The notes beneath the pieces are model-generated. The model ran no database searches, was not told the DNA's origin, and saw nothing but the letters and a program-made list of their open reading frames with translations. Below are positions 1-64,000 of a stretch of 64,000 nucleotides of DNA, in pieces (the first letter of the stretch is position 1; every line of letters starts with the position of its first letter). Where the stretch lies: NCBI GenBank assembly GCA_963771175.1, contig CAVYSY010000011.1:1-64000 (forward strand), in the 5' to 3' direction. The stretch is from an uncultured delta proteobacterium. GTDB taxonomy: Bacteria > Myxococcota > Myxococcia > Myxococcales > Myxococcaceae. The position numbers and the translations under genes were made by a program.

Positions 1-681
1 CAACGTATTGCTCTCGGGTGCCGCAATCAAAGCCATGTACCCAATGAGGGTGAGGCTCACCATCGTGTAGAGCTGCGTCGTGGAGAACGTGGACCTCAGC
101 TCCGCGTCCAGGGACTCCAGAGCGGTGTTCACGGAGAGGGCCAGGGCGAGGTCGCGCTTGTCCTCGCCATCCAGGCCCGGCCAGTCCTTGAACAGCTCCA
201 GACAGTCGCCCGGAGTGCCACAGCGCTCGCAGAAGCGGCCGTAGGACTGTGCCAGGGGCGTGCGCCACTGCTCGCCCGTGAGCGGGGCGGAGGCCTGCGC
301 GAGCATCCGATTGGGGTAGAGCGGGGGATGGGTGTTGACCACCCGCAGGGGCATGTTCAGCACCAGGGTGGACAGGGCATCGTCGAGCTCGGACTGGCTC
401 ACCCGCACCGCCCCGAATCGCGTGGGCAGGGAGAGGCGGATGGGCTGAGCCGCGGCCTCGTCTTCGGCCGCCTCCTCGGCGTCGACGACTGCCGTGGGGG
501 GCCGCGAGTCTTGTTGGACGCGGGGAGTCGGTGGCCGATAGGGGGAGCCTGTGAGCAGGTTGCCTCGGGGCGCCCACGAAGCGCACCCGGCCTGGAGCAC
601 GAGCACCACGACCGCCAACACTCTCAACCAGGGGCGCTGCCGCGCACCTGCCGGGCGTGGACCTACGAGACGGGTGGACAA
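1..681 (-). CDS. Myxobacterial lipoprotein polymorphic toxin (SitA5-like), N-terminal part; runs off the window edge
   Basis: Manual translation from TTG 681: MSTRLVGPRPAGARQRPWLRVLAVVVLVLQAG|C lipobox, then ...LAQSYGRFCERCGTPGDCLELF...DKRDLALAL...YMALIAAPE, the Cys-containing scaffold typical of Sit-type toxins. No stop in window, so it is absent from the ORF track. Confidence 0.7.
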   Translation of the reverse strand, partial: MSTRLVGPRPAGARQRPWLRVLAVVVLVLQAGCASWAPRGNLLTGSPYRPPTPRVQQDSRPPTAVVDAEEAAEDEAAAQPIRLSLPTRFGAVRVSQSELDDALSTLVLNMPLRVVNTHPPLYPNRMLAQASAPLTGEQWRTPLAQSYGRFCERCGTPGDCLELFKDWPGLDGEDKRDLALALSVNTALESLDAELRSTFSTTQLYTMVSLTLIGYMALIAAPESNTL

Positions 682-769
682 TCAGCACCTCTCCAGCAAG
701 CGACTTGGAGCGCCAACCATGCCCCGGGGATTCTGCCAGGGCACCCGAGGTGATTCTTCGCGGCAACGC

Positions 770-838
770 ACCTCACTTCTGGACGTCCAGAAGTGAGGTA
801 GGTGAATGTGTGATGCTTCTGGACGTCCAGAAGTGAGG
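770..838. repeat. REP-like palindromes, family A (two copies)
   Basis: Perfect 30-bp palindrome ACCTCACTTCTGGACGTCCAGAAGTGAGGT at 770-799; partial copy CTTCTGGACGTCCAGAAGTGAGG at 816-838. Confidence 0.85.
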
Positions 839-986
839 TCCACGAAGGTAACTCGCATGCACCAGGGCCCGCGCGGAGCGGGCGACCGGAAACCGCCGTA
901 CGAGGCGTTTGACACGCGCTCTTCGGCTCCGATTCCGTGGACTCGGCTTGGTCGCTGTCAGGCTGTCCTGATAGGTTGACCCGCGC

Positions 987-1904
987 ATGCGGAACCTCCT
1001 ACTTTTCCGGTCAGCCCTGCTCCTCGTCCTCGTGTCATCCGTGGCCGTGGCCAAGGGACGCGAGCCCGTCGAGAGGAGCATTGTCCTCTCGGACCACCCG
1101 AGGCTCGAGGCGCCCAACGTGTACGTCGCCGGTGGTATCGCGACGGTCCTCCGCTTCGAGCAGGACTGTGACCCGGCTCGGACGAAGATGTTGGGCTGGG
1201 AAGGCCGCTTCGAGCCCCTGCTTTGTGGCGGTAGGTCGGTGGTCGTGGTGCCACTCCAGGACCTGAAGCCCGAAGACCGGTTGCTGTTGCTGGTCACGCT
1301 CGTGGACGGAACGGAGCTGCCCTTCACCCTGGCGACACGGAAGCAGACCGTTTCCGATCGGGAGGGCGATCAACAGGTCAACGTGTTCCGTGACCGCGAG
1401 GCCCCGCATGCGGTGCTCGCGTCCCTGTACGACGCGCTCGGCAGGGAGCGGGTGCTACGCGAGGAAGTCGAGCGCCTCCGAGGTGAGGATTCCGTGGACC
1501 ACGCGCTCGCCTCGCTCTTGCTGAAGGGCGCGGTACGGATGACGCCGTTCCGTCCCAGGCGCTCATGGTCGTTCAAGGGCGACGGGGTGAACATGGACGT
1601 CCAGACCTTTCTGAGCAAGGACAAGTCCGCGGTCGTGTTCCGCATCATGAACCAGGATTCGGACGAGTCTTGGAAACTTCAGGAGGCGCGCTTGTTGAAT
1701 CCGCGCACGGGACAGACGCGATCGTTCGCGCTTCGCATGGAGCAGGACGCGATTGCCCCAGGTTCTTCGGGTGGCATCGCGGTCATTGCCGACAGGAGCG
1801 CATTCACAGCGGAGGACGAAACCGACCAACTCGTCCTCCAACTCTTTCGGTCGGACGGACTGCAGCAGGCTTACGTGGTCCTAGAACGCCCAGTGGGGCG
1901 TTAG
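987..1904 (+). CDS. DUF2381 family protein
   Basis: 305 aa with signal peptide; 'VYVAGGIATVLRF..CDPARTKMLGWEGRFEPL' and 'DQQVNVFRD' fit the myxobacterial DUF2381 family. Confidence 0.8.
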   Translation: MRNLLLFRSALLLVLVSSVAVAKGREPVERSIVLSDHPRLEAPNVYVAGGIATVLRFEQDCDPARTKMLGWEGRFEPLLCGGRSVVVVPLQDLKPEDRLLLLVTLVDGTELPFTLATRKQTVSDREGDQQVNVFRDREAPHAVLASLYDALGRERVLREEVERLRGEDSVDHALASLLLKGAVRMTPFRPRRSWSFKGDGVNMDVQTFLSKDKSAVVFRIMNQDSDESWKLQEARLLNPRTGQTRSFALRMEQDAIAPGSSGGIAVIADRSAFTAEDETDQLVLQLFRSDGLQQAYVVLERPVGR

Positions 1905-1925
1905 TCAGATCCGCCGGCCATGACC

Positions 1926-2411
1926 ATGAATCGAGTATTTGTCCTCTGCTCCGCCATTGTGCTCGGCACCGCTTGGGGTTGCGCGACTCCCGGTGGCGTG
2001 TACGTGCGACCAGACGGAACTCCTGGACCGCAGGAGTGTCCAGAGAAGGCCCTGGAGGCGATGCGCATTCTGCGCCTGCGTGTGGGCGATGCGGCTTTCG
2101 TGGATCTCGACGTGAACCAGGCCGACGTCACCCCCATCCGGCTGTATGACGGACCCATCGAGAGCATGCTGAGCCAGAACCTCGGGCCACTCGAAGCGCC
2201 CACCCGGCTTTACGGGCAGGTCTGGACGGGGGGACCGCAGGTCGTCATCCGCTACTACGAGGCCCACCCAACGGATGGAGAGAAGATTCCCATCTGCGCG
2301 GTGGCTCGGCTCGCGAAGGGCCAGCTCAGGAAGCTGCCCGGGTCCGTGCCGGGGATGGCCATCGTCGAATTCTCGGTCGCGGGGGCCTACGTCGTGGACT
2401 CGTTCCGCTGA
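1926..2411 (+). CDS. Lipoprotein resembling the C-terminal domain of DUF2381-associated Ser/Thr kinases
   Basis: Lipobox AWG|C; motifs 'PQECP..AL.AM', 'RLYGQVWTGG..V.IRYYEA', 'PICAV'; directly follows DUF2381 gene. Confidence 0.65.
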   Translation: MNRVFVLCSAIVLGTAWGCATPGGVYVRPDGTPGPQECPEKALEAMRILRLRVGDAAFVDLDVNQADVTPIRLYDGPIESMLSQNLGPLEAPTRLYGQVWTGGPQVVIRYYEAHPTDGEKIPICAVARLAKGQLRKLPGSVPGMAIVEFSVAGAYVVDSFR

Positions 2412-2635
2412 CTTTTGAGACGCGGCGCCCCCACCCGGGGTGAATCCACTGGTGCCCTGGGTGGGCTCGTTGTGACACGTCTGTTACGCACCGCGTTGTG
2501 GACCGTCCGAGGGGGGGCCTGTCCCTCCATTTGCCGTGGCGCGCCATGAGGCGAGCGGAGTGCTAATCTGCCCCCCGGTTGGCGTCGCGGGCGGGGCGCG
2601 CTGATGTACGTGGACTCGGACAAACCGGAGGGTCG

Positions 2636-3916
2636 GTGGGCACGCTCCTGAAAGGCGGAATCGTCGTCGAGCTGGAACCCGCGTGTGTCGAGCGGGTGGA
2701 CCTGCGCATCGAGGGCGAGCGCATCGTGGCCCGGGGCCCCGATCTCCAGGCCGCGCCGGGCGACGAGGTCATCGCCCTCTCGGGCAAGCTCGTCTTCCCG
2801 GGCCTGGTGAGCTCGCACCAGCGGCTCTACGCGAGCCTGGGGCGCGGCATGCCCCGGCCCAAGCTGGAGGGCTACCAGGACCTGCTGGAGAAGGTGCGCT
2901 GGCCCTACGAGGATGCGCTGGACCTGGAGGCGGTGCAGGTGGCCGCGACCGCCGGCGGCCTCGAGGCGCTGCAGTGCGGCACCACCACGCTCTTCGATCT
3001 GCACTCCTCGCCCAAGGCGGTGCAGGGCTCCCTGCTGCGCATTGGCCGGGGGCTGCACGAGGTGGGCGTGCGCGGGGTGCTCTCCTACGCGGTGACGGAC
3101 CGCAAGGGGGCGCTGGGACGCGAGGAGGGGCTGGAGGAGACGGTGTCCTTCACGCGCAAGGCGCGCGGGCGGCTGCGGGGGCAGGTGGGCACGGCGCCGC
3201 TCTTCACCGTGGGCAAGGAGGCCCTGGAGGGGCTCGCCGAGGCGCTCAAGAGCAGCAACACGGGGCTGCACGTGCCGCTGGCGGAGGACCCGCTGGACGA
3301 GAAGCTCTCGATGGAGCGTTACGACTCCTCGCCGGTGATGCGGCTGGTGGACGGCGGGCTGCTGTCGCCGCAGACGCTGCTGGCGCACGTGGGGCACCTG
3401 TCGTGGCCGGAACTGGCGCAACTGCTGCCCACGGGGGCGTGGCTGGCGCACACGCCGCGCTCGAACATGGAGAGCGAGGTGGGGTACGCGCCAGCGCTGA
3501 AGTTCGGCCACCGGGCCACGCTGGGCGCCGACGGGGTGAGCGCGGACATGTTCGCCGAGGCGCAGGCGGCCTGGCTGCGCTCTCGCGACGCGGGCCAGCC
3601 CATCGACGTGCTGCGCTACCTGGCCAACGGGCAGCGCCTGGCCTCGCAGACGTTCGGCTCGCAGGTGGGGATGATGCGCGAGGGCGCGCTGGCGGACCTG
3701 CTCCTCATGGACTACCAGCCGGCCACGCCGCTCACGGCCGAGAACCTGGCATGGCACGTGGTGTTCGGCCTGGGCTCTCGCCACGTCGAGTCGGTGATGG
3801 TGGACGGCGTGTGGCGGGTGTGGGCGCGCCGGCCCCTGTCGGTCAACCCGTCGGTGGTGGCGGAGCAGGCGCGCGAGGCCGCCGCGGCCGTCTGGGCGCG
3901 CATGAGCCAGAAGTGA
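2636..3916 (+). CDS. Amidohydrolase family protein (SsnA/chlorohydrolase-like)
   Basis: GGAGG RBS before GTG 2636; motifs 'LVFPGLV', 'GTTTLFDLH', 'LHVPLAE', 'HTPRSNM', 'GALADL', 'VESVMVDG'. Confidence 0.8.
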
Positions 3917-3929
3917 TAAGCAAGCAGCC

Positions 3930-4481
3930 ATGCTCATTCCAACGCTCGTGGCTGGCTTCTTCGCGGGAGCCACCCCTCAGGTCGGGGACGTGGCGCCGGA
4001 CTTCACGGTGGAGGACACCGCCGGCAAGTCGTACACCCTGTCGCAGATGGTGAAGGACGGCCCGGTCATCCTGGCCTTCTTCCCCAAGGCTTTCACAGGT
4101 GGTTGAACGCGCGAGCTCTCGGCGTACCGGGATCGGTACGCGGATGTCGAGAAGCTCCACGGCCAGGTCCTGGCCGTCAGTACGGATGACAAGGAAACGT
4201 TGGCGAAGTTCAAGGAGTCGTTGAAGGCGCAGTTCCCGTTCATTCCGGATCCGGACGCGACGCTGACGAACCTCTATGAGGTGAAGACGCCGGTGTTGAA
4301 GCTGGCGAACCGCTACACGTTCGTGATCGGCGAGGACCGCAAGGTCCTGAAGGTGGAGTCCGGTAAGGACGCCATCGATCCGAACGGGGCGATCGTGTCC
4401 TGTCCGATCCGCAAGCCGAAGGCGGACGCGGGCGTGGATGCGGCGAAGGAAGCGGACACGGGCACGGACGCCAAGAAGTAG
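3930..4481 (+). CDS. BCP/PrxQ-type peroxiredoxin, probable selenoprotein (Sec at codon 59, TGA 4104-4106)
   Basis: Continuous frame MLIPTLVAG...GDVAPDFT...FFPKAFTGG[TGA]TRELSAYRD...VLAVSTD...FPFIPDPD...RYTFVIG; the TGA sits at the peroxidatic Cys of PxxxTxxC. Confidence 0.85.
4122..4141 (+). promoter_or_regulatory. Bacterial SECIS-like hairpin
   Basis: 8-bp stem GCGTACCG/CGGTACGC with a GGAT loop starting 23 nt after the in-frame TGA. Confidence 0.7.
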
Positions 4482-4632
4482 GCCCCCTCTCCCTTCTCCC
4501 GGTGGGGGAGGGGAGAACCCCTGGCCTGCTCGCGCCTCTCGCATAGGGAGCGAGCGGCCAGCCCTGGGGCAGCTCACGAATCCGCCGTGGCATCTCCATC
4601 CTCATGTGGACGCTTGACCCACGGAGGACCCA

Positions 4633-5436
4633 ATGCCCCCCACTCTCGACATCTCTTCCCTCCAACCCGCCACCACGCCTGCCGTGTTGCGCGAGGGCTC
4701 GCGCGGCCCCGAGGTCGCCGAGCTGCAACGCAGGTTGCTCGCCGCCGGCTTCGACCCTGGACTGGCCGACGGTGACTTCGGCCCGAGGACCGACACGGCC
4801 GTGAGGGCCTTCCAGAAGTCCCGGGGTCTCGTCGTGGATGGCATCGTCGGGCCTCGGACCTGGAGCGCGCTCGGCGCCCACGTCGAGGCACCTGGCGTTC
4901 GCACGGGGACGGGGCTCACCGAGAAGCAGCTCCGGGACATCATGCCCAGGTTGTCGGCCGCCCGTGCCGAGGAGTGCCTGCCCCACCTGGACGCGGCGAT
5001 GGTCGAGGCGGACATCGTCACCTCGCAGCGCCAGGCGGCCTTTCTCGCGCAGCTCGCCCACGAGAGCGGGGAACTGCGCTTCTTCGAGGAGCTCTCCTCC
5101 GGTGAGCAGTACGAGGGCCGGAAGGATCTGGGCAACACCGAGCCGGGGGATGGCCGACGCTACAAAGGCCGGGGCCCCATTCAGCTCACCGGCCGGGCCA
5201 ATTATCGCGCCGCCGGGCGTGCACTGGGCATCGACCTGGAGGGCAATCCCACGCGTGCCGGGGATGTCGACGTGGGCTTCCGCGTGGCGGCCTGGTACTG
5301 GACGAGCCGGGGCCTCAACGCGCTCGCGGACGCGGGGGACTTCCGGGAGATCACCCGCCGCATCAACGGGGGCTTCAACGGGCTCGCCGAGCGCGAGGCG
5401 TACTACCGGCGCGCGCTGGAGGTCCTCGCCCACTGA
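4633..5436 (+). CDS. Peptidoglycan-binding domain + GH19 (lysozyme/chitinase-like) protein
   Basis: N-terminal 'LREGSRGPEVAELQRRL...DGDFGPRT..AVRAFQ..GLVVDGIVGPRTW'; C-terminal 'AAFLAQLAHES', 'YKGRGPIQLTGRANY', 'INGG.NG'. Confidence 0.9.
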   Translation: MPPTLDISSLQPATTPAVLREGSRGPEVAELQRRLLAAGFDPGLADGDFGPRTDTAVRAFQKSRGLVVDGIVGPRTWSALGAHVEAPGVRTGTGLTEKQLRDIMPRLSAARAEECLPHLDAAMVEADIVTSQRQAAFLAQLAHESGELRFFEELSSGEQYEGRKDLGNTEPGDGRRYKGRGPIQLTGRANYRAAGRALGIDLEGNPTRAGDVDVGFRVAAWYWTSRGLNALADAGDFREITRRINGGFNGLAEREAYYRRALEVLAH

Positions 5437-5440
5437 GTGA

Positions 5441-6442
<1,002 letters not shown>

Positions 6443-6659
6443 GTGGGAAAGGGTTCGTCCGCCCAGCCGGGGGTGAAAGCGAGGGGGGCCGGACAAGGTC
6501 GACTCGCGGACGCTCGTGCGCGCGCGACGTCCGCCAGAGAGCAGGCGCGGCGTTCATCGGTGCACGGACGGGAGGGGAAGCAGCCGAGCGTGACTTGTTC
6601 GGTGGCATGCGGATGCATAGCCCGTGGAGACCAACTCAACAGTCGCTGGAGGCCGTGTG

Positions 6660-7637
6660 ATGCAAACAGGGTCGGGAGCGAGGATGAAGGCCGCGGTGCT
6701 CGCGGCTCCAAAGGGCGCGCGCGTGGAGAACGTGGCGAAGCCGGAGCCGCGGTCGGGGCAGCTGCGCGTGCGGCTCGAGGGCTGTGGCGTTTGCGGCTCG
6801 AACCTCCCCACCTGGGAGGGCCGCGAGTGGTTCAAGTACCCCATGGCCCCGGGTGCTCCCGGCCACGAGGGCTGGGGCGTGGTGGACGTCGTGGGCCCGG
6901 ACGTGAAGGGCTTCAAGGCGGGGGACCGGGTGGCCTTCCTCTCCGGCAACGCCTACGCCGAGTACGACGTGGTGAACCAGGACTCCGCGGTGGCGCTGCC
7001 CAGGGCGCTGGATGGGAAGCCCTTCCCGGGTGAGCCGCTCGGCTGTGCGATGAACATCTTCCGCCGCAGCGAGATTCTGCCGGGAGATGCGGTGGCCATC
7101 ATCGGCATCGGCTTCCTGGGAGCCCTCCTGACGAAGCTGGCCACGCAGGCGGGAGCGCGGGTGCTCGCCATCACCCGACGGCCGTGGGCGCTGGAGGTGG
7201 CACGGGGCATGGGCGCCGTCGAGTGCATCCCCATGGACGACCACCACCGCATCATCAACCGGGTGAAGGACCTCACGGGCGGCAAGTTCTGCGAGCGCGT
7301 CATCGAGGTGGTGGGCGAGCAGTGGCCGCTGGACCTCGCGGGCGAGCTCACGCGCGAGCGCGGGCGGCTGATGATCGCCGGCTACCACCAGGACGGCCCG
7401 CGGCAGGTGAACATGTGGCTGTGGAACTGGCGCGGCCTGGACGTCATCAACGCCCATGAGCGCGACCCCAAGGCCTACCTCGACGGCATCCGCATGGCGG
7501 TGGACGCGGTGGCCAGTGGGGTGCTGGACCCGACGCCGCTCTACACCCACTCGTACAAGCTGGATCAGCTCAACACCGCCTTCGAGATGATGAAGACGCG
7601 TCCCGATGGCTTTCTCAAGGCGCTCGTCACCCTATGA
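6660..7637 (+). CDS. Zinc-binding MDR dehydrogenase (sugar/polyol dehydrogenase-like)
   Basis: CGVCGS, GHEGWG, GIGFLG Rossmann motif. Confidence 0.85.
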   Translation: MQTGSGARMKAAVLAAPKGARVENVAKPEPRSGQLRVRLEGCGVCGSNLPTWEGREWFKYPMAPGAPGHEGWGVVDVVGPDVKGFKAGDRVAFLSGNAYAEYDVVNQDSAVALPRALDGKPFPGEPLGCAMNIFRRSEILPGDAVAIIGIGFLGALLTKLATQAGARVLAITRRPWALEVARGMGAVECIPMDDHHRIINRVKDLTGGKFCERVIEVVGEQWPLDLAGELTRERGRLMIAGYHQDGPRQVNMWLWNWRGLDVINAHERDPKAYLDGIRMAVDAVASGVLDPTPLYTHSYKLDQLNTAFEMMKTRPDGFLKALVTL

Positions 7638-8656
7638 ACGCGATGACTGGAATGGCAGCGACGAAGACGCAGATGTCCCGCCCGAGGCTCGGCTTCCTCG
7701 GTGTGGGGTGGATTGGCCGTCACCGCATGGAGGCCATCGCTCGCGGCGAGTCGGCCGAGGTGGTGGCGGTGTCGGACCCCTCGGAGGAGGCGTGCGCCGA
7801 GGCGCTGAAGGCGGCGCCGAAGGGCCAGCGCGTGGGCTCGTTCGAGGAATTGCTGGAACTGCCGCTGGACGGCATCGTCATCGCCACGCCGAGCGCGGAC
7901 CATGCCGAGCAGTCGATTCGAGTGCTGGAGCGAGGGATGGCGGTGTTCTGCCAGAAGCCGCTGGGGCGCACGGCGCAGGAGGTGCGGCGTGTGGTGGACG
8001 CGGCGCGCGCGGCGGACCGGCTGCTGGGCGTGGACCTGTCCTACCGCTTCACGACGGGCCTGCAGGAGCTGCGCAAGCACATCCGCGGTGGGGCTCTGGG
8101 CGAGGTGTTCTCATCGGAGCTCGTGTTCCACAACGCCTACGGGCCGGACAAGCCGTGGTTCTACGAGCCGAAGCTGTCGGGCGGTGGGTGTGTGATGGAC
8201 CTGGGCATCCACCTGGTGGACCTGGCGCTGTGGGTGCTCGACTTCCCCGAGGTGAAGAAGGTGGAGAGCCACCTGTTCGCCGGGGGCAAGCCGGTGCGCG
8301 GCCGGGGAGACGTGGTGGAGGACTACGCGGTGGCTCAGTTGGAGATGGCCAATGGCACCACTGCGCGGCTGGCCTGCTCGTGGAAGCTGAGCGCGGGCTG
8401 TGACGCCATCATCGAGGCCTCTTTCTACGGCACGAAGGGCGGCGCGGCATTCCGCAACGTGAACGGGTCCTTCTACGCCTTCACGGCGGACCTCTTCCAT
8501 GGCACGTCGCGCTCGCGCCTCGCCGAGCCGCCGGACGCGTGGGGCGGACGTGCGGCGGTGGACTGGGCGAAGCGGCTGGCGAGCGGAGAGCGCTTCGACC
8601 CGAGCTGCGAACGGCTGGTGGACGTGTCCCACGTGCTGGACCGCATCTACGGCTGA
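7634..8656 (+). CDS. Gfo/Idh/MocA family oxidoreductase
   Basis: GVGWIG, IATP..H, CQKP, GGGCVMDLGIH; ATGA-coupled to the upstream gene. Confidence 0.9.
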   Translation: MNAMTGMAATKTQMSRPRLGFLGVGWIGRHRMEAIARGESAEVVAVSDPSEEACAEALKAAPKGQRVGSFEELLELPLDGIVIATPSADHAEQSIRVLERGMAVFCQKPLGRTAQEVRRVVDAARAADRLLGVDLSYRFTTGLQELRKHIRGGALGEVFSSELVFHNAYGPDKPWFYEPKLSGGGCVMDLGIHLVDLALWVLDFPEVKKVESHLFAGGKPVRGRGDVVEDYAVAQLEMANGTTARLACSWKLSAGCDAIIEASFYGTKGGAAFRNVNGSFYAFTADLFHGTSRSRLAEPPDAWGGRAAVDWAKRLASGERFDPSCERLVDVSHVLDRIYG

Positions 8657-8666
8657 GCCCCCTCCG

Positions 8667-8702
8667 CGCACCTCACTTCTGGACGTCCAGGGGTGAGGTG
8701 CG
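8667..8702. repeat. REP-like palindrome, family A (third copy)
   Basis: CGCACCTCACTTCTGGACGTCCAGGGGTGAGGTGCG, intergenic just after the stop at 8656. Confidence 0.8.
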
Positions 8703-8806
8703 GCCGGTAGGCCGAGGGCATGGCTCCCCGCTCGCCGTGTGGAGACCGGAGCGAAATGGGGTCTGTTGGGAACTGAAAAAGAATGCATGCGCGTTCGAGT
8801 GACACC

Positions 8807-10616
8807 ATGCAGAGCCCTTCGAGCGCCCACGGGCACCTCCGCCGCAGCGTGACCTACATCCGCCCGTTCCGGTTCTCCGTCTTCGCCATCCTCGTGCTGG
8901 TGCTGCTCAACGGGGGCATCAACGCGCTCGAGCCGCTGGTGCTCAAGCACATCTTCGACTCGCTGGGCAGCGAGGGGAGCGTGCGGGCGGTGGTGCTGGG
9001 CGTGGCGCTCCTGCTGGGCGCGGGGGTGGTGCGCGAGGGCCTCACCGCGGTGAGCAACTGGCTCACGTGGCGCACGCGCATCGGGGTGCACTTCTCGCTG
9101 ATGGAGCAGGTGGTGGGCCGGCTGCACCGGCTGCCGCTGAGCTTCCACCGCGAGGAGGGCGTGGGCGCCACCCTCACGCGCCTGGAGCGCGGCATCCAGG
9201 GCTTCGTCAGCGCCGTGCACGAGATGGCCTTCAACGTCATCCCCGCTGCGGCCTACCTCCTCATCTCCATCACCATCATGGTGAAGCTGGACTGGCGGCT
9301 GGCGCTGCTGGCGCTGGCCTTCGCGCCGCTGCCGGTGCTCATCGCCCGGAGGGCCGCGCCCGTCCAGGTGGCCCGCGAGAAGACGCTGATGGACCGCTGG
9401 GCGAAAATCTACTCGCGCTTCAACGAGGTGCTCTCCGGCATCGTCACGGTGAAGAGCTTCGCCATGGAGGAGTGCGAGAAGCAGCGCTTCCTCACGGAGG
9501 TGCGCGAGGCCAACGGCGTGGTGACGCGCGGGGTGGGGCAGGACTCGGTGGTGACCGCGTCGCAGAACGGCGTGGTGCTGCTGGCGCGCGTGGCGGCCAT
9601 CGCCTTCGGCGGCATGCTGGCGCTCAAGGGCGAGGTGACGGTGGGCACGCTGGTGGCCTTCCTCGGCTACGTGGGCGGCCTCTTCGGGCCCGTGCAGGGC
9701 CTGAGCGGCGTGTACCGCACCCTGCGTACCGGCTCGGTGGCCATGGACCAGGTCTTCGGCATCCTCGACGCGCAGGACCACCTGGGCGACGCGCCGGATG
9801 CGAAGGAAGTGACGCAGGTGCACGGTGAGGTGTCCTTCGAGAACGTGCACTTCTCCTACTCGGCCAACACCGACAAGCCGCTGCTGCGTGGCATCGACCT
9901 GCACGTGCGCCCCGGCGAGAACATCGCCCTGGTGGGCCCCAGCGGCGCGGGCAAGAGCACGCTGATGGCGCTGCTGTGCCGCTTCTACGACCCGACCCTG
10001 GGCTCCATCCGCATCGACGGCCAGGACCTCCGCGGCCTCAAGCAGCTGTCGCTGCGGCGCAACATCGGCGTGGTGCTGCAGGACGCACTCCTCTTCAACG
10101 AGAGCGTGCGCAACAACATCGCCTACGGCCGGCCGGACGCCTCCATGGACGACATCATCGCCGCCGCCAAGGCCGCGCACGCGCACGACTTCATCCTCGC
10201 GCCTGCCGCAGGGCTACGACACGCTGGTGGGCGAGCGTGGCAGCCGGCTCTCCGGGGGCGAGCGCCAGCGCGTGGCCATCGCCCGCGCGCTGCTGAAGGA
10301 CCCGCCCATCCTCATCCTCGACGAGCCCACGAGCGCGCTGGACGCCGAGAGCGAGGCGCTGGTGCAGGAGGCCCTGGGCCGGCTGATGAAGGGCCGCACC
10401 ACCTTCGCCATCGCCCACCGCCTCTCCACGGTGGTGGACGCGGACCGCATCCTGGTGCTCAAGAACGGCCACATCGTCGAGGAGGGCAACCACGCGCAGC
10501 TCCTGGCGCGCAATGGCTACTACGCCTCCCTGGTGCGAAGGCAGACGCGAGGCCTGCTGCCCGACGGGCCGCTGCTCGCCGCGCCCCAGCCGAACAAGTC
10601 CGCCTCGGCGGCCTGA
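8807..10616 (+). CDS. ABC exporter, fused TMD-NBD (MsbA-like); one frameshift near 10195
   Basis: TM domain, Walker [11 protein letters not shown]-loop; LSGGERQR and [12 protein letters not shown] continue in another frame (ORF 10227-10616). Confidence 0.9.
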
Positions 10617-10673
10617 CGCCCCAGGTGCCGCCCGCGTCGTGCAGTTCAAAACGGGGGCTCCGGCTTGCTCCGG

Positions 10674-10738
10674 TGGTAGATGTCTACCAGTGGTGTGGGC
10701 GTACCGACCACCTGTCAGTGGTAGACGTCTACCACTGA
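10674..10738. repeat. Palindromic repeats, family B (two copies)
   Basis: TGGTAGATGTCTACCA at 10674-10689 and perfect TCAGTGGTAGACGTCTACCACTGA at 10715-10738. Confidence 0.8.
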
Positions 10739-10852
10739 GGTCGGCTGGAGGCCGCATGGAGGAAAGCGGCTTGAGGGCGCGGGTCCGCTCGAATTCCGGG
10801 GCAGGCGCGGGGAGGGGTGTAGCCTGCGCTCACGCCTTCGAGGCCGCTCCCC

Positions 10853-13800
10853 ATGAGGACTCCCGCCTACCTCTCCGCCGTGCTGGTGGTGGCACTGGCC
10901 GCGTCCTCCGCCCCGGCGCAGGAGGGGCGCTTCGACGTGCAGGCCCTCCGGCCGCTGGGCGCGCCCCAGGATGTGGTGGCGGTGGGCCAGTCCCGTGCGC
11001 TGTCGCCCCACTCGGTGTCGGCCGGGGCCTTCCTCCACTTCTCGCTGGAGCCGCTGGTGCTGGTGGCGCGCGGCAGCGACGTGAAGGCGCTGAGCGTGGT
11101 GGGATCGCGGCTGCAGTTGGACCTGCTGGCCTCGGTGGGGGTGATGGAGGGAGTGGAGGTAGGCCTCACCGCGCCGCTGGTGCTGGCACAGGGCTCGGAC
11201 AACCTGGAGGCCCTGGGCACCGAGGGCGCGGTGCGCTCCTTCGCCCTGGGAGACGTGCGCCTGCGCGGCAAGGTGGTGGTGCCCGGGCTGAGGCGGCGAG
11301 CCGAGGACTCGGGGTGGGGCGCCGCGCTCACCCTGGGGGTGGGGCTGCCCACGGGCACGCCGGAGGCCTTCGCCGGAGAGGGAGCCCTCACGTGGACGCC
11401 GGGCGCGGTGGTGGACTACCGCTTCGACTCGGGGGCGCTGCTGGCCCTGGACGCGGGGCTGTGGCTGCGCCCGACACATGAGTTTCTCGGTGTGCGCTGG
11501 GGGAACGCGGCGACGCTGGGGCTTGGGCGCGGAGGTGCCCATTGTGCGCGGCCTGGGGGTGACGGCCGTGGGCACCCTCACCGGCAGCACGCCGCTGGAG
11601 GGGTGGAGGGCAGGGGCGCGGCAGGTGCCCGTGGAGGGGTTGGTGGGGCTGCGCTGGTACAGCCCCACGGGCCTCACCTTCACGGTGGGGGCGGGAGGCG
11701 GGTGCGGCTGCTCGCTGACGGCGCCCACGCTGCGCCTCGTCTCCTCGGTGGTGTGGGTGCCCTACCGGAGCACCGAATGGCATGCGCTGGAGCGCTACAA
11801 GCAGCCCCCGCACCAGCAGCCGCAACGGCCTCCCGCCCCACCTCCCGCCGCGCCCGTGGACGCGGACGGAGACTCCGTCATTGGAGCGGCGGACAGGTGC
11901 CCGGAGGAAGCGGGGCCGGTGGAGAACGGGGGCTGCCCGGACGCGGACGAGGACGGGGACGGGGTGGTGGACAGGCGGGACGCGTGCCCCCGCCACGCGG
12001 CGGGCCCCCGAGGGCGCGAGGGTTGCCCGTGGGTGCGCCTGGAGGCGGGGCACCTGGTGCCACTGGAGCCGGTGCGCTTCGCCACCGGACAGGAGGTGCT
12101 ACGGCCCGAGGCGCTGCCCCTGGTGGAGGAGTTGGCGGCGCTGCTGCTGGCCCACCCCGAGGTGCAGCGCGTGCGGGTGGAGGCCAGCGCGGACACGGCC
12201 ACGAGCGAGGCGCTGGCCCTGTCGCGGCGCCGGGCCGCCCGAGTGCGGCGCCACCTGCTGGAGCGCGGCGTGGCCGAGGAGCGGTTGTGCGCGATGGGCC
12301 GGAGCGGCGTGGAGGGAGAGGCGGGCCAGCGCCTCGCCTTCGTCGTGGAGCCGCCGACAAAGGGCCCGCCGCCGCCCTGTCCCGGCGAGGCGAGCACCGG
12401 CACCTCACTTCCAGCCGAGGTGCTGGAGGGGACGAGGGAGGTACACGCCGGGGCGTGGAAGGCGGTGCGCGGGCTGAAGCGGACAGGCGCGTGGCTGGCG
12501 CTGGGCCTGCGGGTGGAGGGCGAGCGGGTGCGACTGCTGGGTGTACAGCGGCACGAGGGCACGGGCGCGGAGGCGGGCCCGGTGGAGGCGGAGGACTTCC
12601 GCCACCTGCTGGAATGGGCCCTGTACCGCTACGCGAGGGGGCAGAAAGGCGAGGTGGTGCTGACGCTGCGGCGGGGCGAGGGCGTGTGGCTGGAGGAGGT
12701 GGAGTCCACCGGCCCGGTGCTCGTGGCCACCGCGCCCCAAGCCCCCTACGAGGCCTTCCTGCGCCAGCAGGGGGAGAAGCTCCAGGCGCTCTCCGAGACG
12801 GCGCGGCAGGAGGGCCGCACGGCACTGAAGAAGCTGGAGGGCTGGCTGCTGCTACAACCGGAGGCGGCGCTGGAGAAGGCCCCCTCGCCCCTGGATCGCT
12901 ACGTGGCGCTGCTGGAGGAGGAGAAGCAGCGCGAGGTGCGCTGGCAAGCCGTGCAGCGCAAGCTGGCCGAGTACGAGGCGTGGGGCAGGGCGTTGCTGGA
13001 CACCTACGCCCCGCCCGCGCGCTACCTGGAGCCGGGCTACCGCCTCACCGAGTCCCCCCTGCGCGAGCGCTCCGTGTGGGCCCTGGGCAACGCCACCCTG
13101 GCCTGGGCCTACGCCCACACCGAGGACCCGGACTTCCTGAAACGCAGCCCCGAGGAGGTGGCCCTCTACCTGCTGGCCAGCCGCTCCGCGCTGGCCACGG
13201 CGGTGCACCTGGGCCGTCTGGCGCCGGTGGAACTCGACTACAACGAGGCCTTCGACCCGGAGGTGTACACCGCCGAGGAGTTGGCGGTGGAGCTGCTGGT
13301 GGGCCTGACGCCGGGGGCGGGCGAGGTGACGGACGCCCACGCGGCCTTCTCCGGCCACAGCCTCTCGGGCCACCGACTCACCGACACCGAGCGGCTGGTG
13401 TGCGCGGTGGGCGTGCTGGTGCCCTTCGTGGGCGGCAGGGCGTTGCTGGAAGCGGGCGAGGAGGGCGTGCAGCGACTCGCCCTGCTCACCGGCCGGGGCC
13501 TGGACGAGGTGCGGGTGCTCTCGCGCGTGGCCGCGCACCTGTCGCCCGCGGACGCGAAGGAGATGGAGCGCCTGCTGGCGGCGGCCTCCAAGGGCCACTC
13601 CTTCAGCGAGGAGGAGGTGGAATTCCTCCAGCGGGTGGCACGTGGGCTGGAGGCGCCACTGCGAGAGGCGGCCCGGTCCCTGCGAGAGGGACAGAAGGTG
13701 ACGCTGCTGGGGGTGCGCACGCTGCCGGACGGGAGCCGACTGCTGCCGGGCACTCCCGCGCACAAGGCGCAGCGGTGGGTGGACTACCAGTTCCGCCACC

Positions 13801-14267
13801 CGGAGAAGTACCGCCGCTTCTCCTTCCAACCGGACGCGGAGTGGGAGCGCATGTATGAAACCATCCTCAAGAACCGGCCGGCGGGCAACGCCTTCGAGGA
13901 CGCCATCCTCCAGGCCCACAAGTACGAGCGCAACAGCGCGATGCTGATGCCGCCACCGGGCAGCGGCGCCCAGGGCTTCATTCCCGACGCGGTGAAGGGC
14001 AACCCGGCGGACCTGGTGTGGGGCCAGCCCTACCCCTTCGTCGAGGCCAAGGCTCGCAAGGAACTGTCCTTCTCCGGAAATCTCAAGGCCATGATTGAGT
14101 ACGTGGAGAAGTACGGTGGCCATCTCGAATTCTGGGTCCGCTCCGCCCGGCATCCCGATGGAGCAACACGTCTTTCAGGACCGCTCCTCCAACGCTTGGA
14201 TCGCTTGAAGAGATCTGGCAGGGCAAGCGTGAAGGCCGTACCCATGATGCACATCCTCACACCATGA
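10853..14267 (+). CDS. TraB/OmpA-like outer-membrane protein fused to a pre-toxin TG domain and a C-terminal PD-(D/E)xK nuclease-like toxin; one frameshift near 11525
   Basis: Signal peptide, beta-strand-rich region, TSP3 repeats (DADGDSV..ADRCP, DEDGDGVVDRRDACP), OmpA_C (VRFATG, LSRRRA), PT-TG-like (LLVGLTPGAGEVTDAHAAFSGHSLSGHRLTDTER), nuclease motifs GNAFE / IPDAV / FVEAK. Confidence 0.75.
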
Positions 14268-14297
14268 TTCACGCACTCAAAGCTCCAACCGCCCGCA

Positions 14298-15103
14298 ATG
14301 CCCATCAAGTATTTCGACACCCATATAAGTCTTCCTCCCGAACCACCTCACGGGAGAACACGTGAGAGAGTTCCTTGACCTCGTCCTTCGCAGGTATCGG
14401 TGGTTTGAAGCGAGACGCTATGGCATGCCGACCTGGACAAACCGATCGACCCGGATCGTCTCGACCTCAACCCACTGGTCGCCTATTTCGAGGAGCGCCA
14501 CTACCTGTGCGTCGCCGCCAAGACAGATAGGGACTTCATCTGGTTCTCGCCCGCTCCCGCTGACGCTCCGCCCTACGTAGGCGACAATCTCCTGGACGAC
14601 CTCCGCCAGTTCGGCGTCCAAAGCCTCCTGGCGTGCAGCCCATGCGCAGCAGGTGGCCGAGCTCATGCGCCTCGTCCAGTCTCCTCTGGCTCTGGCCGGG
14701 TTGGATACGGACCTCCACTCCAAGCAGCGGCGGCTCATTCCCAAGAGCATTCCCATGGAGGGAGGAAAGGACTTCACCTACTCGGAACAGGTAGTTCACC
14801 GTGCGCGACTACAGTGAAGGACTCCCGGGGCTCGTCTGGCGCAACTTCTACGGGCCGCCCTTCGTGCGCATGTTCGGCGAGCGACTCAATACGCTCCCTC
14901 CCGAATGCCGCCAGCCGCTCGGCGAGGACATCGTCCTCGTCCAGCCCTACAAGCTGCCCGCCGAGGCCGGCACCGAGGCGGGTATTGCTCGGGAGCGTGA
15001 GCTCATCTCCCTGCTCGGCCCCGAGTGCTTCTACGACCACGAGCGCCTCACCCTGCCCACCCGCCGCCCCGTACTGGACGCGCTCGGCCAGCCTCTTCAT
15101 TGA
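14298..15103 (+). CDS. Putative immunity protein (about 4 frameshifts)
   Basis: Joined frames: MPIKYFDTH../VREFLDLVLRRYRWFEARRYG/..YFEERHYLCVAAKTDRDFIWF../..AHAQQVAELMRLV../VRDYSEGLPGLVWRNFYGPPFVRMFG...; lies directly after the toxin tip. Confidence 0.6.
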
Positions 15104-15324
15104 TAAGTGTCCACTGGTGTGAAAAGGCACTGCCCTCCAGTGCGTGTACGTACAGGCATCCACTCCCCGATCAAAAGCACCCTGCCTAGCTTGGGCTTCC
15201 AGAGTTGCTGCTGGATTTCCCGACCACGCGGGACGGCCGGAGTTTCCGGGCACCACGGGCTTTCGTTGGCGGGAAGGCGGTGGACGGTGTTTGGCGAGAG
15301 ATACCTGCGCACGGCGGAGGGGCA

Positions 15325-16446
15325 ATGAAGGGCAAGCACATCCTCATCACGGGTGGGGCGGGGTTCATCGGCTCGCACCTGGCGGACCAACTGATTGAGC
15401 GAGGACACCGCGTCCGGGTGCTCGACTGTCTCCTGCCGCAGGTGCATGGCGAGGGCCAGCGCCGGCCGGACTACCTCCACCCGGATGTGGAGCTGTGGGT
15501 GGGCGACGTGCGCGACCCCGAGGCCGTCCGTCAGGCGTTGGAGGGGGTGGACGCCGTCTACCACTTCGCGGCGGCCGTCGGCGTGGGCCAGAGCATGTAT
15601 GAGATTGCCCACTACACGTCGGTGAACAACATGGGCACCGCGGTGCTGCTGGAGGCGCTGATGAAGCGCCCGGTGCAGCGGCTCGTCGTGGCCTCCAGCA
15701 TGAGCGTGTACGGCGAGGGCCTCTTCCGCACCTCGAGCGGGCAGCTCGTGCCGGGCACGGACCGCACCCGCGAGCAGCTCCAGTCGGGCCAGTGGGAGCT
15801 GCTGGACGCCAGGGGCAGTCCGCTCTACCCGGTGCCCACGCCCGAGGCGAAGCAGCCGGCGCTCTCCTCCGTGTACGCGCTCTCCAAGTACGACCAGGAG
15901 CGCCTGTGCCTCGTCTTCGGCAAGGCCTACAACATCCCCACGGTCGCGCTGCGCTTCTTCAACGTGTACGGCCCGCGCCAGGCGCTCTCCAACCCGTACA
16001 CCGGCGTGCTGGCCATCTTCGCCTCGCGCCTGCTCAACGACAAAGCGCCCCTCATCTTCGAGGACGGCTACCAGCAGCGCGATTTCGTCAGCGTGCATGA
16101 CATCGCGCGTGGCTGCCGGCTGGCCCTGGATGCGCCCGCGGCCGCCGGGGGCGTCTTCAACATCGGCAGCGGCCATCCCGTCACGGTGCGAGAGGTGGCG
16201 GCTCATGTGGCCGAGGTCATGGGCAAGCCGCACATCCGTCCCGAGGTGACCGGCAAGTACCGCGTGGGTGACGTGCGTCACTGCTTCGCGGACATCTCGC
16301 TGGCCCGCGCGGTGCTCGGCTACGAGCCCCAGGTCTCCTTCCACCAGGGTCTGGCCGAGCTGGCCGGGTGGCTCGAGGGGCAGGTGGCCACGGACCATGT
16401 CGACGAGGCGCGCGCGGAGCTGGAGCTCAGGGGGTTGACGGTATGA
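15325..16446 (+). CDS. NAD-dependent epimerase/dehydratase (dTDP-L-rhamnose 4-epimerase-like)
   Basis: TGGAGFIGSH, VGVGQSMY, SSMSVYG, YALSK, NVYGP. Confidence 0.9.
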   Translation: MKGKHILITGGAGFIGSHLADQLIERGHRVRVLDCLLPQVHGEGQRRPDYLHPDVELWVGDVRDPEAVRQALEGVDAVYHFAAAVGVGQSMYEIAHYTSVNNMGTAVLLEALMKRPVQRLVVASSMSVYGEGLFRTSSGQLVPGTDRTREQLQSGQWELLDARGSPLYPVPTPEAKQPALSSVYALSKYDQERLCLVFGKAYNIPTVALRFFNVYGPRQALSNPYTGVLAIFASRLLNDKAPLIFEDGYQQRDFVSVHDIARGCRLALDAPAAAGGVFNIGSGHPVTVREVAAHVAEVMGKPHIRPEVTGKYRVGDVRHCFADISLARAVLGYEPQVSFHQGLAELAGWLEGQVATDHVDEARAELELRGLTV

Positions 16447-18491
16447 CCGGGGTGAAGGGTGAGGGGCAGGGGAACGAGCTCCAACCCGGGGCGGGCCGCA
16501 TCGGGCTGGTGGAGTCCTTCGCGGTGGGCGACCACGCGAAGGTGGAGCGCGCGCTGGAGCTGTTGCGCTCGCTCGGGGTGACGGAGCTGCGCACGGAGGT
16601 GTCCTGGGCGGATGCCGCCACTCCCGAGGGAGAGGCCTGGTACGGCTGGCTGCTGCCGCGTCTGGCCAGGCAGGTGCGGCTGGTGCCGTGCTTTACCGGC
16701 ACGCCCACCTCGCTCGGCGTGGAGCCCCGGCGCAACGCACCGCCTCGCGAGGCCCGCGCCTTCGGGGACTTCGTCGAGTCCTTCCTCGCGCGCCACGGTC
16801 GTCACTTCGAGTGGGTGGAGCTGTGGAACACGCCCGGCACGCTGGCCTCCTATGACTGGAGGTTGGATCCGGAGTGGGAGACGTTCTCCGCCCTGGTGGC
16901 GGACGGGGCCCATCGGGCGCGCGCCGCGGGCAAGAAGGTGGTGCTCGGCGGGACGATGGACGCGCTGTGGCTCGCGTGCGTGCTGGACCGCGCGGGGGCG
17001 GACACCTTCGACGCGGTGGCCGTGCAGGGCTACCCGGGCTTGGAGGCGGTGGCCTTCAAGGGGTGGGAGGAGTGGCTGGCGCCCATCCGCATGGTGCTCG
17101 CGGGGCACCGCTCCAATGCGGCGGTGTGGCTGACGACGGGCTACTCCACCTGGCGCTACGACGAGAAGCAGCAGCTCTCCGCCTTCCTCGACGCGACGGC
17201 GGCCCCGGTGGAGCGCATGTACTGGTGCTCGCTGCGAGATGCCGAGGTGGACGTGGAGTCCTCGGAGGCCCCGGCCGACGAGCGCACCCTCCACTTCGGC
17301 ATGGTGCGCGAGGACGGCTCGCCGAAGCTGCTCTTCCGCCTGTGGGCGGAGCACGGCCTCTCGGGTCTGCCCGAGCAGAAGCGCGGTCTCGAGCCCCCCT
17401 ACCGGCGCTCGCGCCCGGAGCGCCAGGTGGTCGTCTTCGGCGGCGCCGGTTTCATCGGTGCCAACGTGGCCCACCGCTACCTGGAGGACGGGAGGCGGGT
17501 GCTCGTCTATGACAACCTCAGCCGCCCCGGCGTGGAGCGCAACCTGCGCTGGCTCAAGGCGCGGCACGGCGCGCGGGTGGACGTGCAGGTGGCGGACATC
17601 CGGGACGCCCACTCGGTGCGCCAGGCGGTGCGCCATGCCGAGGAGGTATTCCACTTCTCCGCCCAGGTGGCCGTCACCACCAGTCTCTCCGACCCGGTGC
17701 ACGACTTCTCGGTGAATGCCCGCGGCACCCTCAACGTGCTGGAGGCGGTGCGGGCGCGCGAGACGCCTCCGCCGCTCGTCTTCACCTCCACCAACAAGGT
17801 GTACGGCGGCCTGCCGGGTCTTCGCTTCGCGCCCAACGGCCGGCGCTACGAGCCGGTGGAGCTGGAGGTGCGTGGCAGGGGCATCAGCGAGGAGCAACCG
17901 CTCGACTTCGAGAGCCCCTACGGCTGCTCCAAGGGCGCGGCGGACCAGTACGTGCTGGACTACGCGCGCACCTGGAGCCTGCCCCTCGCCGTGTTCCGCA
18001 TGAGCTGCATCTACGGCCCGCGGCAGTTCGGCACCGAGGATCAGGGCTGGGTGGCCCACTTCCTCATCCGCGCCCTGCAGCGGCAGCCCATCACCCTCTA
18101 CGGGGACGGCATGCAGGTGCGCGACATCCTCTTCGTGGAGGACCTGGTGCGCGCCTTCCAGCTTGCGATGGCCAACATGAGCCGGCTGGGGGGTCAGGTG
18201 TTCAACATCGGTGGGGGCCCCCAGCGGACGGTGAGCCTGCTGGAGGTGTTGGATCTCATCGGTGAGCTCACGGGCCAGACGCCCCAGGTGAAGTTCGAGG
18301 GTTGGCGGACGGGGGACCAGCGCTACTACGTGTCCGATACGCGCAGGTTCCAGGCAGCGACCGGCTGGGCGCCGCGGGTGGAGGTGCGCGAAGGCGTGAC
18401 GCGGCTCCACGCGTGGCTGCGGGACATGTGGGAGGGGACGGTGCAACGGACGCTCAACAGGCAGGAGGCACGTGAAGCCATCCACGGATAG
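16443..18491 (+). CDS. GH-A-like TIM-barrel domain fused to a CDP-paratose 2-epimerase-like SDR
   Basis: N-half 'LGVTELRTEVSWAD', 'VELWNTP', 'HFGMVREDGSPK'; C-half GGAGFIG, AQVAVTTS, STNKVYG, SPYGCSK, GTEDQGW. Confidence 0.85.
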   Translation: MTGVKGEGQGNELQPGAGRIGLVESFAVGDHAKVERALELLRSLGVTELRTEVSWADAATPEGEAWYGWLLPRLARQVRLVPCFTGTPTSLGVEPRRNAPPREARAFGDFVESFLARHGRHFEWVELWNTPGTLASYDWRLDPEWETFSALVADGAHRARAAGKKVVLGGTMDALWLACVLDRAGADTFDAVAVQGYPGLEAVAFKGWEEWLAPIRMVLAGHRSNAAVWLTTGYSTWRYDEKQQLSAFLDATAAPVERMYWCSLRDAEVDVESSEAPADERTLHFGMVREDGSPKLLFRLWAEHGLSGLPEQKRGLEPPYRRSRPERQVVVFGGAGFIGANVAHRYLEDGRRVLVYDNLSRPGVERNLRWLKARHGARVDVQVADIRDAHSVRQAVRHAEEVFHFSAQVAVTTSLSDPVHDFSVNARGTLNVLEAVRARETPPPLVFTSTNKVYGGLPGLRFAPNGRRYEPVELEVRGRGISEEQPLDFESPYGCSKGAADQYVLDYARTWSLPLAVFRMSCIYGPRQFGTEDQGWVAHFLIRALQRQPITLYGDGMQVRDILFVEDLVRAFQLAMANMSRLGGQVFNIGGGPQRTVSLLEVLDLIGELTGQTPQVKFEGWRTGDQRYYVSDTRRFQAATGWAPRVEVREGVTRLHAWLRDMWEGTVQRTLNRQEAREAIHG

Positions 18492-19652
18492 CGCCGTACC
18501 TGCCCGCCGCGGAGGTCCGCCGGGTGCTGATGACCGCCGACACCGTCGGCGGGGTGTGGACGTACGCACTGGAGCTGAGCCGGGCACTGGCGACCCGCGG
18601 TGTGTCGGTGACCCTGGCCACCATGGGCTCGCCCCTCTCCGAGGCGCAATGGGCCGAGGCCCGCGCCGTCCCCGGACTCAGCGTCGAGCAGAGCACCTGG
18701 CAGCTGGAGTGGATGGATGACCCCTGGGAGGACGTGAAGGCCGCCGGGGACTGGCTGCTGGAATTGGAGGCGCGCGTCCAGCCCGACGTGGTGCACCTCA
18801 ACGGCTACTGCCACGGCGCGCTGCCGTGGAAGCGCAAGCCGCTCATGGTGGGCCACTCGTGTGTCCTCTCGTGGTGGGAGGCGGTGAAGGGGGAGCAGGC
18901 CCCGGAGCGTTACTCGCGCTACCGCTGGGAGGTGGCGCGGGGCCTGCGCGCCGCCGGCCATGTGGTGGCCCCCACCGCCGCCATGTTGCAGGCCCTGGTG
19001 ACGCACTATGGGCCGCTGCGCTCGGCGGGTGTCATTTCCAACGCTCGCCGCCCCGAGGACTTCCCTCCCGGCAATGTGCGCGAGCCCCTCATCCTCGCCG
19101 CGGGCCGGTTGTGGGACGAGGCGAAGAACGTGTCCGCGCTGGAGGCCGTGGCGCCCCGGCTGGACTGGCCGGTGCTCGTGGCGGGCGATACCCGAGCACC
19201 CCTCCGGCGGCGTGGTGCGCTCGCGCTGCGTGCGCATGCTGGGCAAACTGTCGCCGAGAGAACTGGCCAGACACATGGGCCGCGCCTCCGTCTACGCCCT
19301 GCCCGCGCGCTACGAGCCCTTCGGCCTGTCCGCCCTGGAGGCCGCGCTCGCCGGGTGCGCGCTGGTGCTGGGGGACATCCCCTCCCTGCGCGAGGTCTGG
19401 GAGGACGCGGCCGTCTTCGTTCCACCAGATGACACCGACACGCTCATGCGCGCCCTCCGACGGCTGGTGACGGAGCCCGTGCTCTGCAATCGGATGTCCA
19501 CCCTTGCACGGACGCGTGCATTGCGCTTCTCCCCAGAGCGCCAGGCGGATGCCTACCTTGCGGCGTATGCCTACCTTGCGGCGTATGCCGAGCTGGACCG
19601 TTCGTCCAGGGAGGCCCCTCCCGCCCCGCCCCAACTGGCGAGCGCGACCTGA
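18472..19652 (+). CDS. Glycosyltransferase family 4 (frameshifts near 18510 and 19195)
   Basis: TADTVGGVW, AGRLWDEAKN, then YEPFGLSALEAALAG and GDIPSLRE in another frame. Confidence 0.85.
19549..19589 (+). repeat. 18-bp in-frame tandem duplication (AYLAAY x2)
   Basis: ATGCCTACCTTGCGGCGT x2 followed by ATGCC. Confidence 0.9.
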
Positions 19653-19669
19653 GCGGAGACTTTTGAACG

Positions 19670-20809
19670 ATGCGCGTCGTCCTCTTCTGCCACTCGCTCC
19701 TGTCGGACTGGAACCACGGCAACGCCCATTTCCTGCGAGGCGTCGTCACCGAGCTCGCTGAACGGGGCGCGGACCTCCAGGTGTACGAGCCGCGAAACGC
19801 CTGGAGCCTGGAGAACCTCCTGGCCGAGCGCGGGGGAGAGGAGGTGCTGGAGGCGGTGAGGCTCGTCTACCCGCGCGTCCGGCCCCACCGCTACGCGCTG
19901 GAGTCGCTGGACCTGGGGGCCGTGCTGGACGGGGCGGACCTGGTCATCGTCCACGAGTGGAGCGAGCCGGAGTTGGTGCACCGCGTCGGTCAGGCGCGTG
20001 CGCGCGGCGGGCGCTTCAAGCTGCTCTTCCATGACACCCACCACCGCAGCGTCACCGCGCCGCACGAGATGGCCCGGTACGACCTGACGCACTACGACGG
20101 GGTGCTGGCCTTCGGCGACGTCATCCGCCGGCTGTACCTGGAGCGCGGCTGGGCGCGCCACGCCTGGACGTGGCACGAGGCCGCCGACGTGCGCGTCTTC
20201 CGCCCGGAGCCCGGGGCCCGGCTGGAGGAGGACCTCGTCTGGGTGGGCAACTGGGGTGACGACGAGCGCACCGCGGAGCTGCACGAGTTCCTGCTCGGCC
20301 CGGTGAAGCGGCTGGGGCTGAAGGCGCGGGTACACGGGGTGCGCTACCCGAACGAGGCGAAGGCGGCGCTGGCGGAGGCCGGCATCACCTACGGTGGGTG
20401 GCTGCCCAACCACGAGGCGCCGAGGGCCTTCGCCCGGGCGCTCATGACGGTGCACGTGCCCCGCCGGCCCTATGTCACCGCGCTGCCGGGCATCCCCACC
20501 ATCCGCCCCTTCGAGGCGCTCGCGTGTGGGATTCCCCTGGTGTGCTCGCCCTGGGAGGACGCCGAGCACCTGTTCTCCCCGGGCCTGGACTTCCTCGTGG
20601 CCAGGGATGGCGCGCAGATGGAGCGCCACCTCGCCGCGCTCCGGGAGGACGCGGGCCTGCGGCGGGCACTCGCCGAGCACGGGCGGCGGACGATTCTGGC
20701 GCGCCATACCTGCGCGCATCGGGTGGAGGAGCTCCTCGGCATCTGCCGGGAGCTGGGCGTCGAGACTGGCTCGCTCGAGCCGGTCGCACAGGAAAGGGTT
20801 ACCGCATGA
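19670..20809 (+). CDS. CgeB family glycosyltransferase-like protein 1
   Basis: SDWNHGNAHFLRG, HDTHHR, WHEAAD, RPFEALACG, HTCAHR. Confidence 0.85.
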   Translation: MRVVLFCHSLLSDWNHGNAHFLRGVVTELAERGADLQVYEPRNAWSLENLLAERGGEEVLEAVRLVYPRVRPHRYALESLDLGAVLDGADLVIVHEWSEPELVHRVGQARARGGRFKLLFHDTHHRSVTAPHEMARYDLTHYDGVLAFGDVIRRLYLERGWARHAWTWHEAADVRVFRPEPGARLEEDLVWVGNWGDDERTAELHEFLLGPVKRLGLKARVHGVRYPNEAKAALAEAGITYGGWLPNHEAPRAFARALMTVHVPRRPYVTALPGIPTIRPFEALACGIPLVCSPWEDAEHLFSPGLDFLVARDGAQMERHLAALREDAGLRRALAEHGRRTILARHTCAHRVEELLGICRELGVETGSLEPVAQERVTA

Positions 20810-21928
20810 GCAGCCACGGACTTCGGATCGCCTTCTTCGGCTCGAGCCTCGTCTCGGCCTACTGGAACGGGGCCGCTACCTACTATCGAGGCCTCATCCG
20901 CGCCCTCCATGCGCGCGGCCACCGCGTCACCTTCTATGAGCCGGACGCCTATGACCGGCAGAAACACCGGGACCTGCCCACGGACCCGGACTGGGCGCGC
21001 GTGGTGGTGTACTCGGCCGAGGGCACCGACGGACTGGACCGGTGCCTGGAGGACGCGCGCGGCGCCGACGTGGTGGTGAAGGCCAGCGGCGTGGGCGTCT
21101 TCGACGAGCTGCTGGAGGCCCGGGTGTTGGACCTGAAGTCCGGTCACACCCAGGTCGTCTTCTGGGACGTGGACGCGCCGGCCACCCTGGAGCGGATGGA
21201 GAAGAACCCGAACGACCCGTTCCGCGCGCTGGTGCCCCGCTACGACCGCGTCCTCACCTACGGCGGCGGCGACCCGGTGGTGCTCGCCTACAAGGACTTC
21301 GGGGCGCGCGAGTGCGTCCCCATCTACAACGCGCTGGACCCGGACACCCACCACCCGGTGGCGCCGAATCCCCGCTTCGACTGCGACCTGGCCTTCCTGG
21401 GCAACCGGCTGCCGGACCGGGAGCGGCGCGTGGAGTCCTTCTTCCTCCGGGCCGCGGAGCTGCTGCCGGAGAAGAGCTTCCTGCTGGGAGGCAGTGGCTG
21501 GGGGGACCGGGACCTGCCGCCCAACGTGAAGTACGTGGGCCACGTCTACACGCAGGACCACAACGCCCTCAACTGCACGGCGCGCTCGGTGCTCAACATC
21601 AGCCGCGACAGCATGGCGCGCTTCGGCTTCTCGCCGGCCACGCGCGTCTTCGAGGCCGCCGGCGCGGGCTCCTGCATCATCACCGACAAGTGGCAGGGCA
21701 TCGAGCTCTTCCTCGAGCCGGGCTCGCGAGTGCCTCGTGGCGGAGGACGGACTGGAGGTGGCCGAGGCGGTGCTGTGCCTCACGGACGAGGGGGTCCGGC
21801 AGCTCGGGCAGGCGGCGCGTCGGCGCGTGCTGGCCGAACACACGTACGCGCACCGCGCGGTGCAGGTGGAGCAGGCGCTGGGCTATTCGTCGGGCGTGGG
21901 GGCCTCCACGCAGGAGCAGGTGGCCTGA
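20806..21928 (+). CDS. CgeB family glycosyltransferase-like protein 2 (frameshift near 21725)
   Basis: SAYWNGAATYYRG, WDVDAP, RVFEAAGAG, HTYAHRA. Confidence 0.85.
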
Positions 21929-23035
21929 TGGCACCTCCTCGGATGGACATCGTCTTCCTGGGCCTCTCCATCACCTCCTCCTGGGGGAATGGCCACGCCA
22001 CCACCTACCGCGGGCTGGTGCGGGAGCTGGTGCGGCGGGGCCACCGGGTCCTCTTCCTCGAGCGCGACGTGCCCTGGTACGCGTCCAACCGGGACATGCC
22101 CCGGCCGCCCTACGGGCGTACGGAGCTGTACTCGAGCCTGGAGGACCTCGAGGCTCGCTTCACCCGAGATGTGCGCCTGGCGGACCTCGTGGTGGTGGGC
22201 TCGTACGTGCCCCAGGGCGTCGAGGTGGGCCGCTGGGTGCAGCAGACGGCCACGGGCATCACGGGCTTCTATGACATCGACACGCCGGTGACGCTCGCGA
22301 AGCTGGCGCGCCGGGACTACGAGTACCTGTCGCCCGAGCTCATCCCCGGCTACAGGCTCTACCTCTCCTTCACCGGCGGGCCGCTGCTGGACCGCATCGA
22401 GCGGGAGCTGGGCTCGCCCGAGGCGCTGCCCCTCTACTGCGGCGTGGACCCGGAGCTGTATCCGCCCCAGTCGATGGCGCCGCGCTGGGACCTGGGCTAC
22501 CTGGGGACGTACAGCCCGGATCGGCAGCCCGTGCTCGACACGCTGATGCTGGAGTCGGCGCGGCGCTGGAAGTCGGGACGCTTCGTGGTGGCGGGGCCGC
22601 AGTATCCGGGCTCGCTGGAGTGGCCGGCCAACGTGCTGCGGGTGGAGCACCTGCCGCCGCCGGAGCACCCGGACTTCTACAACGCGCAGCGTTTCACGCT
22701 GAACGTCACGCGCGCGGACATGGTGCGGGCGGGGTACTCGCCGAGCGTGCGCCTCTTCGAGGCCGCGGCCTGTGCCACCCCCATCATCAGCGACGTGTGG
22801 GCCGGGCTGGACACCTTCTTCACTCCCGGGGAGGAGATCCTCCTGTCGCGCTCGGCGGAGGAGACGCTGGCGTACCTCCGGGAGCTCTCCGATTCGGAGC
22901 GGCGCGCCCTGGGTGAGCGCGGCGAGGGCGCGTGTGCTGGCCGAGCACACCGCGGCCCACCGTGCGCAGACCCTGGAGGGCTACGCGCTCGCGGCGGCGG
23001 CCAGGTACCGACTTCAAGGCGGCGCGCGGACATGA
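21928..23035 (+). CDS. CgeB family glycosyltransferase-like protein 3 (frameshift near 22920)
   Basis: SSWGNGHATTYRG, YDIDTP, RLFEAAAC, HTAAHRA. Confidence 0.85.
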
Positions 23036-23231
23036 AGAGCGCGGTGGTGGGGACCTGACTGGCCGAATCGGTTCGACGTCGTCTCCAACCCCGAGTTGCC
23101 TGGGATGGTCGGTTGGCAGCGCCCGGGGAGCGAAGCGCGCTTCGCCGCATTCCCCTCATCGGCCGGTTCCGCCGAAGCGCACTTCGTCCCCTCGTCCTGA
23201 CTCCCAGAGGAAGAGAGGTCCTCGGAAGGGT

Positions 23232-23247
23232 TGGCACATGCGCTGCT
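23232..23247 (+). promoter_or_regulatory. sigma54 (-24/-12) promoter
   Basis: TGGCACATGCGCTGCT matches TGGCAC-N5-YTGCW with exact GG-N10-GC spacing; 58 bp upstream of ATG 23306 (RBS GAGGAG). Confidence 0.8.
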
Positions 23248-23305
23248 AGTGCCCTGCCCGGACCCGCGGCCGGGACCGGCCGGACCCATCACCGAGGAGC
23301 AGACC

Positions 23306-23938
23306 ATGCACGACGTGGATCGCACCTACCGGAGTTGGAGGGCGAGTCGTTCGAGTTCGAGTTCAACGCCGAGGGCGAGTGGGGCGAGGTCTTCAATGAG
23401 AACGAGCTGAACGAGCTCGCCTCGGAGCTGTTGGAGGTGCACGAACGACCAGGAGCTGGAGCAGTTCCTCGGCAACATCATCAAGAAGGTGGGCGGCGCG
23501 GTGGGCAAGTTCGTGAAGTCTCCCGTGGGAAGACGCTCGGCGGCGTGCTCAAGACGGCTGGCCAAGCAGGCGCTGCCGGTGGTGGGCGCGCGCTGGGCAA
23601 CCTGGTGCTGCCCGGCGTGGGCGGTGCCGTCGGCGGCAAGCTGGCCTCCATGGCGGGCAGCGCGCTGGGCCTCGAGCTGGAGGGCCTGAGCCAGGAGGAT
23701 CGCGAGTTCGAGGTGGCCAAGCAGGTCGTCCGGCTGTCCGCGGACGCGACCAGCACGGCGCTGACCTCGCCCGACGGCGCTCCGCCCGACAGGTGGCCGG
23801 CTCAGACGGCCGTCGACCAGGCCATGCAGAAGTATGCCCCCGGGCTTCTCTGCGCAGATGGGGCGCGCGGCGGGCACCGGTCGCCGCAGCGGACGCTGGG
23901 TGCGCAAGGGCAACCGGATCGTCCTCTACGGGATCTGA
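23306..23938 (+). CDS. Hypothetical protein A: acidic 'ELE' N-terminus, Gly/Lys-rich amphipathic middle, C-terminal SGRWVRKGNRIVLYGI (several frameshifts)
   Basis: Reconstruction MHDVDRTY..ELEGESFEFE...ELASELLEV.NDQELEQFLGNIIKKVGGAVGKFVKSPVGKTLGG...GLELEGLSQEDREFEVAKQVVRL...SGRWVRKGNRIVLYGI*. Confidence 0.75.
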
Positions 23939-23943
23939 CCACC

Positions 23944-25310
23944 ATGTCCGCTGGCTCCTTCGCCTCGTGGATGTTGTCGCAGGAGGCCCGCGCACTGCTC
24001 ACGCGGCTCGAGCGCATCAAGTCCTTCGCCATGTCGGAGACGATGGTGCCGGCCGCGACGCTCTCCGTCGAGGCGCAGGCGGCGGTCGAGGGCTACCTGC
24101 AGCAGGGGCGTCGTGAGCTGCGCGAGCAGATCCACCGTACATCTCCTGGGTGGAGGGACCGGAGGGCCAGTGGGCGCTCGCCCGCGCAGCGCAGCGGCGC
24201 TTCACCTTCCTGCGCCTGCGCTTCAACGTGGTGCTCGTCGCACTTCGACATCTTCAGCGAGGCCATGAGCCAGCGAAGCGAGGCCGACAACGGCGTCTGG
24301 CTCGCCGGGTTGGACGTGGTCGCCAAGGACGCGCTGGAGCTGCCCGGCTACTACGAGGTACCCCCCGTCATCTGCTACCTGGCCCGCGGACCCGGGGCGG
24401 CCATCCGTCGCGCGCGCACGCGGCTGCCCGGGCGGCGGGGAGAGCCCGGCGGCGCATCATCCGTGTCCCCCGCGAGCGGATGATCGGCAGCGCCATCGCC
24501 TCCTCGCTCATCCACGAGGTGGGCCACCAGGGCGCGGCGCTGCTGGACCTGGTGGCCTCGCTGCGCACGGCCCTGCGCGAGCGTGTCCCACGAAGGCACC
24601 GAGGACGCAGCAGGCCTGGCGCCTGTGGGAGCGGTGGATCTCCGAGATCATCGCGGACTTCTGGTCCGTGGCGCGCGTGGGCAGTCGACGTCCACGTTGG
24701 GGCTGATGGGGGTGGTGAGCCTGCCGCGGCCGTTCGTGTTCCGGTTGAACGTGGACGATCCGCACCCCATGCCCGTGGATCCGCGTGAAGCTGAGCAGCG
24801 CGTTGGGCCGGGCGCTGTACCCCCACCCGCAGTGGGCGCGGCTGTCGCGGTTGTGGGAGGAGCTCTACCCGGTCGAGGGGCTGTGAGGCGGCACCGCCGG
24901 GTGCTCGCCGCGCTGGAGGCGAGCCTGCCGCGGGTGGTGCGCTTCTGGTGGAGCACCGGCCCGCCGCGCTGCGCGGCCGCACGCTGGTGGAGGTGATGGA
25001 GACGCGGGAGCCGCCAGCCCGCGCGGCTCGCGCGAGCTGTTCGCGAGTACCGCTGCCCGGCGCTCGTCGCATCCGCGACGCCCCGCCCTCGCTGGCCTTC
25101 GCCGTGGTCGGGCCAGGGCCGCTCCGTACGGGACCCTCACGCCCGAGGAGGAGAGCGAGGCCCTGGCCGAGCTGCTGCAGCTACTGGGCGCTGCGCAGCA
25201 CGCTCGATGCGTCGGAGATCTGCGCCTCGCTCTCCAAGTCCCGGGCCTCGGCGGCGGCGCTCCGGGTCCCCGCGTTGCCACGGCATTCCGTCACCGAGAG
25301 TTGGAGGAAG
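23944..25310 (+). CDS. Hypothetical protein B, HExxH zinc-metallopeptidase-like (many frameshifts; 3' end approximate)
   Basis: SSLIHEVGHQ (24513-24527), downstream WISEIIADFW as possible third ligand, DDPHP; starts 5 bp after gene A. Confidence 0.7.
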
Positions 25311-25314
25311 GATC

Positions 25315-27240
25315 ATGGCTGGCGTCAACATCACGGCTTTACCCGAAACCATCAGCGAGGGAGGCATCGTCAAGCTGACCGCCACCCCCGCCAAGCTGGA
25401 CCATGCGGTCAAGCGGCGTGTCTTCACCTGGAAGGTGGAAGGCGGCACCGTCACGCCGACCTCCAAAGAGGGCGATTCCGCGCAGTGGGACACCACCGGG
25501 CTGGTCCCCAGCATGTACACGGTGTCCGTCAACCTGCAGGAGTTCGATGCGCACAACAAGAAGCTCCACGAGTTCGATGGCACGGGGGCCGTGGAGGTCA
25601 CCGCGCGCCCGGGGGTAGCGGCGGCGGCCGTGGCCATTCCGGCGGCCGTTTCGGAGGCCACCGTCAAGCAGATGGTGCGCGAGGCGATGGCTGACTTCCG
25701 GGAGTCCGCCGTGTCTCCCACCTTCCGTGCCGGGGCCATCCCCGTGACGCTGCGGCGCGCCAGCTCCATCCCCACGACCGACCAGATCCTCTGGATGGTC
25801 ATCCGCCAGTCCACCAACAACCTCTCGTTCAGGAGCTACGCCGATTTCATCGACGACGTTCCTGTGCACGGAGCACCGACACCTGCGCCACGCACCGCCC
25901 GCCCGGGGGAGACGGCGATCAAGGACGGTGCGGCCTCACGCATGGCCCTGCCCTTCCCGGGGGTGGATGCCTACCGCAGCTCAAGGCCGCCACCGAGGTC
26001 TTCGTCCTGGTGAACTGCGGCGTGCTGGTGGACTTCCTCGGCGACAAGGAGTTCTTCTCGAGAACGTCCTGGAGCAGATCGACACCGTGCAGGAGGAGGC
26101 CCGCACCGGCTTTCCCAGCAGGGATCCGATTCCGGGCGACAATCTGCCGACCACGCAGAGCTGTGGAACCTCTACCTGGAGAACGTGAACGGCAGCGTCG
26201 GATGCGGCCCTGCCCTACCTGGCCATCATCCGAGCCAAGCTCCCCGACGTGCCGATCATCGTGCCGCACCACCACCACCGAAGAGGAGCTGATCAACTGC
26301 GTCGGCATCCTCCGCGAGAAGCTCGGGCTACCCCTCTTCCTCGAGCTCATCTGGAACTACTGGCACGGAGGAGGGGATGCTGGTCCAGACCATGAACCAC
26401 ATCAGCCAGCGCTTCCAGAACATCGCGGGCACCGGCGACCGCGACCCGCTGGCCAACCTGGAGATCGATCCGCTGCGGCCGCTCAACAACCTGCTGTGGG
26501 GCTACATCCAGGACGAGCAGAACCGGCTGAGCGTCGATGCGCCGCGCCTCACGAGTACGACCACCAGTACGGCTTCGACGCTGCACGGCAAGGCGGTCAC
26601 CGGGCTGCGCACCGCGGACCGGCGCTCGCAAGTTCCTCGAGTCCTTCCACAACCTGCTGCTACCGCTGCGTGCAGTTCTTCCGGCAGGACGACGACACCA
26701 CGGTGGTGGCGGACGGCTTCCCGGTGCTCAACTGCCATCAAGGAGACGCACTACCTGCTGGCGCAGGGCGCCCACAACCAGTTCGGCGACCTGCCCTCCA
26801 CGGCGCGCCAGGAGATGCTGATGCAGCAGTGGCTGCTGTCGCGCCCGGAGATGCGCGAGTTCCTCGGCGGGCGGGTGATGGTGCCCTACCCGGAGCCGTG
26901 GATGGACCGGGTGGACGCGATGAAGTCGCTGCAGGGCTGGACGGACATCAGCGTGGTGCACTTCCACGACCTGGCGCGTCTTCGGCGAGCAGCTGCTGCT
27001 GTCGCGTGCGCTACGGCGCCTGGAGCGTCGCCGAACGACCCGGCCCAGGCCGCCAACTGGGCGCGCTACTGGAGGCCGGAGATCCAGGGCTACATCCACG
27101 CGTACCGCGCCGTCACCGGCGTGGACCTGACGGCGGACATCACCGACCGGCAGGCGCTGGCCGAGCGCTACGTGCCGCCCTCCGTCCACCTGCGCAACCG
27201 GTTGGCCGTGCAGCAGGAGGCGGTGGCACTGGGGACGCCG
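25315..27240 (+). CDS. Large hypothetical protein C with a possible N-terminal Ig-like segment (many frameshifts; stop not resolved)
   Basis: GGAGG RBS; FTWKVEGG...AQWDTTGL..YTVSV; later LELIWNYWH, NLEIDPLRPLNNLLWGYIQDEQ, EYDHQYG, GAHNQFGDLP, WMDRVDAMK, AANWARYWRPEIQGYIHAYRAVTGVDL. Confidence 0.7.
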
Positions 27241-27248
27241 GAGCCGCC

Positions 27249-28344
27249 GTGCTCGACTTCACCACCGCGCTCTACCTGGGTCTGCAGCACGCGAGCAGCG
27301 ACGCTCGCGCCGTGGGAGCAGCTCACCTCGGCGTCCCCGGCGGTCCTGCGGAGCCACCGGAGAGCGCCGCGGAGGCGCGCGCGCCGTGGCGCGACCTGGT
27401 GGGCTCGCGCGCGCGCTGCTCGCCCGGTCCACGCTGCACCTGTTCTGGGACGTGTTCGAGCGTGGGCGCGGGGGCGCGCCGTCTGTCCCTGCTTTGGGAT
27501 GAGGGCAGCTATCCGGTGGCGCGGTGGGGGATGGAGCGGGCAGTGGCGCGCGGCGTGCCCGCGCGGAGCTTTCCTCATCATCGCCGGCGGCGCTGCAGCG
27601 CCGGCTTGCGCGAGAGCCCCGCCGGGTCGCCGGCGCGCGGTGGTGGTCTCAGCGACGGCTTGGTGTCCGGGCTGCGGCCGCGCGGCGCCACTCGTGCGCT
27701 ACCTGGAGGTGCTGCGGGCCCACGGGGGCCTGCTCGTGCTGGATGACACCCAGGCCCTGGGGTGTTCGGCACGCCGCGGCCCGGGCAGCCCTACGGAGCC
27801 GGCGGGCGGCGGCTCGCTGCGGTAGTCCGGCATGGGCGATGGGCCGGACGTGCTGTGGTGCGGCTCGCTGGCCAAGGCGTTCGGCGTGCCGATGGCGGTG
27901 CTGGCCGGTAGCCCGAAGTGGTGGGCAGGTACGAGGCGCTCAGCGAGACGCGGGTGCACTGCAGCCCACCCTCGGTGGCGGACCTCCATGCCGCCGAGCA
28001 CGCGGTGGCGCTCAACCTCCGGGGGGGGACGTGCTCCGGAAGGGTTGGCGCGGCGGGTGCGGCCACTTCCGGGTGAGGTTGCGGCAGGCGGGGTTGAGCG
28101 CGATCGGCGGGCTCTTCCCGGTGCAGCGGCTCCAGTTGCCCGCGGACGTGGACCCGGGCGCGGTCCAGCGAGCGGTTGCAGCAGCCGCGGCATGCGCACC
28201 GTGCTGCAGCGCTGGCGCTGCGGCCCGGAGGTGTCGGTGAGCTTCATGCTCACCGCGCGGCACGCCGCGGCGGAGCTGGATGCAGGCCGTGGAGGCGCTG
28301 GTGGAGGCCGTCCACGGAAGACATCGAGGAGGGCACGTCGATGA
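27249..28344 (+). CDS. PLP-dependent aminotransferase class I/II-fold enzyme, BioF/AONS-like (many frameshifts)
   Basis: MLDFTTALYLGL, STLHLFWD, VVVSDG, LLVLDDTQALG, SLAKAFG (PLP lysine), HCSPPS. Confidence 0.7.
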
Positions 28345-29364
28345 GTGAGTGGACGAGTACGAGAGCGGAAGCTGGAGCCGAGAGACTGGCGGACGAAGAG
28401 GAGGTCGCGCTGGCCGCTCGGTCCTTCCGTCTTCCCCCGCGAGCCGGGCTCCCGCGTTGCGCGCCCCTTCTGAGTGCGGCGGGACCGGACGCGCGGCGGC
28501 GGGTGTCCCAGGGCGCACGGCCTGGCCGTGCGCGGTCCGGGCAGAGGGCCGTCCCGCTTCGCGCCAGCGCCCAGGTCGCGGAGGTGCGTGCGGAGGCCGC
28601 GGGCCGGCGATGGCCCGGGCTCGTCCCTGCTTCTCATGGACGGCCATCCGGCTACGCTGCCCGTGCCACGAGCCTCCTCCCGCCTCCGCCCGAGACCGCC
28701 CCGCCGAGCCCCCGGAGGACGTGGCGGCACAGACCCCGGAGGACGCAGCCGCCGAGCCGCCCGAGGAGCCGGCCCTCCGGCGGACAGCGCCGCTCCGGCC
28801 CGAGCGAGGCCGGGGAGCCGCGCCGAGACCATCAGGAGTTCGGCGGGGCGCGAAGCCGGGGACTCACCTGCCGCGCGGACTTGCCCTCCAGGACGTACGC
28901 AGATGGATCGCCACCCGTTCTCCGGGATGCCGGCCGGCAGACGGCCTCTACTGGTCGTGGACGCCCGAGGCCGGCGCTGCCCCTCTACGTGGGAGAGACG
29001 GACAACCTCGCGGGACGCTGGCGGGAGCGCCTGCTCGGCCGTGTACCAGGTGGGGCTGCCCGGAACGGGGACCTGCTCCCACGCCGCTCAAGGTCTGGTT
29101 CGGGACGATGCCCAACACCCGAACCGAGCGCAAGACGGCGGAGCATGCCCTCATCCGCACGCTCCTGCTCACCGGCGTCGTGCCCGCGGGCCACCTGCGC
29201 AACCGAGCCTCCTTCAGGCAGTTCCGCGTGAGGGCGACGTGATGGAGATCCGAACCTGCTGCCCCGGGAACGCGTGGGGCGTCCGGGCCGCCAAGGCTCC
29301 TGGCATCACCAAACGAGCGCTCTCGCTCGCCGACAAGGCGACCTACGAGCTGTTCAGGCGCTGA
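28341..29364 (+). CDS. Hypothetical protein E: acidic/low-complexity N-terminus plus GIY-YIG-like C-terminal domain (frameshifted)
   Basis: GAGGAGG RBS; pieces GLYWSW, PLYVGETDNLAGRW, KVWFG, KTAEHALIR, LRN. Confidence 0.5.
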
Positions 29365-29374
29365 CGAGGCGGAG

Positions 29375-30170
29375 ATGATCATCGACTGCCACTGCCACGC
29401 GGGCAAGGGCGACGGGCTCACCGGGCCCCTGGGACACGGCCGCCCCGCTGGAGGACTACCTGCGGCGCGCGGCCGCCGCCGGCATCACCCGCACGGTGCT
29501 GCTTTGCCGCCTTCCACTCGGACTACGCAGGCGGCGAACCGCCAGGTGGCGCGGCTCGTGGCGGCCGACCCGGAGCGCTTCTACGGCTTCGCGTGCGTGC
29601 ACGCCGCCGAGCGACCGCGGGCGCGTGTTCGCGCTGGTGCAGGAGGCGGTGCAGCGGCTAGGCTTCCGCGGCCTCAAGGTGCACCGCCACGAGGCGCGCA
29701 TCACCCGCGAGGTGTGCGAGGTGGCGCGCGCCTTCGCGCTGCCCGTGCTCTACGACGTGATGGGCGAGGTCTCGCAGCGTGGAGCTGCTCGCCACCGAGT
29801 ACCCGCACGTGGCCTTCATCATCCCGCACCTGGGCAGCTTCGCGGACGACTGGCGGGCGCAGCGCGCGCTGCTGGACCCGCTGTCGCGCCATGCCCAACG
29901 TCTACGCCGACACCGCCGGGAGTGCGCCGCTTCGACCTGCTGGAGGAGGCGGTGGAGCGGGCCGGAGCGCACAAGCTGCTCTTCGGCTCGGACGGCCCGT
30001 GGCTGCACCCGGGGGTGGAGCTGGCCAAGGTGCGCGCGCTGGAGCTGTCCCCGAAGGACGAGCAGCTCGGTGCTGGGCGGCAACCTGCTGCGGTTGATGG
30101 AGCGAGCGCCGGCCGAGGCCCGTGGGGCGCGGCCTCGCTGGCAGGGACCGGCCCGACGGCGGTCGGATGA
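29375..30170 (+). CDS. Amidohydrolase_2 family metallohydrolase (frameshifted)
   Basis: MIIDCHCHAG, GFRGLKVH, IIPHLGS, NVYADT, LLFGSDGPW, LGGNL. Confidence 0.8.
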
Positions 30171-30199
30171 GAGGAAGTGCGCGATCCCTGGACGCTCCC

Positions 30200-31607
30200 G
30201 ACGCCGAGCCCGGCGCCCGCGGAGCGCGGGCTCCTCGTCGCCGCTGGGCGCGGCGCAGCTGCAGCGCGCGATCGGTGACGCCCAGCCGCCGGGCGGCGCG
30301 CTGGAGGTTGCCCTGCTCCTCGGCGAGGGCCAGCCGGATCGCCGTGTCCGAGGCGATCCGGCCGATCTCCTTGAGCCCCACCCCGAGCGACAGCGCGCGC
30401 TGGATGGCCTGCGCGAACGGCGACGTCCTGCCAGGTCGCCCCGTAGCCCTGTCGCCGCGGAGAGCTGCGGGCAGCTCGTCGGGCGGGATGTCCCCCACGA
30501 GATGGGCCCGGTACCCACGTGCCGCTTGCAGATGCCGCCCGATGAGCTGGCGCAGCTCGCGGATGTTGCCCGGGTAGCTGCGCGCAGGAGGTACTCCCTC
30601 ACGTGGGCGATCCAGCTCGAGCGCGCATGTCGGGCCGCATCGTCGGAGGAAGTGGCGCGCCAGCGGGAGGATGTCCTCGGGGCGCTCGCGCAGGGGAGGC
30701 AGCCGGCACACCCAGCTCGTGATGCGGTGGAAGAGGTCGCGGCGGAAGTCTGCCGCGGGCGACCTCCTCGGCCAGCTCACGGTTGGTCGCGCAGACCAGC
30801 CGGAAGTCGGCGTGCTGCCAGGTGTTGCTGCCCACGCGCTTGTACAGGTGCGCTCCTGCACCACGCGCAGCAACTGCGCCTGCAGGGACAGCCGGCAGCT
30901 CGCCCACCTCGTCGAGGAAGAGCGTGCCGCCGTCCGCCAGCGCGAAGGCGCCGTCGCGCGCGTTCATCGCCCCCGTGAAGGCGCCTCGCTCGTGGCCGAA
31001 GAACTCGCTGCCGGACAGCTCTGGCACCACCGTGCGTGCAGTCCAGCGTCACGAACTCCCGCTTGCCCGCGCGCGCGTCCAGCTCGTGGACGAGCCGCGC
31101 CACCTCCTCCTTGCCGGTGCCGCTCTCGCCGAGCAGCAGCACCGAGGCGTCGGTGAAGGCGGCCATCTCCACCAGCTGCTGCAGCACCGGGAACCACGCG
31201 GGCGCCCGCCCACCAGGTGCTCCTGCACGCAGGGCGAATCGACGAGCGCGTCCACCGCGCAGCCAGCGCTCGAGCCGCACGGCGATCTCCTCCACCGGGT
31301 CGCTCGAGCCGCGCCCAGGTGAGCACGTCCGAGGCCCCGGCCCGCAGCAGACGCCAGCAGGCGCCGGCCCGGCCAGCGCGTGGCCCGTGGTGGCCACCAC
31401 CAGCACCCGTGTTGAGGCGCTCAGCCGGCAATCCCGCACGGCTTCCAGCGTGGTCACTCCCGCCTCATCGAAGACGAGCACCCCGAGGCCGGAGGGTGCT
31501 TCCTCGCCATGCACCATCGTCTCGATGCCCGCGCGTTGCAGGGCCTCCAGCACCGTCGAGCGGAGCTGGGTGGCTCCACTCCCCAGGAAACGGATCCAGG
31601 CCTTCAT
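30200..31607 (-). CDS. sigma54-dependent enhancer-binding transcriptional activator (frameshifted; 3' end approximate)
   Basis: [53 protein letters not shown], Fis-type [15 protein letters not shown]. Confidence 0.9.
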
Positions 31608-31979
31608 GTGGCACCAATCCGGTTTCCGGACAGAGGGGAGGGAAGAGGAGGAACCTCACCGTCTCGGCTTGCATGCAACGGCAATGGACGGACCTCCTGG
31701 TGGACGACTCAGAAGGCACCCCCGGCGGCGACGTTCTCGGGTGTTCATTCCCCCGCTCAGGCGTTCGATTCCTGAGCTGAGACCGGCCTGACCTCTCTCT
31801 CCCACCAGCCACCATCATCCCCAATCCACTCTCCACTCAAAAGATGTACATCCGCCGAATATCGGCTCGAACACAGAAGGCGTTTGACGAGTGGACAAGA
31901 GGGCCCGCGACGGCGGGCGGCAACGCCTCTGGCAGTAGCCGCCGCCGAAGCGGTTCTTGTCAGCCCCTTCCGACGGGGC

Positions 31980-33005
31980 TCACTGGCACGCGGCCACCAG
32001 CCGGCGCTCGGGCCGTGCCTCCCAGTGGCGCTGATGGAAGGCGTAGCCGACCACCAGCGGCATCGTCACCGTGGCCTCGCCGTAGACCATCTGCTCCGCG
32101 GTGGTGGCCACCTTTCCCCAACTGCTCGCCTCGCGCAGCGTGGAGCCGGAGAGTGCCCCATCGCGCTCATCCGCCACGGTGAGCTGCACGGCGTACTTGT
32201 GCATGGCCACCGGCTGGCCGACGAAATCGGCCGCCACCACCACGTCCTGGGCGAAGTTCTTCGGCACCCCGCCACCGACCATGAAGAGGCCCGAGTCCTG
32301 GAGGGCGAGCTGGCAGCGCGTCAGCTCCAGGAAGTCCCGCGCGCTGTCGATGGACAACTGGGGCCTTCCCGCCGCGTCCACTGGTGATGGACGAGCCCGA
32401 AGCCCGCCGAGCAGTCGCTGAAGGCCGGGCAGAAGATGGGGACGACCCGCCTCGTGCGCGGCGAGCACCACGCTGTCGCGCGTCTTGCCATGACGGGCGA
32501 GGTAGCGCCCCATCTCGCCGATGAACTCCCGGGACGAGTAGGGGCGGGTCTCCAGCTCGCTGGCGAGCCGGGCGATGGTGGCATCGCACTCGCGCAGCTC
32601 GTCCTCGTCGATGAAGGTGTCGTAGATGCGGTCGATGTGCAGCTCGCGCAGGGTGTTGTCGTCCGCGTGGGGGCTGCCCCGGTAATGGCGGAAGCCCAGG
32701 GCCTCGAAGAAGTCCTGGTCCACGATGAGCGCCCCGGTGGACACGATGGCGTCCACCATCCGGTGGCGGATCATGTCCACGACCACCTGCTTGAGGCCCG
32801 CGGAGAAGAGCGAGCCCGCCAGGCAGAGGATGATGCCGCAGTCCTTGTCCTCCAGCATGGCGTCGTAGAGGGTGGCCGCGCGGTGCAGGTTGCGAGCCTG
32901 GAAGGCCATGTGGCCCATGGCCCGCACGAGGGGGCGGACGTCATGGGCCTTGATGTCGATGTGCTCGATGGTGTCTTGGAGTAGCTCGGTCTTGAGCGGG
33001 GTCAT
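31980..33005 (-). CDS. Deoxyhypusine synthase-like protein (polyamine/homospermidine-type pathway); two compensating frameshifts near 32375-32445
   Basis: FQARNL, IVSTGA, IDRIYD, PIFCPAFSDCSAG (alternate frame), GGGVPKNF, DGALSG, EASSWGK, EAT. Confidence 0.85.
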   Translation of the reverse strand: MTPLKTELLQDTIEHIDIKAHDVRPLVRAMGHMAFQARNLHRAATLYDAMLEDKDCGIILCLAGSLFSAGLKQVVVDMIRHRMVDAIVSTGALIVDQDFFEALGFRHYRGSPHADDNTLRELHIDRIYDTFIDEDELRECDATIARLASELETRPYSSREFIGEMGRYLARHGKTRDSVVLAAHEAGRPHLLPGLQRLLGGLRARPSPVDAAGRPQLSIDSARDFLELTRCQLALQDSGLFMVGGGVPKNFAQDVVVAADFVGQPVAMHKYAVQLTVADERDGALSGSTLREASSWGKVATTAEQMVYGEATVTMPLVVGYAFHQRHWEARPERRLVAACQ

Positions 33006-33201
33006 GCTGTTTGCTTCCCATGCGACCGGTGGAACGTCCCGGGGGGCTTGGGCCGCGAACAAAAGCCACCCGGAGCGTCCTACGGCCCGGCAGGTGCGGG
33101 GCCGCCATTGGAACGCCGAGTGGCTGCAACGGCTCTCATCCTGACATGAAACGGGCGCATCGACAATCTGAAGTGAATCCCCGTCGAGCGCCCATCACCC
33201 C

Positions 33202-33357
33202 CTACTTGCCCGCTTTGGGGTCCTGGGTGTCCCTTGCATCTGGCTTCTTCTCATCCTTGAGCGTGCCCATGCTCGAGCTCCACCACTCCGGGCACCCAAT
33301 GATGAAGAGGCCACCAAACACCACCATGCCCACCACGGAAACGATGATCACTTCCAT
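33202..33357 (-). CDS. Small single-TM membrane protein
   Basis: GGAG RBS; 51 aa with a hydrophobic N-terminus and charged tail. Confidence 0.45.
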   Translation of the reverse strand: MEVIIVSVVGMVVFGGLFIIGCPEWWSSSMGTLKDEKKPDARDTQDPKAGK

Positions 33358-33483
33358 GTGATTCTCCACGCCGCCCTGACTCGAGGACGGCCGCATAAGG
33401 TTTCAACAACGGAAACGGATTGAACCCAGACGGCTGAAGGAGTGGTCGCTCGGCGTCACCGCCGGGCCAGCCCACCGGGGTGC

Positions 33484-33869
33484 TCATTCCTTCGCGACCT
33501 CAATCATTGTCATCATGCCGGCCTCGGCATGTTCGAGGATGTGGCAGTGCATCATCCAACTGCCGACGTCCGTGGGGACGAGCGCGATGTCCACCTCCTC
33601 GCGTCCGTGGACGAGGACGGTGTCGCGGAAGAACGGCTCCTCCACCGGGACTCCGTTGCGTGCGAGCAGCCGGAAGGCTCGGCCACGAGGTCGAAGGTGC
33701 GCACCGTGCCGTGGGGACGGGCCTCCAGCGGGTAGGCGCCCTCGAACTCGCGCAGTGCCCGCTCGACTTGCGGCGACTTCTTCCCGCCCGGCGTGCAGGA
33801 ACCCGCCGCCAGGGCGGCTCCGAGGAGCGCGAGCATCAGCGCCGCCCGCCTCATCAAGCGCCTGTTCAT
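33484..33869 (-). pseudogene. Multicopper oxidase remnant with a large internal deletion
   Basis: Signal/lipoprotein N-terminus (..VRTFDLVAEPS) joined out of frame near 33675 to the C-terminal FRDTVLV...WMMHCHILEHAEAGMM. Confidence 0.8.
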
Positions 33870-34200
33870 ACCGCCTCCGATGCAAGGGGCGGCTCTACGG
33901 GTGGGAGTGGAAGGGGCTCATCGGAGGATGGAAAGGGGTGGAGGAATGCGGCGGCCACGCGGGCTCGCGCGCACCGGGAAGGTGTCAACACGTGAGTCGA
34001 GCTCCAGAGCAGGAGGGAATGGCTGGCCGGAGCGGAGAAGCGCGCCCGGCCCCTCAGGGCTTTCGCGGGGCAGAGGGGCAGCGCGGCGGGAATGCTCCAG
34101 GCCGCTCCTCTCCCGTTCGGCACAGCGCTTCGGTTCTCAAGCCACCCCTCGCGCTACGGCGGAGGGAGAGCCAGAGACCCGGGGCGTGCACCGGGAGCGC

Positions 34201-34599
34201 TCAAATGAGGAGCGAGCGGATGCGGAGGAAGACAGGTGGCCCCTGGGCGTGGGGCGTGTCCCAGAGGGCGAGCGATACGTGGAGGCCCCCCTCGGGAGCC
34301 CGGCGGGTGAGCCACATCGGCGGCAGGGCCGGTGGGACCGCGAGCGGGGAGGTGTGGCTGGAGAAGCCCGCGAGGGCCGGCGCGGGTAGCTCCTGGCCTG
34401 GCGCGTCGCAGCAGTCCATCCGCAACGTCGTCTGGTCGTGCGCGGCCTGCTCCGCCTTCTTCTCTCCGTGCGGGCACTCGCAGGCGGTGCGCGTCTCGGC
34501 CTGCTTCGGACAGAAGTGCGCGAGGCCGCCCAGCCCGGTGGCCACGGCCTGCCAGCCGAGCAGAAGTGCGAGCGTGAAGATGCGGAGGGCCAGCGACAC
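34201..34599 (-). CDS. DUF2946-like Cys/His-rich secreted leader protein with C-terminal QGPP motif
   Basis: GGGAGG RBS, signal-like N-terminus, HFC..CEC.H, MDCC, Pro-rich region ending HAQGPPVFLRIRSLLI. Confidence 0.6.
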   Translation of the reverse strand: MSLALRIFTLALLLGWQAVATGLGGLAHFCPKQAETRTACECPHGEKKAEQAAHDQTTLRMDCCDAPGQELPAPALAGFSSHTSPLAVPPALPPMWLTRRAPEGGLHVSLALWDTPHAQGPPVFLRIRSLLI

Positions 34600-34682
34600 G
34601 GTGCCCTCCCCTATACGTCGGTCGAATATCCGCCGCAACCCGAGGGCTATCGCGCGGTGGTGTTGGGAGCGGGCCCGCGTGC

Positions 34683-36776
34683 TCAGCTCGCGGCCTTGGT
34701 GGGCGCCACGAGGTGCTCGCCGTGTGCGTGCTGCCGGGTGTGGTGCGAGGAGATGAACCTGCGCACCAGTGCTCGGGTCAGCAGCCCGCAGGTCTGGCTC
34801 CCCGGCGCGCCCGTGACGGGCAGGGCGTCCACGTCCTCCTGGTCCATCAGGTGGAGCGCGTGGGCCAGGTCCGTCTCCGGGGTGAGCAGGGGCACCTTGC
34901 GCGCCAGATCGCTGGCCACGAGCATGGGGTGCAGGTTCTCGTCGCGCCAGATCTCCCGGAACTGGTCCACCTGGACGATGCCGTACAGCTTGCCGTCCCC
35001 ATCCAGCACGGGCAGGGCGCCGCTCTCGGTGGTGAGCACCTGGTCCATGAGGGGGCGCATGTGCATGTCGGCGGGCACGGGGGCCAGCTCGCGCATCAGC
35101 GCGCGCACGGGGGTGGTGGCCAGCAGCTCCGCGTCCGTCTGCTCCTTGGGGGCCTTGCGCTCGGTGAGGTAGTGGCAGAGCGCGGAGGCGATGGTGCACG
35201 TCACCATGAGCGGCAGGATGATGGCGTCGTTCCCGCTCAGCTCGTAGAGCATCATCATCCCCGTGAGCGGCCCGCGGGTGAGCGCGGCCATGGCGCCGCC
35301 CATGCCGACAATCGCGTAGGCGCCGCTGGGCCCGGTGCTGTGGGGGAAGAAGTAGTGCACCAGGGTGCCGAAGGCGCCGCCAGCCATGGCGCCGATCACC
35401 GCAGAGGGGAAGAACGTGCCGCCCGAGCCGCCCGAGCCCAGGGTAATGGAGGTGGCCACCAGCTTCATCACGCACGCGGTGAGGAGGAAGACGAAGCTGA
35501 GCTGCCCGATGGCGGCGAGGTTGATGTAGTCGTGCCCGCTGCCCCACACGGTGGGGCTCACCAGGCCGAGCAGCCCCGCGCACAGCCCGCCCAGCCCCGC
35601 GCGCGTCGTCCGCGAGAGCCGGCCGAGCCGCGCCGACAGCCTTCCCTCGAACTGCCCGCCGAAGAAGCCCTCCGTGTGGTGCATCATCCGCACGAAGGCG
35701 TACGCGAGCAGGCCGCAGATCAGCCCCAGCCCCGCGTAGAAGATGACCTCCCAGCCGCCCCCCAGCCGGTAGTCGAGCCGGTTGAGCATCGGCGCCGCGC
35801 CCATGGTGCCGCGGCTCACCAGCGTCCCCGCCACGCTGGCGAGGATGATGGGCGAGAAGACGCGCAGCTCGAACTCCCGGAGGATGATCTCCATCGCGAA
35901 GATGGCGCCGGCGATGGGGGTATTGAAGGAGGCGGAGATGCCGGCACCAGCGCCGCAGGCCAGCAGGATGGCCAGCTCGCGGCGGGAGAAACCCAGGGTG
36001 CGGCCCACGGTGGAGGCGAAGGCGGCGCCTCCGTAGACGATGGGGCCCTCGCGCCCCGCCGAGCCGCCGGTCCCCATGGTGATGGCGCTGGCCACCAGCT
36101 TGAGCAGGCCGCGCTCCGCGGGCAGCTCCTCGTTCCTCTTCACCGCGCGCACCACCTCGGGGAGGCCGTGGCCACGGATATCCGGGTGGTCGCGCAGCAG
36201 CCGACCCACCACCAGGCCACCCAACGTCGGGGCCAGCAGGAAGAGCCACCACGGCAGGTGCGGGAGGATCTCCGTCATGTGGTGGGCGTTACCGAAGACG
36301 CGGTTGATCGCGGTGAGCGCCACCAGGGGGTAGTAGAGGGCGAGCGCGCCCAGCACGAGCAGGGACAGCAGTCTCAGCCGGCGCTTCACCTCGTCTCGGG
36401 GGCCGCCGGGCTCGATGACTCGCGCCAGCAGCAGGGCGCCGGAGGCCAGGGGGATGCCGATGATGGCGTACTCGACATGCCAGGACGCGCTGGTCAGCGC
36501 TTCCCATGAGGACACGAGGGTGCGCGAGCCGGGGCGGCGCAGGGCCTCGCCGAGCCACGCCAGGCTGAAGGCGAAGCCCCTCATCAGTCCGATGAGGTTG
36601 GCGAAGATGCCCGCGGCCAGGCCGCTGTAGAGGCCCACCACCGCGCCCGCCACTGGTAGCACCGAGGGCCCGGGAAGTCGGAGCCGATTGGAGGCCTGCA
36701 GGAGGGTGTGGATGATGCGCGGGAGCACCTCGCGCAGGACGACACGGGAGGAGGGGGGCGGAGGCTCGTCCTTCAT
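34683..36776 (-). CDS. ClC chloride channel/antiporter with CBS domains
   Basis: GHGLP, GSAGREGP, FNTPIAG, GGTFFP, C-terminal CBS pair. Confidence 0.9.
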   Translation of the reverse strand: MKDEPPPPSSRVVLREVLPRIIHTLLQASNRLRLPGPSVLPVAGAVVGLYSGLAAGIFANLIGLMRGFAFSLAWLGEALRRPGSRTLVSSWEALTSASWHVEYAIIGIPLASGALLLARVIEPGGPRDEVKRRLRLLSLLVLGALALYYPLVALTAINRVFGNAHHMTEILPHLPWWLFLLAPTLGGLVVGRLLRDHPDIRGHGLPEVVRAVKRNEELPAERGLLKLVASAITMGTGGSAGREGPIVYGGAAFASTVGRTLGFSRRELAILLACGAGAGISASFNTPIAGAIFAMEIILREFELRVFSPIILASVAGTLVSRGTMGAAPMLNRLDYRLGGGWEVIFYAGLGLICGLLAYAFVRMMHHTEGFFGGQFEGRLSARLGRLSRTTRAGLGGLCAGLLGLVSPTVWGSGHDYINLAAIGQLSFVFLLTACVMKLVATSITLGSGGSGGTFFPSAVIGAMAGGAFGTLVHYFFPHSTGPSGAYAIVGMGGAMAALTRGPLTGMMMLYELSGNDAIILPLMVTCTIASALCHYLTERKAPKEQTDAELLATTPVRALMRELAPVPADMHMRPLMDQVLTTESGALPVLDGDGKLYGIVQVDQFREIWRDENLHPMLVASDLARKVPLLTPETDLAHALHLMDQEDVDALPVTGAPGSQTCGLLTRALVRRFISSHHTRQHAHGEHLVAPTKAAS

Positions 36777-36849
36777 TTGGTGCCCCTACTAAACGCTCCT
36801 TGGGGACGGTTTCAAGCGGTACCCCGAAAGCCCTCCGATTCCCTCCAGC

Positions 36850-37626
36850 TCAGGGGGCGTGGATGCGCGTGGGCAGGCGAGCGCGCACCAGGAGGGCCAG
36901 CACCCCGAGCAGCAGCCACGGCGCCACGTGCGAGGCCGCCAGGTGGGGCACGCTCCCGTCCGGGCAGTGCAGGTTCAGCAGGAAGAGGCCCACCGCGCCC
37001 GCGGAGAGCCCCGCGGCCGTCGCCCTCGCCGGGTGGTACGCCGAGCGCCGCAGCAGCACCAGTGCCGCCAGCAGCGGCAGCGCCGACAGCATCATTTGCG
37101 CCCGCATGCACCCGAGGGCCCCCGCCAGGAAGCTCTTCACCGCCAGCCCCGAGCCGCCCAGCACCACCGCCAACGCCACCACCGCCGCGCTCGTGCCCAC
37201 CAGCCCCCAGGCCGCCTGTCGCATCGGCGCCAGCGCCACCACCGCGCCGCCCACCATCGCCGCCAGCATCAGCCCCGCCAGTCCCGCCACCACCAGGGGC
37301 GGCGCCGAGTTCGGCAGCCCCATTCGCGAGAGGCCCAGGGCGCCCAGCACCGTCACCAGCGCGTACACCCCCACCAGCAGCAGCACCTCGCGCCACCAGG
37401 GCGTCGCCTTCGGGTGGGCCTCCAGCTCCCGCAGCGCCTGGGCGCGCACCGACGCCAGCGCCGGAGCCGCCCTCGCCGGGGCCTTCGCGGGGGCCGGAGC
37501 GCCCTCGAGCGCACCGAAACCCTCCAGCAGTGCGCGACAGTCGGCGCACGAGGCCACATGCGCGGCCAGCTCCGGCGGGAGCGGCTGGCCGAGGCCGTCC
37601 ATCACTCGGTCGCACTCGGGGCTCAT
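36850..37626 (-). CDS. NrsF/DUF1109-like membrane anti-sigma factor with zinc-finger N-terminus
   Basis: HVASCADC, about 6 TM segments, LHCP..HLAASH; coupled to the ECF gene. Confidence 0.75.
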   Translation of the reverse strand: MSPECDRVMDGLGQPLPPELAAHVASCADCRALLEGFGALEGAPAPAKAPARAAPALASVRAQALRELEAHPKATPWWREVLLLVGVYALVTVLGALGLSRMGLPNSAPPLVVAGLAGLMLAAMVGGAVVALAPMRQAAWGLVGTSAAVVALAVVLGGSGLAVKSFLAGALGCMRAQMMLSALPLLAALVLLRRSAYHPARATAAGLSAGAVGLFLLNLHCPDGSVPHLAASHVAPWLLLGVLALLVRARLPTRIHAP

Positions 37627-38243
37627 CCGCTCGTCTCCTCCCTCAGGGCGGCCAGCAGCTCGCGCAGCCGCGCGTAGCCCCGGTGGGCCCGGACCTTCAC
37701 CGCCGACTCCGTCAGCCCCATCGACTCGGCTATCTCCGCGAAGCTCATTCCCTCGAAGCGGTGCAGGACGATGGGGATGCGCTGTCCCTCGGGCAGCTCG
37801 GCCAGGGCCCGCTGCACCGCGCGTTCGAGCCCGGCGTCCCTCTGGGCCGGCTCCTCCGCGGGCATGCTGGCCGGCAGCTCGCCTTTTTCCGTGAGGTCCT
37901 CGGGGCGCTTGCGCCGCTGCCAGTCCCGCGCCGCGTTGGTGGCGATGGCGTACAGCCACGGCTTCACCCGCGAGCCCTCCTGGAAGCGCCCGCGCGCCCG
38001 CACCAGGGAGAGGAACGTCTGCTGGGCCAGGTCCTCCGCCGCCGCCGGGCTGCCCGTCAGCCGGCTCAGGTAGCCGTGCATGGGCGCCGCATAGCGCTGG
38101 AAGAGGGCCTCGAAGGCCCGAGCGTCGCCCTGGCAGAACCGCGTCATCAGTACCTCGTCCGAGTCACCGGCGGCCACGGAGGGTGCCGGCTCATCAGCGG
38201 TACGCGCGGGGGCGACGTCGGGTTTCAGCGAAGGGGGCGACAC
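37623..38243 (-). CDS. ECF RNA polymerase sigma factor
   Basis: AEDLAQQTFL, WLYAIATN, region 4 GMSFAEIA...VKVRAHRG. Confidence 0.9.
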   Translation of the reverse strand: MSPPSLKPDVAPARTADEPAPSVAAGDSDEVLMTRFCQGDARAFEALFQRYAAPMHGYLSRLTGSPAAAEDLAQQTFLSLVRARGRFQEGSRVKPWLYAIATNAARDWQRRKRPEDLTEKGELPASMPAEEPAQRDAGLERAVQRALAELPEGQRIPIVLHRFEGMSFAEIAESMGLTESAVKVRAHRGYARLRELLAALREETSG

Positions 38244-38306
38244 GGTTCGTCTGGGAGGGGCACTCTATCCCAGATTCGGAGGTTTCCGGTCGCCCTCCGA
38301 CTCACT

Positions 38307-39339
<1,033 letters not shown>

Positions 39340-39422
39340 AGGGGGCCTCGGACTGGAAGCAGACCGAGCGGGAAGGTGCTCAGCCTCACCCCGCATCAAC
39401 ACCCCCTCATGTCATGGCAATG

Positions 39423-40862
39423 TCAGGCGGAAGCAGATTTCTGGAGCTCCGCCAGCCACTGCTCGAAGTCCGGGTGACCGTGCAGGGAGGCGAGGTCCTC
39501 GTCGGATGCCGCGTACTGGGCATCCCGGAAGCCCAGCTCCGTGGCGCGCCGCAGCAGGCGCGCCGCGTCATCCTTGTGGCGCGCCCGGGCATGAGCGCAC
39601 GCGGCGTCGTAGGCGAGGCGCGCGGACGGTGCGTGGGCCAGTCCCGCCTCGGCGATCGCCGCCGCCTCCGAGTAGGCCCCCCGGATGAAGAGGGTCCGCT
39701 GCGCACAGATGAAGGCCGCCTCCGGGTCCACCCCGGACAGTCGCAGCGCGGTCTGGACCTGCTCCGCGCGGATGAGCGAGCCGGCGTACTCGTGCAGCAC
39801 GGTCCGGTCCCGCGTCTCCTGCCACGCCAGCTCCCAGAGGGTGACCGCCCGATGCTCGTCTCCGACGAGGGAGAAGGCCGCCGCCAGCGCATGCGTCTCC
39901 ACCGGCCGGCGCTGCACCTGGGAGAAGTGGTCCAGCGCCAGGCGCCCCTGGCCGTTCTTGAGGGCCACCCAGCCCAGCAGGTGGTGGGCCCGCGAGGCGA
40001 GGTCCGGCGTGCTCTCCTCCGAGGCCAGCACGGCCTGGCCCCGCTGGCGGGCCTCGTCCAGACGGCCCTCGGCCAGCGCCACCTGGGCCTGTTGCATCTC
40101 CCGCAGCAGCGGCTCCGGGGCCACGCCCGAGGACACCTTCAGCTCTCCGCGCTGGGCGGCCATCAGCAGCCGCAGCGCCTGCGCCCCGTACAGGCCGAAG
40201 AAGATGCCGAGGATGGGCGCCTTGAAGCTCACCGCGAAGGCCACCGCGGCGAGGCACACCACCAGGGCCAGCGCCTGGGCCGCCACGAAGCCCATCTGTC
40301 CGAAGAGACGGGTGGCCACCGTGCTCACGATGTGGCCCCCATCCAACGGCGGGACGGGGAGCAGGTTGAAGATCGTCCAGCCGAGGTTGGCCCAGAAGAA
40401 CCAGGAGAGGATCGCGTTCAGCTCCTCGAAGTGCGGGCGCACGAAGGCGCGGAGGGCGAGTGCCGCCACGCCCAGCAGCAGCCCGGCGAGGGGCCCCGCG
40501 GCAGTCACCACCACCATCTTGTGCCAGGGGATGGGGTCGGGGGCGTTCGGTCGGGTGTGTCCCCCCATCCAGACCAGGGCGATGCTCGGCCGGTAGCCGA
40601 ACATCCGGCCGGCCAGCGCATGGCCCAGCTCGTGGACGAGCGCCGACAGGAAGACGATGAACATCCATGAGAGGACGAAGATCAGCGCCGTCTGGCCGTA
40701 CAGCGGGTCCGCCCGGTCGAGGAGGTGGCGGTTGGGCCAGACATCCGGGTCCAATCCCGCGGTGCCCGGGCCCGGCATGAAGGCGTAGGCCAGCAGCGCG
40801 GAGAAGAGCAGGTGCGTGGGGTGGATCTGGACGGGGATGCTCCCGAGCCGAAAGCGCAGCAT
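39423..40862 (-). CDS. Site-2 protease (M50) with C-terminal TPR region
   Basis: HELGH, AAGP, FNLLPVPPLDGG, TPR-like tail. Confidence 0.9.
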   Translation of the reverse strand: MLRFRLGSIPVQIHPTHLLFSALLAYAFMPGPGTAGLDPDVWPNRHLLDRADPLYGQTALIFVLSWMFIVFLSALVHELGHALAGRMFGYRPSIALVWMGGHTRPNAPDPIPWHKMVVVTAAGPLAGLLLGVAALALRAFVRPHFEELNAILSWFFWANLGWTIFNLLPVPPLDGGHIVSTVATRLFGQMGFVAAQALALVVCLAAVAFAVSFKAPILGIFFGLYGAQALRLLMAAQRGELKVSSGVAPEPLLREMQQAQVALAEGRLDEARQRGQAVLASEESTPDLASRAHHLLGWVALKNGQGRLALDHFSQVQRRPVETHALAAAFSLVGDEHRAVTLWELAWQETRDRTVLHEYAGSLIRAEQVQTALRLSGVDPEAAFICAQRTLFIRGAYSEAAAIAEAGLAHAPSARLAYDAACAHARARHKDDAARLLRRATELGFRDAQYAASDEDLASLHGHPDFEQWLAELQKSASA

Positions 40863-40952
40863 GGCCCCGACCTTAACCAATGGAGGGCGAGCGCGCAGGC
40901 CGACGACTGGACCCTGAATGAATTCCGTCAATCCGCTAGGTTCCTCCGGCTC

Positions 40953-41970
40953 ATGCTTCGCATCGGTCCCCACACGCTGCCCAACCCCTTCATCCTCGCT
41001 CCCATGGCGGGGGTGAGCGAGAAGCCCTTCCGCGTCATCGCCTTCCGGATGGGGGCGGCCCTCTGCCCCACCGAGCTGGTGAGCGCCCAGGGCCTCATGC
41101 GCGTCAACCAGCGCACCCTCAAGTACCTCCGCTTCGATCCCGAGGTGGAGCGGCCCTACAGCCTGCAGATTTTCGGCGGCGAGCCGGAGTCCATGGCCCG
41201 CGCCGCGGTCGTCGGCAAGGAGTACGGGGCGCAAATCATCGACATCAACATGGGCTGCCCGGTGAAGAAGGTGACCCGGAACGGCGCCGGTAGCGCCCTG
41301 TTGTGCGAGCCGGACGCGGGGCGCCGCCCTCGTGCGGGAGATCCACGCGGCCACCGGCCTGCCCGTCACCTGCAAAATCCGCTCGGGCTGGGACGACAAG
41401 AGCCTCAACTACCTCCAGGTGGCCGGGCAGCTCTTCGAGGCCGGCTGCGCGGCGCTCGCCATCCACCCGCGCACCCGGGAGCAGGGCTACTCGGGGCAGG
41501 CGGACTGGAGCGTCATCGCCGACCTCAAGCGCCACTTCCCGGACAGGCCCATCATCGGCAACGGCGACGTGAAGACGCCCGCGGACGCGCGCCGGATGCT
41601 GGAGACGCACCGGCTGCGACTACGTGATGATTGGCCGCGGGCGCACTGGGCAACCCGTGGATCTTCCGCGAGCTGCTCGGGGGCGAGCCGGCCACCCCGG
41701 AGGAGCGCCGCGAGCTGGTGCTGGAGCACCTCGCCGCGCACATCGACTTCGTGGGCGATGAGCTCGGGGCGGTGCGCTCCTTCCGCAAGCACCTGGCCTG
41801 GTACGCGCACGGCCTGCGCGGCGCCGCCGCCTTCCGCTCCGAGGTCAACCAGCTCGACTCGCCCGAGGCAGGTGCGGGACGCGGTGCGGCGCTTCTTCGG
41901 CTCCGCGCACGCCGACCCCAACGCCCCGGACGAGGAGCAGGACGTGGACTACCGCGCCGCGCTCGGCTGA
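40953..41970 (+). CDS. dusB: tRNA-dihydrouridine synthase B (frameshifts near 41315, 41610, 41640, 41870)
   Basis: LAPMAG, IDINMGCPVKKV, HPRT..Q.YSG, GNGDV, GNPWIF, RKHLAWY. Confidence 0.9.
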
Positions 41971-43275
41971 GCCGCGACCCCGAGGACGGCCTCCGGCGGG
42001 ACGAGTCGCCGGGTGGTGGCGACCTCCTGGAAGTAGCGGCAGGCCGGGGTGGGGCGGCGCTCCAGCGTCTCGAAGTCCACGTGGTAGAGGCCGAAGCGCG
42101 GCCCCCAGGCCTCCAGCCACTCGAAGTTGTCCAGCAGGCTCCAATAGAGGTAGCCGCGCACGTCCAGGCCCCGGGCGCGCGCGGCCAGCACCTCGCGCAG
42201 GTGGGTGTGGACGTAGTGCGGCCGGCGCTCCCCGCTCCGGTCGTCGATGCCGTTCTCCGTCACCCACACCGGCAGCCCGTAGCGCTGGAGCTCGCCCAGA
42301 ACCTGCCCGAAGCCCTCGGGGTACTCCTCCCAGCCGATGTCGGTGAGGCCCCGGCCGTGGATGTCCCGGAACTTGAAGTCGATGAAGGGGGGGCGGGGCA
42401 TGAAGCGCAGGTGGGCGCGGGTGTAGTAGTTCATCCCGATGAACTCGCACGAGCCGCGCGCGCCGGGGATGTCCACCCGGGTGGAGCCGATGCCGGGCAT
42501 GTTCACCCGGAGCTGTCCGGACACCAGCGCCTCGTGGAAGGCGTGGTTGTAGGCCTGGGCCCCCAGTCGGACGAGCGCGCGGTCGAGCGGGTGCCACCAC
42601 CGGTCCGGCGCGAAGGCCAGCATGTTCTGCGAGATGCCCAGCTCCACCCGGCCGAGCACGGCCTGGCAGCTCCTCGCGCGCGGCCACGTGGGCGCGCACC
42701 ATGTTCTCCAGCGCGGCCATCGTCTTCGCCGCATCCGCGATGCCGGGAGGCATGAGGCCCTGCAGGTAGCCGCCGAGCAGCAGCACCATGGGCTCGTTGA
42801 GGGTGATGACGAGTGCATCCAACCCCTTGAGAAGAGGGGCGCAGGCGCGCGCGTAGGCGCGGAAGGCCTCCACGCTCTCGGGCTGGTGCCAGGGCGTCTC
42901 GCGGTGGAACCAGGTGGGGTGGGTGAAGTGGTGGAGCGTCACCACCGGGCGCAGGCCGCGCGCCTTCATCCGCAGCAGCCGCTCGCGGTAGGCCTCGAGC
43001 GCCGCGCCGTCCGTGCGCCCGCGCTCCGGCTCGATGCGCGCCCACTCCAGCGAGATGCGGAAGGCGGTGGCCCCCACGTCGAGGGCGAGGCCGTAGTCCT
43101 CCTCGTAGCGGTGCCAGTGGTCCACCGCGCGGCCGCTGCGGGCGTGCGGCTCCTTCAACTTCCCGGCGCGCTCCCACTCGGCCCAGTCGTTCTCGATGCC
43201 GCCCTCCACCTGGTACGCGGAGGTGGCCACTCCGAAGGTGAACTCGGAGGGGAAGGTCATGTCGTGAGCACTCAT
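41949..43275 (-). CDS. Glycoside hydrolase family 1 (beta-glucosidase); frameshift near 42665
   Basis: FGVATSAYQVEG, TLHHF, NEP, TENG, WSLLDNFEW. Confidence 0.9.
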
Positions 43276-43640
43276 GCGGGCGAGCACCGTAGACGCGGCG
43301 CGGGCGCGCGCAAAGCGCGGTGGGTCCGAGTGTTGGTGCGGCGTCGAGTGCGCGCGAGGCGACATTGATGGGGCCCTCGGGGACGTGAAACGCGGCGGAG
43401 GCCGGAAAATCGGGCCCCGGCGCGTTCGTCTCTCGGGCCGAGAAGGTGCCGCGAGGGGGCCGGAAGGGGCCAGCGAACGCGCGCGATGCCGAAAAATCGG
43501 CGCGCCACGCGTTGCACTACATCACGATGCGTTGACACACTCGCATGTCGTCTCTACCATTGATGTCAAGCACTCCTCATGAGGGTGCAGGCCCCACTCT
43601 CGATGAGTGGTGGTGAAGTTGAACCAAACGGAGGGTTTAG

Positions 43641-43853
43641 ATGGCCGCCAAGAAGACGATCGCGAAGAAGGCCGCGGGTAAGAAGACCGCCGCGAAGAAG
43701 ACGACCCGCAAGACCGCTGCCCCGAAGACCGCCAAGAAGGCTCCGGCGAAGAAGGCCGCTGGCAAGGCCGCTGGCAAGAAGACCGCCGCGAAGAAGACCA
43801 CCCGCCGCAAGACCGCGTCGAAGGCCCCCTCGGCCGCCCCCACCGAGGGCTAG
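43641..43853 (+). CDS. Small Lys/Ala-rich histone-H1-like protein
   Basis: GGAGG RBS; 70 aa of KKAAGKKTAAKK repeats; followed by a terminator. Confidence 0.75.
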   Translation: MAAKKTIAKKAAGKKTAAKKTTRKTAAPKTAKKAPAKKAAGKAAGKKTAAKKTTRRKTASKAPSAAPTEG

Positions 43854-43882
43854 ACGTAGGGCAGCAAATTCGAGCAGTTTGG

Positions 43883-43920
43883 ACGGCTCGGCGGACTCTC
43901 CGCCGGGCCGTTTTCTTTTT
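43883..43920 (+). terminator. Rho-independent terminator
   Basis: Stem ACGGCTCGGCGGA-ctc-TCCGCCGGGCCGT followed by TTTCTTTTT. Confidence 0.8.
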
Positions 43921-43934
43921 CCAGGAGGACAGGG

Positions 43935-45396
43935 ATGTCGCTGCGTCCCTCGGAGTTGGAGCAGGTGGTGCCGGAGGTGGCCGCGCGGCTGGCGGGCGCG
44001 GTGGTGCAGAAGGCGTGGTGCCCGCTGCCGCGCCTGGCCTACCTGGAGCTGCGCGTGCCCGGTCGCTCCTTCCTCCTGTGCGTGTGCGCGGAGGGCGAGC
44101 TCGCCCGTGTCTCCGTGGCCGCTGATCGCTTCCCCACGCCCGGAGAGCCGGCGCCCTTCCAGCGGTGGCTGCGGCAGGAGCTGGTGGGCCTCAAGCTGAC
44201 CGGGGCCTCGTGGGCGGAGGAGGAGCGGGTGGTGACGCTGGACTTCCAGAGCGAGGACTCGCGGCGCCGGCTGGTGCTGGAGCTGGGCTCGCCGGGAGGG
44301 CTCGTGCTGCTGACGGAGGCGGGCCGGGTGCTGATGCTCTCCGGCGAGGGCCTGGCGCAGCGGCGTGCCCTGCACCCGGGCGGGCAGTGGGTGAAGCCCG
44401 AGCCGCTGTCCGCCGAGGTGCTCGCCCGGCACCCGGGCCTTGCCCTCTCGCCTGGAGCCCGTGCCCGGCGCTTTCGCTCCCTATGCGGAGGCGGCCGAGG
44501 GGGTGCTCGGGCCGAAGGACAAGGCGAGCCGCGCGGAGGCCATCCGCCGGAGGCTGGCGCTGCCGTACCGTGCCCGGCTCAAGCGCTCGGGGCGAACGCT
44601 GGAGAAGGTGCGCGCGGAGGCGGCGCGGGGCCCGGATGCCGAGCGCCACCGGCAGTTGGGCGAGCTGCTGAGCCAGAACCTCTACCGCCTGAAGCGGGGC
44701 AGCACCGAGGTGACGCTCACCGCGTACACCGAGTCGGGCATGGAGGAGGTGCAGGTGAAGCTGGACCCGAAGCGCACGCCGAAGGAGGAGGCGGACTGGC
44801 ACTTCCACCAGTACCGGCGGCTGCTGCGGGGCGTGGAGCACGCGCGGCAGCGCGAGGCGGAGCTGGCGCGCGAGGTGGGGCACGCGGAGGCGGCGCTCAA
44901 GCAGCTCGAGGCCCTGGACGAGACGGCGCTGCTGGCCCAGGCCGAGGTGCTGATGCAGGCGGCGGGCGAGGAAGGCCCACCCGAGGCCCGGCCCTTCAAG
45001 GAGTACGTGGGGCACGGGGGCCATCGCATCTGGGTGGGGAAGGGCGGCGAGGACAACGACACGCTCACCTTCAAGGTGGCGCGTCCCTACCACCTGTGGC
45101 TGCACGCGCGGGGGCTGCCGGGCAGCCATGTGGTGGTTCCCCTGGAGAAGAGCGCGGAGGTGTCGCAGGAGGTGCTATTGGACGCGGCGCACCTGGCGCT
45201 GCACCACTCGGGCGCCAAGGGCGAGCCGCGAGGCGAGGTGAGCTGGGTGCCGGTGAAGTTCGTGAAGAAGGTGAAGGGTGGGGCGCCCGGACAGGTGCTC
45301 TACACCCGGGAGAAGACGCTGGTGGTGCGGATGGAGCCGGAGCGGTTGGAGCGGTTGCTGAAGACGCGCGGAGGCGAGGCGCCGCCCGTCCCATGA
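43935..45396 (+). CDS. NFACT/RqcH (FbpA) family protein; frameshift near 44440
   Basis: ERVV.LDF, LVLEL, GELL, LDP..TP, NFACT-R motifs VGK..DND.LT, WLHARG.PGSHV, V..VKK. Confidence 0.85.
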
Positions 45397-45956
45397 GCGT
45401 GAAGCCCCCGACAGGTTCGGTGTGTGCCCGCTGCCCGGTGGCGCTGGGCGTCTCGTGCTGCGAGCCGAAGGAGGACGAGCAGCTGGCCACCCTCACGCGC
45501 GCGGACGTGGAGCGCATCACCGCGCACACGCGGCTCGCCGCCCGGCGCTTCATCGTCGAGGAGGGTCTCTCGGAGATGGAGGCGGCGGACTACGAGGCCC
45601 GCCGTCCGCTCTATCGGGGCTACTTCCGCCGGGGGCCGGTGCGCCTCACGCTGGCCATGCGCGCGGGGGCTTGTGTCTTCCATGAGCGGGGCAGGGGGTG
45701 TGGCCTGCCCGCGGACGTCCGGCCGGTGGCCTGCCGGCTGTACCCCTTCGAGCGCTGGCCTGACGGGAGCTGGAGTGTGCTGATGGGGCGCTACGGTGAT
45801 CTGGCCGAGGCGCGAGCGGGCGGAGATGCGTGCCTCGCGGTGGAGGAGGCCGAGGGCATGGAGGACGTGCTGGCGGCCTTTGGCACCTCGCACGAGGTGG
45901 TGGAGGCGTTGGGCGAGCAGCTCGCCGAGGAAGCGCGGGCCCACGGGCGGGGTTGA
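45393..45956 (+). CDS. YkgJ family cysteine-cluster protein
   Basis: CARC...CC, CVFH...GC, RPVACRLYPF. Confidence 0.8.
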   Translation: MSVKPPTGSVCARCPVALGVSCCEPKEDEQLATLTRADVERITAHTRLAARRFIVEEGLSEMEAADYEARRPLYRGYFRRGPVRLTLAMRAGACVFHERGRGCGLPADVRPVACRLYPFERWPDGSWSVLMGRYGDLAEARAGGDACLAVEEAEGMEDVLAAFGTSHEVVEALGEQLAEEARAHGRG

Positions 45957-46031
45957 CGGGCTGACGGTGGGCGAGCAGGCGGGTTCCGCTGGCCTTGAGT
46001 CCCCGGTGCCGACGGGTACGATGCCGGCCGC

Positions 46032-46922
46032 GTGCCGTCCTTTCCGCCCCAACACCAGTTCCATCTGTTCCCGCGCGCTCCCGCGCGCGAGACGCCCGAG
46101 TCGCTGCCCGCGCGCAACCGTGCGGCGGAGTCCTCCAACCGTCTGGCCACCGTGCTCCGCGAGGAGGAGGTGCCGCTCGCGGACAACTTCCACCTCGAGG
46201 CCTCGCGCGACACGGAGCCGCACCTGTCGGTGGCCACCCGGGAGGAGCTGTGGGCCCGCGCCGAGGCGCTCGCCTTCCGGCTGTCGGCGGACCTGCGCCT
46301 GCCGGTACGGCTGGCGGTGACGGACAACCGCTCCACCATGGTGTCCTTCCGGCGCAGCGCCAACGTGCTGCAGCTGCGCTTGCACCACATGTTCCTCGAC
46401 GCGCCGGAGCAGGTGGTGCGCGCGGTGGCGGACTACGCGGGCCGTGGCAACCGCGTGGCGGGCGGATTGCTGGACGACTACATCCGGGGCCAGCAGCCGC
46501 GCATCCGCCAGGAGCGTCACGCGGCCGAGGCGGACCTCGAGCCGCGGGGCCGCTACTTCGACCTGCAGGCCCTCTTCGATGCGCTCAACCGCACCTATTT
46601 CCAGGGAGGCATCCAGGCGCGCATCGGCTGGGGCCGCATGCCTCCCCGGCGGCGGCGCAAGTCCATCCGCCTGGGCGTGTACGACCACCAGACGCGGGAG
46701 ATCCGCATCCACCCCGCGTTGGATCGCCTGGAAGTTCCGACCTACTTCGTGGAGTTCATCGTCTTCCATGAGATGCTCCACCAACTCTTCCCCAGCTCGA
46801 ACGGCAACGGCCGCCGGGTGCACCACCCGAGGGCTTTCCGAGACCGGGAGAAGGCCTTCCCGCTCTACGCCGCCGCACTGCGTTGGGAGCGAGAGAACCT
46901 GAACCTGCTGCTGCGGGGCTGA
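46032..46922 (+). CDS. SprT/YgjP-like zinc metalloprotease domain protein
   Basis: LNRTYF, IRIHPALD, HEMLH, H.R.FR..E. Confidence 0.75.
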   Translation: MPSFPPQHQFHLFPRAPARETPESLPARNRAAESSNRLATVLREEEVPLADNFHLEASRDTEPHLSVATREELWARAEALAFRLSADLRLPVRLAVTDNRSTMVSFRRSANVLQLRLHHMFLDAPEQVVRAVADYAGRGNRVAGGLLDDYIRGQQPRIRQERHAAEADLEPRGRYFDLQALFDALNRTYFQGGIQARIGWGRMPPRRRRKSIRLGVYDHQTREIRIHPALDRLEVPTYFVEFIVFHEMLHQLFPSSNGNGRRVHHPRAFRDREKAFPLYAAALRWERENLNLLLRG

Positions 46923-47023
46923 GACCGCTTCTCCGCCTGCTGCTTTACCAATTTACCGATCGACGGCCCCGTGCGGAGGTTGCTTGACCCTTCGCGTGCC
47001 TCGACCCAATCCTCTTTTGCCCT

Positions 47024-48455
47024 ATGCGACGCGCGAAGATTGTCTGCACCCTTGGTCCGGCCTGCCAGAGCCAGGAAATGCTGGAGGCCCTTCTGGAGGC
47101 CGGGATGGACGTGGCCCGGCTCAACTTCTCCCACGGTAGCCACGAGCAGCACGCCGAGAACATCGCCAAGCTCCGAGCGGCCTCGCTGAAGGTCCGCAAG
47201 GCGGTGGGTATCCTGGGGGATCTCCAGGGCCCGAAGATCCGCACCGGCCGCTTCATCACCGGCAGCACCGATCTGAAGGAAGGCGGCGAGTTCCTCATCA
47301 CCACGGACGAGAGCGTGAAGGGCACGGATGAGATCGTGTCCACCACGTACCCTCACCTGGCGGCGGACGTGAACCCGGGGGACCGCATCCTGCTGGATGA
47401 CGGCCTGCTGGAGCTGCGGGTCCTCGAGACGGACAAGAAGCAGCTCATCCGGACGAAGGTCATCCACGGCGGCATCCTGAAGAACAACAAGGGCATCAAC
47501 CTGCCGGGCGTGGCGGTGCGAGCCGACGCGCTGACGCCGAAGGACAAGGAGGACCTGATCTTCGGCATCAAGGCGGGGGTGGACTACCTCGCCCTGTCCT
47601 TCGTGCGCCAGCCGGCGGACATCGACATGGCGCGCGCGGCGATGGCGGACGTGGGCCGCACGGTGCCCATCATCGCCAAGCTGGAGAAGCCGGAGGCGAT
47701 CGCCCGGCTGGACGCCATCCTGGACAAGACGGACGGCGTGATGGTGGCGCGCGGGGACCTCGGCGTGGAGATTCCGCCCGAGGAGGTGCCCTCGGTGCAG
47801 AAGGACATCGTGCGGCGCTGCAACATGCGCGGCCTGCCGGTCATCGTGGCCACGCAGATGCTCAACTCGATGATCGACAACCCGCGGCCCACGCGCGCCG
47901 AGGCCAGCGACGTGGCCAACGCCGTCTTCGACGGCGCGGACGCGGTGATGCTGTCGGGCGAGACGGCCAGCGGCAAGTTCCCCGTCGAGTCGGTGCAGAT
48001 GATGGAGCGCATCGTGCTGGCGGCCGAGTCCACCATCCGGGCGCAGGGGCTGCTGGCGCCGTCGCAGTCGCCGGTGGGGCTGCCCTCGCACTTCCCGGAC
48101 GTGATTGCCGCGAGCGCGTGCTACGCGGCGAAGCAGGCGGGGGCGCAGCTCATCGCCGCCTTCACGCAGTCGGGCGTGACGGCGCGGCTGCTGGCGCACT
48201 ACCGGCCGCCGATGCCCATCGTGGCCTTCAGCCCCAACCAGGAAGTGCGCCGCCGGCTGTCGCTGCTGTGGGGCGTGGTGCCGCGGGTGCTCGAGCCCAT
48301 CCAGGAGACGGAGGCGATGGTGCGCCGCGTGGAGGAGGAGCTGCTGGCGCGGGGTCTGGCGCAAAAGGGTGACCGCGTGGTCATCGTGTACGGCGCGCCG
48401 GTGGGCCAGCCGGGCAAGATCGAACAGCCTGCGGCTGCACACCATCGGGGGCTGA
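47024..48455 (+). CDS. pyk: Pyruvate kinase (frameshift near 48422)
   Basis: KIVCTLGP, RLNFSHG, DLQGPKIR, MVARGDLGVE, ATQML, RAEASDVAN, MLSGETA. Confidence 0.95.
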
Positions 48456-48493
48456 GCCCGCCGAGGGCCTCGGGGTGAGGCCCTCGCTCCCGC

Positions 48494-50039
48494 CTATCCG
48501 CGGGAGTCCTGCAGGGCCCGCCTGGGAATCTCGGCCTCGACGAAGATGCGGTACAGCTCCAGGTCGAGCTGGCCGCTCTGCGCCTCCTTCTTGAGGATGT
48601 CGAGCGCGAGCTGGTGGGGCACGGCCTTCTTGTAGGGCCGGTCGCTGGCGGTGAGCGCGTCGTAGATGTCCGCGATGGACATCATCCGCGACTGCACGGG
48701 GATGGTGGTGTCGGGGATGGCGCGCGGGTAGCCGGTGCCGTCGAGCTTCTCGTGGTGCGCGTAGGCGATCTCCGGCACGCGCCGCAGGGCGCGCGTCCAG
48801 GGAATCTGCGAGAGGAAGCGGTAGGTGTGCTCGACGTGGCTCTCGATCTCCCGGCGCTCCTCGGCGGAGAGCGTGCCCTTGGCGATGGAGAGCGACTGGA
48901 TCTCCAGGTCGAGCAGCAGCGGCTGCTCCTGGCCGAAGGCGTCCTGGAAGCGCAGGTGCCGCAGCTCGTGCAGGCGCTCGAAGCCGCCCTGCGCGAGCAC
49001 CGTGGGCCGGTTGCAGGTGAGGACGAACTCGAGCACCTCGTCGAGCTGCTTGAGCTCCTCGGCGAGCCGCTCGTCCTCCTCGGCGTCGATCTCCGCCAGG
49101 GCGTGCGTGCCGCGCAGCTTCGCGGCGGCGAGCCGGCGGCGGTAGCTCTGGAGCTGCAGGTCCTTGCGCGCGAGCTGGAAGCGGGAGCGCAGCCCCTCGA
49201 GCTCGTGGGGGTAGAGCTTCTCGGCCTTGACGAGCACCGGCTCGCGCACGCCCACCTTGCCGAAGTCGTGCAGCAGCGAGGCGTAGCGCAGCTCCTGCAG
49301 CTCGGCGGCGCTGAAGCGCGTGTGGGCGTAGGGGCCGGCGTGCACGTGCTCGAGCGCCCGGGCCAGGGCCACGGTGAGGTCGGCCACGCGGCCCGAGTGG
49401 CCGGCGGTGGTGGGGTCTCGCGACTCGATGGCCACCACCGAGGCGGAGACGAAGCCCTCGAAGAGGCGGTTGATCTCCTCGTGGAGGAGGGCGTTCTCGA
49501 TGGCGCCGGCGGCCTGGGCGCCCAGGGCGAGCAGCAGCTCCTCGTCCTCGGCGTCGAAGGGGCTGCCGCTGAGCTTGTTGAGCGCCTGGATGACGCCGGT
49601 GACCTCGCCGTTGGCGTCGCGCATGGGCACGCAGAGGATGCTCTGGGTGCGGTAGCCGCTGAGGGTGTCGAAGGAGCGGTTGAAGCGCTCGTCGGCGTAG
49701 GCGTCCGGGATGTTGATGACCTGCGCCGGTCTGGGCCACCTGGCCGGCGATGCCGCTGCCCACCGGGAGGCGGATCTCGCTCTTGGAGCCCTGGGCCACC
49801 TTGCTCCACAGCTCGTTGCGCTCGCGGTCCAGGATGAAGAGCGAGCAGCGGTCCGCCTCCACCACCTTGGTGGCCTCATAGAGGATGAGCGGGAGCAGCA
49901 GGTCCAGGTCGCGCTCGGCGCTCATGGCCTTGGCGACGTCCAGGATGGACGTGAGCTTCTGCAGGCGCCGGGTGAGGTCGGGGGTTCGGGCGGCGGGCTG
50001 GGGAAGCACCGGGGATGGCTCCGAGATGGGACGGCGCAC
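48494..50039 (-). CDS. GAF + HD-GYP domain phosphohydrolase (frameshift near 49725)
   Basis: GAF ([18 protein letters not shown]), [30 protein letters not shown]. Confidence 0.9.
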
Positions 50040-50140
50040 GGCCAGGGAGGTCTCTTCTTAGCACGGGACCTGGAGGGCCCGCCCCCCCGTCCCCTGCAGC
50101 GTGGGTACGCACCGGCGGGCGGAAGCGGCTAGAAGCCGCC

Positions 50141-50793
50141 ATGAGCCGCGTCCTCATCTCCCCCTCGCTCCTGTCCTCCGATTTCGGCCGCCTCGCCGAG
50201 GAGGTGCGCGCCGTGGAGGCCGCCGGCGCGGACTGGATCCACGTGGACGTGATGGACGGGCGCTTCGTCCCCAACATCACCCTCGGGCCGGTGGTGGTGG
50301 AGGCCATCAAGCGGACGGCCACCCGGCCGCTCGACGTCCACCTGATGATCGTCGAGCCCGAGAAGTACATCGAGGCCTTCGCCAAGGCGGGGGCGGACGT
50401 GCTCACGGTGCACGCGGAGGCCTGCCCGCACCTGCACCGGATGCTGCAGCAGATCCGCCAGGCGGGCGCGAAGCCCGCGGTGGTGCTCAACCCGTCCACG
50501 CCGCTGTCGGCGGTGGAGGAGGTGCTGGGCGACGTGGACATGGTGCTGCTGATGAGCGTGAACCCGGGCTTCGGCGGGCAGAGCTTCATCGAGCGCACGG
50601 TGGACAAGGTGCGCCGGCTGCGCGCGCATGCTGGACGCGCGCGGGCTGTAGCACGCACATCGAGGTGGACGGCGGCATCAACGCGGAGACGGCCAAGCGG
50701 GTGGTGGAGGCCGGGGCCGACGTGCTGGTGGCGGGCTCCTACGTGTTCGGCGCGAAGGACTACGCCGCGGCCATCCGCTCGCTGCGGCCTTGA
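50141..50793 (+). CDS. rpe: Ribulose-phosphate 3-epimerase (frameshifts near 50630-50650)
   Basis: [36 protein letters not shown]. Confidence 0.95.
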
Positions 50794-51186
50794 GGGGCAC
50801 TCAGGCTGGGGCTCACCTCCTTCACCCCGGCCAGCCGGGCCACCCGGGTCATGAAGGTGTGGTCGAACGGCTTCACCTCGTAGGCATCGGCGCCGAGCTC
50901 GAAGCACACGTGGCGGGTGAACTGGTCCTCCACGCCGGTGAGGATGATGACCTTGCACGTCGCGCGTGTCCGGGTCCTGCTTGAGCTGGGCGAGCAGGTC
51001 GCGGCCGTCCTGGTGCTGGTGGATGTCCAGGATGATGACGGCTGGCCGGTGCTTGCGCGCCAGCTCCAGCACGTGCTCGGAGGTGGTGTCCGAGACGGAG
51101 GCGAGGCCGGAACGACGGGCCTCGCGAACCAGCGCGGATACGACGAGGGGTTCGTCGTCGGCGATGAGGACGACCGGAGAAGGCAT
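50760..51186 (-). CDS. Single-domain response regulator (frameshift near 50965)
   Basis: LIADDE, IILDI, DGRDLL, IILTG, GADAY..KPF. Confidence 0.8.
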
Positions 51187-51434
51187 GGGACCCCGTGGTG
51201 GCTCGTTGTTGGTGGGCAGCCAGAGCAAGCAGCGTTCCTGATGGTTCCCTTCGCGAAATGCGAGGTTACGCGGGGGAGGGCTGGGTGGCTAGGGCCCCAT
51301 GGGGTGATGGGCAACCCTCTGGAAAACTCCAGGGATGAAAAGATGATCCAGGGCCGTTGACTCGGCCGGGCGGCTCGGATACATGACGCCCACTTTCGAC
51401 GGCCCGAGAGCAGTTCCGGCGAAGGTATCGGTAA

Positions 51435-51511
51435 CGGGGAGTGGCTCAGCCTGGTAGAGCACTTGGTTCGGGACCAAGGGGTCGCAGGTTCAAATCCTGT
51501 CTCCCCGACCA
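51435..51511 (+). tRNA. tRNA-Pro(CGG)
   Basis: CGGGGAG/CTCCCCG acceptor stem with ACCA end, D-arm, anticodon arm CTTGG-TT-CGG-GA-CCAAG, GGTTCAAATCC T-loop. Confidence 0.95.
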
Positions 51512-51516
51512 TTAAG

Positions 51517-51556
51517 ACGGGCCGGAGATCTTCGCATTTCCGGCCCGTTTGCTTTT
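51517..51556 (+). terminator. Terminator hairpin after the tRNA
   Basis: ACGGGCCGGAGAT...ATTTCCGGCCCGT followed by TTGCTTTT. Confidence 0.7.
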
Positions 51557-51586
51557 CCGGAGCCATGACCCCGCGCTCTGCGGGGC

Positions 51587-52204
51587 TCAGTTCCAGGAGA
51601 AGTCGCACTCGCTCTCGAGCGGGCCCGTCTGGCGGCCCCACACCCGCACCTCGCGCGCGCCTCCCGCTTCGAGGAGCGTCGCTACCACGCCCGCGTGGAC
51701 GGGATGGGGCATGAACTCACGCTTCATGATGAGGCGGCCGCTCTGGGGTCCCGTCCACACGAGGGTGTGCTCGCCGTAGCTCATCGACACCCGGTAGGCC
51801 GAGGGGAGGCTGGCCAGCAGCCGCTTCGGGTCGCTCCCCGCCAGCCGCAGCATCATCTTCCCCGCCGTGGACTCCATGAAGTCCTGGGCCGAGCGCCGCC
51901 CGAGCTGCCGGAGTGCCGCCTCGGGGGCCCCATACCGCTTCTTCAGCGTCTCCATCGCCGCGGAGATGATCCGCATCTGCAGGGTGATGGGGTAGCTGAA
52001 GGTGGCCACGAAGCGGTCCTGCCCGCAGGCCTCGAGGCAGCGCTTCACCAGCTCCTCGCCTCCGAGTGTCCGCACGGCGTCCAGCACGCCGTTGATGAAC
52101 AGCCCGCGCGCGGTGTCACCCGGCGAGGCCAGATTCTGCCGGTGCTGCCAGTCCTGGTTCCAGTCGTACGACCCCTCGTACGAGACGGCGGCAACACTGT
52201 TCAT
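51587..52204 (-). CDS. DUF2378 (TIGR02265) family myxobacterial protein
   Basis: DTARGLF, FSYP, LRQLG, STAG, LPSAY...SYG. Confidence 0.8.
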   Translation of the reverse strand: MNSVAAVSYEGSYDWNQDWQHRQNLASPGDTARGLFINGVLDAVRTLGGEELVKRCLEACGQDRFVATFSYPITLQMRIISAAMETLKKRYGAPEAALRQLGRRSAQDFMESTAGKMMLRLAGSDPKRLLASLPSAYRVSMSYGEHTLVWTGPQSGRLIMKREFMPHPVHAGVVATLLEAGGAREVRVWGRQTGPLESECDFSWN

Positions 52205-52347
52205 GACTCCCCCCACGTGGATGGTGCTGGAACCCAGCGTGCCTCCAGCGACGTGCTGGCGCTGTGAACCGCTTCACTCCCGGGGGATGAGGGCCTTCAC
52301 ATCCCCCCTGTCGCCAGGAGGGATGTGTGCAGCCCGACTTCAACATT

Positions 52348-55077
52348 CTAGCCGGCGGCGGACTGGACGCCGACCACGCCCGCCGGCGCGGCCACGGGCG
52401 CCTGGGGCTTGAACCCGAGCAGCCGGAGCGCGTTGGCGACCACCAGGAGCGTGCTGCCCTCATGCAGCACCACCGCGTGGCTGATCTGCGTGAGCCCGAA
52501 GACGGCGGCGATGATGAGCACGCCGCTGACCCCGAGCGCGATGACCAGGTTCTGCCGCATCACCGCGGTCGCCTTGCGGGCGAGCCCCAGCGCGAAGGGC
52601 AGCTTGGAGAGGTCATCGCTCATCAGCACCACGTCGGCGGTCTCGAGCGCCGCATCGGAGCCGGCGCCACCCATCGCCACGCCCACGGCGGCGGCGGCGA
52701 GCGCGGGAGCGTCGTTCACTCCGTCGCCGACCATCGCCACCGGACGCTCCTTGCCCAGCTCCCGGACGGCGGTGACCTTGTCGGCGGGCATCAGCGGCGC
52801 GCGCGCCTCGTCGAGCCCCACCTGCGCGGTGATCGACTTCGCCACGCGCGCGTTGTCGCCCGAGAGCATGACCGTCCGCTCGATGCCGGCCTGCTTGAGG
52901 GCCTGGATGACGTGGGACGCACCGCTGCGCACGGTGTCGGCGACGCCGAGCACCCCGAGGTAGCGCCCCGACCTGCGCACCACCATCGTGGTCTGTCCCG
53001 CCTCCTCCAGCTTCCGCACCTCCGCGGAGATCTCCGCCGGAACGGTCTCGCCCTCGAAGAGCGCGAGGCTGCCGACCTCCACCGGCTCCTCGCCGAGCTT
53101 CGCGCGGATGCCCTTGCCGTGGATGGCCTCGAGGTCCTTGCCCGCCGGGGCCTGGATGCGCTGCTCGGTCGCGGCATCCACCACGGCGCGCGCGAGCGGG
53201 TGCGCGGAGAGCGACTCGACCGACGCGGCGGTGCCGAGCAGCTCCTCGCGAGTGACTCCCTGCGCCGGAGCGGTGGTGAGCAGCTTGGGACGACCGACGG
53301 TGAGTGTGCCCGTCTTGTCGAAGGCGATGGCCCGGACGCCGCCGAGCAGCTCCAGGTAGATGCCGCCCTTGACCAGCACGCCGCCCCGGGCCGCCGCCGC
53401 CACCGCGGACAACACGGCGGAGGGCGTGGAGATGGCCAGCGCGCACGGGGATGCGGCCACGAGCAGCGACACCGCCCGCAGGATGGCCTCCTTGAACGGC
53501 GTCCCCAGCAGCATGAGCACCACCGGGAACACCACCGCGCCAATCATCACCAGCGGCGCGAAGGTGCGCTCCAGCCGCTGGGCGAAGCGCTGGTTGGGAC
53601 CCTTCTGGGCCTCGGCCTGGGCGACCATGTCCACCACGCGCGCGAGCACCGAGTCGGAGGCGTGGCGGGTGACCTCCACCTCCAGCAGGCTCTCGCAGTT
53701 GATGGTGCCGGAGAACACCTCGTCTCCCGGCTTCTTGGGGACGGGGATGGACTCGCCGGTGATGGCCGCCTGCTCGAGCGAGCTCTTGCCCTCGCGGATG
53801 ATGCCGTCGAGCGGAACGCGGTCACCCGGGCGCACGACGATGCGCTCTCCCGGATTGACCTCGCCCACAGGGACCTCGACGACGTCGTCCCCACGCCGGA
53901 CCCGCGCCACCTCGGGGCGGAGCTCGGCGAGCGATTCAATCGACCGGCGCGCGCGCTCCATCGCCCGGTGCTCGAGCGCATGGCCCGCGCTGAAGAGGAA
54001 GAGGAGGAACGCGCCCTCGAACCAGGCTCCGAGGAACGCCGCGCCGAGCGCCGCCACCACCATCATCGTCTCGATGTCGATGCGGAGCTGGGCGATCGAC
54101 TGCACCGAGCCACGGATGGCGAAGAAGCCGCCGCTCGCCATCGAGAGGCCCCAGACAATCGTCGGGACCAGGGGCGAGACCGGGGCGAAGCGCTCGAGGA
54201 GCCAGCCGGCGACGAGCAGGACGCCGGAGGCCACCACCAGCGGCAGCTCGAGCAGGGGAGCCAGGCCGCCGCCGTGCGCGTGGTGCGAGCAGACGTGACC
54301 GGCGGTGGGCACCTCCAGCCCATACCCGAGTGACTTCACCCGGGCTTCCACTTCGGGGAGCTTGAGCTCCTCGCTGTCGTACTCGATGACGAGGCGCTCG
54401 CTCGCGTACGCCACGCTCGCGGAGAGGACGCCCTTCGTCCGGCTGACGGCGTGCTCGATGACCGTCGCCGAGTCGGCCGAGTCCATTCCGCGCACGAACC
54501 AGGTGTGGTGCTTGTAGCGCTTCGCCACCACGGCGCCGGTGCTCTGCGCCAGCTCAATCAACTGCGACGCGCTCACCAGCTCGGGCTGGTAGTGGATGCA
54601 GACCTCGGCATGACCCGCGTCGCGCCGGAGGTGGACGTCGGAGATGCCACGGTGCGCTTCGAGGGCGGCTTCGAGCTTCTGGAAGCGGCCCACGTCGTCC
54701 GTCTCACCCGGCAGGGCGCCCTCGAGATCGAGCTGGAGCGCCACGCCTCCGCCCTCCGCGGGACGGTTCCCGGGAGGGCGGATCCGCTTGGGGCGGGGGG
54801 GGTGATGGTGGTCATGACCATGGTCACAGTCGGGGCCGTGCTCGTGGTCATGGTCGTGAGCCTGAGAGTGATCGTGGTTGCACCCCGGCCCGTGCACGTG
54901 CTTCTCGCCGTGCTCGTGTGCGTGGGCATGCTGCTCGTGGCCGTGGTCGTGCTTGCACCCCGGCCCGTGCACGTGCTTCTCGCCCTGCTCCTGCGCGTGG
55001 TCGTGCTTGCAATCAGGGCCATGCACGTGCGCGGGCGCCACCCCGAGGATCCCAACGATCTTCTTATGCTCCGACAT
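52348..55077 (-). CDS. Heavy-metal P1B-type ATPase (P1B-4-like) with His-rich N-terminus
   Basis: TGES, SPC in TM4, DKTGT, HP, GDGVNDAP, HEGST in TM6; repeated HVHGP(G/D)C(K/N)HDH. Confidence 0.92.
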   Translation of the reverse strand: MSEHKKIVGILGVAPAHVHGPDCKHDHAQEQGEKHVHGPGCKHDHGHEQHAHAHEHGEKHVHGPGCNHDHSQAHDHDHEHGPDCDHGHDHHHPPRPKRIRPPGNRPAEGGGVALQLDLEGALPGETDDVGRFQKLEAALEAHRGISDVHLRRDAGHAEVCIHYQPELVSASQLIELAQSTGAVVAKRYKHHTWFVRGMDSADSATVIEHAVSRTKGVLSASVAYASERLVIEYDSEELKLPEVEARVKSLGYGLEVPTAGHVCSHHAHGGGLAPLLELPLVVASGVLLVAGWLLERFAPVSPLVPTIVWGLSMASGGFFAIRGSVQSIAQLRIDIETMMVVAALGAAFLGAWFEGAFLLFLFSAGHALEHRAMERARRSIESLAELRPEVARVRRGDDVVEVPVGEVNPGERIVVRPGDRVPLDGIIREGKSSLEQAAITGESIPVPKKPGDEVFSGTINCESLLEVEVTRHASDSVLARVVDMVAQAEAQKGPNQRFAQRLERTFAPLVMIGAVVFPVVLMLLGTPFKEAILRAVSLLVAASPCALAISTPSAVLSAVAAAARGGVLVKGGIYLELLGGVRAIAFDKTGTLTVGRPKLLTTAPAQGVTREELLGTAASVESLSAHPLARAVVDAATEQRIQAPAGKDLEAIHGKGIRAKLGEEPVEVGSLALFEGETVPAEISAEVRKLEEAGQTTMVVRRSGRYLGVLGVADTVRSGASHVIQALKQAGIERTVMLSGDNARVAKSITAQVGLDEARAPLMPADKVTAVRELGKERPVAMVGDGVNDAPALAAAAVGVAMGGAGSDAALETADVVLMSDDLSKLPFALGLARKATAVMRQNLVIALGVSGVLIIAAVFGLTQISHAVVLHEGSTLLVVANALRLLGFKPQAPVAAPAGVVGVQSAAG

Positions 55078-55084
55078 GGTGCTC

Positions 55085-56063
55085 CTAGTGGCCGTGACCG
55101 CGGTGCCGACGGGCGGGAGAGGCGACGGGGGCACTCACCGGCTCGGGTGCGCGCTCCTCCTCCTCGTGGTGGTCCTCGTCCTCGTGCTCCTCGGGAATCG
55201 TCTGGGTGAAGCGCTGGCCCGCCACCTCGAGGGTGAAGGCCTTGCACGTGGGGGGCACGTCGAACTCGAGCACCGCGGGCAGCCGGCCCTCGTAGACCTT
55301 GAGCTGCTTGCCCTGTTCGTCGGAGATGGTCCCGCCCGCGGCCACGGTCATCGTCTCGTCGACGAGCACCGCGACCAGCTCGGCCATCTCCTCCATCCGG
55401 TCGGCGATGCGGTGGCACCACAGGTGGCCCACCCCCGGATACGTCTCGTGGGAGACGGCCTCCATCTGCTCTTCGTCCACCTGGTCACCCACCCCGACGA
55501 ACACGAAGTTCATTCGGGGCAGGCGGCCCGCCGCGATCTCCTTCGCCACCTGCGTGGCGTAGGCCATCACGTCGTTGCTGTCGTTGATCTGCGAGTCGGT
55601 GATGATCACCGCCAGGCCTCGCTTCGCACCCGTCGAGACCTGCTGCTTCATGTGGGCCACGAAGTCACGCAGCACCGGGAGCATCACCGTGGCCTTCCCG
55701 TAGAAGCGAGGGCCAGGGAAACGGTAGTCCTTCGCCTGCGGACCGGTCGAGCTCGCCGACCTCCTCCAACTGGCTCCCGTCTCCGGTGGCCCAGTAGGCG
55801 ACGCGCACCTTGCCGTCGCGGTCCTTGTTGGCGAGGTACTCGAGCATCCACCGCATCTGGGGCTCGACCAGGTTCTTCACCGGCGCCAGCTTGGCGAGCA
55901 CGCCGCGCGGGCCGTACTCGTCCTCCATGCTCGCCGATCCATCCATGTAGAGGGCCACATCCAGCCCCTCCACCGTCGGGTCGTGCAGCAGCGTGGCGGT
56001 GACCTTGTTGCCGATCCGGTGAACGTCCGAGAACGGCTTCGCGATGACTTCGTGGCCAGCCAT
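55085..56063 (-). CDS. vWA-domain protein 2 with His/acidic tail (frameshift near 55745)
   Basis: MIDAS-like DGSASM and ITDS; paralog of the upstream gene; tail EEHEDEDHH...RRHRGHGH. Confidence 0.8.
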
Positions 56064-57007
56064 CAGTGATGATCCTCCTCGTCCTCGTCCTCGTCGTGGT
56101 GGTCCTCGTCCGGCAGCGGCTGGGTGTAGCGCTGGCCGTTCACCTCGAGGGTGAAGCTCTTGGCGCCCTCGGGCACGTCGAACTCGAGCACCGCGGGCAG
56201 GCGGCCCTCGTAGCTCTTCAGGATCTTGCCCTTGTCGTCGTAGATGGTGCCGCCGGCGGCGACGGTCATCGTCTCGTCCACCAGCACCGCCACCAGCTCG
56301 GCGACCTGGGTGATCTCCTTGGCGATGCGGTGGCACCACAGGTGACCCACGCCCGGGTACTCGATGTGGGCGATGTGCTCGAGCTGCTCCTCGTCGATGT
56401 TGTCGCCGACGCCCACCAGCACGAAGTTCATCCGCGGCAGCCGGCCGGCGCGGATCTCCTTGGCGACCTCGGCCGAGAAGGACTCGACCTCTTCCGGATC
56501 GTGCAGCTTGCCGTCGGTGACGATGACCGCGCACCCGCGCCTGGCGCCCTGGGGAATCTGCTCCTTCAGGTAGCGCACGTAGTCCTTCAGCGCCGGCGAC
56601 AGGTGCGTGTAGTTGCCGAGCCGCTTGGCGCCCGGGAACTTGTAGCTCTTGACGTCCACGCCCTTCAGCTCACCGACCACCTCCACGTCCTTGCCGCTGG
56701 CGCCACAGGCCCAGTAGGCGACGCGGAGCAGACCGTTGCGATCCTTCGTCGCCAGGTACTCGAGCATCCACTGCACCTGGGGCTCGACCTGGTTGGACTC
56801 CTCCTTCTGCGGGGCACCGCGCAGCCACTCCAGGAAGGAGCGCGAAGGCCGCGTGTACTCGTACTCATCCTTCATGCTGCCGGACGCGTCCATGTAGATG
56901 GCCATGTCCAGGCCCTCGACGGTGGGATCGTGCAGCAGCACCGCGCGCACCTTTCCGTCCTCGAGGTGGAGATCCGAAAACGGCTCGACCGGCTTCTCGT
57001 GTCCCAT
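56063..57007 (-). CDS. vWA-domain protein 1 with His/acidic tail
   Basis: MIDAS DASGSM, T, VTDG, VLVGVG; tail DEDHHDEDEDEEDHH. Confidence 0.85.
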   Translation of the reverse strand: MGHEKPVEPFSDLHLEDGKVRAVLLHDPTVEGLDMAIYMDASGSMKDEYEYTRPSRSFLEWLRGAPQKEESNQVEPQVQWMLEYLATKDRNGLLRVAYWACGASGKDVEVVGELKGVDVKSYKFPGAKRLGNYTHLSPALKDYVRYLKEQIPQGARRGCAVIVTDGKLHDPEEVESFSAEVAKEIRAGRLPRMNFVLVGVGDNIDEEQLEHIAHIEYPGVGHLWCHRIAKEITQVAELVAVLVDETMTVAAGGTIYDDKGKILKSYEGRLPAVLEFDVPEGAKSFTLEVNGQRYTQPLPDEDHHDEDEDEEDHH

Positions 57008-57065
57008 CTGTCCCCTTTCAGAGTGCCGAGACGGTAGCGTCCGGCAGGCAACGACCGCAACCTAC

Positions 57066-58439
57066 TCACTCCTCGAAATCGGACATCCAGTCCGGCTTCT
57101 TCGCGGATTCCGGAGCGGGAGCGGCCGGCTCGCGGCGCTTGCGCTCGGGGGACGAGGGCGGACTCGGAGACTTGCGCTCGGATGGCGCGGACGGACCTGG
57201 AGTGAAGTCGGCCATCCAGTCCTTCGAGGAGCTCGCCTGCTGGGGCGTGGAGATGGCCCGCCGGGGCGGCGGAGTCATCTCGGAGGCGCGGGTGAGCTTC
57301 GCCTTCTTCTTGCCACCCGGTGGCGTGTGCGCGTCGAGGAAGTCCCGCATCCAGTCGTTCGGGCGTGCTGGCGGCGGAGGCGGTCGGGGTGGGATGACTC
57401 GCTGGACCGGGAGCGACTGCGCGACGGCGACGGTGGGAGTGAACCCCGGCTTCGCAGGTGCGCCATTGCCGGGGCGGACCAGGGCTCGGAGCGCACGCTC
57501 CGTCTCGCTGGGCCATCCGGGAAGCACCTCGAGGGCGCGGCGCGCGAGCTCGAGGAACTCGGGAGTGGTGGCCTCGCGGGGGACCTTCACCTTCTCCGCG
57601 CGCAGCCACTCCGCCAGCCGGTTCACCAGCCCCGGGTGGTTGCGCCGCAGGGTGGCCACGTCGTCCTTCACCTCGTAGCCGCGCGACTCCAGCTCCGCGA
57701 TGGCCATGAGGCGGCTGGGGACGGGCAGCTCCAGCTCGGCGATGGCCTTCGGGCCGCCGTGCTCGCGGGCGTACTCCTGGAGTTGGTCGAGCGCCTCGCG
57801 CAGGATGGTCGCCACCATCGGGTCGTTCGCGACGTTGTGGGCCTGCAGCTCGGGAGGCACCGCGGGGTAGGCCAGCACCAGCCCCCGGCCCTCGGCGATG
57901 CGCTCGGCCCGGTCTCCCGGGAACAGCGCGTGGTAGCTGCGCGGCGCGGTCTTGCTCTCGGGGTCCTGCACGTACTGGAAGGCCTCGGGCGCGCCCTGCA
58001 CCAGTCCGGCGAGCAGGTCCCCGCGCGTCATCGTGAGCTGTCCCGGCACGCGCATCGGCGAGGCGCTCGGCCAGGGCCCCATCAGGGTTCCATAGAGGTA
58101 GACCGGATCATTGGCCCCCTCCGCGTCCGCCGGGTGCTCGACGAGCTCCACCGAGAAGAGGAAGAGCTCGGCCGCCGAGATGCGCCGGGGCGTCTGGCCG
58201 GAGGCGAGCTCGTGGTGCGTGAGCTGGGCCTTGGTGCTGGCCGGCAGGTGCTCTCGCTCGCTCGCGGGCAGGACGTGCACGTTGCCCGCGATGTCGGTGC
58301 AGACAATCCATTCCTGCTCGCCGACGTATCCGGCCTGCAGGCGGAAGGCGTCCATCGCGTGCACCACCGCGGCCGGGTCGGGTTGGATGGCCTCGGCCGG
58401 GCTCGCGGCGTGGGGAACGAAGTAGCGGGGATGGCTCAC
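57066..58439 (-). CDS. Hypothetical protein with a Pro-rich tail carrying three DWMxDF motifs
   Basis: Long ORF with high GC3; NDWMRDF, KDWMADF, PDWMSDF. Confidence 0.7.
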   Translation of the reverse strand: MSHPRYFVPHAASPAEAIQPDPAAVVHAMDAFRLQAGYVGEQEWIVCTDIAGNVHVLPASEREHLPASTKAQLTHHELASGQTPRRISAAELFLFSVELVEHPADAEGANDPVYLYGTLMGPWPSASPMRVPGQLTMTRGDLLAGLVQGAPEAFQYVQDPESKTAPRSYHALFPGDRAERIAEGRGLVLAYPAVPPELQAHNVANDPMVATILREALDQLQEYAREHGGPKAIAELELPVPSRLMAIAELESRGYEVKDDVATLRRNHPGLVNRLAEWLRAEKVKVPREATTPEFLELARRALEVLPGWPSETERALRALVRPGNGAPAKPGFTPTVAVAQSLPVQRVIPPRPPPPPARPNDWMRDFLDAHTPPGGKKKAKLTRASEMTPPPRRAISTPQQASSSKDWMADFTPGPSAPSERKSPSPPSSPERKRREPAAPAPESAKKPDWMSDFEE

Positions 58440-58505
58440 GGGTGACCCGCGAGGCTCCCGCAACTGGCCAGGGCGATCAAGTGCCCAGGCGTGAACCCGC
58501 CTGGC

Positions 58506-60023
58506 TCAACGCCGCGCGGAGAGCGTGGCCCCGTCCTCTCCCAGCGGATGGAAGGAGTTGTCATTCGCCCCGGGACGGCCCAGCCCCCGGTGCACCGCGG
58601 GCTCCGAGGCGCTGACGGGGCCCACGTAGAAGATGCCGTGGTAGCCCGACTCGTTCCGCTTGCCGAACAGGTGGACGAAGTACCGGTCCCCGTTGTCCTT
58701 GCCAGTCGCTGGTTTCACCCCGCACTCCAGCTTCTGGCTCTGGTCCCCCACCGCGCAGATCCACGCCGAGCCGCTGTCGTAGGCCACGTCCAGCGCCACC
58801 ACGCTCTCGAGCTGCCGGGACAGCAGCAGACCCATGGGGCGGTAGTTCGCATCCCAGGGGATCCCCTGGGTGGTGCGCGGGTGGACGTTGCCGGACACCA
58901 CGAGAAAGAAGCGCTCCGGCTCCTGGCGCACGCGCGAGAGCACCGCGGCGGCCATGGCGTCCTCGTGCGGCTGGCCCGTCAGCTTGGGGCTGTCGAACAC
59001 GAACGCGTCCACGTCCATCCCCTGGGCGCGGAGCTGGCGCAACTGCTCCAGCAGGTTGGCCATGGCCTCGCTGCTGCGCCCGTCCGGGAAGGGGGTGCGC
59101 CAGAAGGGCGCCTCCATCAGCTTCAGCCAGTCGTCGTCCGTGCCGGCGCTGCGGATGAAGGTGGCCACGCGCTCCTGGTTCTCCACAGGCAGCTCCAGCC
59201 CCACCGTCACCGGCATGCCGTTCGCAGCCGCCTGGCAGGCTCCCTGCGCGATGAAGCGGGGCACCTCCCGCGTTCCGTGCAACTCGCCCAGCAGCAACAC
59301 GCCCCCGCGCTTCACCTGCGGCGCCAGGCCGATGATGGGCAGTCCACACTCGACCGCCAGCGCCGAGGCCGGCGCCTCCTTCGCCTCCGGGGCCCGGGCC
59401 ACCGCCGTCACCGGCACGGCCACTTCCTTCTTGGTCAGCTTGGGCGCCACCGCGCGGAACACCTTCCACTCCATCGCCATGTCGCGCGTGCCCTGCGCCG
59501 AGCCGGCCACGATGCCATTGTCCCCTCGCGAGACGCCGGTCATCGCCTCCATGTCCTCGATGCTCAGGTTCGCCCCGAGCTTCCCGGTCAAGACCCCATC
59601 CTCACCATTTTCAATCTCGCTACCCCCAGGCCCTCCACCCATCAGCCCCCGGCTAATGCTCCAGTCGATCTCATCTCCCGCTGGGGACAGCGTCCTGTTG
59701 GCGCTCCGGGTAATGCGGATGACCCACAGCTTGCCGCGGGTGGGCGTCTCGCGCTTGCCCAGCACGAGATAGCGGTGCCAATAGCCCGCGACCCGCGAGC
59801 CGCCGAACTCCTCGCGCCACTCCGTCTCCAGGACGAAGCTGCCCTTGTCCTCGCGGAAGGGCAGCTTGCTGTCGGTGAAGAACTGGCGGACGGAGGGCCA
59901 GACCTCCTCGAGGGGCGCGTCATAGATGGCTTCCTCGTTCGGAATCCACGAATCCCCCAGCCGCGAGGCGCAGCCCGCAAGCAAGATCGTGAGCCCCATC
60001 ACAATCATCAACGCCGAGCGCAT
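58506..60023 (-). CDS. Lipoprotein with C-terminal EreA/ChaN-like domain
   Basis: Lipobox LAG|C; 'VLLLGELHGTRE', 'VGLE', 'DGRSS', 'SGNVH'. Confidence 0.65.
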   Translation of the reverse strand: MRSALMIVMGLTILLAGCASRLGDSWIPNEEAIYDAPLEEVWPSVRQFFTDSKLPFREDKGSFVLETEWREEFGGSRVAGYWHRYLVLGKRETPTRGKLWVIRITRSANRTLSPAGDEIDWSISRGLMGGGPGGSEIENGEDGVLTGKLGANLSIEDMEAMTGVSRGDNGIVAGSAQGTRDMAMEWKVFRAVAPKLTKKEVAVPVTAVARAPEAKEAPASALAVECGLPIIGLAPQVKRGGVLLLGELHGTREVPRFIAQGACQAAANGMPVTVGLELPVENQERVATFIRSAGTDDDWLKLMEAPFWRTPFPDGRSSEAMANLLEQLRQLRAQGMDVDAFVFDSPKLTGQPHEDAMAAAVLSRVRQEPERFFLVVSGNVHPRTTQGIPWDANYRPMGLLLSRQLESVVALDVAYDSGSAWICAVGDQSQKLECGVKPATGKDNGDRYFVHLFGKRNESGYHGIFYVGPVSASEPAVHRGLGRPGANDNSFHPLGEDGATLSARR

Positions 60024-60241
60024 CCGAGTCCCTCCTGGAAATGTGACCCGGCTATTCAACGCCTCGGGCGCGAGGGCATATCGCCGCCCGGTGGAAAGGG
60101 GGCAGGGGAGCGGCTCGCCCGGGGCCAGGAGGGCTGGTTCCGGGGAAATGCTGCTCCTTCCCTCGTCCTACCCATTGGATCGAGTGCTTCATGTAGTTCA
60201 TGATCACGCTTGGTATCGCGTCACGTACAGGGGGGCGGACC

Positions 60242-60931
60242 GTGAGGCTCCTGCTCGTAGAAGATGAAGAGAAGATGGTGGGCCTGCTGCGACAGGGTCT
60301 GGGCGAAGAGGGGCACGAAGTCCACGTGTGCACCAGCGGTCGCACCGTGCTGAGCCAGGAGAGGCCGGAGGACTACGACGTCATCATCCTGGATTGGTCC
60401 CTACCGGACATGGAGGGGGTGGCGGTGTTGCGTCAGTGGCGCGAGGCGGGCGTGCAGACGCCGGTGCTGATGCTGACCGCCCGGGGCACCACTGGCGAGA
60501 AGGTGATGGGGCTGCGCGCCGGGGCGGACGACTACCTGGTGAAGCCCTTCGATTTCGATGAGCTGCTGGCTCGGCTGGAGGCCCTGCGCCGCCGGGGCGA
60601 ACAGCAGGGCGGGCCGGTCCACCTGGGCTCGGTGTCGTTGGATTCTCGCCGCCGGGTGCTGCGTCGTGGGCTGCGCGAGGAGTCGCTCACCGCGCGCGAG
60701 TTCTCCCTCCTCTCCGTGCTGGCGCGCCAGCCCGGCGAGCCCCAGGTGCGCACCCGGTTGATGATGCAGGCCTGGGGACCGGACTTCGAGGGCAGTCCCA
60801 ACGTGCTCGAGGTGTACGTGGGATACCTGCGCACGAAGCTGGAGCGGCTGGGCGCCGAGGACGTCTCCATCCGCGCCGTGCGAGGCGTGGGGTATGTGCT
60901 GCGTGTCGAGCAGGGGAGCCGTGCTCCATGA
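60242..60931 (+). CDS. OmpR-family response regulator
   Basis: LLVEDE, LDWSLP, LTA, GADDYLVKPF, winged HTH with VRGVGY. Confidence 0.92.
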   Translation: MRLLLVEDEEKMVGLLRQGLGEEGHEVHVCTSGRTVLSQERPEDYDVIILDWSLPDMEGVAVLRQWREAGVQTPVLMLTARGTTGEKVMGLRAGADDYLVKPFDFDELLARLEALRRRGEQQGGPVHLGSVSLDSRRRVLRRGLREESLTAREFSLLSVLARQPGEPQVRTRLMMQAWGPDFEGSPNVLEVYVGYLRTKLERLGAEDVSIRAVRGVGYVLRVEQGSRAP

Positions 60932-62343
60932 CGCTCACCCGGCGCCTGTGGCTGCTCGGGGCGCTGGTGCCGGCACTGGTCACCTTGAGCGCTCTCGTCG
61001 TCGCCGGTCAGCTCTTCCGGTTCGATCTGGAGGCCTCGCTGGACCGGGCCCTGCTGGCCCAGGCCGCGGTGGAGAGCGTCAGCCTCTTCGACGGCCCCGG
61101 ACAGAAGGTGCACCTGCACATGGCGGTGTCGCCGCTCGTCGAGCAGGTGCGCCCTTTCGCTCCCCAGGGCCAGCTCTTCGGCTCGGACGGGCGGCTGGTG
61201 ATGCACTACCCTCCGCTGCTGGAGGGTGAGTCCGTCGGCGACGTGCTGCTGCCGGGTGAGCCCGGGACGCCCCCCCAGCTCGCCACCCGCGAGTTGCCGG
61301 ACGGGACGCGCTTGCGCGAGGTGGTGGTGAGCGTGCGCTCGCCCCAGGGGGCGCTGTACGCGTTGCGCCTGTCCGCGCTGCTGTCGCAGGTGGATGGCTC
61401 GGTGCGCAGCTACTACCGCATGGCCCTCTCCCTGGCCGCGCTCACGGGGCTGCTGCTGCTGGTGCTCCAGACGTTCCTCGCCCGTCGCATGGCGCGCCGG
61501 TTGGGCGCCATCACCCGCCACCTGTCGCTGCTGCGCGAGGGGGACTTCGCGCACGCGCCTCCTCCGGACGGTGGCTCGGACGAGATTGGTCAACTGCGCG
61601 AGGTGCTCGCCGAGGCCATGGACAAGTTGCGCGGCGCTCGCGAGGCCCAGGATCGGCTCATCGCCGACGCGGCCCACGAGCTGCGCACCCCGCTCACCCT
61701 CATGCGCACGCAGATGGACCTGGCGCTGCGGCGCGAGCGGAGCGTCGAGGAGCTGCGCGCCTCCTTCCGCGAGGCCCGGCGCGAGGTGGATAGGTTGGCC
61801 GTGCTGGCCGGCGAGTTGTTGGACCTGGCCGCCGCGGGCCGGGGGGAGTGGGACAGGCAGAAGGGCAACCTGGCCGAGGTGGTGCTCCAATCGGTGGAGG
61901 CGGCGCGCGCCGAGGCGGAGGTGCGTGGGTTGCTCATCCGCCTGGAGTCGCCCGCGCACGAGGAGGCGTGGTTCGACGCGGGCGGGGTACGGCAGGCGGT
62001 GGACAACCTGCTGGCCAACGCCCTCAAGTTCTCACCCAGGGGAGGGGAGGTCCACGTGCGGCTGTGGCGGGCGCAGGAGCGGTTGCGCATCCGCGTGGCG
62101 GACGAGGGCCCGGGCATTCCGCCTTCGGAGAGGGAGTCGGTATTCGCTCCCTTCCGGAGGTTGTCCGGCTCCGGCTCCGTATCTGGGGCAGGGCTGGGGC
62201 TGGCGATCGTCCGCGAGGTGGCGCTGCGCCACCAGGGCCGCGTCTGGGTGGAGTCGAAGACAGGCCGGGGGGCGGCGCTCGTGCTGGAGCTGCCGGCCGG
62301 GGCTCCCTCGGCATTGCCGTCCTCTCGCGGCCAGGCCGCCTAG
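60928..62343 (+). CDS. Sensor histidine kinase (HAMP, HisKA, HATPase)
   Basis: Two TM segments, HELRTPL, NLLANALKF, DEGPGI, GAGLGLAIV. Confidence 0.92.
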   Translation: MTLTRRLWLLGALVPALVTLSALVVAGQLFRFDLEASLDRALLAQAAVESVSLFDGPGQKVHLHMAVSPLVEQVRPFAPQGQLFGSDGRLVMHYPPLLEGESVGDVLLPGEPGTPPQLATRELPDGTRLREVVVSVRSPQGALYALRLSALLSQVDGSVRSYYRMALSLAALTGLLLLVLQTFLARRMARRLGAITRHLSLLREGDFAHAPPPDGGSDEIGQLREVLAEAMDKLRGAREAQDRLIADAAHELRTPLTLMRTQMDLALRRERSVEELRASFREARREVDRLAVLAGELLDLAAAGRGEWDRQKGNLAEVVLQSVEAARAEAEVRGLLIRLESPAHEEAWFDAGGVRQAVDNLLANALKFSPRGGEVHVRLWRAQERLRIRVADEGPGIPPSERESVFAPFRRLSGSGSVSGAGLGLAIVREVALRHQGRVWVESKTGRGAALVLELPAGAPSALPSSRGQAA

Positions 62344-63992
62344 GGCGAGAGGGGAATCCAGGGAGAGGCCGCTTCCAGCCGGCCGCTCTCCGCGTCCACC
62401 CGGACGAGCTGGGCGCCCTGCACGCCCACACGCCGGTTCACTCCGAACGTCACCGCGGGCGTCACGCCGGTGTCGAAATCCCGTAGCTCCTCCAACCGCA
62501 TCATCAGATCCGCGCGCGTCACGTCCGCACCCGAGCGCCGCAGCGCCTCCACCAGCACCTGGGAGGCCGCGTACGCGCCGAGCTGGAAGGCCACGTGGCG
62601 CGGGCGCAACTCGTGGCGCTGGAGGAAGGCGGAGAAGGTTCGCAGGTGGGCCTCGCGGCCATTCACCCCGGGAGGGTAGACGAAGAAGACGGGGAGGGTG
62701 CTGCCCTCCACCACCGAGGGCTCGGCCAGGCTGGCTGGGGCGTACACGCGTGTCTCCAGCTTCCAGGAGGCCAGCGTCCCCAGCAGCGACTTCAGCCCGG
62801 CGGGAGGGCCGGTATAAAGGAGGGCCGCGGGAGCCTTCTGGCGCAGGCGCTGGAGGGCCTCGGGCTCGGGAGCGCCGTCCACCAGCGGGATTTCCAGCGG
62901 CGAGGGCAGCTCGCGGCGCACGGCTTCCTCGCGTGCCGCACGGGCCCAGGCGAGGCCCCCGGTGTCCTCCGGCCTCACCACCACCAGGGGCCGGCGGCGC
63001 AGCTCCCGCGTCTCCTCGTCGGCGCGCGCGAGGTACTGCACCACCAGCCGCGCCTGCACGGGCTCCTCCGGGTAGAGGAAGAAGATGGGGCTGTCGTCAT
63101 CCCCGGCCCCCTGGCCCAGCGCGATGGGGAGCACCAGCGGAGCCCCCTCGCGCCGCAGGAGCGTGTCCGAGGCCGGCTCGCCCTTGCGCAGGCTGCCCAC
63201 CAGGGCGAACACGCCGCGCTTCAGCAACCGGGTGGTGGCGTCCGGGCCCACCCCGGTGGGCTCCGAGCCGTAGAGCGCCGAGTCGTCCTCCACCACCAGC
63301 TCCAGCCGGCGCCGGAAGATGCCTCCCTTCTCGTTCACCTCCGCGAAGGCCGCGCGCAGCACGGCTTCCACGTCCTGGCCTGCCTCGCCCAGCCGTCCTC
63401 CGAGCGGCAGCGCCGCGCCCACTGTGAGGGTGCTCGGCGTCAGGCCTGGATCCGGCGACTCACCCAGCTTCTCCAGGTAGGCGAGCAGCTCCTCGCGCTC
63501 CGCCTCTCCGAGCACGTAGCGCGGCATGGTCGTCCCCAGCCATCGGCCACTCGCGGAGATGCCCTCGGTGATGGCTCGCAGCAGGGTGGCGCGGTCATAG
63601 GCGGGGCGTGAGCGATCCTCCACGTCCAGGGCCGCGCGCGGGCGCGGATGGCGCAAGGAGCGGGGACTGATGTCCGGCACCTCCACGCCGCCCTCCTGGC
63701 CACCTCGGCCGGAAGGAGTGTGACAGCGCGCGCAGGCGGCCACGGGTCCGCTCAGCTCGATGCGCTCGGGCCCCAGCAGTCCCACCAGCGGCGCGCCACG
63801 AGCGCTCTCCCCTCGCTGGAAGAGCGAACGCCCCCGCTGGGCCAGTTCCGGCTCCACGGGAGCCGGGGCCGTCTCCTTGCGGCAGGCCGCCCCCACCACC
63901 ATCACCATCACCACCGCCATCCGGAGCCCCCACCCTCCGCCTCTCCCCGGCAGCGGGCCGGAGTGGGGGGAACCGTCACCGTGCTGCCTCAT
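62340..63992 (-). CDS. Cytochrome c (CxxCH) + type-1 periplasmic binding protein fusion, probable lipoprotein (start uncertain)
   Basis: GAA|C lipobox-like, CARCH, MPRY, then PLGG, NEKGGIFRRRLELVVEDD (LivJ-like fold). Confidence 0.8.
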   Translation of the reverse strand: MRQHGDGSPHSGPLPGRGGGWGLRMAVVMVMVVGAACRKETAPAPVEPELAQRGRSLFQRGESARGAPLVGLLGPERIELSGPVAACARCHTPSGRGGQEGGVEVPDISPRSLRHPRPRAALDVEDRSRPAYDRATLLRAITEGISASGRWLGTTMPRYVLGEAEREELLAYLEKLGESPDPGLTPSTLTVGAALPLGGRLGEAGQDVEAVLRAAFAEVNEKGGIFRRRLELVVEDDSALYGSEPTGVGPDATTRLLKRGVFALVGSLRKGEPASDTLLRREGAPLVLPIALGQGAGDDDSPIFFLYPEEPVQARLVVQYLARADEETRELRRRPLVVVRPEDTGGLAWARAAREEAVRRELPSPLEIPLVDGAPEPEALQRLRQKAPAALLYTGPPAGLKSLLGTLASWKLETRVYAPASLAEPSVVEGSTLPVFFVYPPGVNGREAHLRTFSAFLQRHELRPRHVAFQLGAYAASQVLVEALRRSGADVTRADLMMRLEELRDFDTGVTPAVTFGVNRRVGVQGAQLVRVDAESGRLEAASPWIPLSP

Positions 63993-64000
63993 GCGGACTC

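Follow-up and report, generated by a model that had tools for sequence, protein, structure and literature searches.

Can a paralogue of TraB, a component of the machine for outer membrane exchange (OME) through which social soil bacteria trade membrane with kin, carry a nuclease toxin on the same polypeptide chain, and if so, what would such a protein do? The question is raised by one locus in a stretch of 64,000 nucleotides from an uncultured delta proteobacterium of the Myxococcaceae (assembly GCA_963771175.1, contig CAVYSY010000011.1, positions 1 to 64,000), here called the window. In the accessible parts of the published work every toxin known to travel by OME is a lipoprotein, and TraB counts as an immobile part of the machine (PMC8546572, PMC5562445). 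The protein encoded by the gene studied here starts with a signal peptide without lipobox and a barrel of TraB type, continues with two TSP3 repeats, an OmpA-like domain that is degenerate and an escort region of about 300 residues, and ends with PT-TG and a tip in which the motif E...D...ExK is conserved (Table 1). A preliminary description of the same DNA had predicted this architecture from signal peptide to toxin tip; the prediction was right, and TraB paralogy and homology to lipoprotein toxins make a stronger case for it than was first stated. No description of a fusion between a TraB paralogue and a toxin was found in the searchable literature. The database names "OmpA-like protein" and "pre-toxin TG domain protein" conceal the fused architecture.

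Table 1. Features of the toxin-immunity locus in window coordinates.
Feature	Position	Strand	Basis
Element of about 130 bp with two 14-bp palindromes GGTAGAyGTCTACC (10675-10688, 10720-10733)	10645-10771	+	Motif scan
Signal peptide, SPase I type (cleavage between ...SSAPA and QEGRF), no cysteine	10853-10918	+	Translation; aligns with TraB signal peptide
TraB-type beta-barrel, first part (frame of 10853)	10919-11527	+	NF033763 positions 3-218, 317.8 bits
Extra base C, frame +1	11528-11528	+	Relatives' contigs without the base
Barrel remainder (frame of 11478), ending ...SSVVWVPY	11529-11765	+	NF033763 positions 204 onward
Proline-rich linker, then two calcium-binding TSP3 repeats	11790-12032	+	Pfam TSP_3, residues 153-174; TraB alignment
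OmpA-like domain with TraB C-terminal tail; degenerate relative to stand-alone TraB	12033-12401	+	Pfam OmpA, 33.4 bits
Escort-like region: alpha/beta subdomain, then long helices	12414-13283	+	AlphaFold2 model, pLDDT 83.7
PT-TG pre-toxin segment (residues 603-655)	13284-13442	+	Pfam PF14449, 20.6 bits, cut-off 23.5
Helical linker and putative toxin tip; nuclease-like core 13884-14264, then stop codon	13443-14267	+	Conserved residues, AlphaFold2
Tip motifs GNAFED, FIPDAV and FVEAKAR	13884-13901, 13977-13994, 14037-14057	+	Translation
Candidate immunity gene, about 267 aa, in five frame segments	14298-15103	+	Homology to intact downstream ORFs
Segments of the candidate immunity gene, then stop	14298-14339, 14362-14424, 14439-14582, 14587-14787, 14795-15100		

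The fused gene runs from 10853 to 14267 as a single gene, provided that one surplus base is skipped. The frame of 10853 gives plausible protein as far as ...GNAATLGLG (11501-11527), and the frame resumes with AEVPIV from 11529 in the ORF 11478-14267 (929 aa); intact orthologues read uninterrupted through ...GNAATLGLGAEVPI... across the point of the frame change. Base 11528 is absent from the contigs of two public runs of relatives (X1, 53/53 depth; X2, 8.98/13.9), and the frameshift is therefore one extra base at this position. A single frameshift had been placed near 11525; there is indeed one shift, and its exact site is set at 11528 by the ORFs and the relatives' contigs. As had also been claimed, the frame of the window sequence stays open from the OmpA-like domain to the tip, with neither a stop nor a shift. 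Among the public runs listed as containing this stretch, none was of RNA. A contig of X1 covers 12124-12589 with 0 gaps, bridging the OmpA/toxin junction and passing through the stretch 12300-12450, for which a check of continuity had been proposed. Intact fused orthologues of 1086-1131 aa are known from independent sources, and 11 of the 120 matches listed, from several sources, have barrel, OmpA and tip, with one more having part of the barrel and the tip. Used as a query, the sequence across the junction gave a single-stretch match in three of 18 genomes of the genus (once each in G000 and G092, three times in G015). An assembly chimera of an OmpA-family gene and a toxin gene might be suspected in an assembly that has indel problems and with a toxin family that is multi-copy, but it is extremely improbable with the junction recurring in the 11 + 1 independent database proteins, in G015 and in G092, and crossed by the X1 contig. 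As an architecture, the fusion is confirmed as real.

The N-terminal part matches the NCBIfam model of TraB (NF033763) with both of its halves (positions 3-218 and 204-515 of 522), which score 317.8 and 362 bits (315.5 and 364.6 in a second search). Thus the whole model is matched, and signal peptide, barrel, TSP3 and OmpA-like domain come in the TraB order; however, the sum of about 680 bits lies under the curated cut-off of 700, as does the score of the intact orthologue P0002 (666 bits). The signal peptide has no cysteine and therefore no lipobox, and the conserved mature start Q(D/E)xRFDVQ is common to the window protein and TraB in the alignment. The first barrel part shows 59-69% identity to 25 stand-alone TraB-type rows (533-570 aa long) and 56% identity to a 26th row (P0117). 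The Pfam TSP_3 score is 24.8 bits, below the cut-off of 25. For OmpA the window scores 33.4 bits (cut-off 27.2) compared to 54-108 bits in P0202-P0205. The OmpA block HTD...N.(D/E)LS.RRA...G.G...P(10 aa)NRR(V/I)EF is kept, with single substitutions, in 17/17 stand-alone rows, whereas the 10-residue loop is missing or motif residues are altered in all 11 fused rows, the window retaining D and RRA. Which OmpA residues matter for cell wall binding is taken here from general knowledge of the domain. The fused protein further differs from TraB by its C-terminal escort and toxin extension of about 620 aa, which is absent from the aligned stand-alone TraBs.

In the trees all fused copies (14/14 and 15/15) formed a single clade with SH-aLRT 100, whose sister group is the stand-alone TraBs of Archangium-type genomes; the clade is nested inside the TraB family, on a long stem branch (0.46). 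This makes the N-terminal part a genuine paralogue of TraB, more than the resemblance to TraB first reported. Against the locus L021, dN/dS was 0.23 for the first part of the barrel, 0.36 for its remainder and 0.24 for the tip, with all parts at 0.23-0.58, which shows that barrel and tip are under purifying selection.

Behind the OmpA-like domain, the escort region had no Foldseek match at E<=0.001, no Pfam hit and no recognised fold, and its top VIA-align match (Z 6.5) covered short helical pieces. Protein and profile queries did not find this region in G048 and G069, the best scorers with the TraB model. The PT-TG-like segment had been put at about 13290-13440 and was found there, though with a score under the Pfam cut-off; PF14449 exceeds the cut-off in relatives such as P0135 (40.5 bits), P0093 (38.3 bits) and P0134. 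The tip motifs GNAFE, PD and EAK were located by translation where they had been reported; none of the 26 aligned tip sequences departs from E152, E201 or K203, and at least 90% of them have D182. The AlphaFold2 model of the tip (pLDDT 81.8) gave 50 listed VIA-align matches, six of which fall mainly on residues 147-274; all six are nucleases or nuclease-like, at weak Z scores of 4.3-5.4. These are 4xqk, 1y88, 4dap, 2vld, 1xmx and 8bao, which we take to be PD-(D/E)xK enzymes. The best Foldseek match of the tip was EndoMS (E 0.15), and no Pfam model matched the window tip at E<=10; a relative, P0145, had a weak Tox-REase-7 match, with 22.5 bits against a cut-off of 25. The invariant residues and the weak but consistent fold matches agree with the PD-(D/E)xK reading proposed for the tip, which is thus predicted to be a nuclease of this type and a putative toxin. 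The locus resembles the polymorphic toxins with PT-TG and REase fold (PF14449; Tox-REase-7, PF15649) in having PT-TG before the tip, E...D...ExK in it and an immunity gene after it. It differs from them in that its tip lacks a Pfam match at the threshold given above, in its small family (84 representatives at E<=0.001 among 1.84 billion proteins) and in a constant tip on varying anchors.

Homologues of the C-terminal part form a large family of predicted toxins that bear a lipobox and have an immunity gene 3' of them. Identity of the cargo to a large family of Archangium lipoproteins, which retain scraps of TraB sequence, is 72-79%. The same cargo occurs without the barrel in 78 of the 120 matches listed, and 44 of these 78 carry a lipobox by pattern match, a likeness to SitA. 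Alignment from residue 288 or earlier was found for 36 of the 78, which have kept the last OmpA-like strand and the TraB tail ("PRLAFALESPGTGPLP"), and among other forms some retain an OmpA helix and some the signal peptide of TraB with QEGRFDAQ. Fused and short forms are intermixed in the cargo tree, where at least four changes are forced; the fused and lipid-anchored forms have interconverted at least four times. A homologue with the same N terminus and another C terminus, of the kind that the earlier description proposed to look for, is the fused relative P0206, sister to P0068 on the tree (SH-aLRT 98). The window cargo gave no alignment with the last 624 aa of P0206, which fall into a family of 398 proteins, also a large lipoprotein family; four of the five members examined have a lipobox cysteine in the signal peptide. 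Both cargo families otherwise occur as multi-copy lipoproteins laid out like OME toxins.

As described in the part of the literature that we used (PMC8546572), SitA/SitI, the OME cargo of Myxococcus, likewise consists of an anchor, an escort of a few hundred residues, a nuclease and an immunity gene directly 3', in many copies per genome and on variable islands. The window protein differs from SitA by lacking a lipobox and by having as anchor a barrel derived from the exchange machine, and an NCBIfam scan of the window protein and P0002 gave no SitA-type hit.

The module of PT-TG and tip is constant and its N-terminal anchors vary: among 24 long relatives scanned, the same tip is C-terminal on eCIS_core proteins in 15 and follows Poly_export N termini in six. 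The cargo is therefore not bound to one route, and the barrel could be a general outer membrane anchor unrelated to OME, with a toxin that exits via vesicles or proteolysis and hits prey and competitors generally. The degenerate OmpA motifs would fit this, as would the search for the exchange genes in the 82%-complete assembly, where the TraA model NF033759 and the TraA of G015 as query found nothing and a canonical traB was not found either. Yet the anchor is a TraB paralogue and not just any of the barrel/OmpA proteins that these genomes encode, and it carries two unrelated cargo families, both otherwise OME-toxin-like. We consider a general anchor unlikely.

Immediately 3' of the toxin gene lies the candidate immunity gene, interrupted by four indels in the window. 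The downstream immunity gene had been reported before; a homologous gene is indeed present 3' of the toxin, but it is longer than the 100-aa ORF at 14801-15103 and broken here. That ORF was rejected as the whole gene: intact homologues have 253-267 aa, the start in the window is at 14298, and the ORF corresponds to the C-terminal third. The downstream ORF is conserved at six loci (window, C46a, C44, C18, L021 and L022), and intact homologues lie directly 3' of toxin genes at L022:4023-4823(-), L021:5118-5918(-), G000:C44:108505-109263 and G000:C18:4836-5612. No family in Pfam or NCBIfam was found for it. The cassette sits between an ABC-transporter gene upstream and an epimerase gene, which directly adjoin without the cassette in G088, G059 and G085. 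It is a strain-specific insertion. The fused gene is thus not in an operon with traA, in contrast to traB, which overlaps traA in one operon in all cases examined in the relevant part of PMC6372800.

Upstream of the toxin gene, the palindrome of Table 1 has two sites (four counted over both strands), with 0 expected in 100 shuffles. The paired element recurs at G000:C31:71469-71593, in front of an unrelated TPR/DUF3857 gene, and is therefore not specific to toxin genes; it is possibly an operator or promoter region.

The frameshifts need an explanation of their own. Frame splits also affect two of 10 conserved flanking (housekeeping) genes, roughly one indel per 7 kb, which makes assembly error likely in an assembly of 58 contigs and 82% completeness. 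However, the four indels within 0.8 kb of the immunity gene are far above the flanking rate, so that real decay of the window copy is possible. In that case the shift at 11528 and those in the immunity gene would be real, and the cassette a decaying pseudogene without function in this organism. In favour of decay, the indels lie outside homopolymer runs, and other family copies in the genome (C44, C18) have intact immunity genes. The segments between the shifts are nevertheless well conserved and free of stop codons, the dN/dS values of 0.23-0.58 speak for selection until recently, and the immunity paralogue C46a of the same genome shows damage of the same kind, as expected from poor consensus calling in multi-copy DNA. 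We regard decay as a real but lesser possibility, and assembly errors as the more likely source of the frameshifts in both genes.

What, then, would the protein do? With slightly better than even confidence, we see it as an outer-membrane-anchored, contact-delivered nuclease toxin that uses OME, its toxicity, delivery and processing being predictions from sequence and homology. The signal peptide would direct the fused protein into the periplasm, and the barrel would enter the outer membrane of the producer, leaving the escort and toxin part hanging on the periplasmic side. Once TraA and TraB have merged the outer membranes of two cells in contact, the anchored toxin, or a fragment cut near PT-TG, could reach the neighbour, where the escort region would carry the nuclease over the inner membrane; cells making the immunity protein of about 267 aa would survive. 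The barrel would fill the role of the lipid anchor in SitA-type toxins. The lipoprotein nature of the known OME toxins, as given in the part of PMC8546572 used here, counts against a barrel-anchored cargo. In addition, TraA-mCherry was not transferred, and the authors suspect binding of the TraB OmpA domain to the cell wall (PMC5562445, relevant part). By analogy, an OmpA-bearing barrel may likewise stay in the producer, which is countered by the degenerate OmpA motifs in the fused clade.

A sharper version of this delivery by OME is that the fused paralogue still binds TraA and replaces TraB in some exchange complexes, so that the toxin would be seated on the fusion machine itself. The position of the fused clade inside the TraB family and the conserved first barrel part (59-69% identity, dN/dS 0.23) would fit, and the fused-gene carriers G015 and G007 also have a canonical TraB above the model cut-off. 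According to the part of a preprint that bears on this (PMC12045341), an AlphaFold model puts TraA atop the TraB barrel, and TraB can lose its OmpA domain and yet form foci and adhere together with TraA. The gene is not beside traA, however, having the ABC-transporter gene upstream; the fused clade stands on a long stem (0.46); and the many lipid-anchored derivatives suggest that any outer membrane anchor suffices. We consider replacement of TraB in the complex unlikely.

Specialised ("evolved") VgrG and PAAR effectors of type VI secretion carry a toxin domain on a paralogue of a structural component of a contact-dependent delivery machine. The fused protein has the same plan, with a putative toxin domain, but it concerns another machine and another membrane topology.

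Taken as a delivery system, the fusion of a TraB duplicate to a putative toxin suggests a previously unrecognised way of poisoning non-kin. A family of TraB-paralogue toxins suggests that the exchange, or at least an outer membrane route, accepts integral barrel proteins. The fused family offers an origin story for one toxin lineage, and the swaps between fused and lipid-anchored forms a natural handle on cargo choice and release. The intact orthologues make these questions testable with existing Myxococcus genetics. In a bolder and rather doubtful extension, the TraB paralogue would be a carrier of interchangeable toxin cargoes that still docks with TraA where the membranes fuse, and at least one large family of SitA-like lipoprotein toxins of Archangium-type myxobacteria would descend from such fusions by repeated barrel loss. 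If this is true, kin-discrimination toxins and the exchange machine would share an evolutionary origin.

On the + strand of the window the toxin gene runs from 10853 to 14267 in two overlapping open frames. In intact relatives the stretch …GNAATLGLGAEVPI… runs uninterrupted across the site of the frame change, and contigs of two public sequencing runs from related organisms lack the base at 11528. The gene is thus whole save for one extra base. From the OmpA-like domain to the nuclease-like tip no stops and no frame changes were found. The preliminary description had placed barrel and toxin in one reading through this junction, and this holds at least in a relative, since a contig of X1, one of the runs from related organisms, spans 12124-12589 without a gap.

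Positions of the toxin gene, the genes around it and the upstream element in the window
Feature	Position	Strand	Remarks
ABC-transporter gene	8783-10738		split near 10150-10200; HSPs to the G088 orthologue at 8804-10147 (frame 2) and 10203-10604 (frame 3)
Palindrome element	10645-10771		~130 bp, upstream of toxin gene; holds the 14-bp palindrome GGTAGAyGTCTACC twice, at a spacing of about 45 bp
Toxin gene, first frame	ATG 10853 to …GNAATLGLG (11501-11527)	+	sensible protein
Toxin gene, second frame	ORF 11478..14267	+	929 aa; sensible from AEVPIV (11529) to stop
Candidate immunity gene	ATG 14298 to stop 15103		frame changes near 14340-14362, 14424-14439, 14582-14587 and 14787-14795
Conserved gene	18515-19550		split near 19200, against the G088 orthologue

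Pfam matches were obtained for OmpA (33.4 bits), for TSP_3 (24.8 bits, just below the cut-off of 25) and for PT-TG (20.6 bits, below the cut-off of 23.5). With the TraB model NF033763 (NCBIfam) the two halves of the window protein together matched positions 3-515 of 522, with scores of 317.8 and 362 bits against a cut-off of 700; its intact orthologue P0002 scored 666 bits. The signal peptide ends in …SSAPA, directly before QEGRF, and is free of cysteine, so the window fusion is not a lipoprotein. The tip motifs named in the preliminary description were found in place (GNAFED at 13884, FIPDAV at 13977 and FVEAKAR at 14037).

A homologue search covered 5.8 billion proteins, and its 120 best matches were classified. 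Besides the window's own product, 11 of these had the barrel, OmpA and a window-type tip (P0002-P0007, P0009, P0068, P0070, P0073, P0079) and one had a partial barrel with the tip. Another 78 carried the same cargo (escort region, PT-TG and tip) with no barrel, 44 of them with a lipobox by pattern, and 27 were TraB-like and tip-less, comprising 26 stand-alone proteins of 533-570 aa and one of 599 aa that ends inside the escort region. The last two were truncated. The named relatives of the window protein come from Archangium species, and the databases call the fused proteins 'OmpA-like' or 'pre-toxin TG domain-containing'. A junction-spanning query was matched in a single stretch in 3 of 18 genomes of the genus, once in the window's own assembly (G000), once in G092 and three times in G015. 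Canonical TraB above the model cut-off was also present in G015 and in G007, a genome of another genus; neither canonical TraB nor TraA was found in the window's assembly, which is only 82% complete. P0202 (1215 aa) and P0203 (1243 aa) were ruled out as toxin fusions because their OmpA domain is C-terminal. Their layout matches the TraA-TraB read-through frames of two loci of one genus, L024 (G060:C564) and L025 (G017:C18), in which the traA and traB frames are continuous and stop-free; from genes of this type gene callers give 'TraA-TraB' proteins of 1215-1243 aa, P0202 and P0203 among them, which may be true fusions or may come from a frame left open as is common at high GC.

A maximum-likelihood tree (52 rows) was built for the TraB-homologous part; two distant barrel/OmpA proteins of the same genome served as its outgroup. 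All 14 fused copies formed a single clade (SH-aLRT 100) on a long stem (0.46). Its sister group consists of 30 stand-alone TraBs from Archangium/Cystobacter-type genomes, and further stand-alone TraBs branch outside both. Between the window gene and L021, the copy in G015, dN/dS was 0.23 in the first and 0.36 in the second part of the barrel, which argues that the barrel is maintained and not decaying; it was 0.47 in TSP3+OmpA, 0.58 in one half of the escort region and 0.42 in the other, and 0.24 in the tip. As judged from the alignment, the OmpA-like domain is the exception to the upkeep of the anchor. In alignment A3 the block HTD…N.(D/E)LS.RRA…G.G…P(10 aa)NRR(V/I)EF was kept, with single substitutions, in 17 of 17 stand-alone rows, and in the fused rows a 10-residue loop was missing or residues were changed in 11 of 11. 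Some residues of this block presumably serve cell-wall binding.

The toxin and its putative immunity gene are a strain-specific insertion, since the ABC-transporter and epimerase genes adjoin each other in G088, G059 and G085 and homology with G088 ends at window position 10593 and restarts at 15316. G+C falls from about 0.74 to 0.58-0.64 across 13750-14750. A scan of 10550-15400 gave no promoters and no terminators. The palindrome element occurs also at G000:C31:71469-71593, upstream of an unrelated TPR/DUF3857/transglutaminase gene, and a single palindrome lies at a third site, G000:C32:207266-207279. The element may be an operator for some regulator.

Intact ORFs of 253-267 aa were found directly 3' of the toxin genes at L021, L022, G000:C44 and G000:C18. 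The corresponding gene of the window has four frame changes, and the 100-aa ORF earlier taken for the immunity gene proved to be only its last segment. No family could be assigned to the immunity protein, the sole Pfam match being a weak OST-HTH below the cut-off. In the Atlas it fell among hypothetical proteins; TsiV labels 18% of one cluster, and a link to TsiV is no more than a lead. As a control for the frameshifts, ten conserved genes flanking the cassette were compared with their G088 orthologues, and two of the ten, the ABC-transporter gene and the gene at 18515-19550, were split between frames. Together with the 82% completeness of the 58-contig assembly this suggests that the assembly is prone to indels. 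One shift per 3.4 kb of toxin gene agrees with the rate in the flanking genes; four per 0.8 kb of immunity gene do not, and reflect either poor calling of a multi-copy region or true decay. The paralogous immunity gene that the window's genome carries at C46 is damaged in the same way. It follows the first of two tandem copies and has four indels of alternating sign, with one frame open over most of its length and the start codon in another. No public run carries the sequence of the window itself over the full stretch (the best shares 0.41 of sampled words), and none of the listed runs sharing the stretch is recorded as RNA. In the living organism the copy of the window could be either intact or broken.

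For the tip, no Pfam model matched at E<=10 and no meaningful match to a PDB sequence was found with phmmer. Across 26 aligned sequences (residue 1 = window 13443) E152, E201 and K203 were invariant and D182 was present in at least 90%. The AlphaFold2 model of the tip had a mean pLDDT of 81.8, with the last ~170 residues mostly >87. Foldseek found no match at E<=0.001, its top row being the EndoMS nuclease (E 0.15). VIA-align was run against 48,161 chains, and six of the 50 rows shown cover mainly tip residues 147-274 with Z 4.3-5.4: the LlaBIII nuclease domain (5.4), AF1548 (5.2), SfsA (5.2), a Pyrococcus repair endonuclease (4.8), VC1899 (4.5) and Can2 (4.3). These values are low by VIA-align's own yardstick, so that a nuclease fold, as predicted from the model, is likely and not proven. 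When 1.84 billion representatives were searched exhaustively, the tip had no more than 84 relatives at E<=0.001. Among the 24 long relatives scanned, one (P0145) had a sub-threshold Tox-REase-7 match across its tip, 15 had an N-terminal eCIS_core and 6 Poly_export. The PT-TG and tip module is thus used with several N-terminal ends. In P0093, P0104, P0126, P0127 and P0134 it ends proteins of ~1100-1330 aa with eCIS_core and Poly_export (Wza-like), and this combination is another unusual anchor for a toxin of the PT-TG and tip type.

The escort region was modelled with a pLDDT of 83.7, with a small alpha/beta subdomain leading into long helices. It had no match in Pfam or NCBIfam, structure searches with the model matched no known fold, and scores against the Atlas were <=0.77. 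With a protein query the region was detected in 11 of 81 genomes from the family, spread over 7 of 51 genera. It was found neither by protein nor by profile query in G048 and G069, the two top-scoring genomes for the TraB model. Six named SitA families, defined by their escort domains, have been described in Myxococcus (PMC8546572). The escort region may therefore be a further SitA-type family.

The cargo, the C-terminal ~650 residues, shares 72-79% identity with its nearer relatives from Archangium and Vitiosangium (P0010-P0059, about 530-680 aa) and 48-69% with more distant members of the family, including one Hyalangium protein. Many of these short relatives begin with a lipobox signal peptide. 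They occur in several copies per genome, in places in tandem; two tandem lipoprotein-type copies of the window toxin family, the second fragmented, lie at G000:C46:288784-293474. The common short type has 'PRLAFALESPGTGPLP' after the lipobox, which aligns with the last OmpA-like strand and the TraB tail. A second type retains an OmpA helix ('ALAH.R.AT…HLL') and a third the TraB signal peptide and QEGRFDAQ. In 36 of the 78 barrel-less matches among the best 120 the alignment starts at residue <=288. In a FastTree tree of the shared cargo (69 rows) fused and short forms were intermixed, and the well-supported branches require at least four changes. Recombination between fused and short forms would yield a similar picture in the tree. 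The domain fragments make sense only as leftovers, and we read the direction of change, from these sequences, as fused to lipid-anchored, several times.

When the TraB-like part of P0002 was searched against proteins of 622-1980 aa, P0206 (1153 aa) was recovered, which the tree places inside the fused clade as sister to P0068 (SH-aLRT 98). Over its first 522 residues P0206 shares 50% identity with P0002, and the remaining ~630 do not align with the window cargo. The TraB-like part accordingly acts like the constant delivery domain in a polymorphic toxin family whose cargo is exchangeable. The C-terminal 624 residues of P0206 fall into a second family (cargo family 2), which at E<=1e-5 numbers 398 proteins of 640-750 aa from Archangium, Hyalangium, Vitiosangium, Pyxidicoccus, Corallococcus and Myxococcus. 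Four of five members fetched have a signal peptide and a lipobox cysteine, the fifth beginning at the cysteine motif, and a check of five genomes, G048 and G069 among them, found the family in each. A candidate second fusion at contig G000:C52 was rejected, as the distant barrel/OmpA gene there ends in a stop of its own, ahead of a lipoprotein remnant of cargo family 2. At this locus (L045, G000:C52:89500-98500) a DUF11/Cys-rich gene, whose product has a MYXO-CTERM-like end, the barrel/OmpA gene and the truncated lipoprotein are consecutive, a type of layout from which fusions could arise.

According to the literature, TraB consists of a signal peptide, a barrel, TSP3 repeats and an OmpA domain and is the partner of TraA, which an AlphaFold model places atop the TraB barrel; TraB without OmpA retained adhesion and did not support exchange (PMC12045341). 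The toxins known to pass by exchange are the SitA lipoproteins, in which an escort domain is followed by a nuclease at the C-terminus (PMC8546572, PMC10433427). TraA itself was not transferred, and the authors suspected the cell-wall binding of TraB as the cause (PMC5562445). Whereas SitA toxins combine a lipid anchor with escort and nuclease, the window fusion has the barrel of a TraB paralogue and no lipobox. In the simplest reading of the sequences the barrel would stand in for the lipid anchor in a toxin of the SitA type, and the fused protein would travel by the same outer-membrane route, delivery and toxicity both being putative. This reading is favoured because the anchor is specifically a TraB paralogue, because barrel and lipid anchors have been exchanged repeatedly, and because two different cargo families, both otherwise lipoproteins, are found on it.

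A fusion of TraB with a toxin was absent from the accessible parts of the literature searched (including PMC8546572, PMC5562445, PMC6372800, PMC12045341, PMC10433427 and PMC12390754), and the original definition of the SitA families may mention one. The fusion is real and recurrent, a variant of the polymorphic toxins of myxobacteria in which the delivery part descends from the exchange machine itself, and it is apparently undescribed so far.

Follow-up and report, generated by a model that had tools for sequence, protein, structure and literature searches.

The 64,000 nucleotides analyzed here (the window) carry a sigma-54 type promoter, six genes on the + strand, named A to F, and a convergent activator gene on the other strand. 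The questions are whether this block is one functional module and, if so, what it might do. The preliminary description had proposed one module with its own activator, and had looked to co-occurrence of A, B, C, D, F and the activator in other phyla as its support. We compared the block with a clean ortholog in Corallococcus carmarthensis (L002) and 79 further loci, 80 in total. Because these loci were picked via similarity to C, all co-occurrence figures are conditional on C, and gene calls in them are crude, with some wrong start codons. The order A-B-C was found in all 66 loci that have at least 3 kb upstream. D follows A-B-C in 52 of 55 loci, F is present in 50/55, the convergent activator lies downstream in 52/55, and all six components occur together in 46 of 54 loci. 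The same set in the same order is spread over at least 10 bacterial phyla. As judged from this conservation, the comparison shows that the gene block is one conserved, self-contained island and a functional module, as had been proposed. A, B and C belong to no family in Pfam, NCBIfam, PADLOC or solved structures, and a search of the literature and family libraries found no published description of the island or its gene set, in agreement with the earlier statement that no characterized pathway has it.

Genes A to F in the window were placed by global alignment to L002 and then refined by reading, and this confirmed six + strand genes after the promoter. The heavy frameshifting that had been noticed in the given sequence is real: tblastn needs two to four frames per gene, the codon-bias frame switches every 100-300 nt, and gene A carries at least 14 frameshifting indels relative to L002. 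These frameshifts are sequencing or assembly errors, limited to about 20.8-31.9 kb, and not gene decay.

The promoter, TGGCAC-N5-CTGCT at 23232..23247 on the + strand, has GG at -24 and GC at -12, and is the single match to TGG[CT]A[CT]-N5-[TC]TGC[ATC] on both strands of the 64-kb window. It had been called exact; it is present and very good, but not exact, because its -12 half reads CTGC instead of the consensus TTGC. The strict -24/-12 pattern occurs at the equivalent place in 24/66 loci, where 0.94 would be expected (P 1.6e-25). Upstream lie two palindromes of the form CGAA-N6-TTCG, both putative activator sites and the only matches to this pattern in the window. Site 1 (23131..23144) is about 100 bp before the -24 element, and site 2 (23173..23186) follows it by 42 bp, which leaves about 58 bp to the -24 element. 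Of 26 related loci with a strict promoter match, 25 have the palindrome at an equal distance, with a count of 45 versus 0.73 expected (P 1.9e-63). The paired spacing of 41-42 bp recurs in Myxococcota, Pseudomonadota and Calditrichia, and the tandem palindromes are also found in Ensifer adhaerens (L081), on a megaplasmid. The positions of promoter and palindromes are kept across phyla. The activator gene (30234..31607, - strand, convergent to A-F), correctly recognized before as the end of the block, encodes an enhancer-binding protein for sigma-54, whose AAA+ domain bears GAFTGA (30968-30985) and is accompanied by a lid and a Fis-type HTH; its pieces in the window match Pfam Sigma54_activat (5.9e-24), AAA_lid_14 and HTH_8. 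The AAA+/HTH part scores best against RtcR/PspF-type models of NCBIfam and PADLOC. The N-terminal sensor domain of about 130 aa belongs to no recognized family, matching neither CARF nor any known domain, and nothing meaningful was found for it in PDB sequences. Taken together, it is most likely, on the basis of these sequence patterns, that the cognate activator switches on the sigma-54 promoter via the two CGAA-N6-TTCG sites. In Chloroflexaceae, rpoN adjoins the island: it is adjacent in L018, and clustering places the same gene family at that position in L036, L042 and L060.

What is made from this promoter differs between lineages in the slot between D and F. Of the 80 loci, only L001 and L002 have homologs of gene E (28341..29368, +), which had been counted as a member of the module, and a large protein set gives two matches; judged by this distribution, E fills a variable slot locally and is not a core gene. 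Its N-terminus is acidic, its linker rich in Arg and Pro, and its C-terminal domain GIY-YIG-like. This last assignment, made earlier, holds only weakly: a G-L-Y ... Y-V-G-E-T stretch is seen in both L002 and the window, and the match to Pfam GIY-YIG has 14.8 bits against a cut-off of 22.6 (E 0.035). Analogous slot proteins give a GIY-YIG match at 4.9e-4 and a phage endonuclease family match at 1.3e-4. The slot in other genomes holds peptidoglycan-binding or -cleaving enzymes and nuclease-like proteins, with PG_binding_1, VanY, CHAP, M23, amidase, glycosidase-like, GIY-YIG-like and HNH-like domains among them. In 32 scanned slot proteins, peptidoglycan-related domains were found in 14 (PG_binding_1 in nine of these), M20 peptidases in two, one GIY-YIG and one HNH match, both weak and under curated cut-offs, and no match at all in ten. 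Often the N-terminus of these proteins bears an acidic F-E-x-x-P-F motif and, behind it, a linker rich in Arg and Pro. Acidic N-termini were counted in 21/66 slot proteins versus 17/469 flank proteins (Fisher 2e-11) and Arg/Pro-rich windows in 20/66 versus 7/469, whereas signal-peptide-like N-termini were seen, by a crude test, in 0/66 slot versus 84/469 flank proteins. The gene maps, which cover ORFs of at least 70 aa, reveal no evident immunity-like genes and no recurrent small partners beside the cargo. Since the cargo is of cell-wall and nuclease-like types and an acidic N-terminal motif is shared, antagonism or export is more likely than the other functions that the preliminary description had suggested. 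Our preferred reading, put forward tentatively and with chances clearly below even, is that of an effector module, lytic or antagonistic, under tight gating.

The same cargo could instead be aimed at the producer. In such a self-directed programme the island would remodel or destroy the cell's own envelope, in the form of programmed lysis, abortive infection, dormancy exit or entry, or public-goods release, and A would be a holin-type permeabilizer, giving wall hydrolases that have no signal peptide access to the wall. Wall hydrolases devoid of signal peptides are typical of holin-dependent endolysins, the cargo PG-binding domains match phage endolysin families (E 4e-8), no immunity genes are visible, gating by sigma-54 is tight, and the AAA+/HTH part of the activator resembles the RtcR/PspF-type models that PADLOC contains. 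On the other hand, the diversity and turnover of the cargo and its nuclease-like members suggest an arms race rather than housekeeping, A has no transmembrane helices, the core proteins match no PADLOC defence model (only the activator does, via its AAA+/HTH part), and the Ig-like domain of C suggests a role outside the cell. We regard a self-directed programme as rather unlikely.

The product of gene A (23306..23938, +) has an acidic leader at its N-terminus, a middle part that is cationic and Gly-rich, and a basic C-terminal tail, GRWxRxGxxIxL, which reads GRWVRKG at 23891-23911 in the window. The acidic leader and Gly-rich character described before are seen in L002, with net charges of -16 (residues 1-55), +6 (56-125, 24% Gly) and +7 (171-210). 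In the family alignment, the start M-H-D-x-D-R-T and the tail G..W.R.G are invariant. The protein of about 210 aa is conserved over its full length (mean column identity 47%) and has no hypervariable core. ORFs ending in the GRW tail number 109 in 66 loci, with one copy of A in 38 loci, two in 13 and three in 15. The Gly-rich part has weak PHROG matches to tape-measure proteins and large endolysin families (E 2.5e-4 to 5.5e-3). A matches no Gly-zipper Pfam family, and no transmembrane-grade segment was found, as 0/31 sequences reach KD 1.6 over 19 residues. A precedent for a glycine zipper taking a toxin across a membrane is reported in PMC10240207.

Several A paralogs in one locus, with an invariant N-terminus and C-terminal tail, might also serve as precursors or scaffolds, their leader helix being E-L-A-x-E-L-L-x-V ... 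F-L-G. B, C, D and F would process and chemically tailor them in the manner of a RiPP or peptide-derived cofactor pathway, and the slot proteins would be accessory. Four adjacent putative enzymes, including a peptidase-like protein and a PLP enzyme, and the many invariant polar residues of C are in favor of such a maturation pathway. However, A is long and evenly conserved and lacks a hypervariable core, Pfam and NCBIfam searches detected no RiPP enzyme or recognition family, and the acidic N-terminal motif common to A and the wall hydrolases would be unexplained. Maturation is, in our estimate, an unlikely function.

Gene B (23944..25298, +) encodes a 445-aa protein whose HExxH, already pointed out in the preliminary description, is HEVGHQ at 24513-24530. 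All 31 aligned sequences keep H188, E189, H192 and E231, and mean column identity is 68%. In the structural model (pLDDT 84.8), helix 179-198 contains HExxH and helix 219-242 contains E231, which may serve as the downstream third metal ligand. This suggests that B is a candidate metallopeptidase of zincin-like type, from a new family; since a Foldseek comparison of the model with PDB folds gave no match and no zincin (best E 0.21), protease activity is indicated by the motif alone. The B profile found a single chance-level match in PDB sequences, a DUF4200 protein (E 0.3), and B matches nothing in Pfam or NCBIfam. At least 5,410 clusters contain B homologs, and all source names listed among the best 120 read 'hypothetical protein'. 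Gene C (25315..27228, +; about 630 aa) combines a variable Ig-like beta-sandwich at the N-terminus with an all-alpha core of very high conservation. It has no recognizable family in the searches run, as had been said, and no signal peptide. Its last 169 aa match 653 clusters (50% identity), 357 of them at E<=1e-30. In the model (pLDDT 81.8), only the Ig-like domain has structural neighbors, resembling phage capsid and tail decoration domains, and the confidently modeled all-alpha core has no PDB fold match. E357, E418, D470, H482, H490, E503, E530 and E561 are the invariant polar residues of C. Both B and C are extremely conserved along their whole length, and the models predict them to be soluble and helical.

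Such conservation of two new folds, together with an N-terminal motif common to otherwise unrelated cargo lacking signal peptides, raises the possibility that B and C recognize the motif and move or package folded cargo independently of Sec or Tat, as a new secretion-like or particle-like system; the Ig-like domain of C is akin to those on phage particles. The core genes, however, encode no ATPase, membrane protein or pore component, and B and C are predicted to be soluble and helical; we give export or packaging only a small chance. No secretion component was found among the conserved neighbors of the island. In a broader form of the idea, doubtful to the same degree, A, B and C constitute an undescribed route that reads the short acidic F-E-x-x-P-F motif and, independently of Sec, Tat and known secretion machines, exports folded wall hydrolases and nucleases from the cytoplasm or delivers them into other cells. 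If true, it would be a new protein-delivery system in at least 10 phyla with its own sigma-54 circuit.

The remaining core genes resemble metabolic enzymes. Gene D (27232..28348, +) encodes a divergent alpha-oxoamine-synthase (BioF/Kbl) type PLP enzyme: its profile aligns over the full length with E. coli BioF (1bs0, E 1.3e-34), which supports the BioF-like assignment made before. K208 and D165/D166 are invariant and align with the PLP (Schiff-base) lysine and ring-nitrogen aspartate of BioF, in keeping with a fold-type I PLP enzyme. BioF His207 is replaced by an invariant Gln, a Tyr stands where BioF has what we take to be His133, and the first approximately 40 residues of BioF are lacking. 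Against the NCBIfam equivalogs BioF, Kbl, SPT and CqsA, D scores 17-61 bits, far under the cut-offs of 338-670 (61 bits for bioF, cut-off 426). Gene F (29375..30223, +) encodes an Amidohydro_2 metal-dependent hydrolase, as expected from the earlier reading; against a Pfam cut-off of 26.4, the L002 protein scores 78.1 bits (1.3e-21) and the window piece 38 bits (2.1e-09). Median identity of F to L002 across phyla is 67%. C, D and F are presumably enzymes or obligatory partners, which we only infer. D and F as metabolic enzyme types and an M20 peptidase directly before F in seven loci would suit catabolic scavenging, in which cell-wall material or peptides are degraded for nutrition and the wall hydrolases supply substrates to the M20 peptidase, to F and to D, much as in other amino-acid pathways under sigma-54 control. 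Amino-acid catabolism is a common target of sigma-54 activators. Neither a transporter nor signal peptides are present, though, and A, the nuclease-like cargo and the common leader motif would have no place in such a scheme, which we consider very improbable.

The promoter most likely drives one to three A-family proteins, then B, C, D, the variable cargo (here E) and last F. If the island is an effector module, it could work as follows. Sigma-54 control would completely prevent expression of dangerous products as long as the activator is silent. Both A and the cargo would be made in the cytoplasm as masked pro-forms, in which the acidic N-terminal leader (F-E-x-x-P-F or FEFE type) neutralizes the cationic part behind it, that is, the Gly-rich amphipathic segment in A and the Arg/Pro-rich linker in the cargo. 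B, the sole peptidase-like core protein, would recognize or remove the leader. The Gly-rich A proteins may then perturb membranes, like glycine-zipper toxins or phage tape-measure segments, and the cargo would attack cell walls or nucleic acids. Signal peptides are absent and the gene maps show no encoded transporter; therefore, release would occur via A-mediated permeabilization or producer lysis. The sigma-54 switch, the conserved gene order, the cargo domains, the acidic leaders on signal-less cargo, the charge pattern and phage matches of A, the invariant HExxH and E231 of B, and the Ig-like domain of C are consistent with this mechanism. Several observations speak against it: an immunity-like gene is missing, which is unusual for antagonistic toxins; A has no transmembrane-grade segment and is conserved in full, unlike bacteriocins; C, D and F, conserved putative enzymes, have no role in it; B has no structural match to PDB zincins; and the GIY-YIG and HNH calls are under curated cut-offs.

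Known systems share parts of this design. RiPP pathways start from a short precursor in which the leader is conserved and the core varies, and A is not of this kind. D keeps the PLP lysine and aspartate of BioF, Kbl, SPT and CqsA, but lies far under every curated equivalog cut-off for them. Tde1 and CdzC/D are reportedly glycine-zipper membrane-active toxins. As in such toxins and anionic-propiece antimicrobial precursors, the acidic leader of A precedes a cationic Gly-rich amphipathic segment, whereas its 210 aa, its extra conserved C-terminal domain and tail and its high conservation across phyla set it apart. Colicins, pyocins and holin-endolysin cassettes also produce signal-less lytic enzymes under tight promoter repression, and the PG-binding domains in the cargo are similar to endolysin ones. 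The island differs from them in having no transmembrane-helix holin, immunity gene or lysis gene, in being switched by sigma-54 instead of SOS, and in matching none of 50,697 phage records. The signal-less peptidoglycan hydrolase characteristic of holin-endolysin and type 10 secretion is found in the slots of other loci and not in E of the window. In polymorphic toxin islands (T6SS MIX effectors, T4SS X-Tfe wall hydrolases), variable enzymatic domains are joined to a common short recognition element, and the cargo here likewise sits in a hot-spot beside conserved genes; in contrast to those islands, its common element is a new acidic N-terminal motif, with no known secretion apparatus and no adjacent immunity genes. 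Finally, the regulated genes resemble no psp or rtc genes and the sensor domain of the activator matches no CARF domain, but the circuit is built like psp/PspF and rtc/RtcR, with a GAFTGA AAA+ activator adjoining the operon, tandem palindromic sites and a -24/-12 promoter.

The G+C content of the window is approximately 70%, and codon-position G+C revealed that the coding frame switches every 100-300 nt downstream of the sigma-54 promoter. No long ORF was left there in the ORF map of the window, in agreement with the preliminary description, in which heavy frameshifting was said to hide the operon. Pfam searches with 40 raw stop-to-stop pieces of the window matched Amidohydro_2 (gene F), the oppositely oriented sigma-54 activator and a deoxyhypusine synthase beyond the activator, and nothing further was found in the raw pieces with Pfam and NCBIfam. 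Because frameshifts caused this poor recovery of families, the analysis was based on a clean ortholog of the island, L002 from Corallococcus carmarthensis. Its DNA is approximately 80-85% identical to window 23126-31697, and it contains A (210 aa), B (445 aa), C (625 aa), D (364 aa), E (321 aa), F (278 aa) and the activator (about 450 aa) as clean genes. Alignment of window 23100-31750 to L002, a frameshift alignment of the kind first proposed, recovered the genes and revealed one frame-breaking indel per approximately 40 nt in the well-conserved ones: 14 in A, 32 in B, 23 in F and 35 in the activator. Divergent stretches inflate the numbers obtained for C (98) and E (72). There are more insertions than deletions, and the majority of single-base indels do not fall in homopolymers. 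Mismatch fractions at codon positions 1/2/3 were 0.084/0.052/0.216 in B and 0.083/0.069/0.185 in F, indicating purifying selection. Genuine pseudogenisation was therefore rejected, as a pseudogene with 2% indels would have lost this signature. Frame-breaking indels are limited to a patch of approximately 11 kb (window 20800-31900), and the window outside about 20.8-31.9 kb has intact ORFs and normal codon bias throughout. Since the substitutions still show purifying selection, we infer that the indels are errors of the assembly and not decay; the patch looks as though it had been filled with uncorrected long reads. Owing to this patch, annotation of this genome will miss the island genes. The patch also extends over two glycosyltransferase-like genes upstream of the island. 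They belong to three tandem paralogs at 19667-23058 (+ strand), which by eye look like CgeB-type glycosyltransferases; the patch breaks the second and third and leaves the first (19667-20806) intact. In other genomes these paralogs are no part of the island, and an intact deoxyhypusine synthase-like gene directly beyond the activator (31983-33194, - strand; Pfam DS, E 1e-80) is not kept beside the island elsewhere.

An unbroken 188-aa piece of C led to two full-length relatives of 638 and 631 aa. In an exhaustive search, 653 clusters matched the C-terminal 169 aa of C, 357 of them at E<=1e-30; these proteins are mostly 550-750 aa long and 50-80% identical over that region. An alignment of 41 C relatives scanned against one genome per species matched 598 stretches, of which 565 were confirmed; at least 565 species-level genomes in the scanned collection carry the island. 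The best 80 of the 565 confirmed matches formed the locus set. The loci come from Myxococcota, Acidobacteriota, Pseudomonadota (many Oxalobacteraceae and Variovorax), Chloroflexota, Verrucomicrobiota, Nitrospirota, Deinococcota, Calditrichota and Methylomirabilota, with one further locus from a bin labelled Clostridia; soil and freshwater members of the first six phyla are among the carriers. The loci were picked through C, and the following co-occurrence figures, obtained by tblastn with L002 proteins, are conditional on it. A, B and C lie in this order on one strand in all 66 loci that extend 3 kb or more upstream. Among the 55 loci that extend 8.5 kb or more downstream, D directly follows C in 52, F lies downstream in 50 and the activator is convergent in 52, and all six features are found together in 46/54 loci. 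Median identities to L002 are 47% (A), 61% (B), 55% (C), 46% (D), 67% (F) and 55% (activator). Synteny between the window and L002 stops at both edges of the block and the flanking genes vary by lineage; thus, the block behaves as an island. These neighbourhood data support the earlier proposal that the block is one module, with the exception of E. Gene E, counted among the six genes, is present in the window, and its homologs were found only in L001 (another of the loci) and L002. In L002, the island is immediately preceded by an M90 (MtfA-like) metallopeptidase gene (6986-7729), which is absent from the window and the other loci.

The nucleotide identity of 70-73% between the Myxococcota and Betaproteobacteria islands raised the possibility of recent horizontal transfer. 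This was rejected because a quick tree of B largely tracks phyla (10 label changes against a minimum of 9); one Nitrospira sequence nests within Pseudomonadota. Strong constraint and mostly vertical descent with patchy presence probably fit the island better. A search of plasmid records with B found five, including an Ensifer adhaerens megaplasmid, Rhizobium sp. CCGE531/532 and Paraburkholderia phymatum; rhizobia also carry B-family genes on large plasmids or chromids. The Ensifer megaplasmid, the one of the five that was examined, has the full island layout with palindromes and promoter in place. The phage records searched with B gave no match.

The promoter (TGGCAC-N5-CTGCT, window 23232-23247) is a good -24/-12 element and the only match to a moderately strict pattern on both strands of the 64-kb window. 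It had been called exact; it is present where it was placed, but its -12 half has CTGC in place of TTGC. In 24/66 loci, against 0.94 expected (P 1.6e-25), a strict promoter pattern occurs in the correct orientation 600-2300 nt upstream of B. Upstream of the promoter we found a palindrome, CGAA-N6-TTCG, usually in two copies with a spacing of 41-42 bp, near -100 and -58 relative to the -24 element. Of the 26 loci that match the promoter, 25 contain the palindrome (45 matches in 4,420 nt against 0.73 expected, P 1.9e-63), and the 64-kb window has exactly two copies, at 23131 and 23173. The activator, already recognized as an enhancer-binding protein on the opposite strand, has the GAFTGA motif (30968-30985), Sigma54_activat and lid domains and a Fis-type HTH, and was the only island protein matched by PADLOC. 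Its N-terminal region of about 130 aa had no match in the family libraries and chance-level matches only in the PDB; our impression is of a putative degenerate receiver domain. As these positions are conserved across loci, the activator probably binds the CGAA-N6-TTCG sites and drives the -24/-12 promoter. In a Chloroflexaceae locus (L018), the gene divergent from A (4335-5864, - strand) is rpoN by Pfam, and clustering placed a gene of the same family at the same position in L036, L042 and L060. Thus, in Chloroflexaceae the island brings its own sigma factor. As judged by sequence comparison, the island carries a complete and conserved sigma-54 circuit.

Three core proteins, A, B and C, belong to families without known relatives. 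The HExxH motif for which B had been called metallopeptidase-like is strictly kept: H188, E189 and H192 are invariant, as is E231, mean column identity is 68%, and identity across phyla is 56-75%. At least 5,410 clusters match the B family. Among the best 120 of these, no Pfam domain is recorded, every NCBI/JGI name is "hypothetical protein", and two UniRef labels read "HEXXH motif-containing protein" and "Uncharacterized protein". The predicted structure of B is mostly helical (pLDDT 84.8, pTM 0.83); Foldseek found no neighbour in the PDB (best E 0.21), and a profile search of PDB sequences gave no relative, only one chance-level match (E 0.3). C, described earlier as a protein of about 640 aa with no recognized family, had no match in a profile search of PDB sequences either. 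Its model (pLDDT 81.8) has three parts: a lineage-variable N-terminal beta-sandwich (residues 1-97; few PKD or CarboxypepD_reg matches), a disordered linker, and an all-alpha core from about residue 158 with many invariant polar residues. In Foldseek searches of the PDB and a viral set, the sandwich alone matched, to Ig-like domains of phage capsids and tails, and the core had no structural neighbour. A diiron centre in C was considered and dropped, as one conserved ExxH (E418..H421) survived inspection. In the ESM Atlas, look-alikes of A and C were unnamed clusters or PKD-type matches, and the PKD-type matches came from the N-domain of C. An Ig-like domain on a signal-less protein suggests that C might act extracellularly once released. 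As an account of the island as a whole, a new export or packaging route, which overlaps with the antagonistic reading discussed below, is improbable. The family and structure searches first proposed for A-C thus yielded no family for any of them and no fold relative for B or the C core, which is rare for genes this conserved.

The assignments of D as a BioF-like PLP enzyme and of F as an amidohydrolase both held. D is a divergent alpha-oxoamine synthase that matches BioF (1bs0) at E 1.3e-34 and keeps the BioF lysine and aspartate, and an invariant Gln stands in place of BioF His207; its scores fall far short of every NCBIfam equivalog cut-off. F is an Amidohydro_2 protein by Pfam, with putative metal ligands HxH ... 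H ... H ... D read by eye from the L002 sequence alone.

A had no match in Pfam, NCBIfam or PADLOC and no named ESM Atlas cluster. The family alignment revealed an invariant start (M-H-D-x-D-R-T), an F-E-F-rich acidic stretch of variable length, a helix-like motif (E-L-A-x-E-L-L-x-V ... E-L-D-x-F-L-G), a cationic middle, a conserved segment (E-D-R-E-F-E ... V-R-L-A) and a basic tail at the extreme C-terminus (G-R-W-x-R-x-G-x-x-I-x-L). The acidic leader and Gly-rich body noticed at first were recovered: the four parts of A in L002 have net charges of -16, +6, -2 and +7, and the middle is 24% glycine. None of 31 sequences has a hydrophobic segment of membrane-helix grade. The glycine-rich part weakly matched PHROG families of tape-measure proteins and long endolysins. 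ORFs ending in the A tail number 109 in 66 loci (one copy in 38, two in 13, three in 15). One paralog type is located upstream of the main copy, and a second, starting M-H ... C-x-C-x-x-C, between D and F (L027 13485-14153, L069 13552-14265, L055 13998-14687). C-x-C-x-x-C, which may be a metal-binding or recognition element, also occurs near the N-terminus of some proteins encoded between D and F (L053, L026, L030). In L026, a sigma-54 promoter at 4262 is immediately followed by a single open frame of 1,015 aa (4362-7409) with three A-like units and an alanine/glycine-rich repeat region, which represents either one protein of fused A units or separate genes with no stops between them. Prediction of a complex of B with A, run without controls, gave scores of 0.01 and 0.00 (mark, 0.32).

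The interval between D and F, the slot, holds 0-6 kb of lineage-specific genes. A Pfam scan of 32 slot proteins (the cargo) found peptidoglycan-related domains in 14, M20 peptidase in two (it lies just before F in 7 loci), and in one each GIY-YIG (E 4.9e-4), HNH (E 7.1e-4), a weak beta-lactamase-like match, nitroreductase, an acyltransferase on the opposite strand and a transposase; ten had no match. The 14 carry PG_binding_1 (9), OmpA-like (3), VanY (2), DUF2272/CHAP (2), M23 (1), Amidase_2 with trypsin (1), Rv2525c-like glycosidase (1) and Extensin-like_C (1), some having more than one domain. The N-termini of many slot proteins carry a short acidic motif (F-E-x-x-P-F) and, after it, an Arg/Pro-rich stretch. 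Several start codons are uncertain, so the slot counts are lower bounds: an acidic N-terminus in 21/66 against 17/469 flank proteins of the same loci (Fisher 2e-11), an Arg/Pro-rich window in 20/66 against 7/469, and a signal-peptide-like N-terminus, by a crude test, in 0/66 against 84/469. E fits the slot, with its acidic N-terminus, a linker rich in Arg and Pro and a GIY-YIG-like domain; this domain had been named at the outset, and the match is weak. Two other slot families independently gave weak nuclease matches. In a Trueperaceae locus, a DDE_5 transposase lies inside the slot (L030 14208-15647), which hints at how its content turns over. The slot is a polymorphic set of signal-less, mostly wall-directed enzymes sharing an N-terminal motif with A proteins.

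The cargo types suggest that cargo would attack cell envelopes and nucleic acids, and their diversity is suggestive of conflict with other cells. A and cargo may be masked pro-forms that are unmasked on demand, as suggested by the tight sigma-54 gate, the order of acidic before basic parts and the fact that only one core protein is peptidase-like. Tentatively, we favour the possibility that the island is an antagonistic lytic-effector module. Against this, no recurrent small partner genes that could confer immunity were seen beside cargo in the slot gene maps (ORFs of at least 70 aa), A has no membrane-spanning part and is unusually conserved, and C, D and F have no role in it. A self-directed lysis or defence programme is an unlikely alternative to a lytic-effector module, a protein-maturation pathway is a rather doubtful one, and wall scavenging is highly unlikely. 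If cargo is indeed swappable, wall- and DNA-attacking and marked by a shared address tag, the island would represent a novel type of bacterial weapon or lysis programme and a source of new lytic enzymes. It is directly testable owing to its complete, conserved switch (sites, promoter, activator, sometimes rpoN): a constitutive activator should switch it on in culturable Janthinobacterium, Variovorax, Massilia, Corallococcus or Ensifer.

The operon noticed in the preliminary description is real and more general than could be seen there, with solid anatomy, conservation and switch. Its claim that no characterised pathway has this gene set agrees with the full-text literature searched (subscription journals and supplements outside its scope), in which no description of it was found. 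Passages of PMC5979394, PMC5748707 and PMC12316311 looked up by term contain none either, and the main texts of the Paraburkholderia phymatum RpoN transcriptome papers do not mention the island; their RpoN-regulon tables could list its genes. Among known systems, RiPP pathways differ in having RiPP enzymes, which the island lacks, and known defence systems gave no match. Lysis cassettes and lysis-released bacteriocins resemble it in their signal-less lytic enzymes, but the island has no holin. Polymorphic effector islands share its cargo logic, but the island has neither a secretion machine nor immunity genes. A is similar to antimicrobial-peptide precursors and glycine-zipper toxins, and the regulatory design of the island is like that of the self-contained psp and rtc sigma-54 modules.
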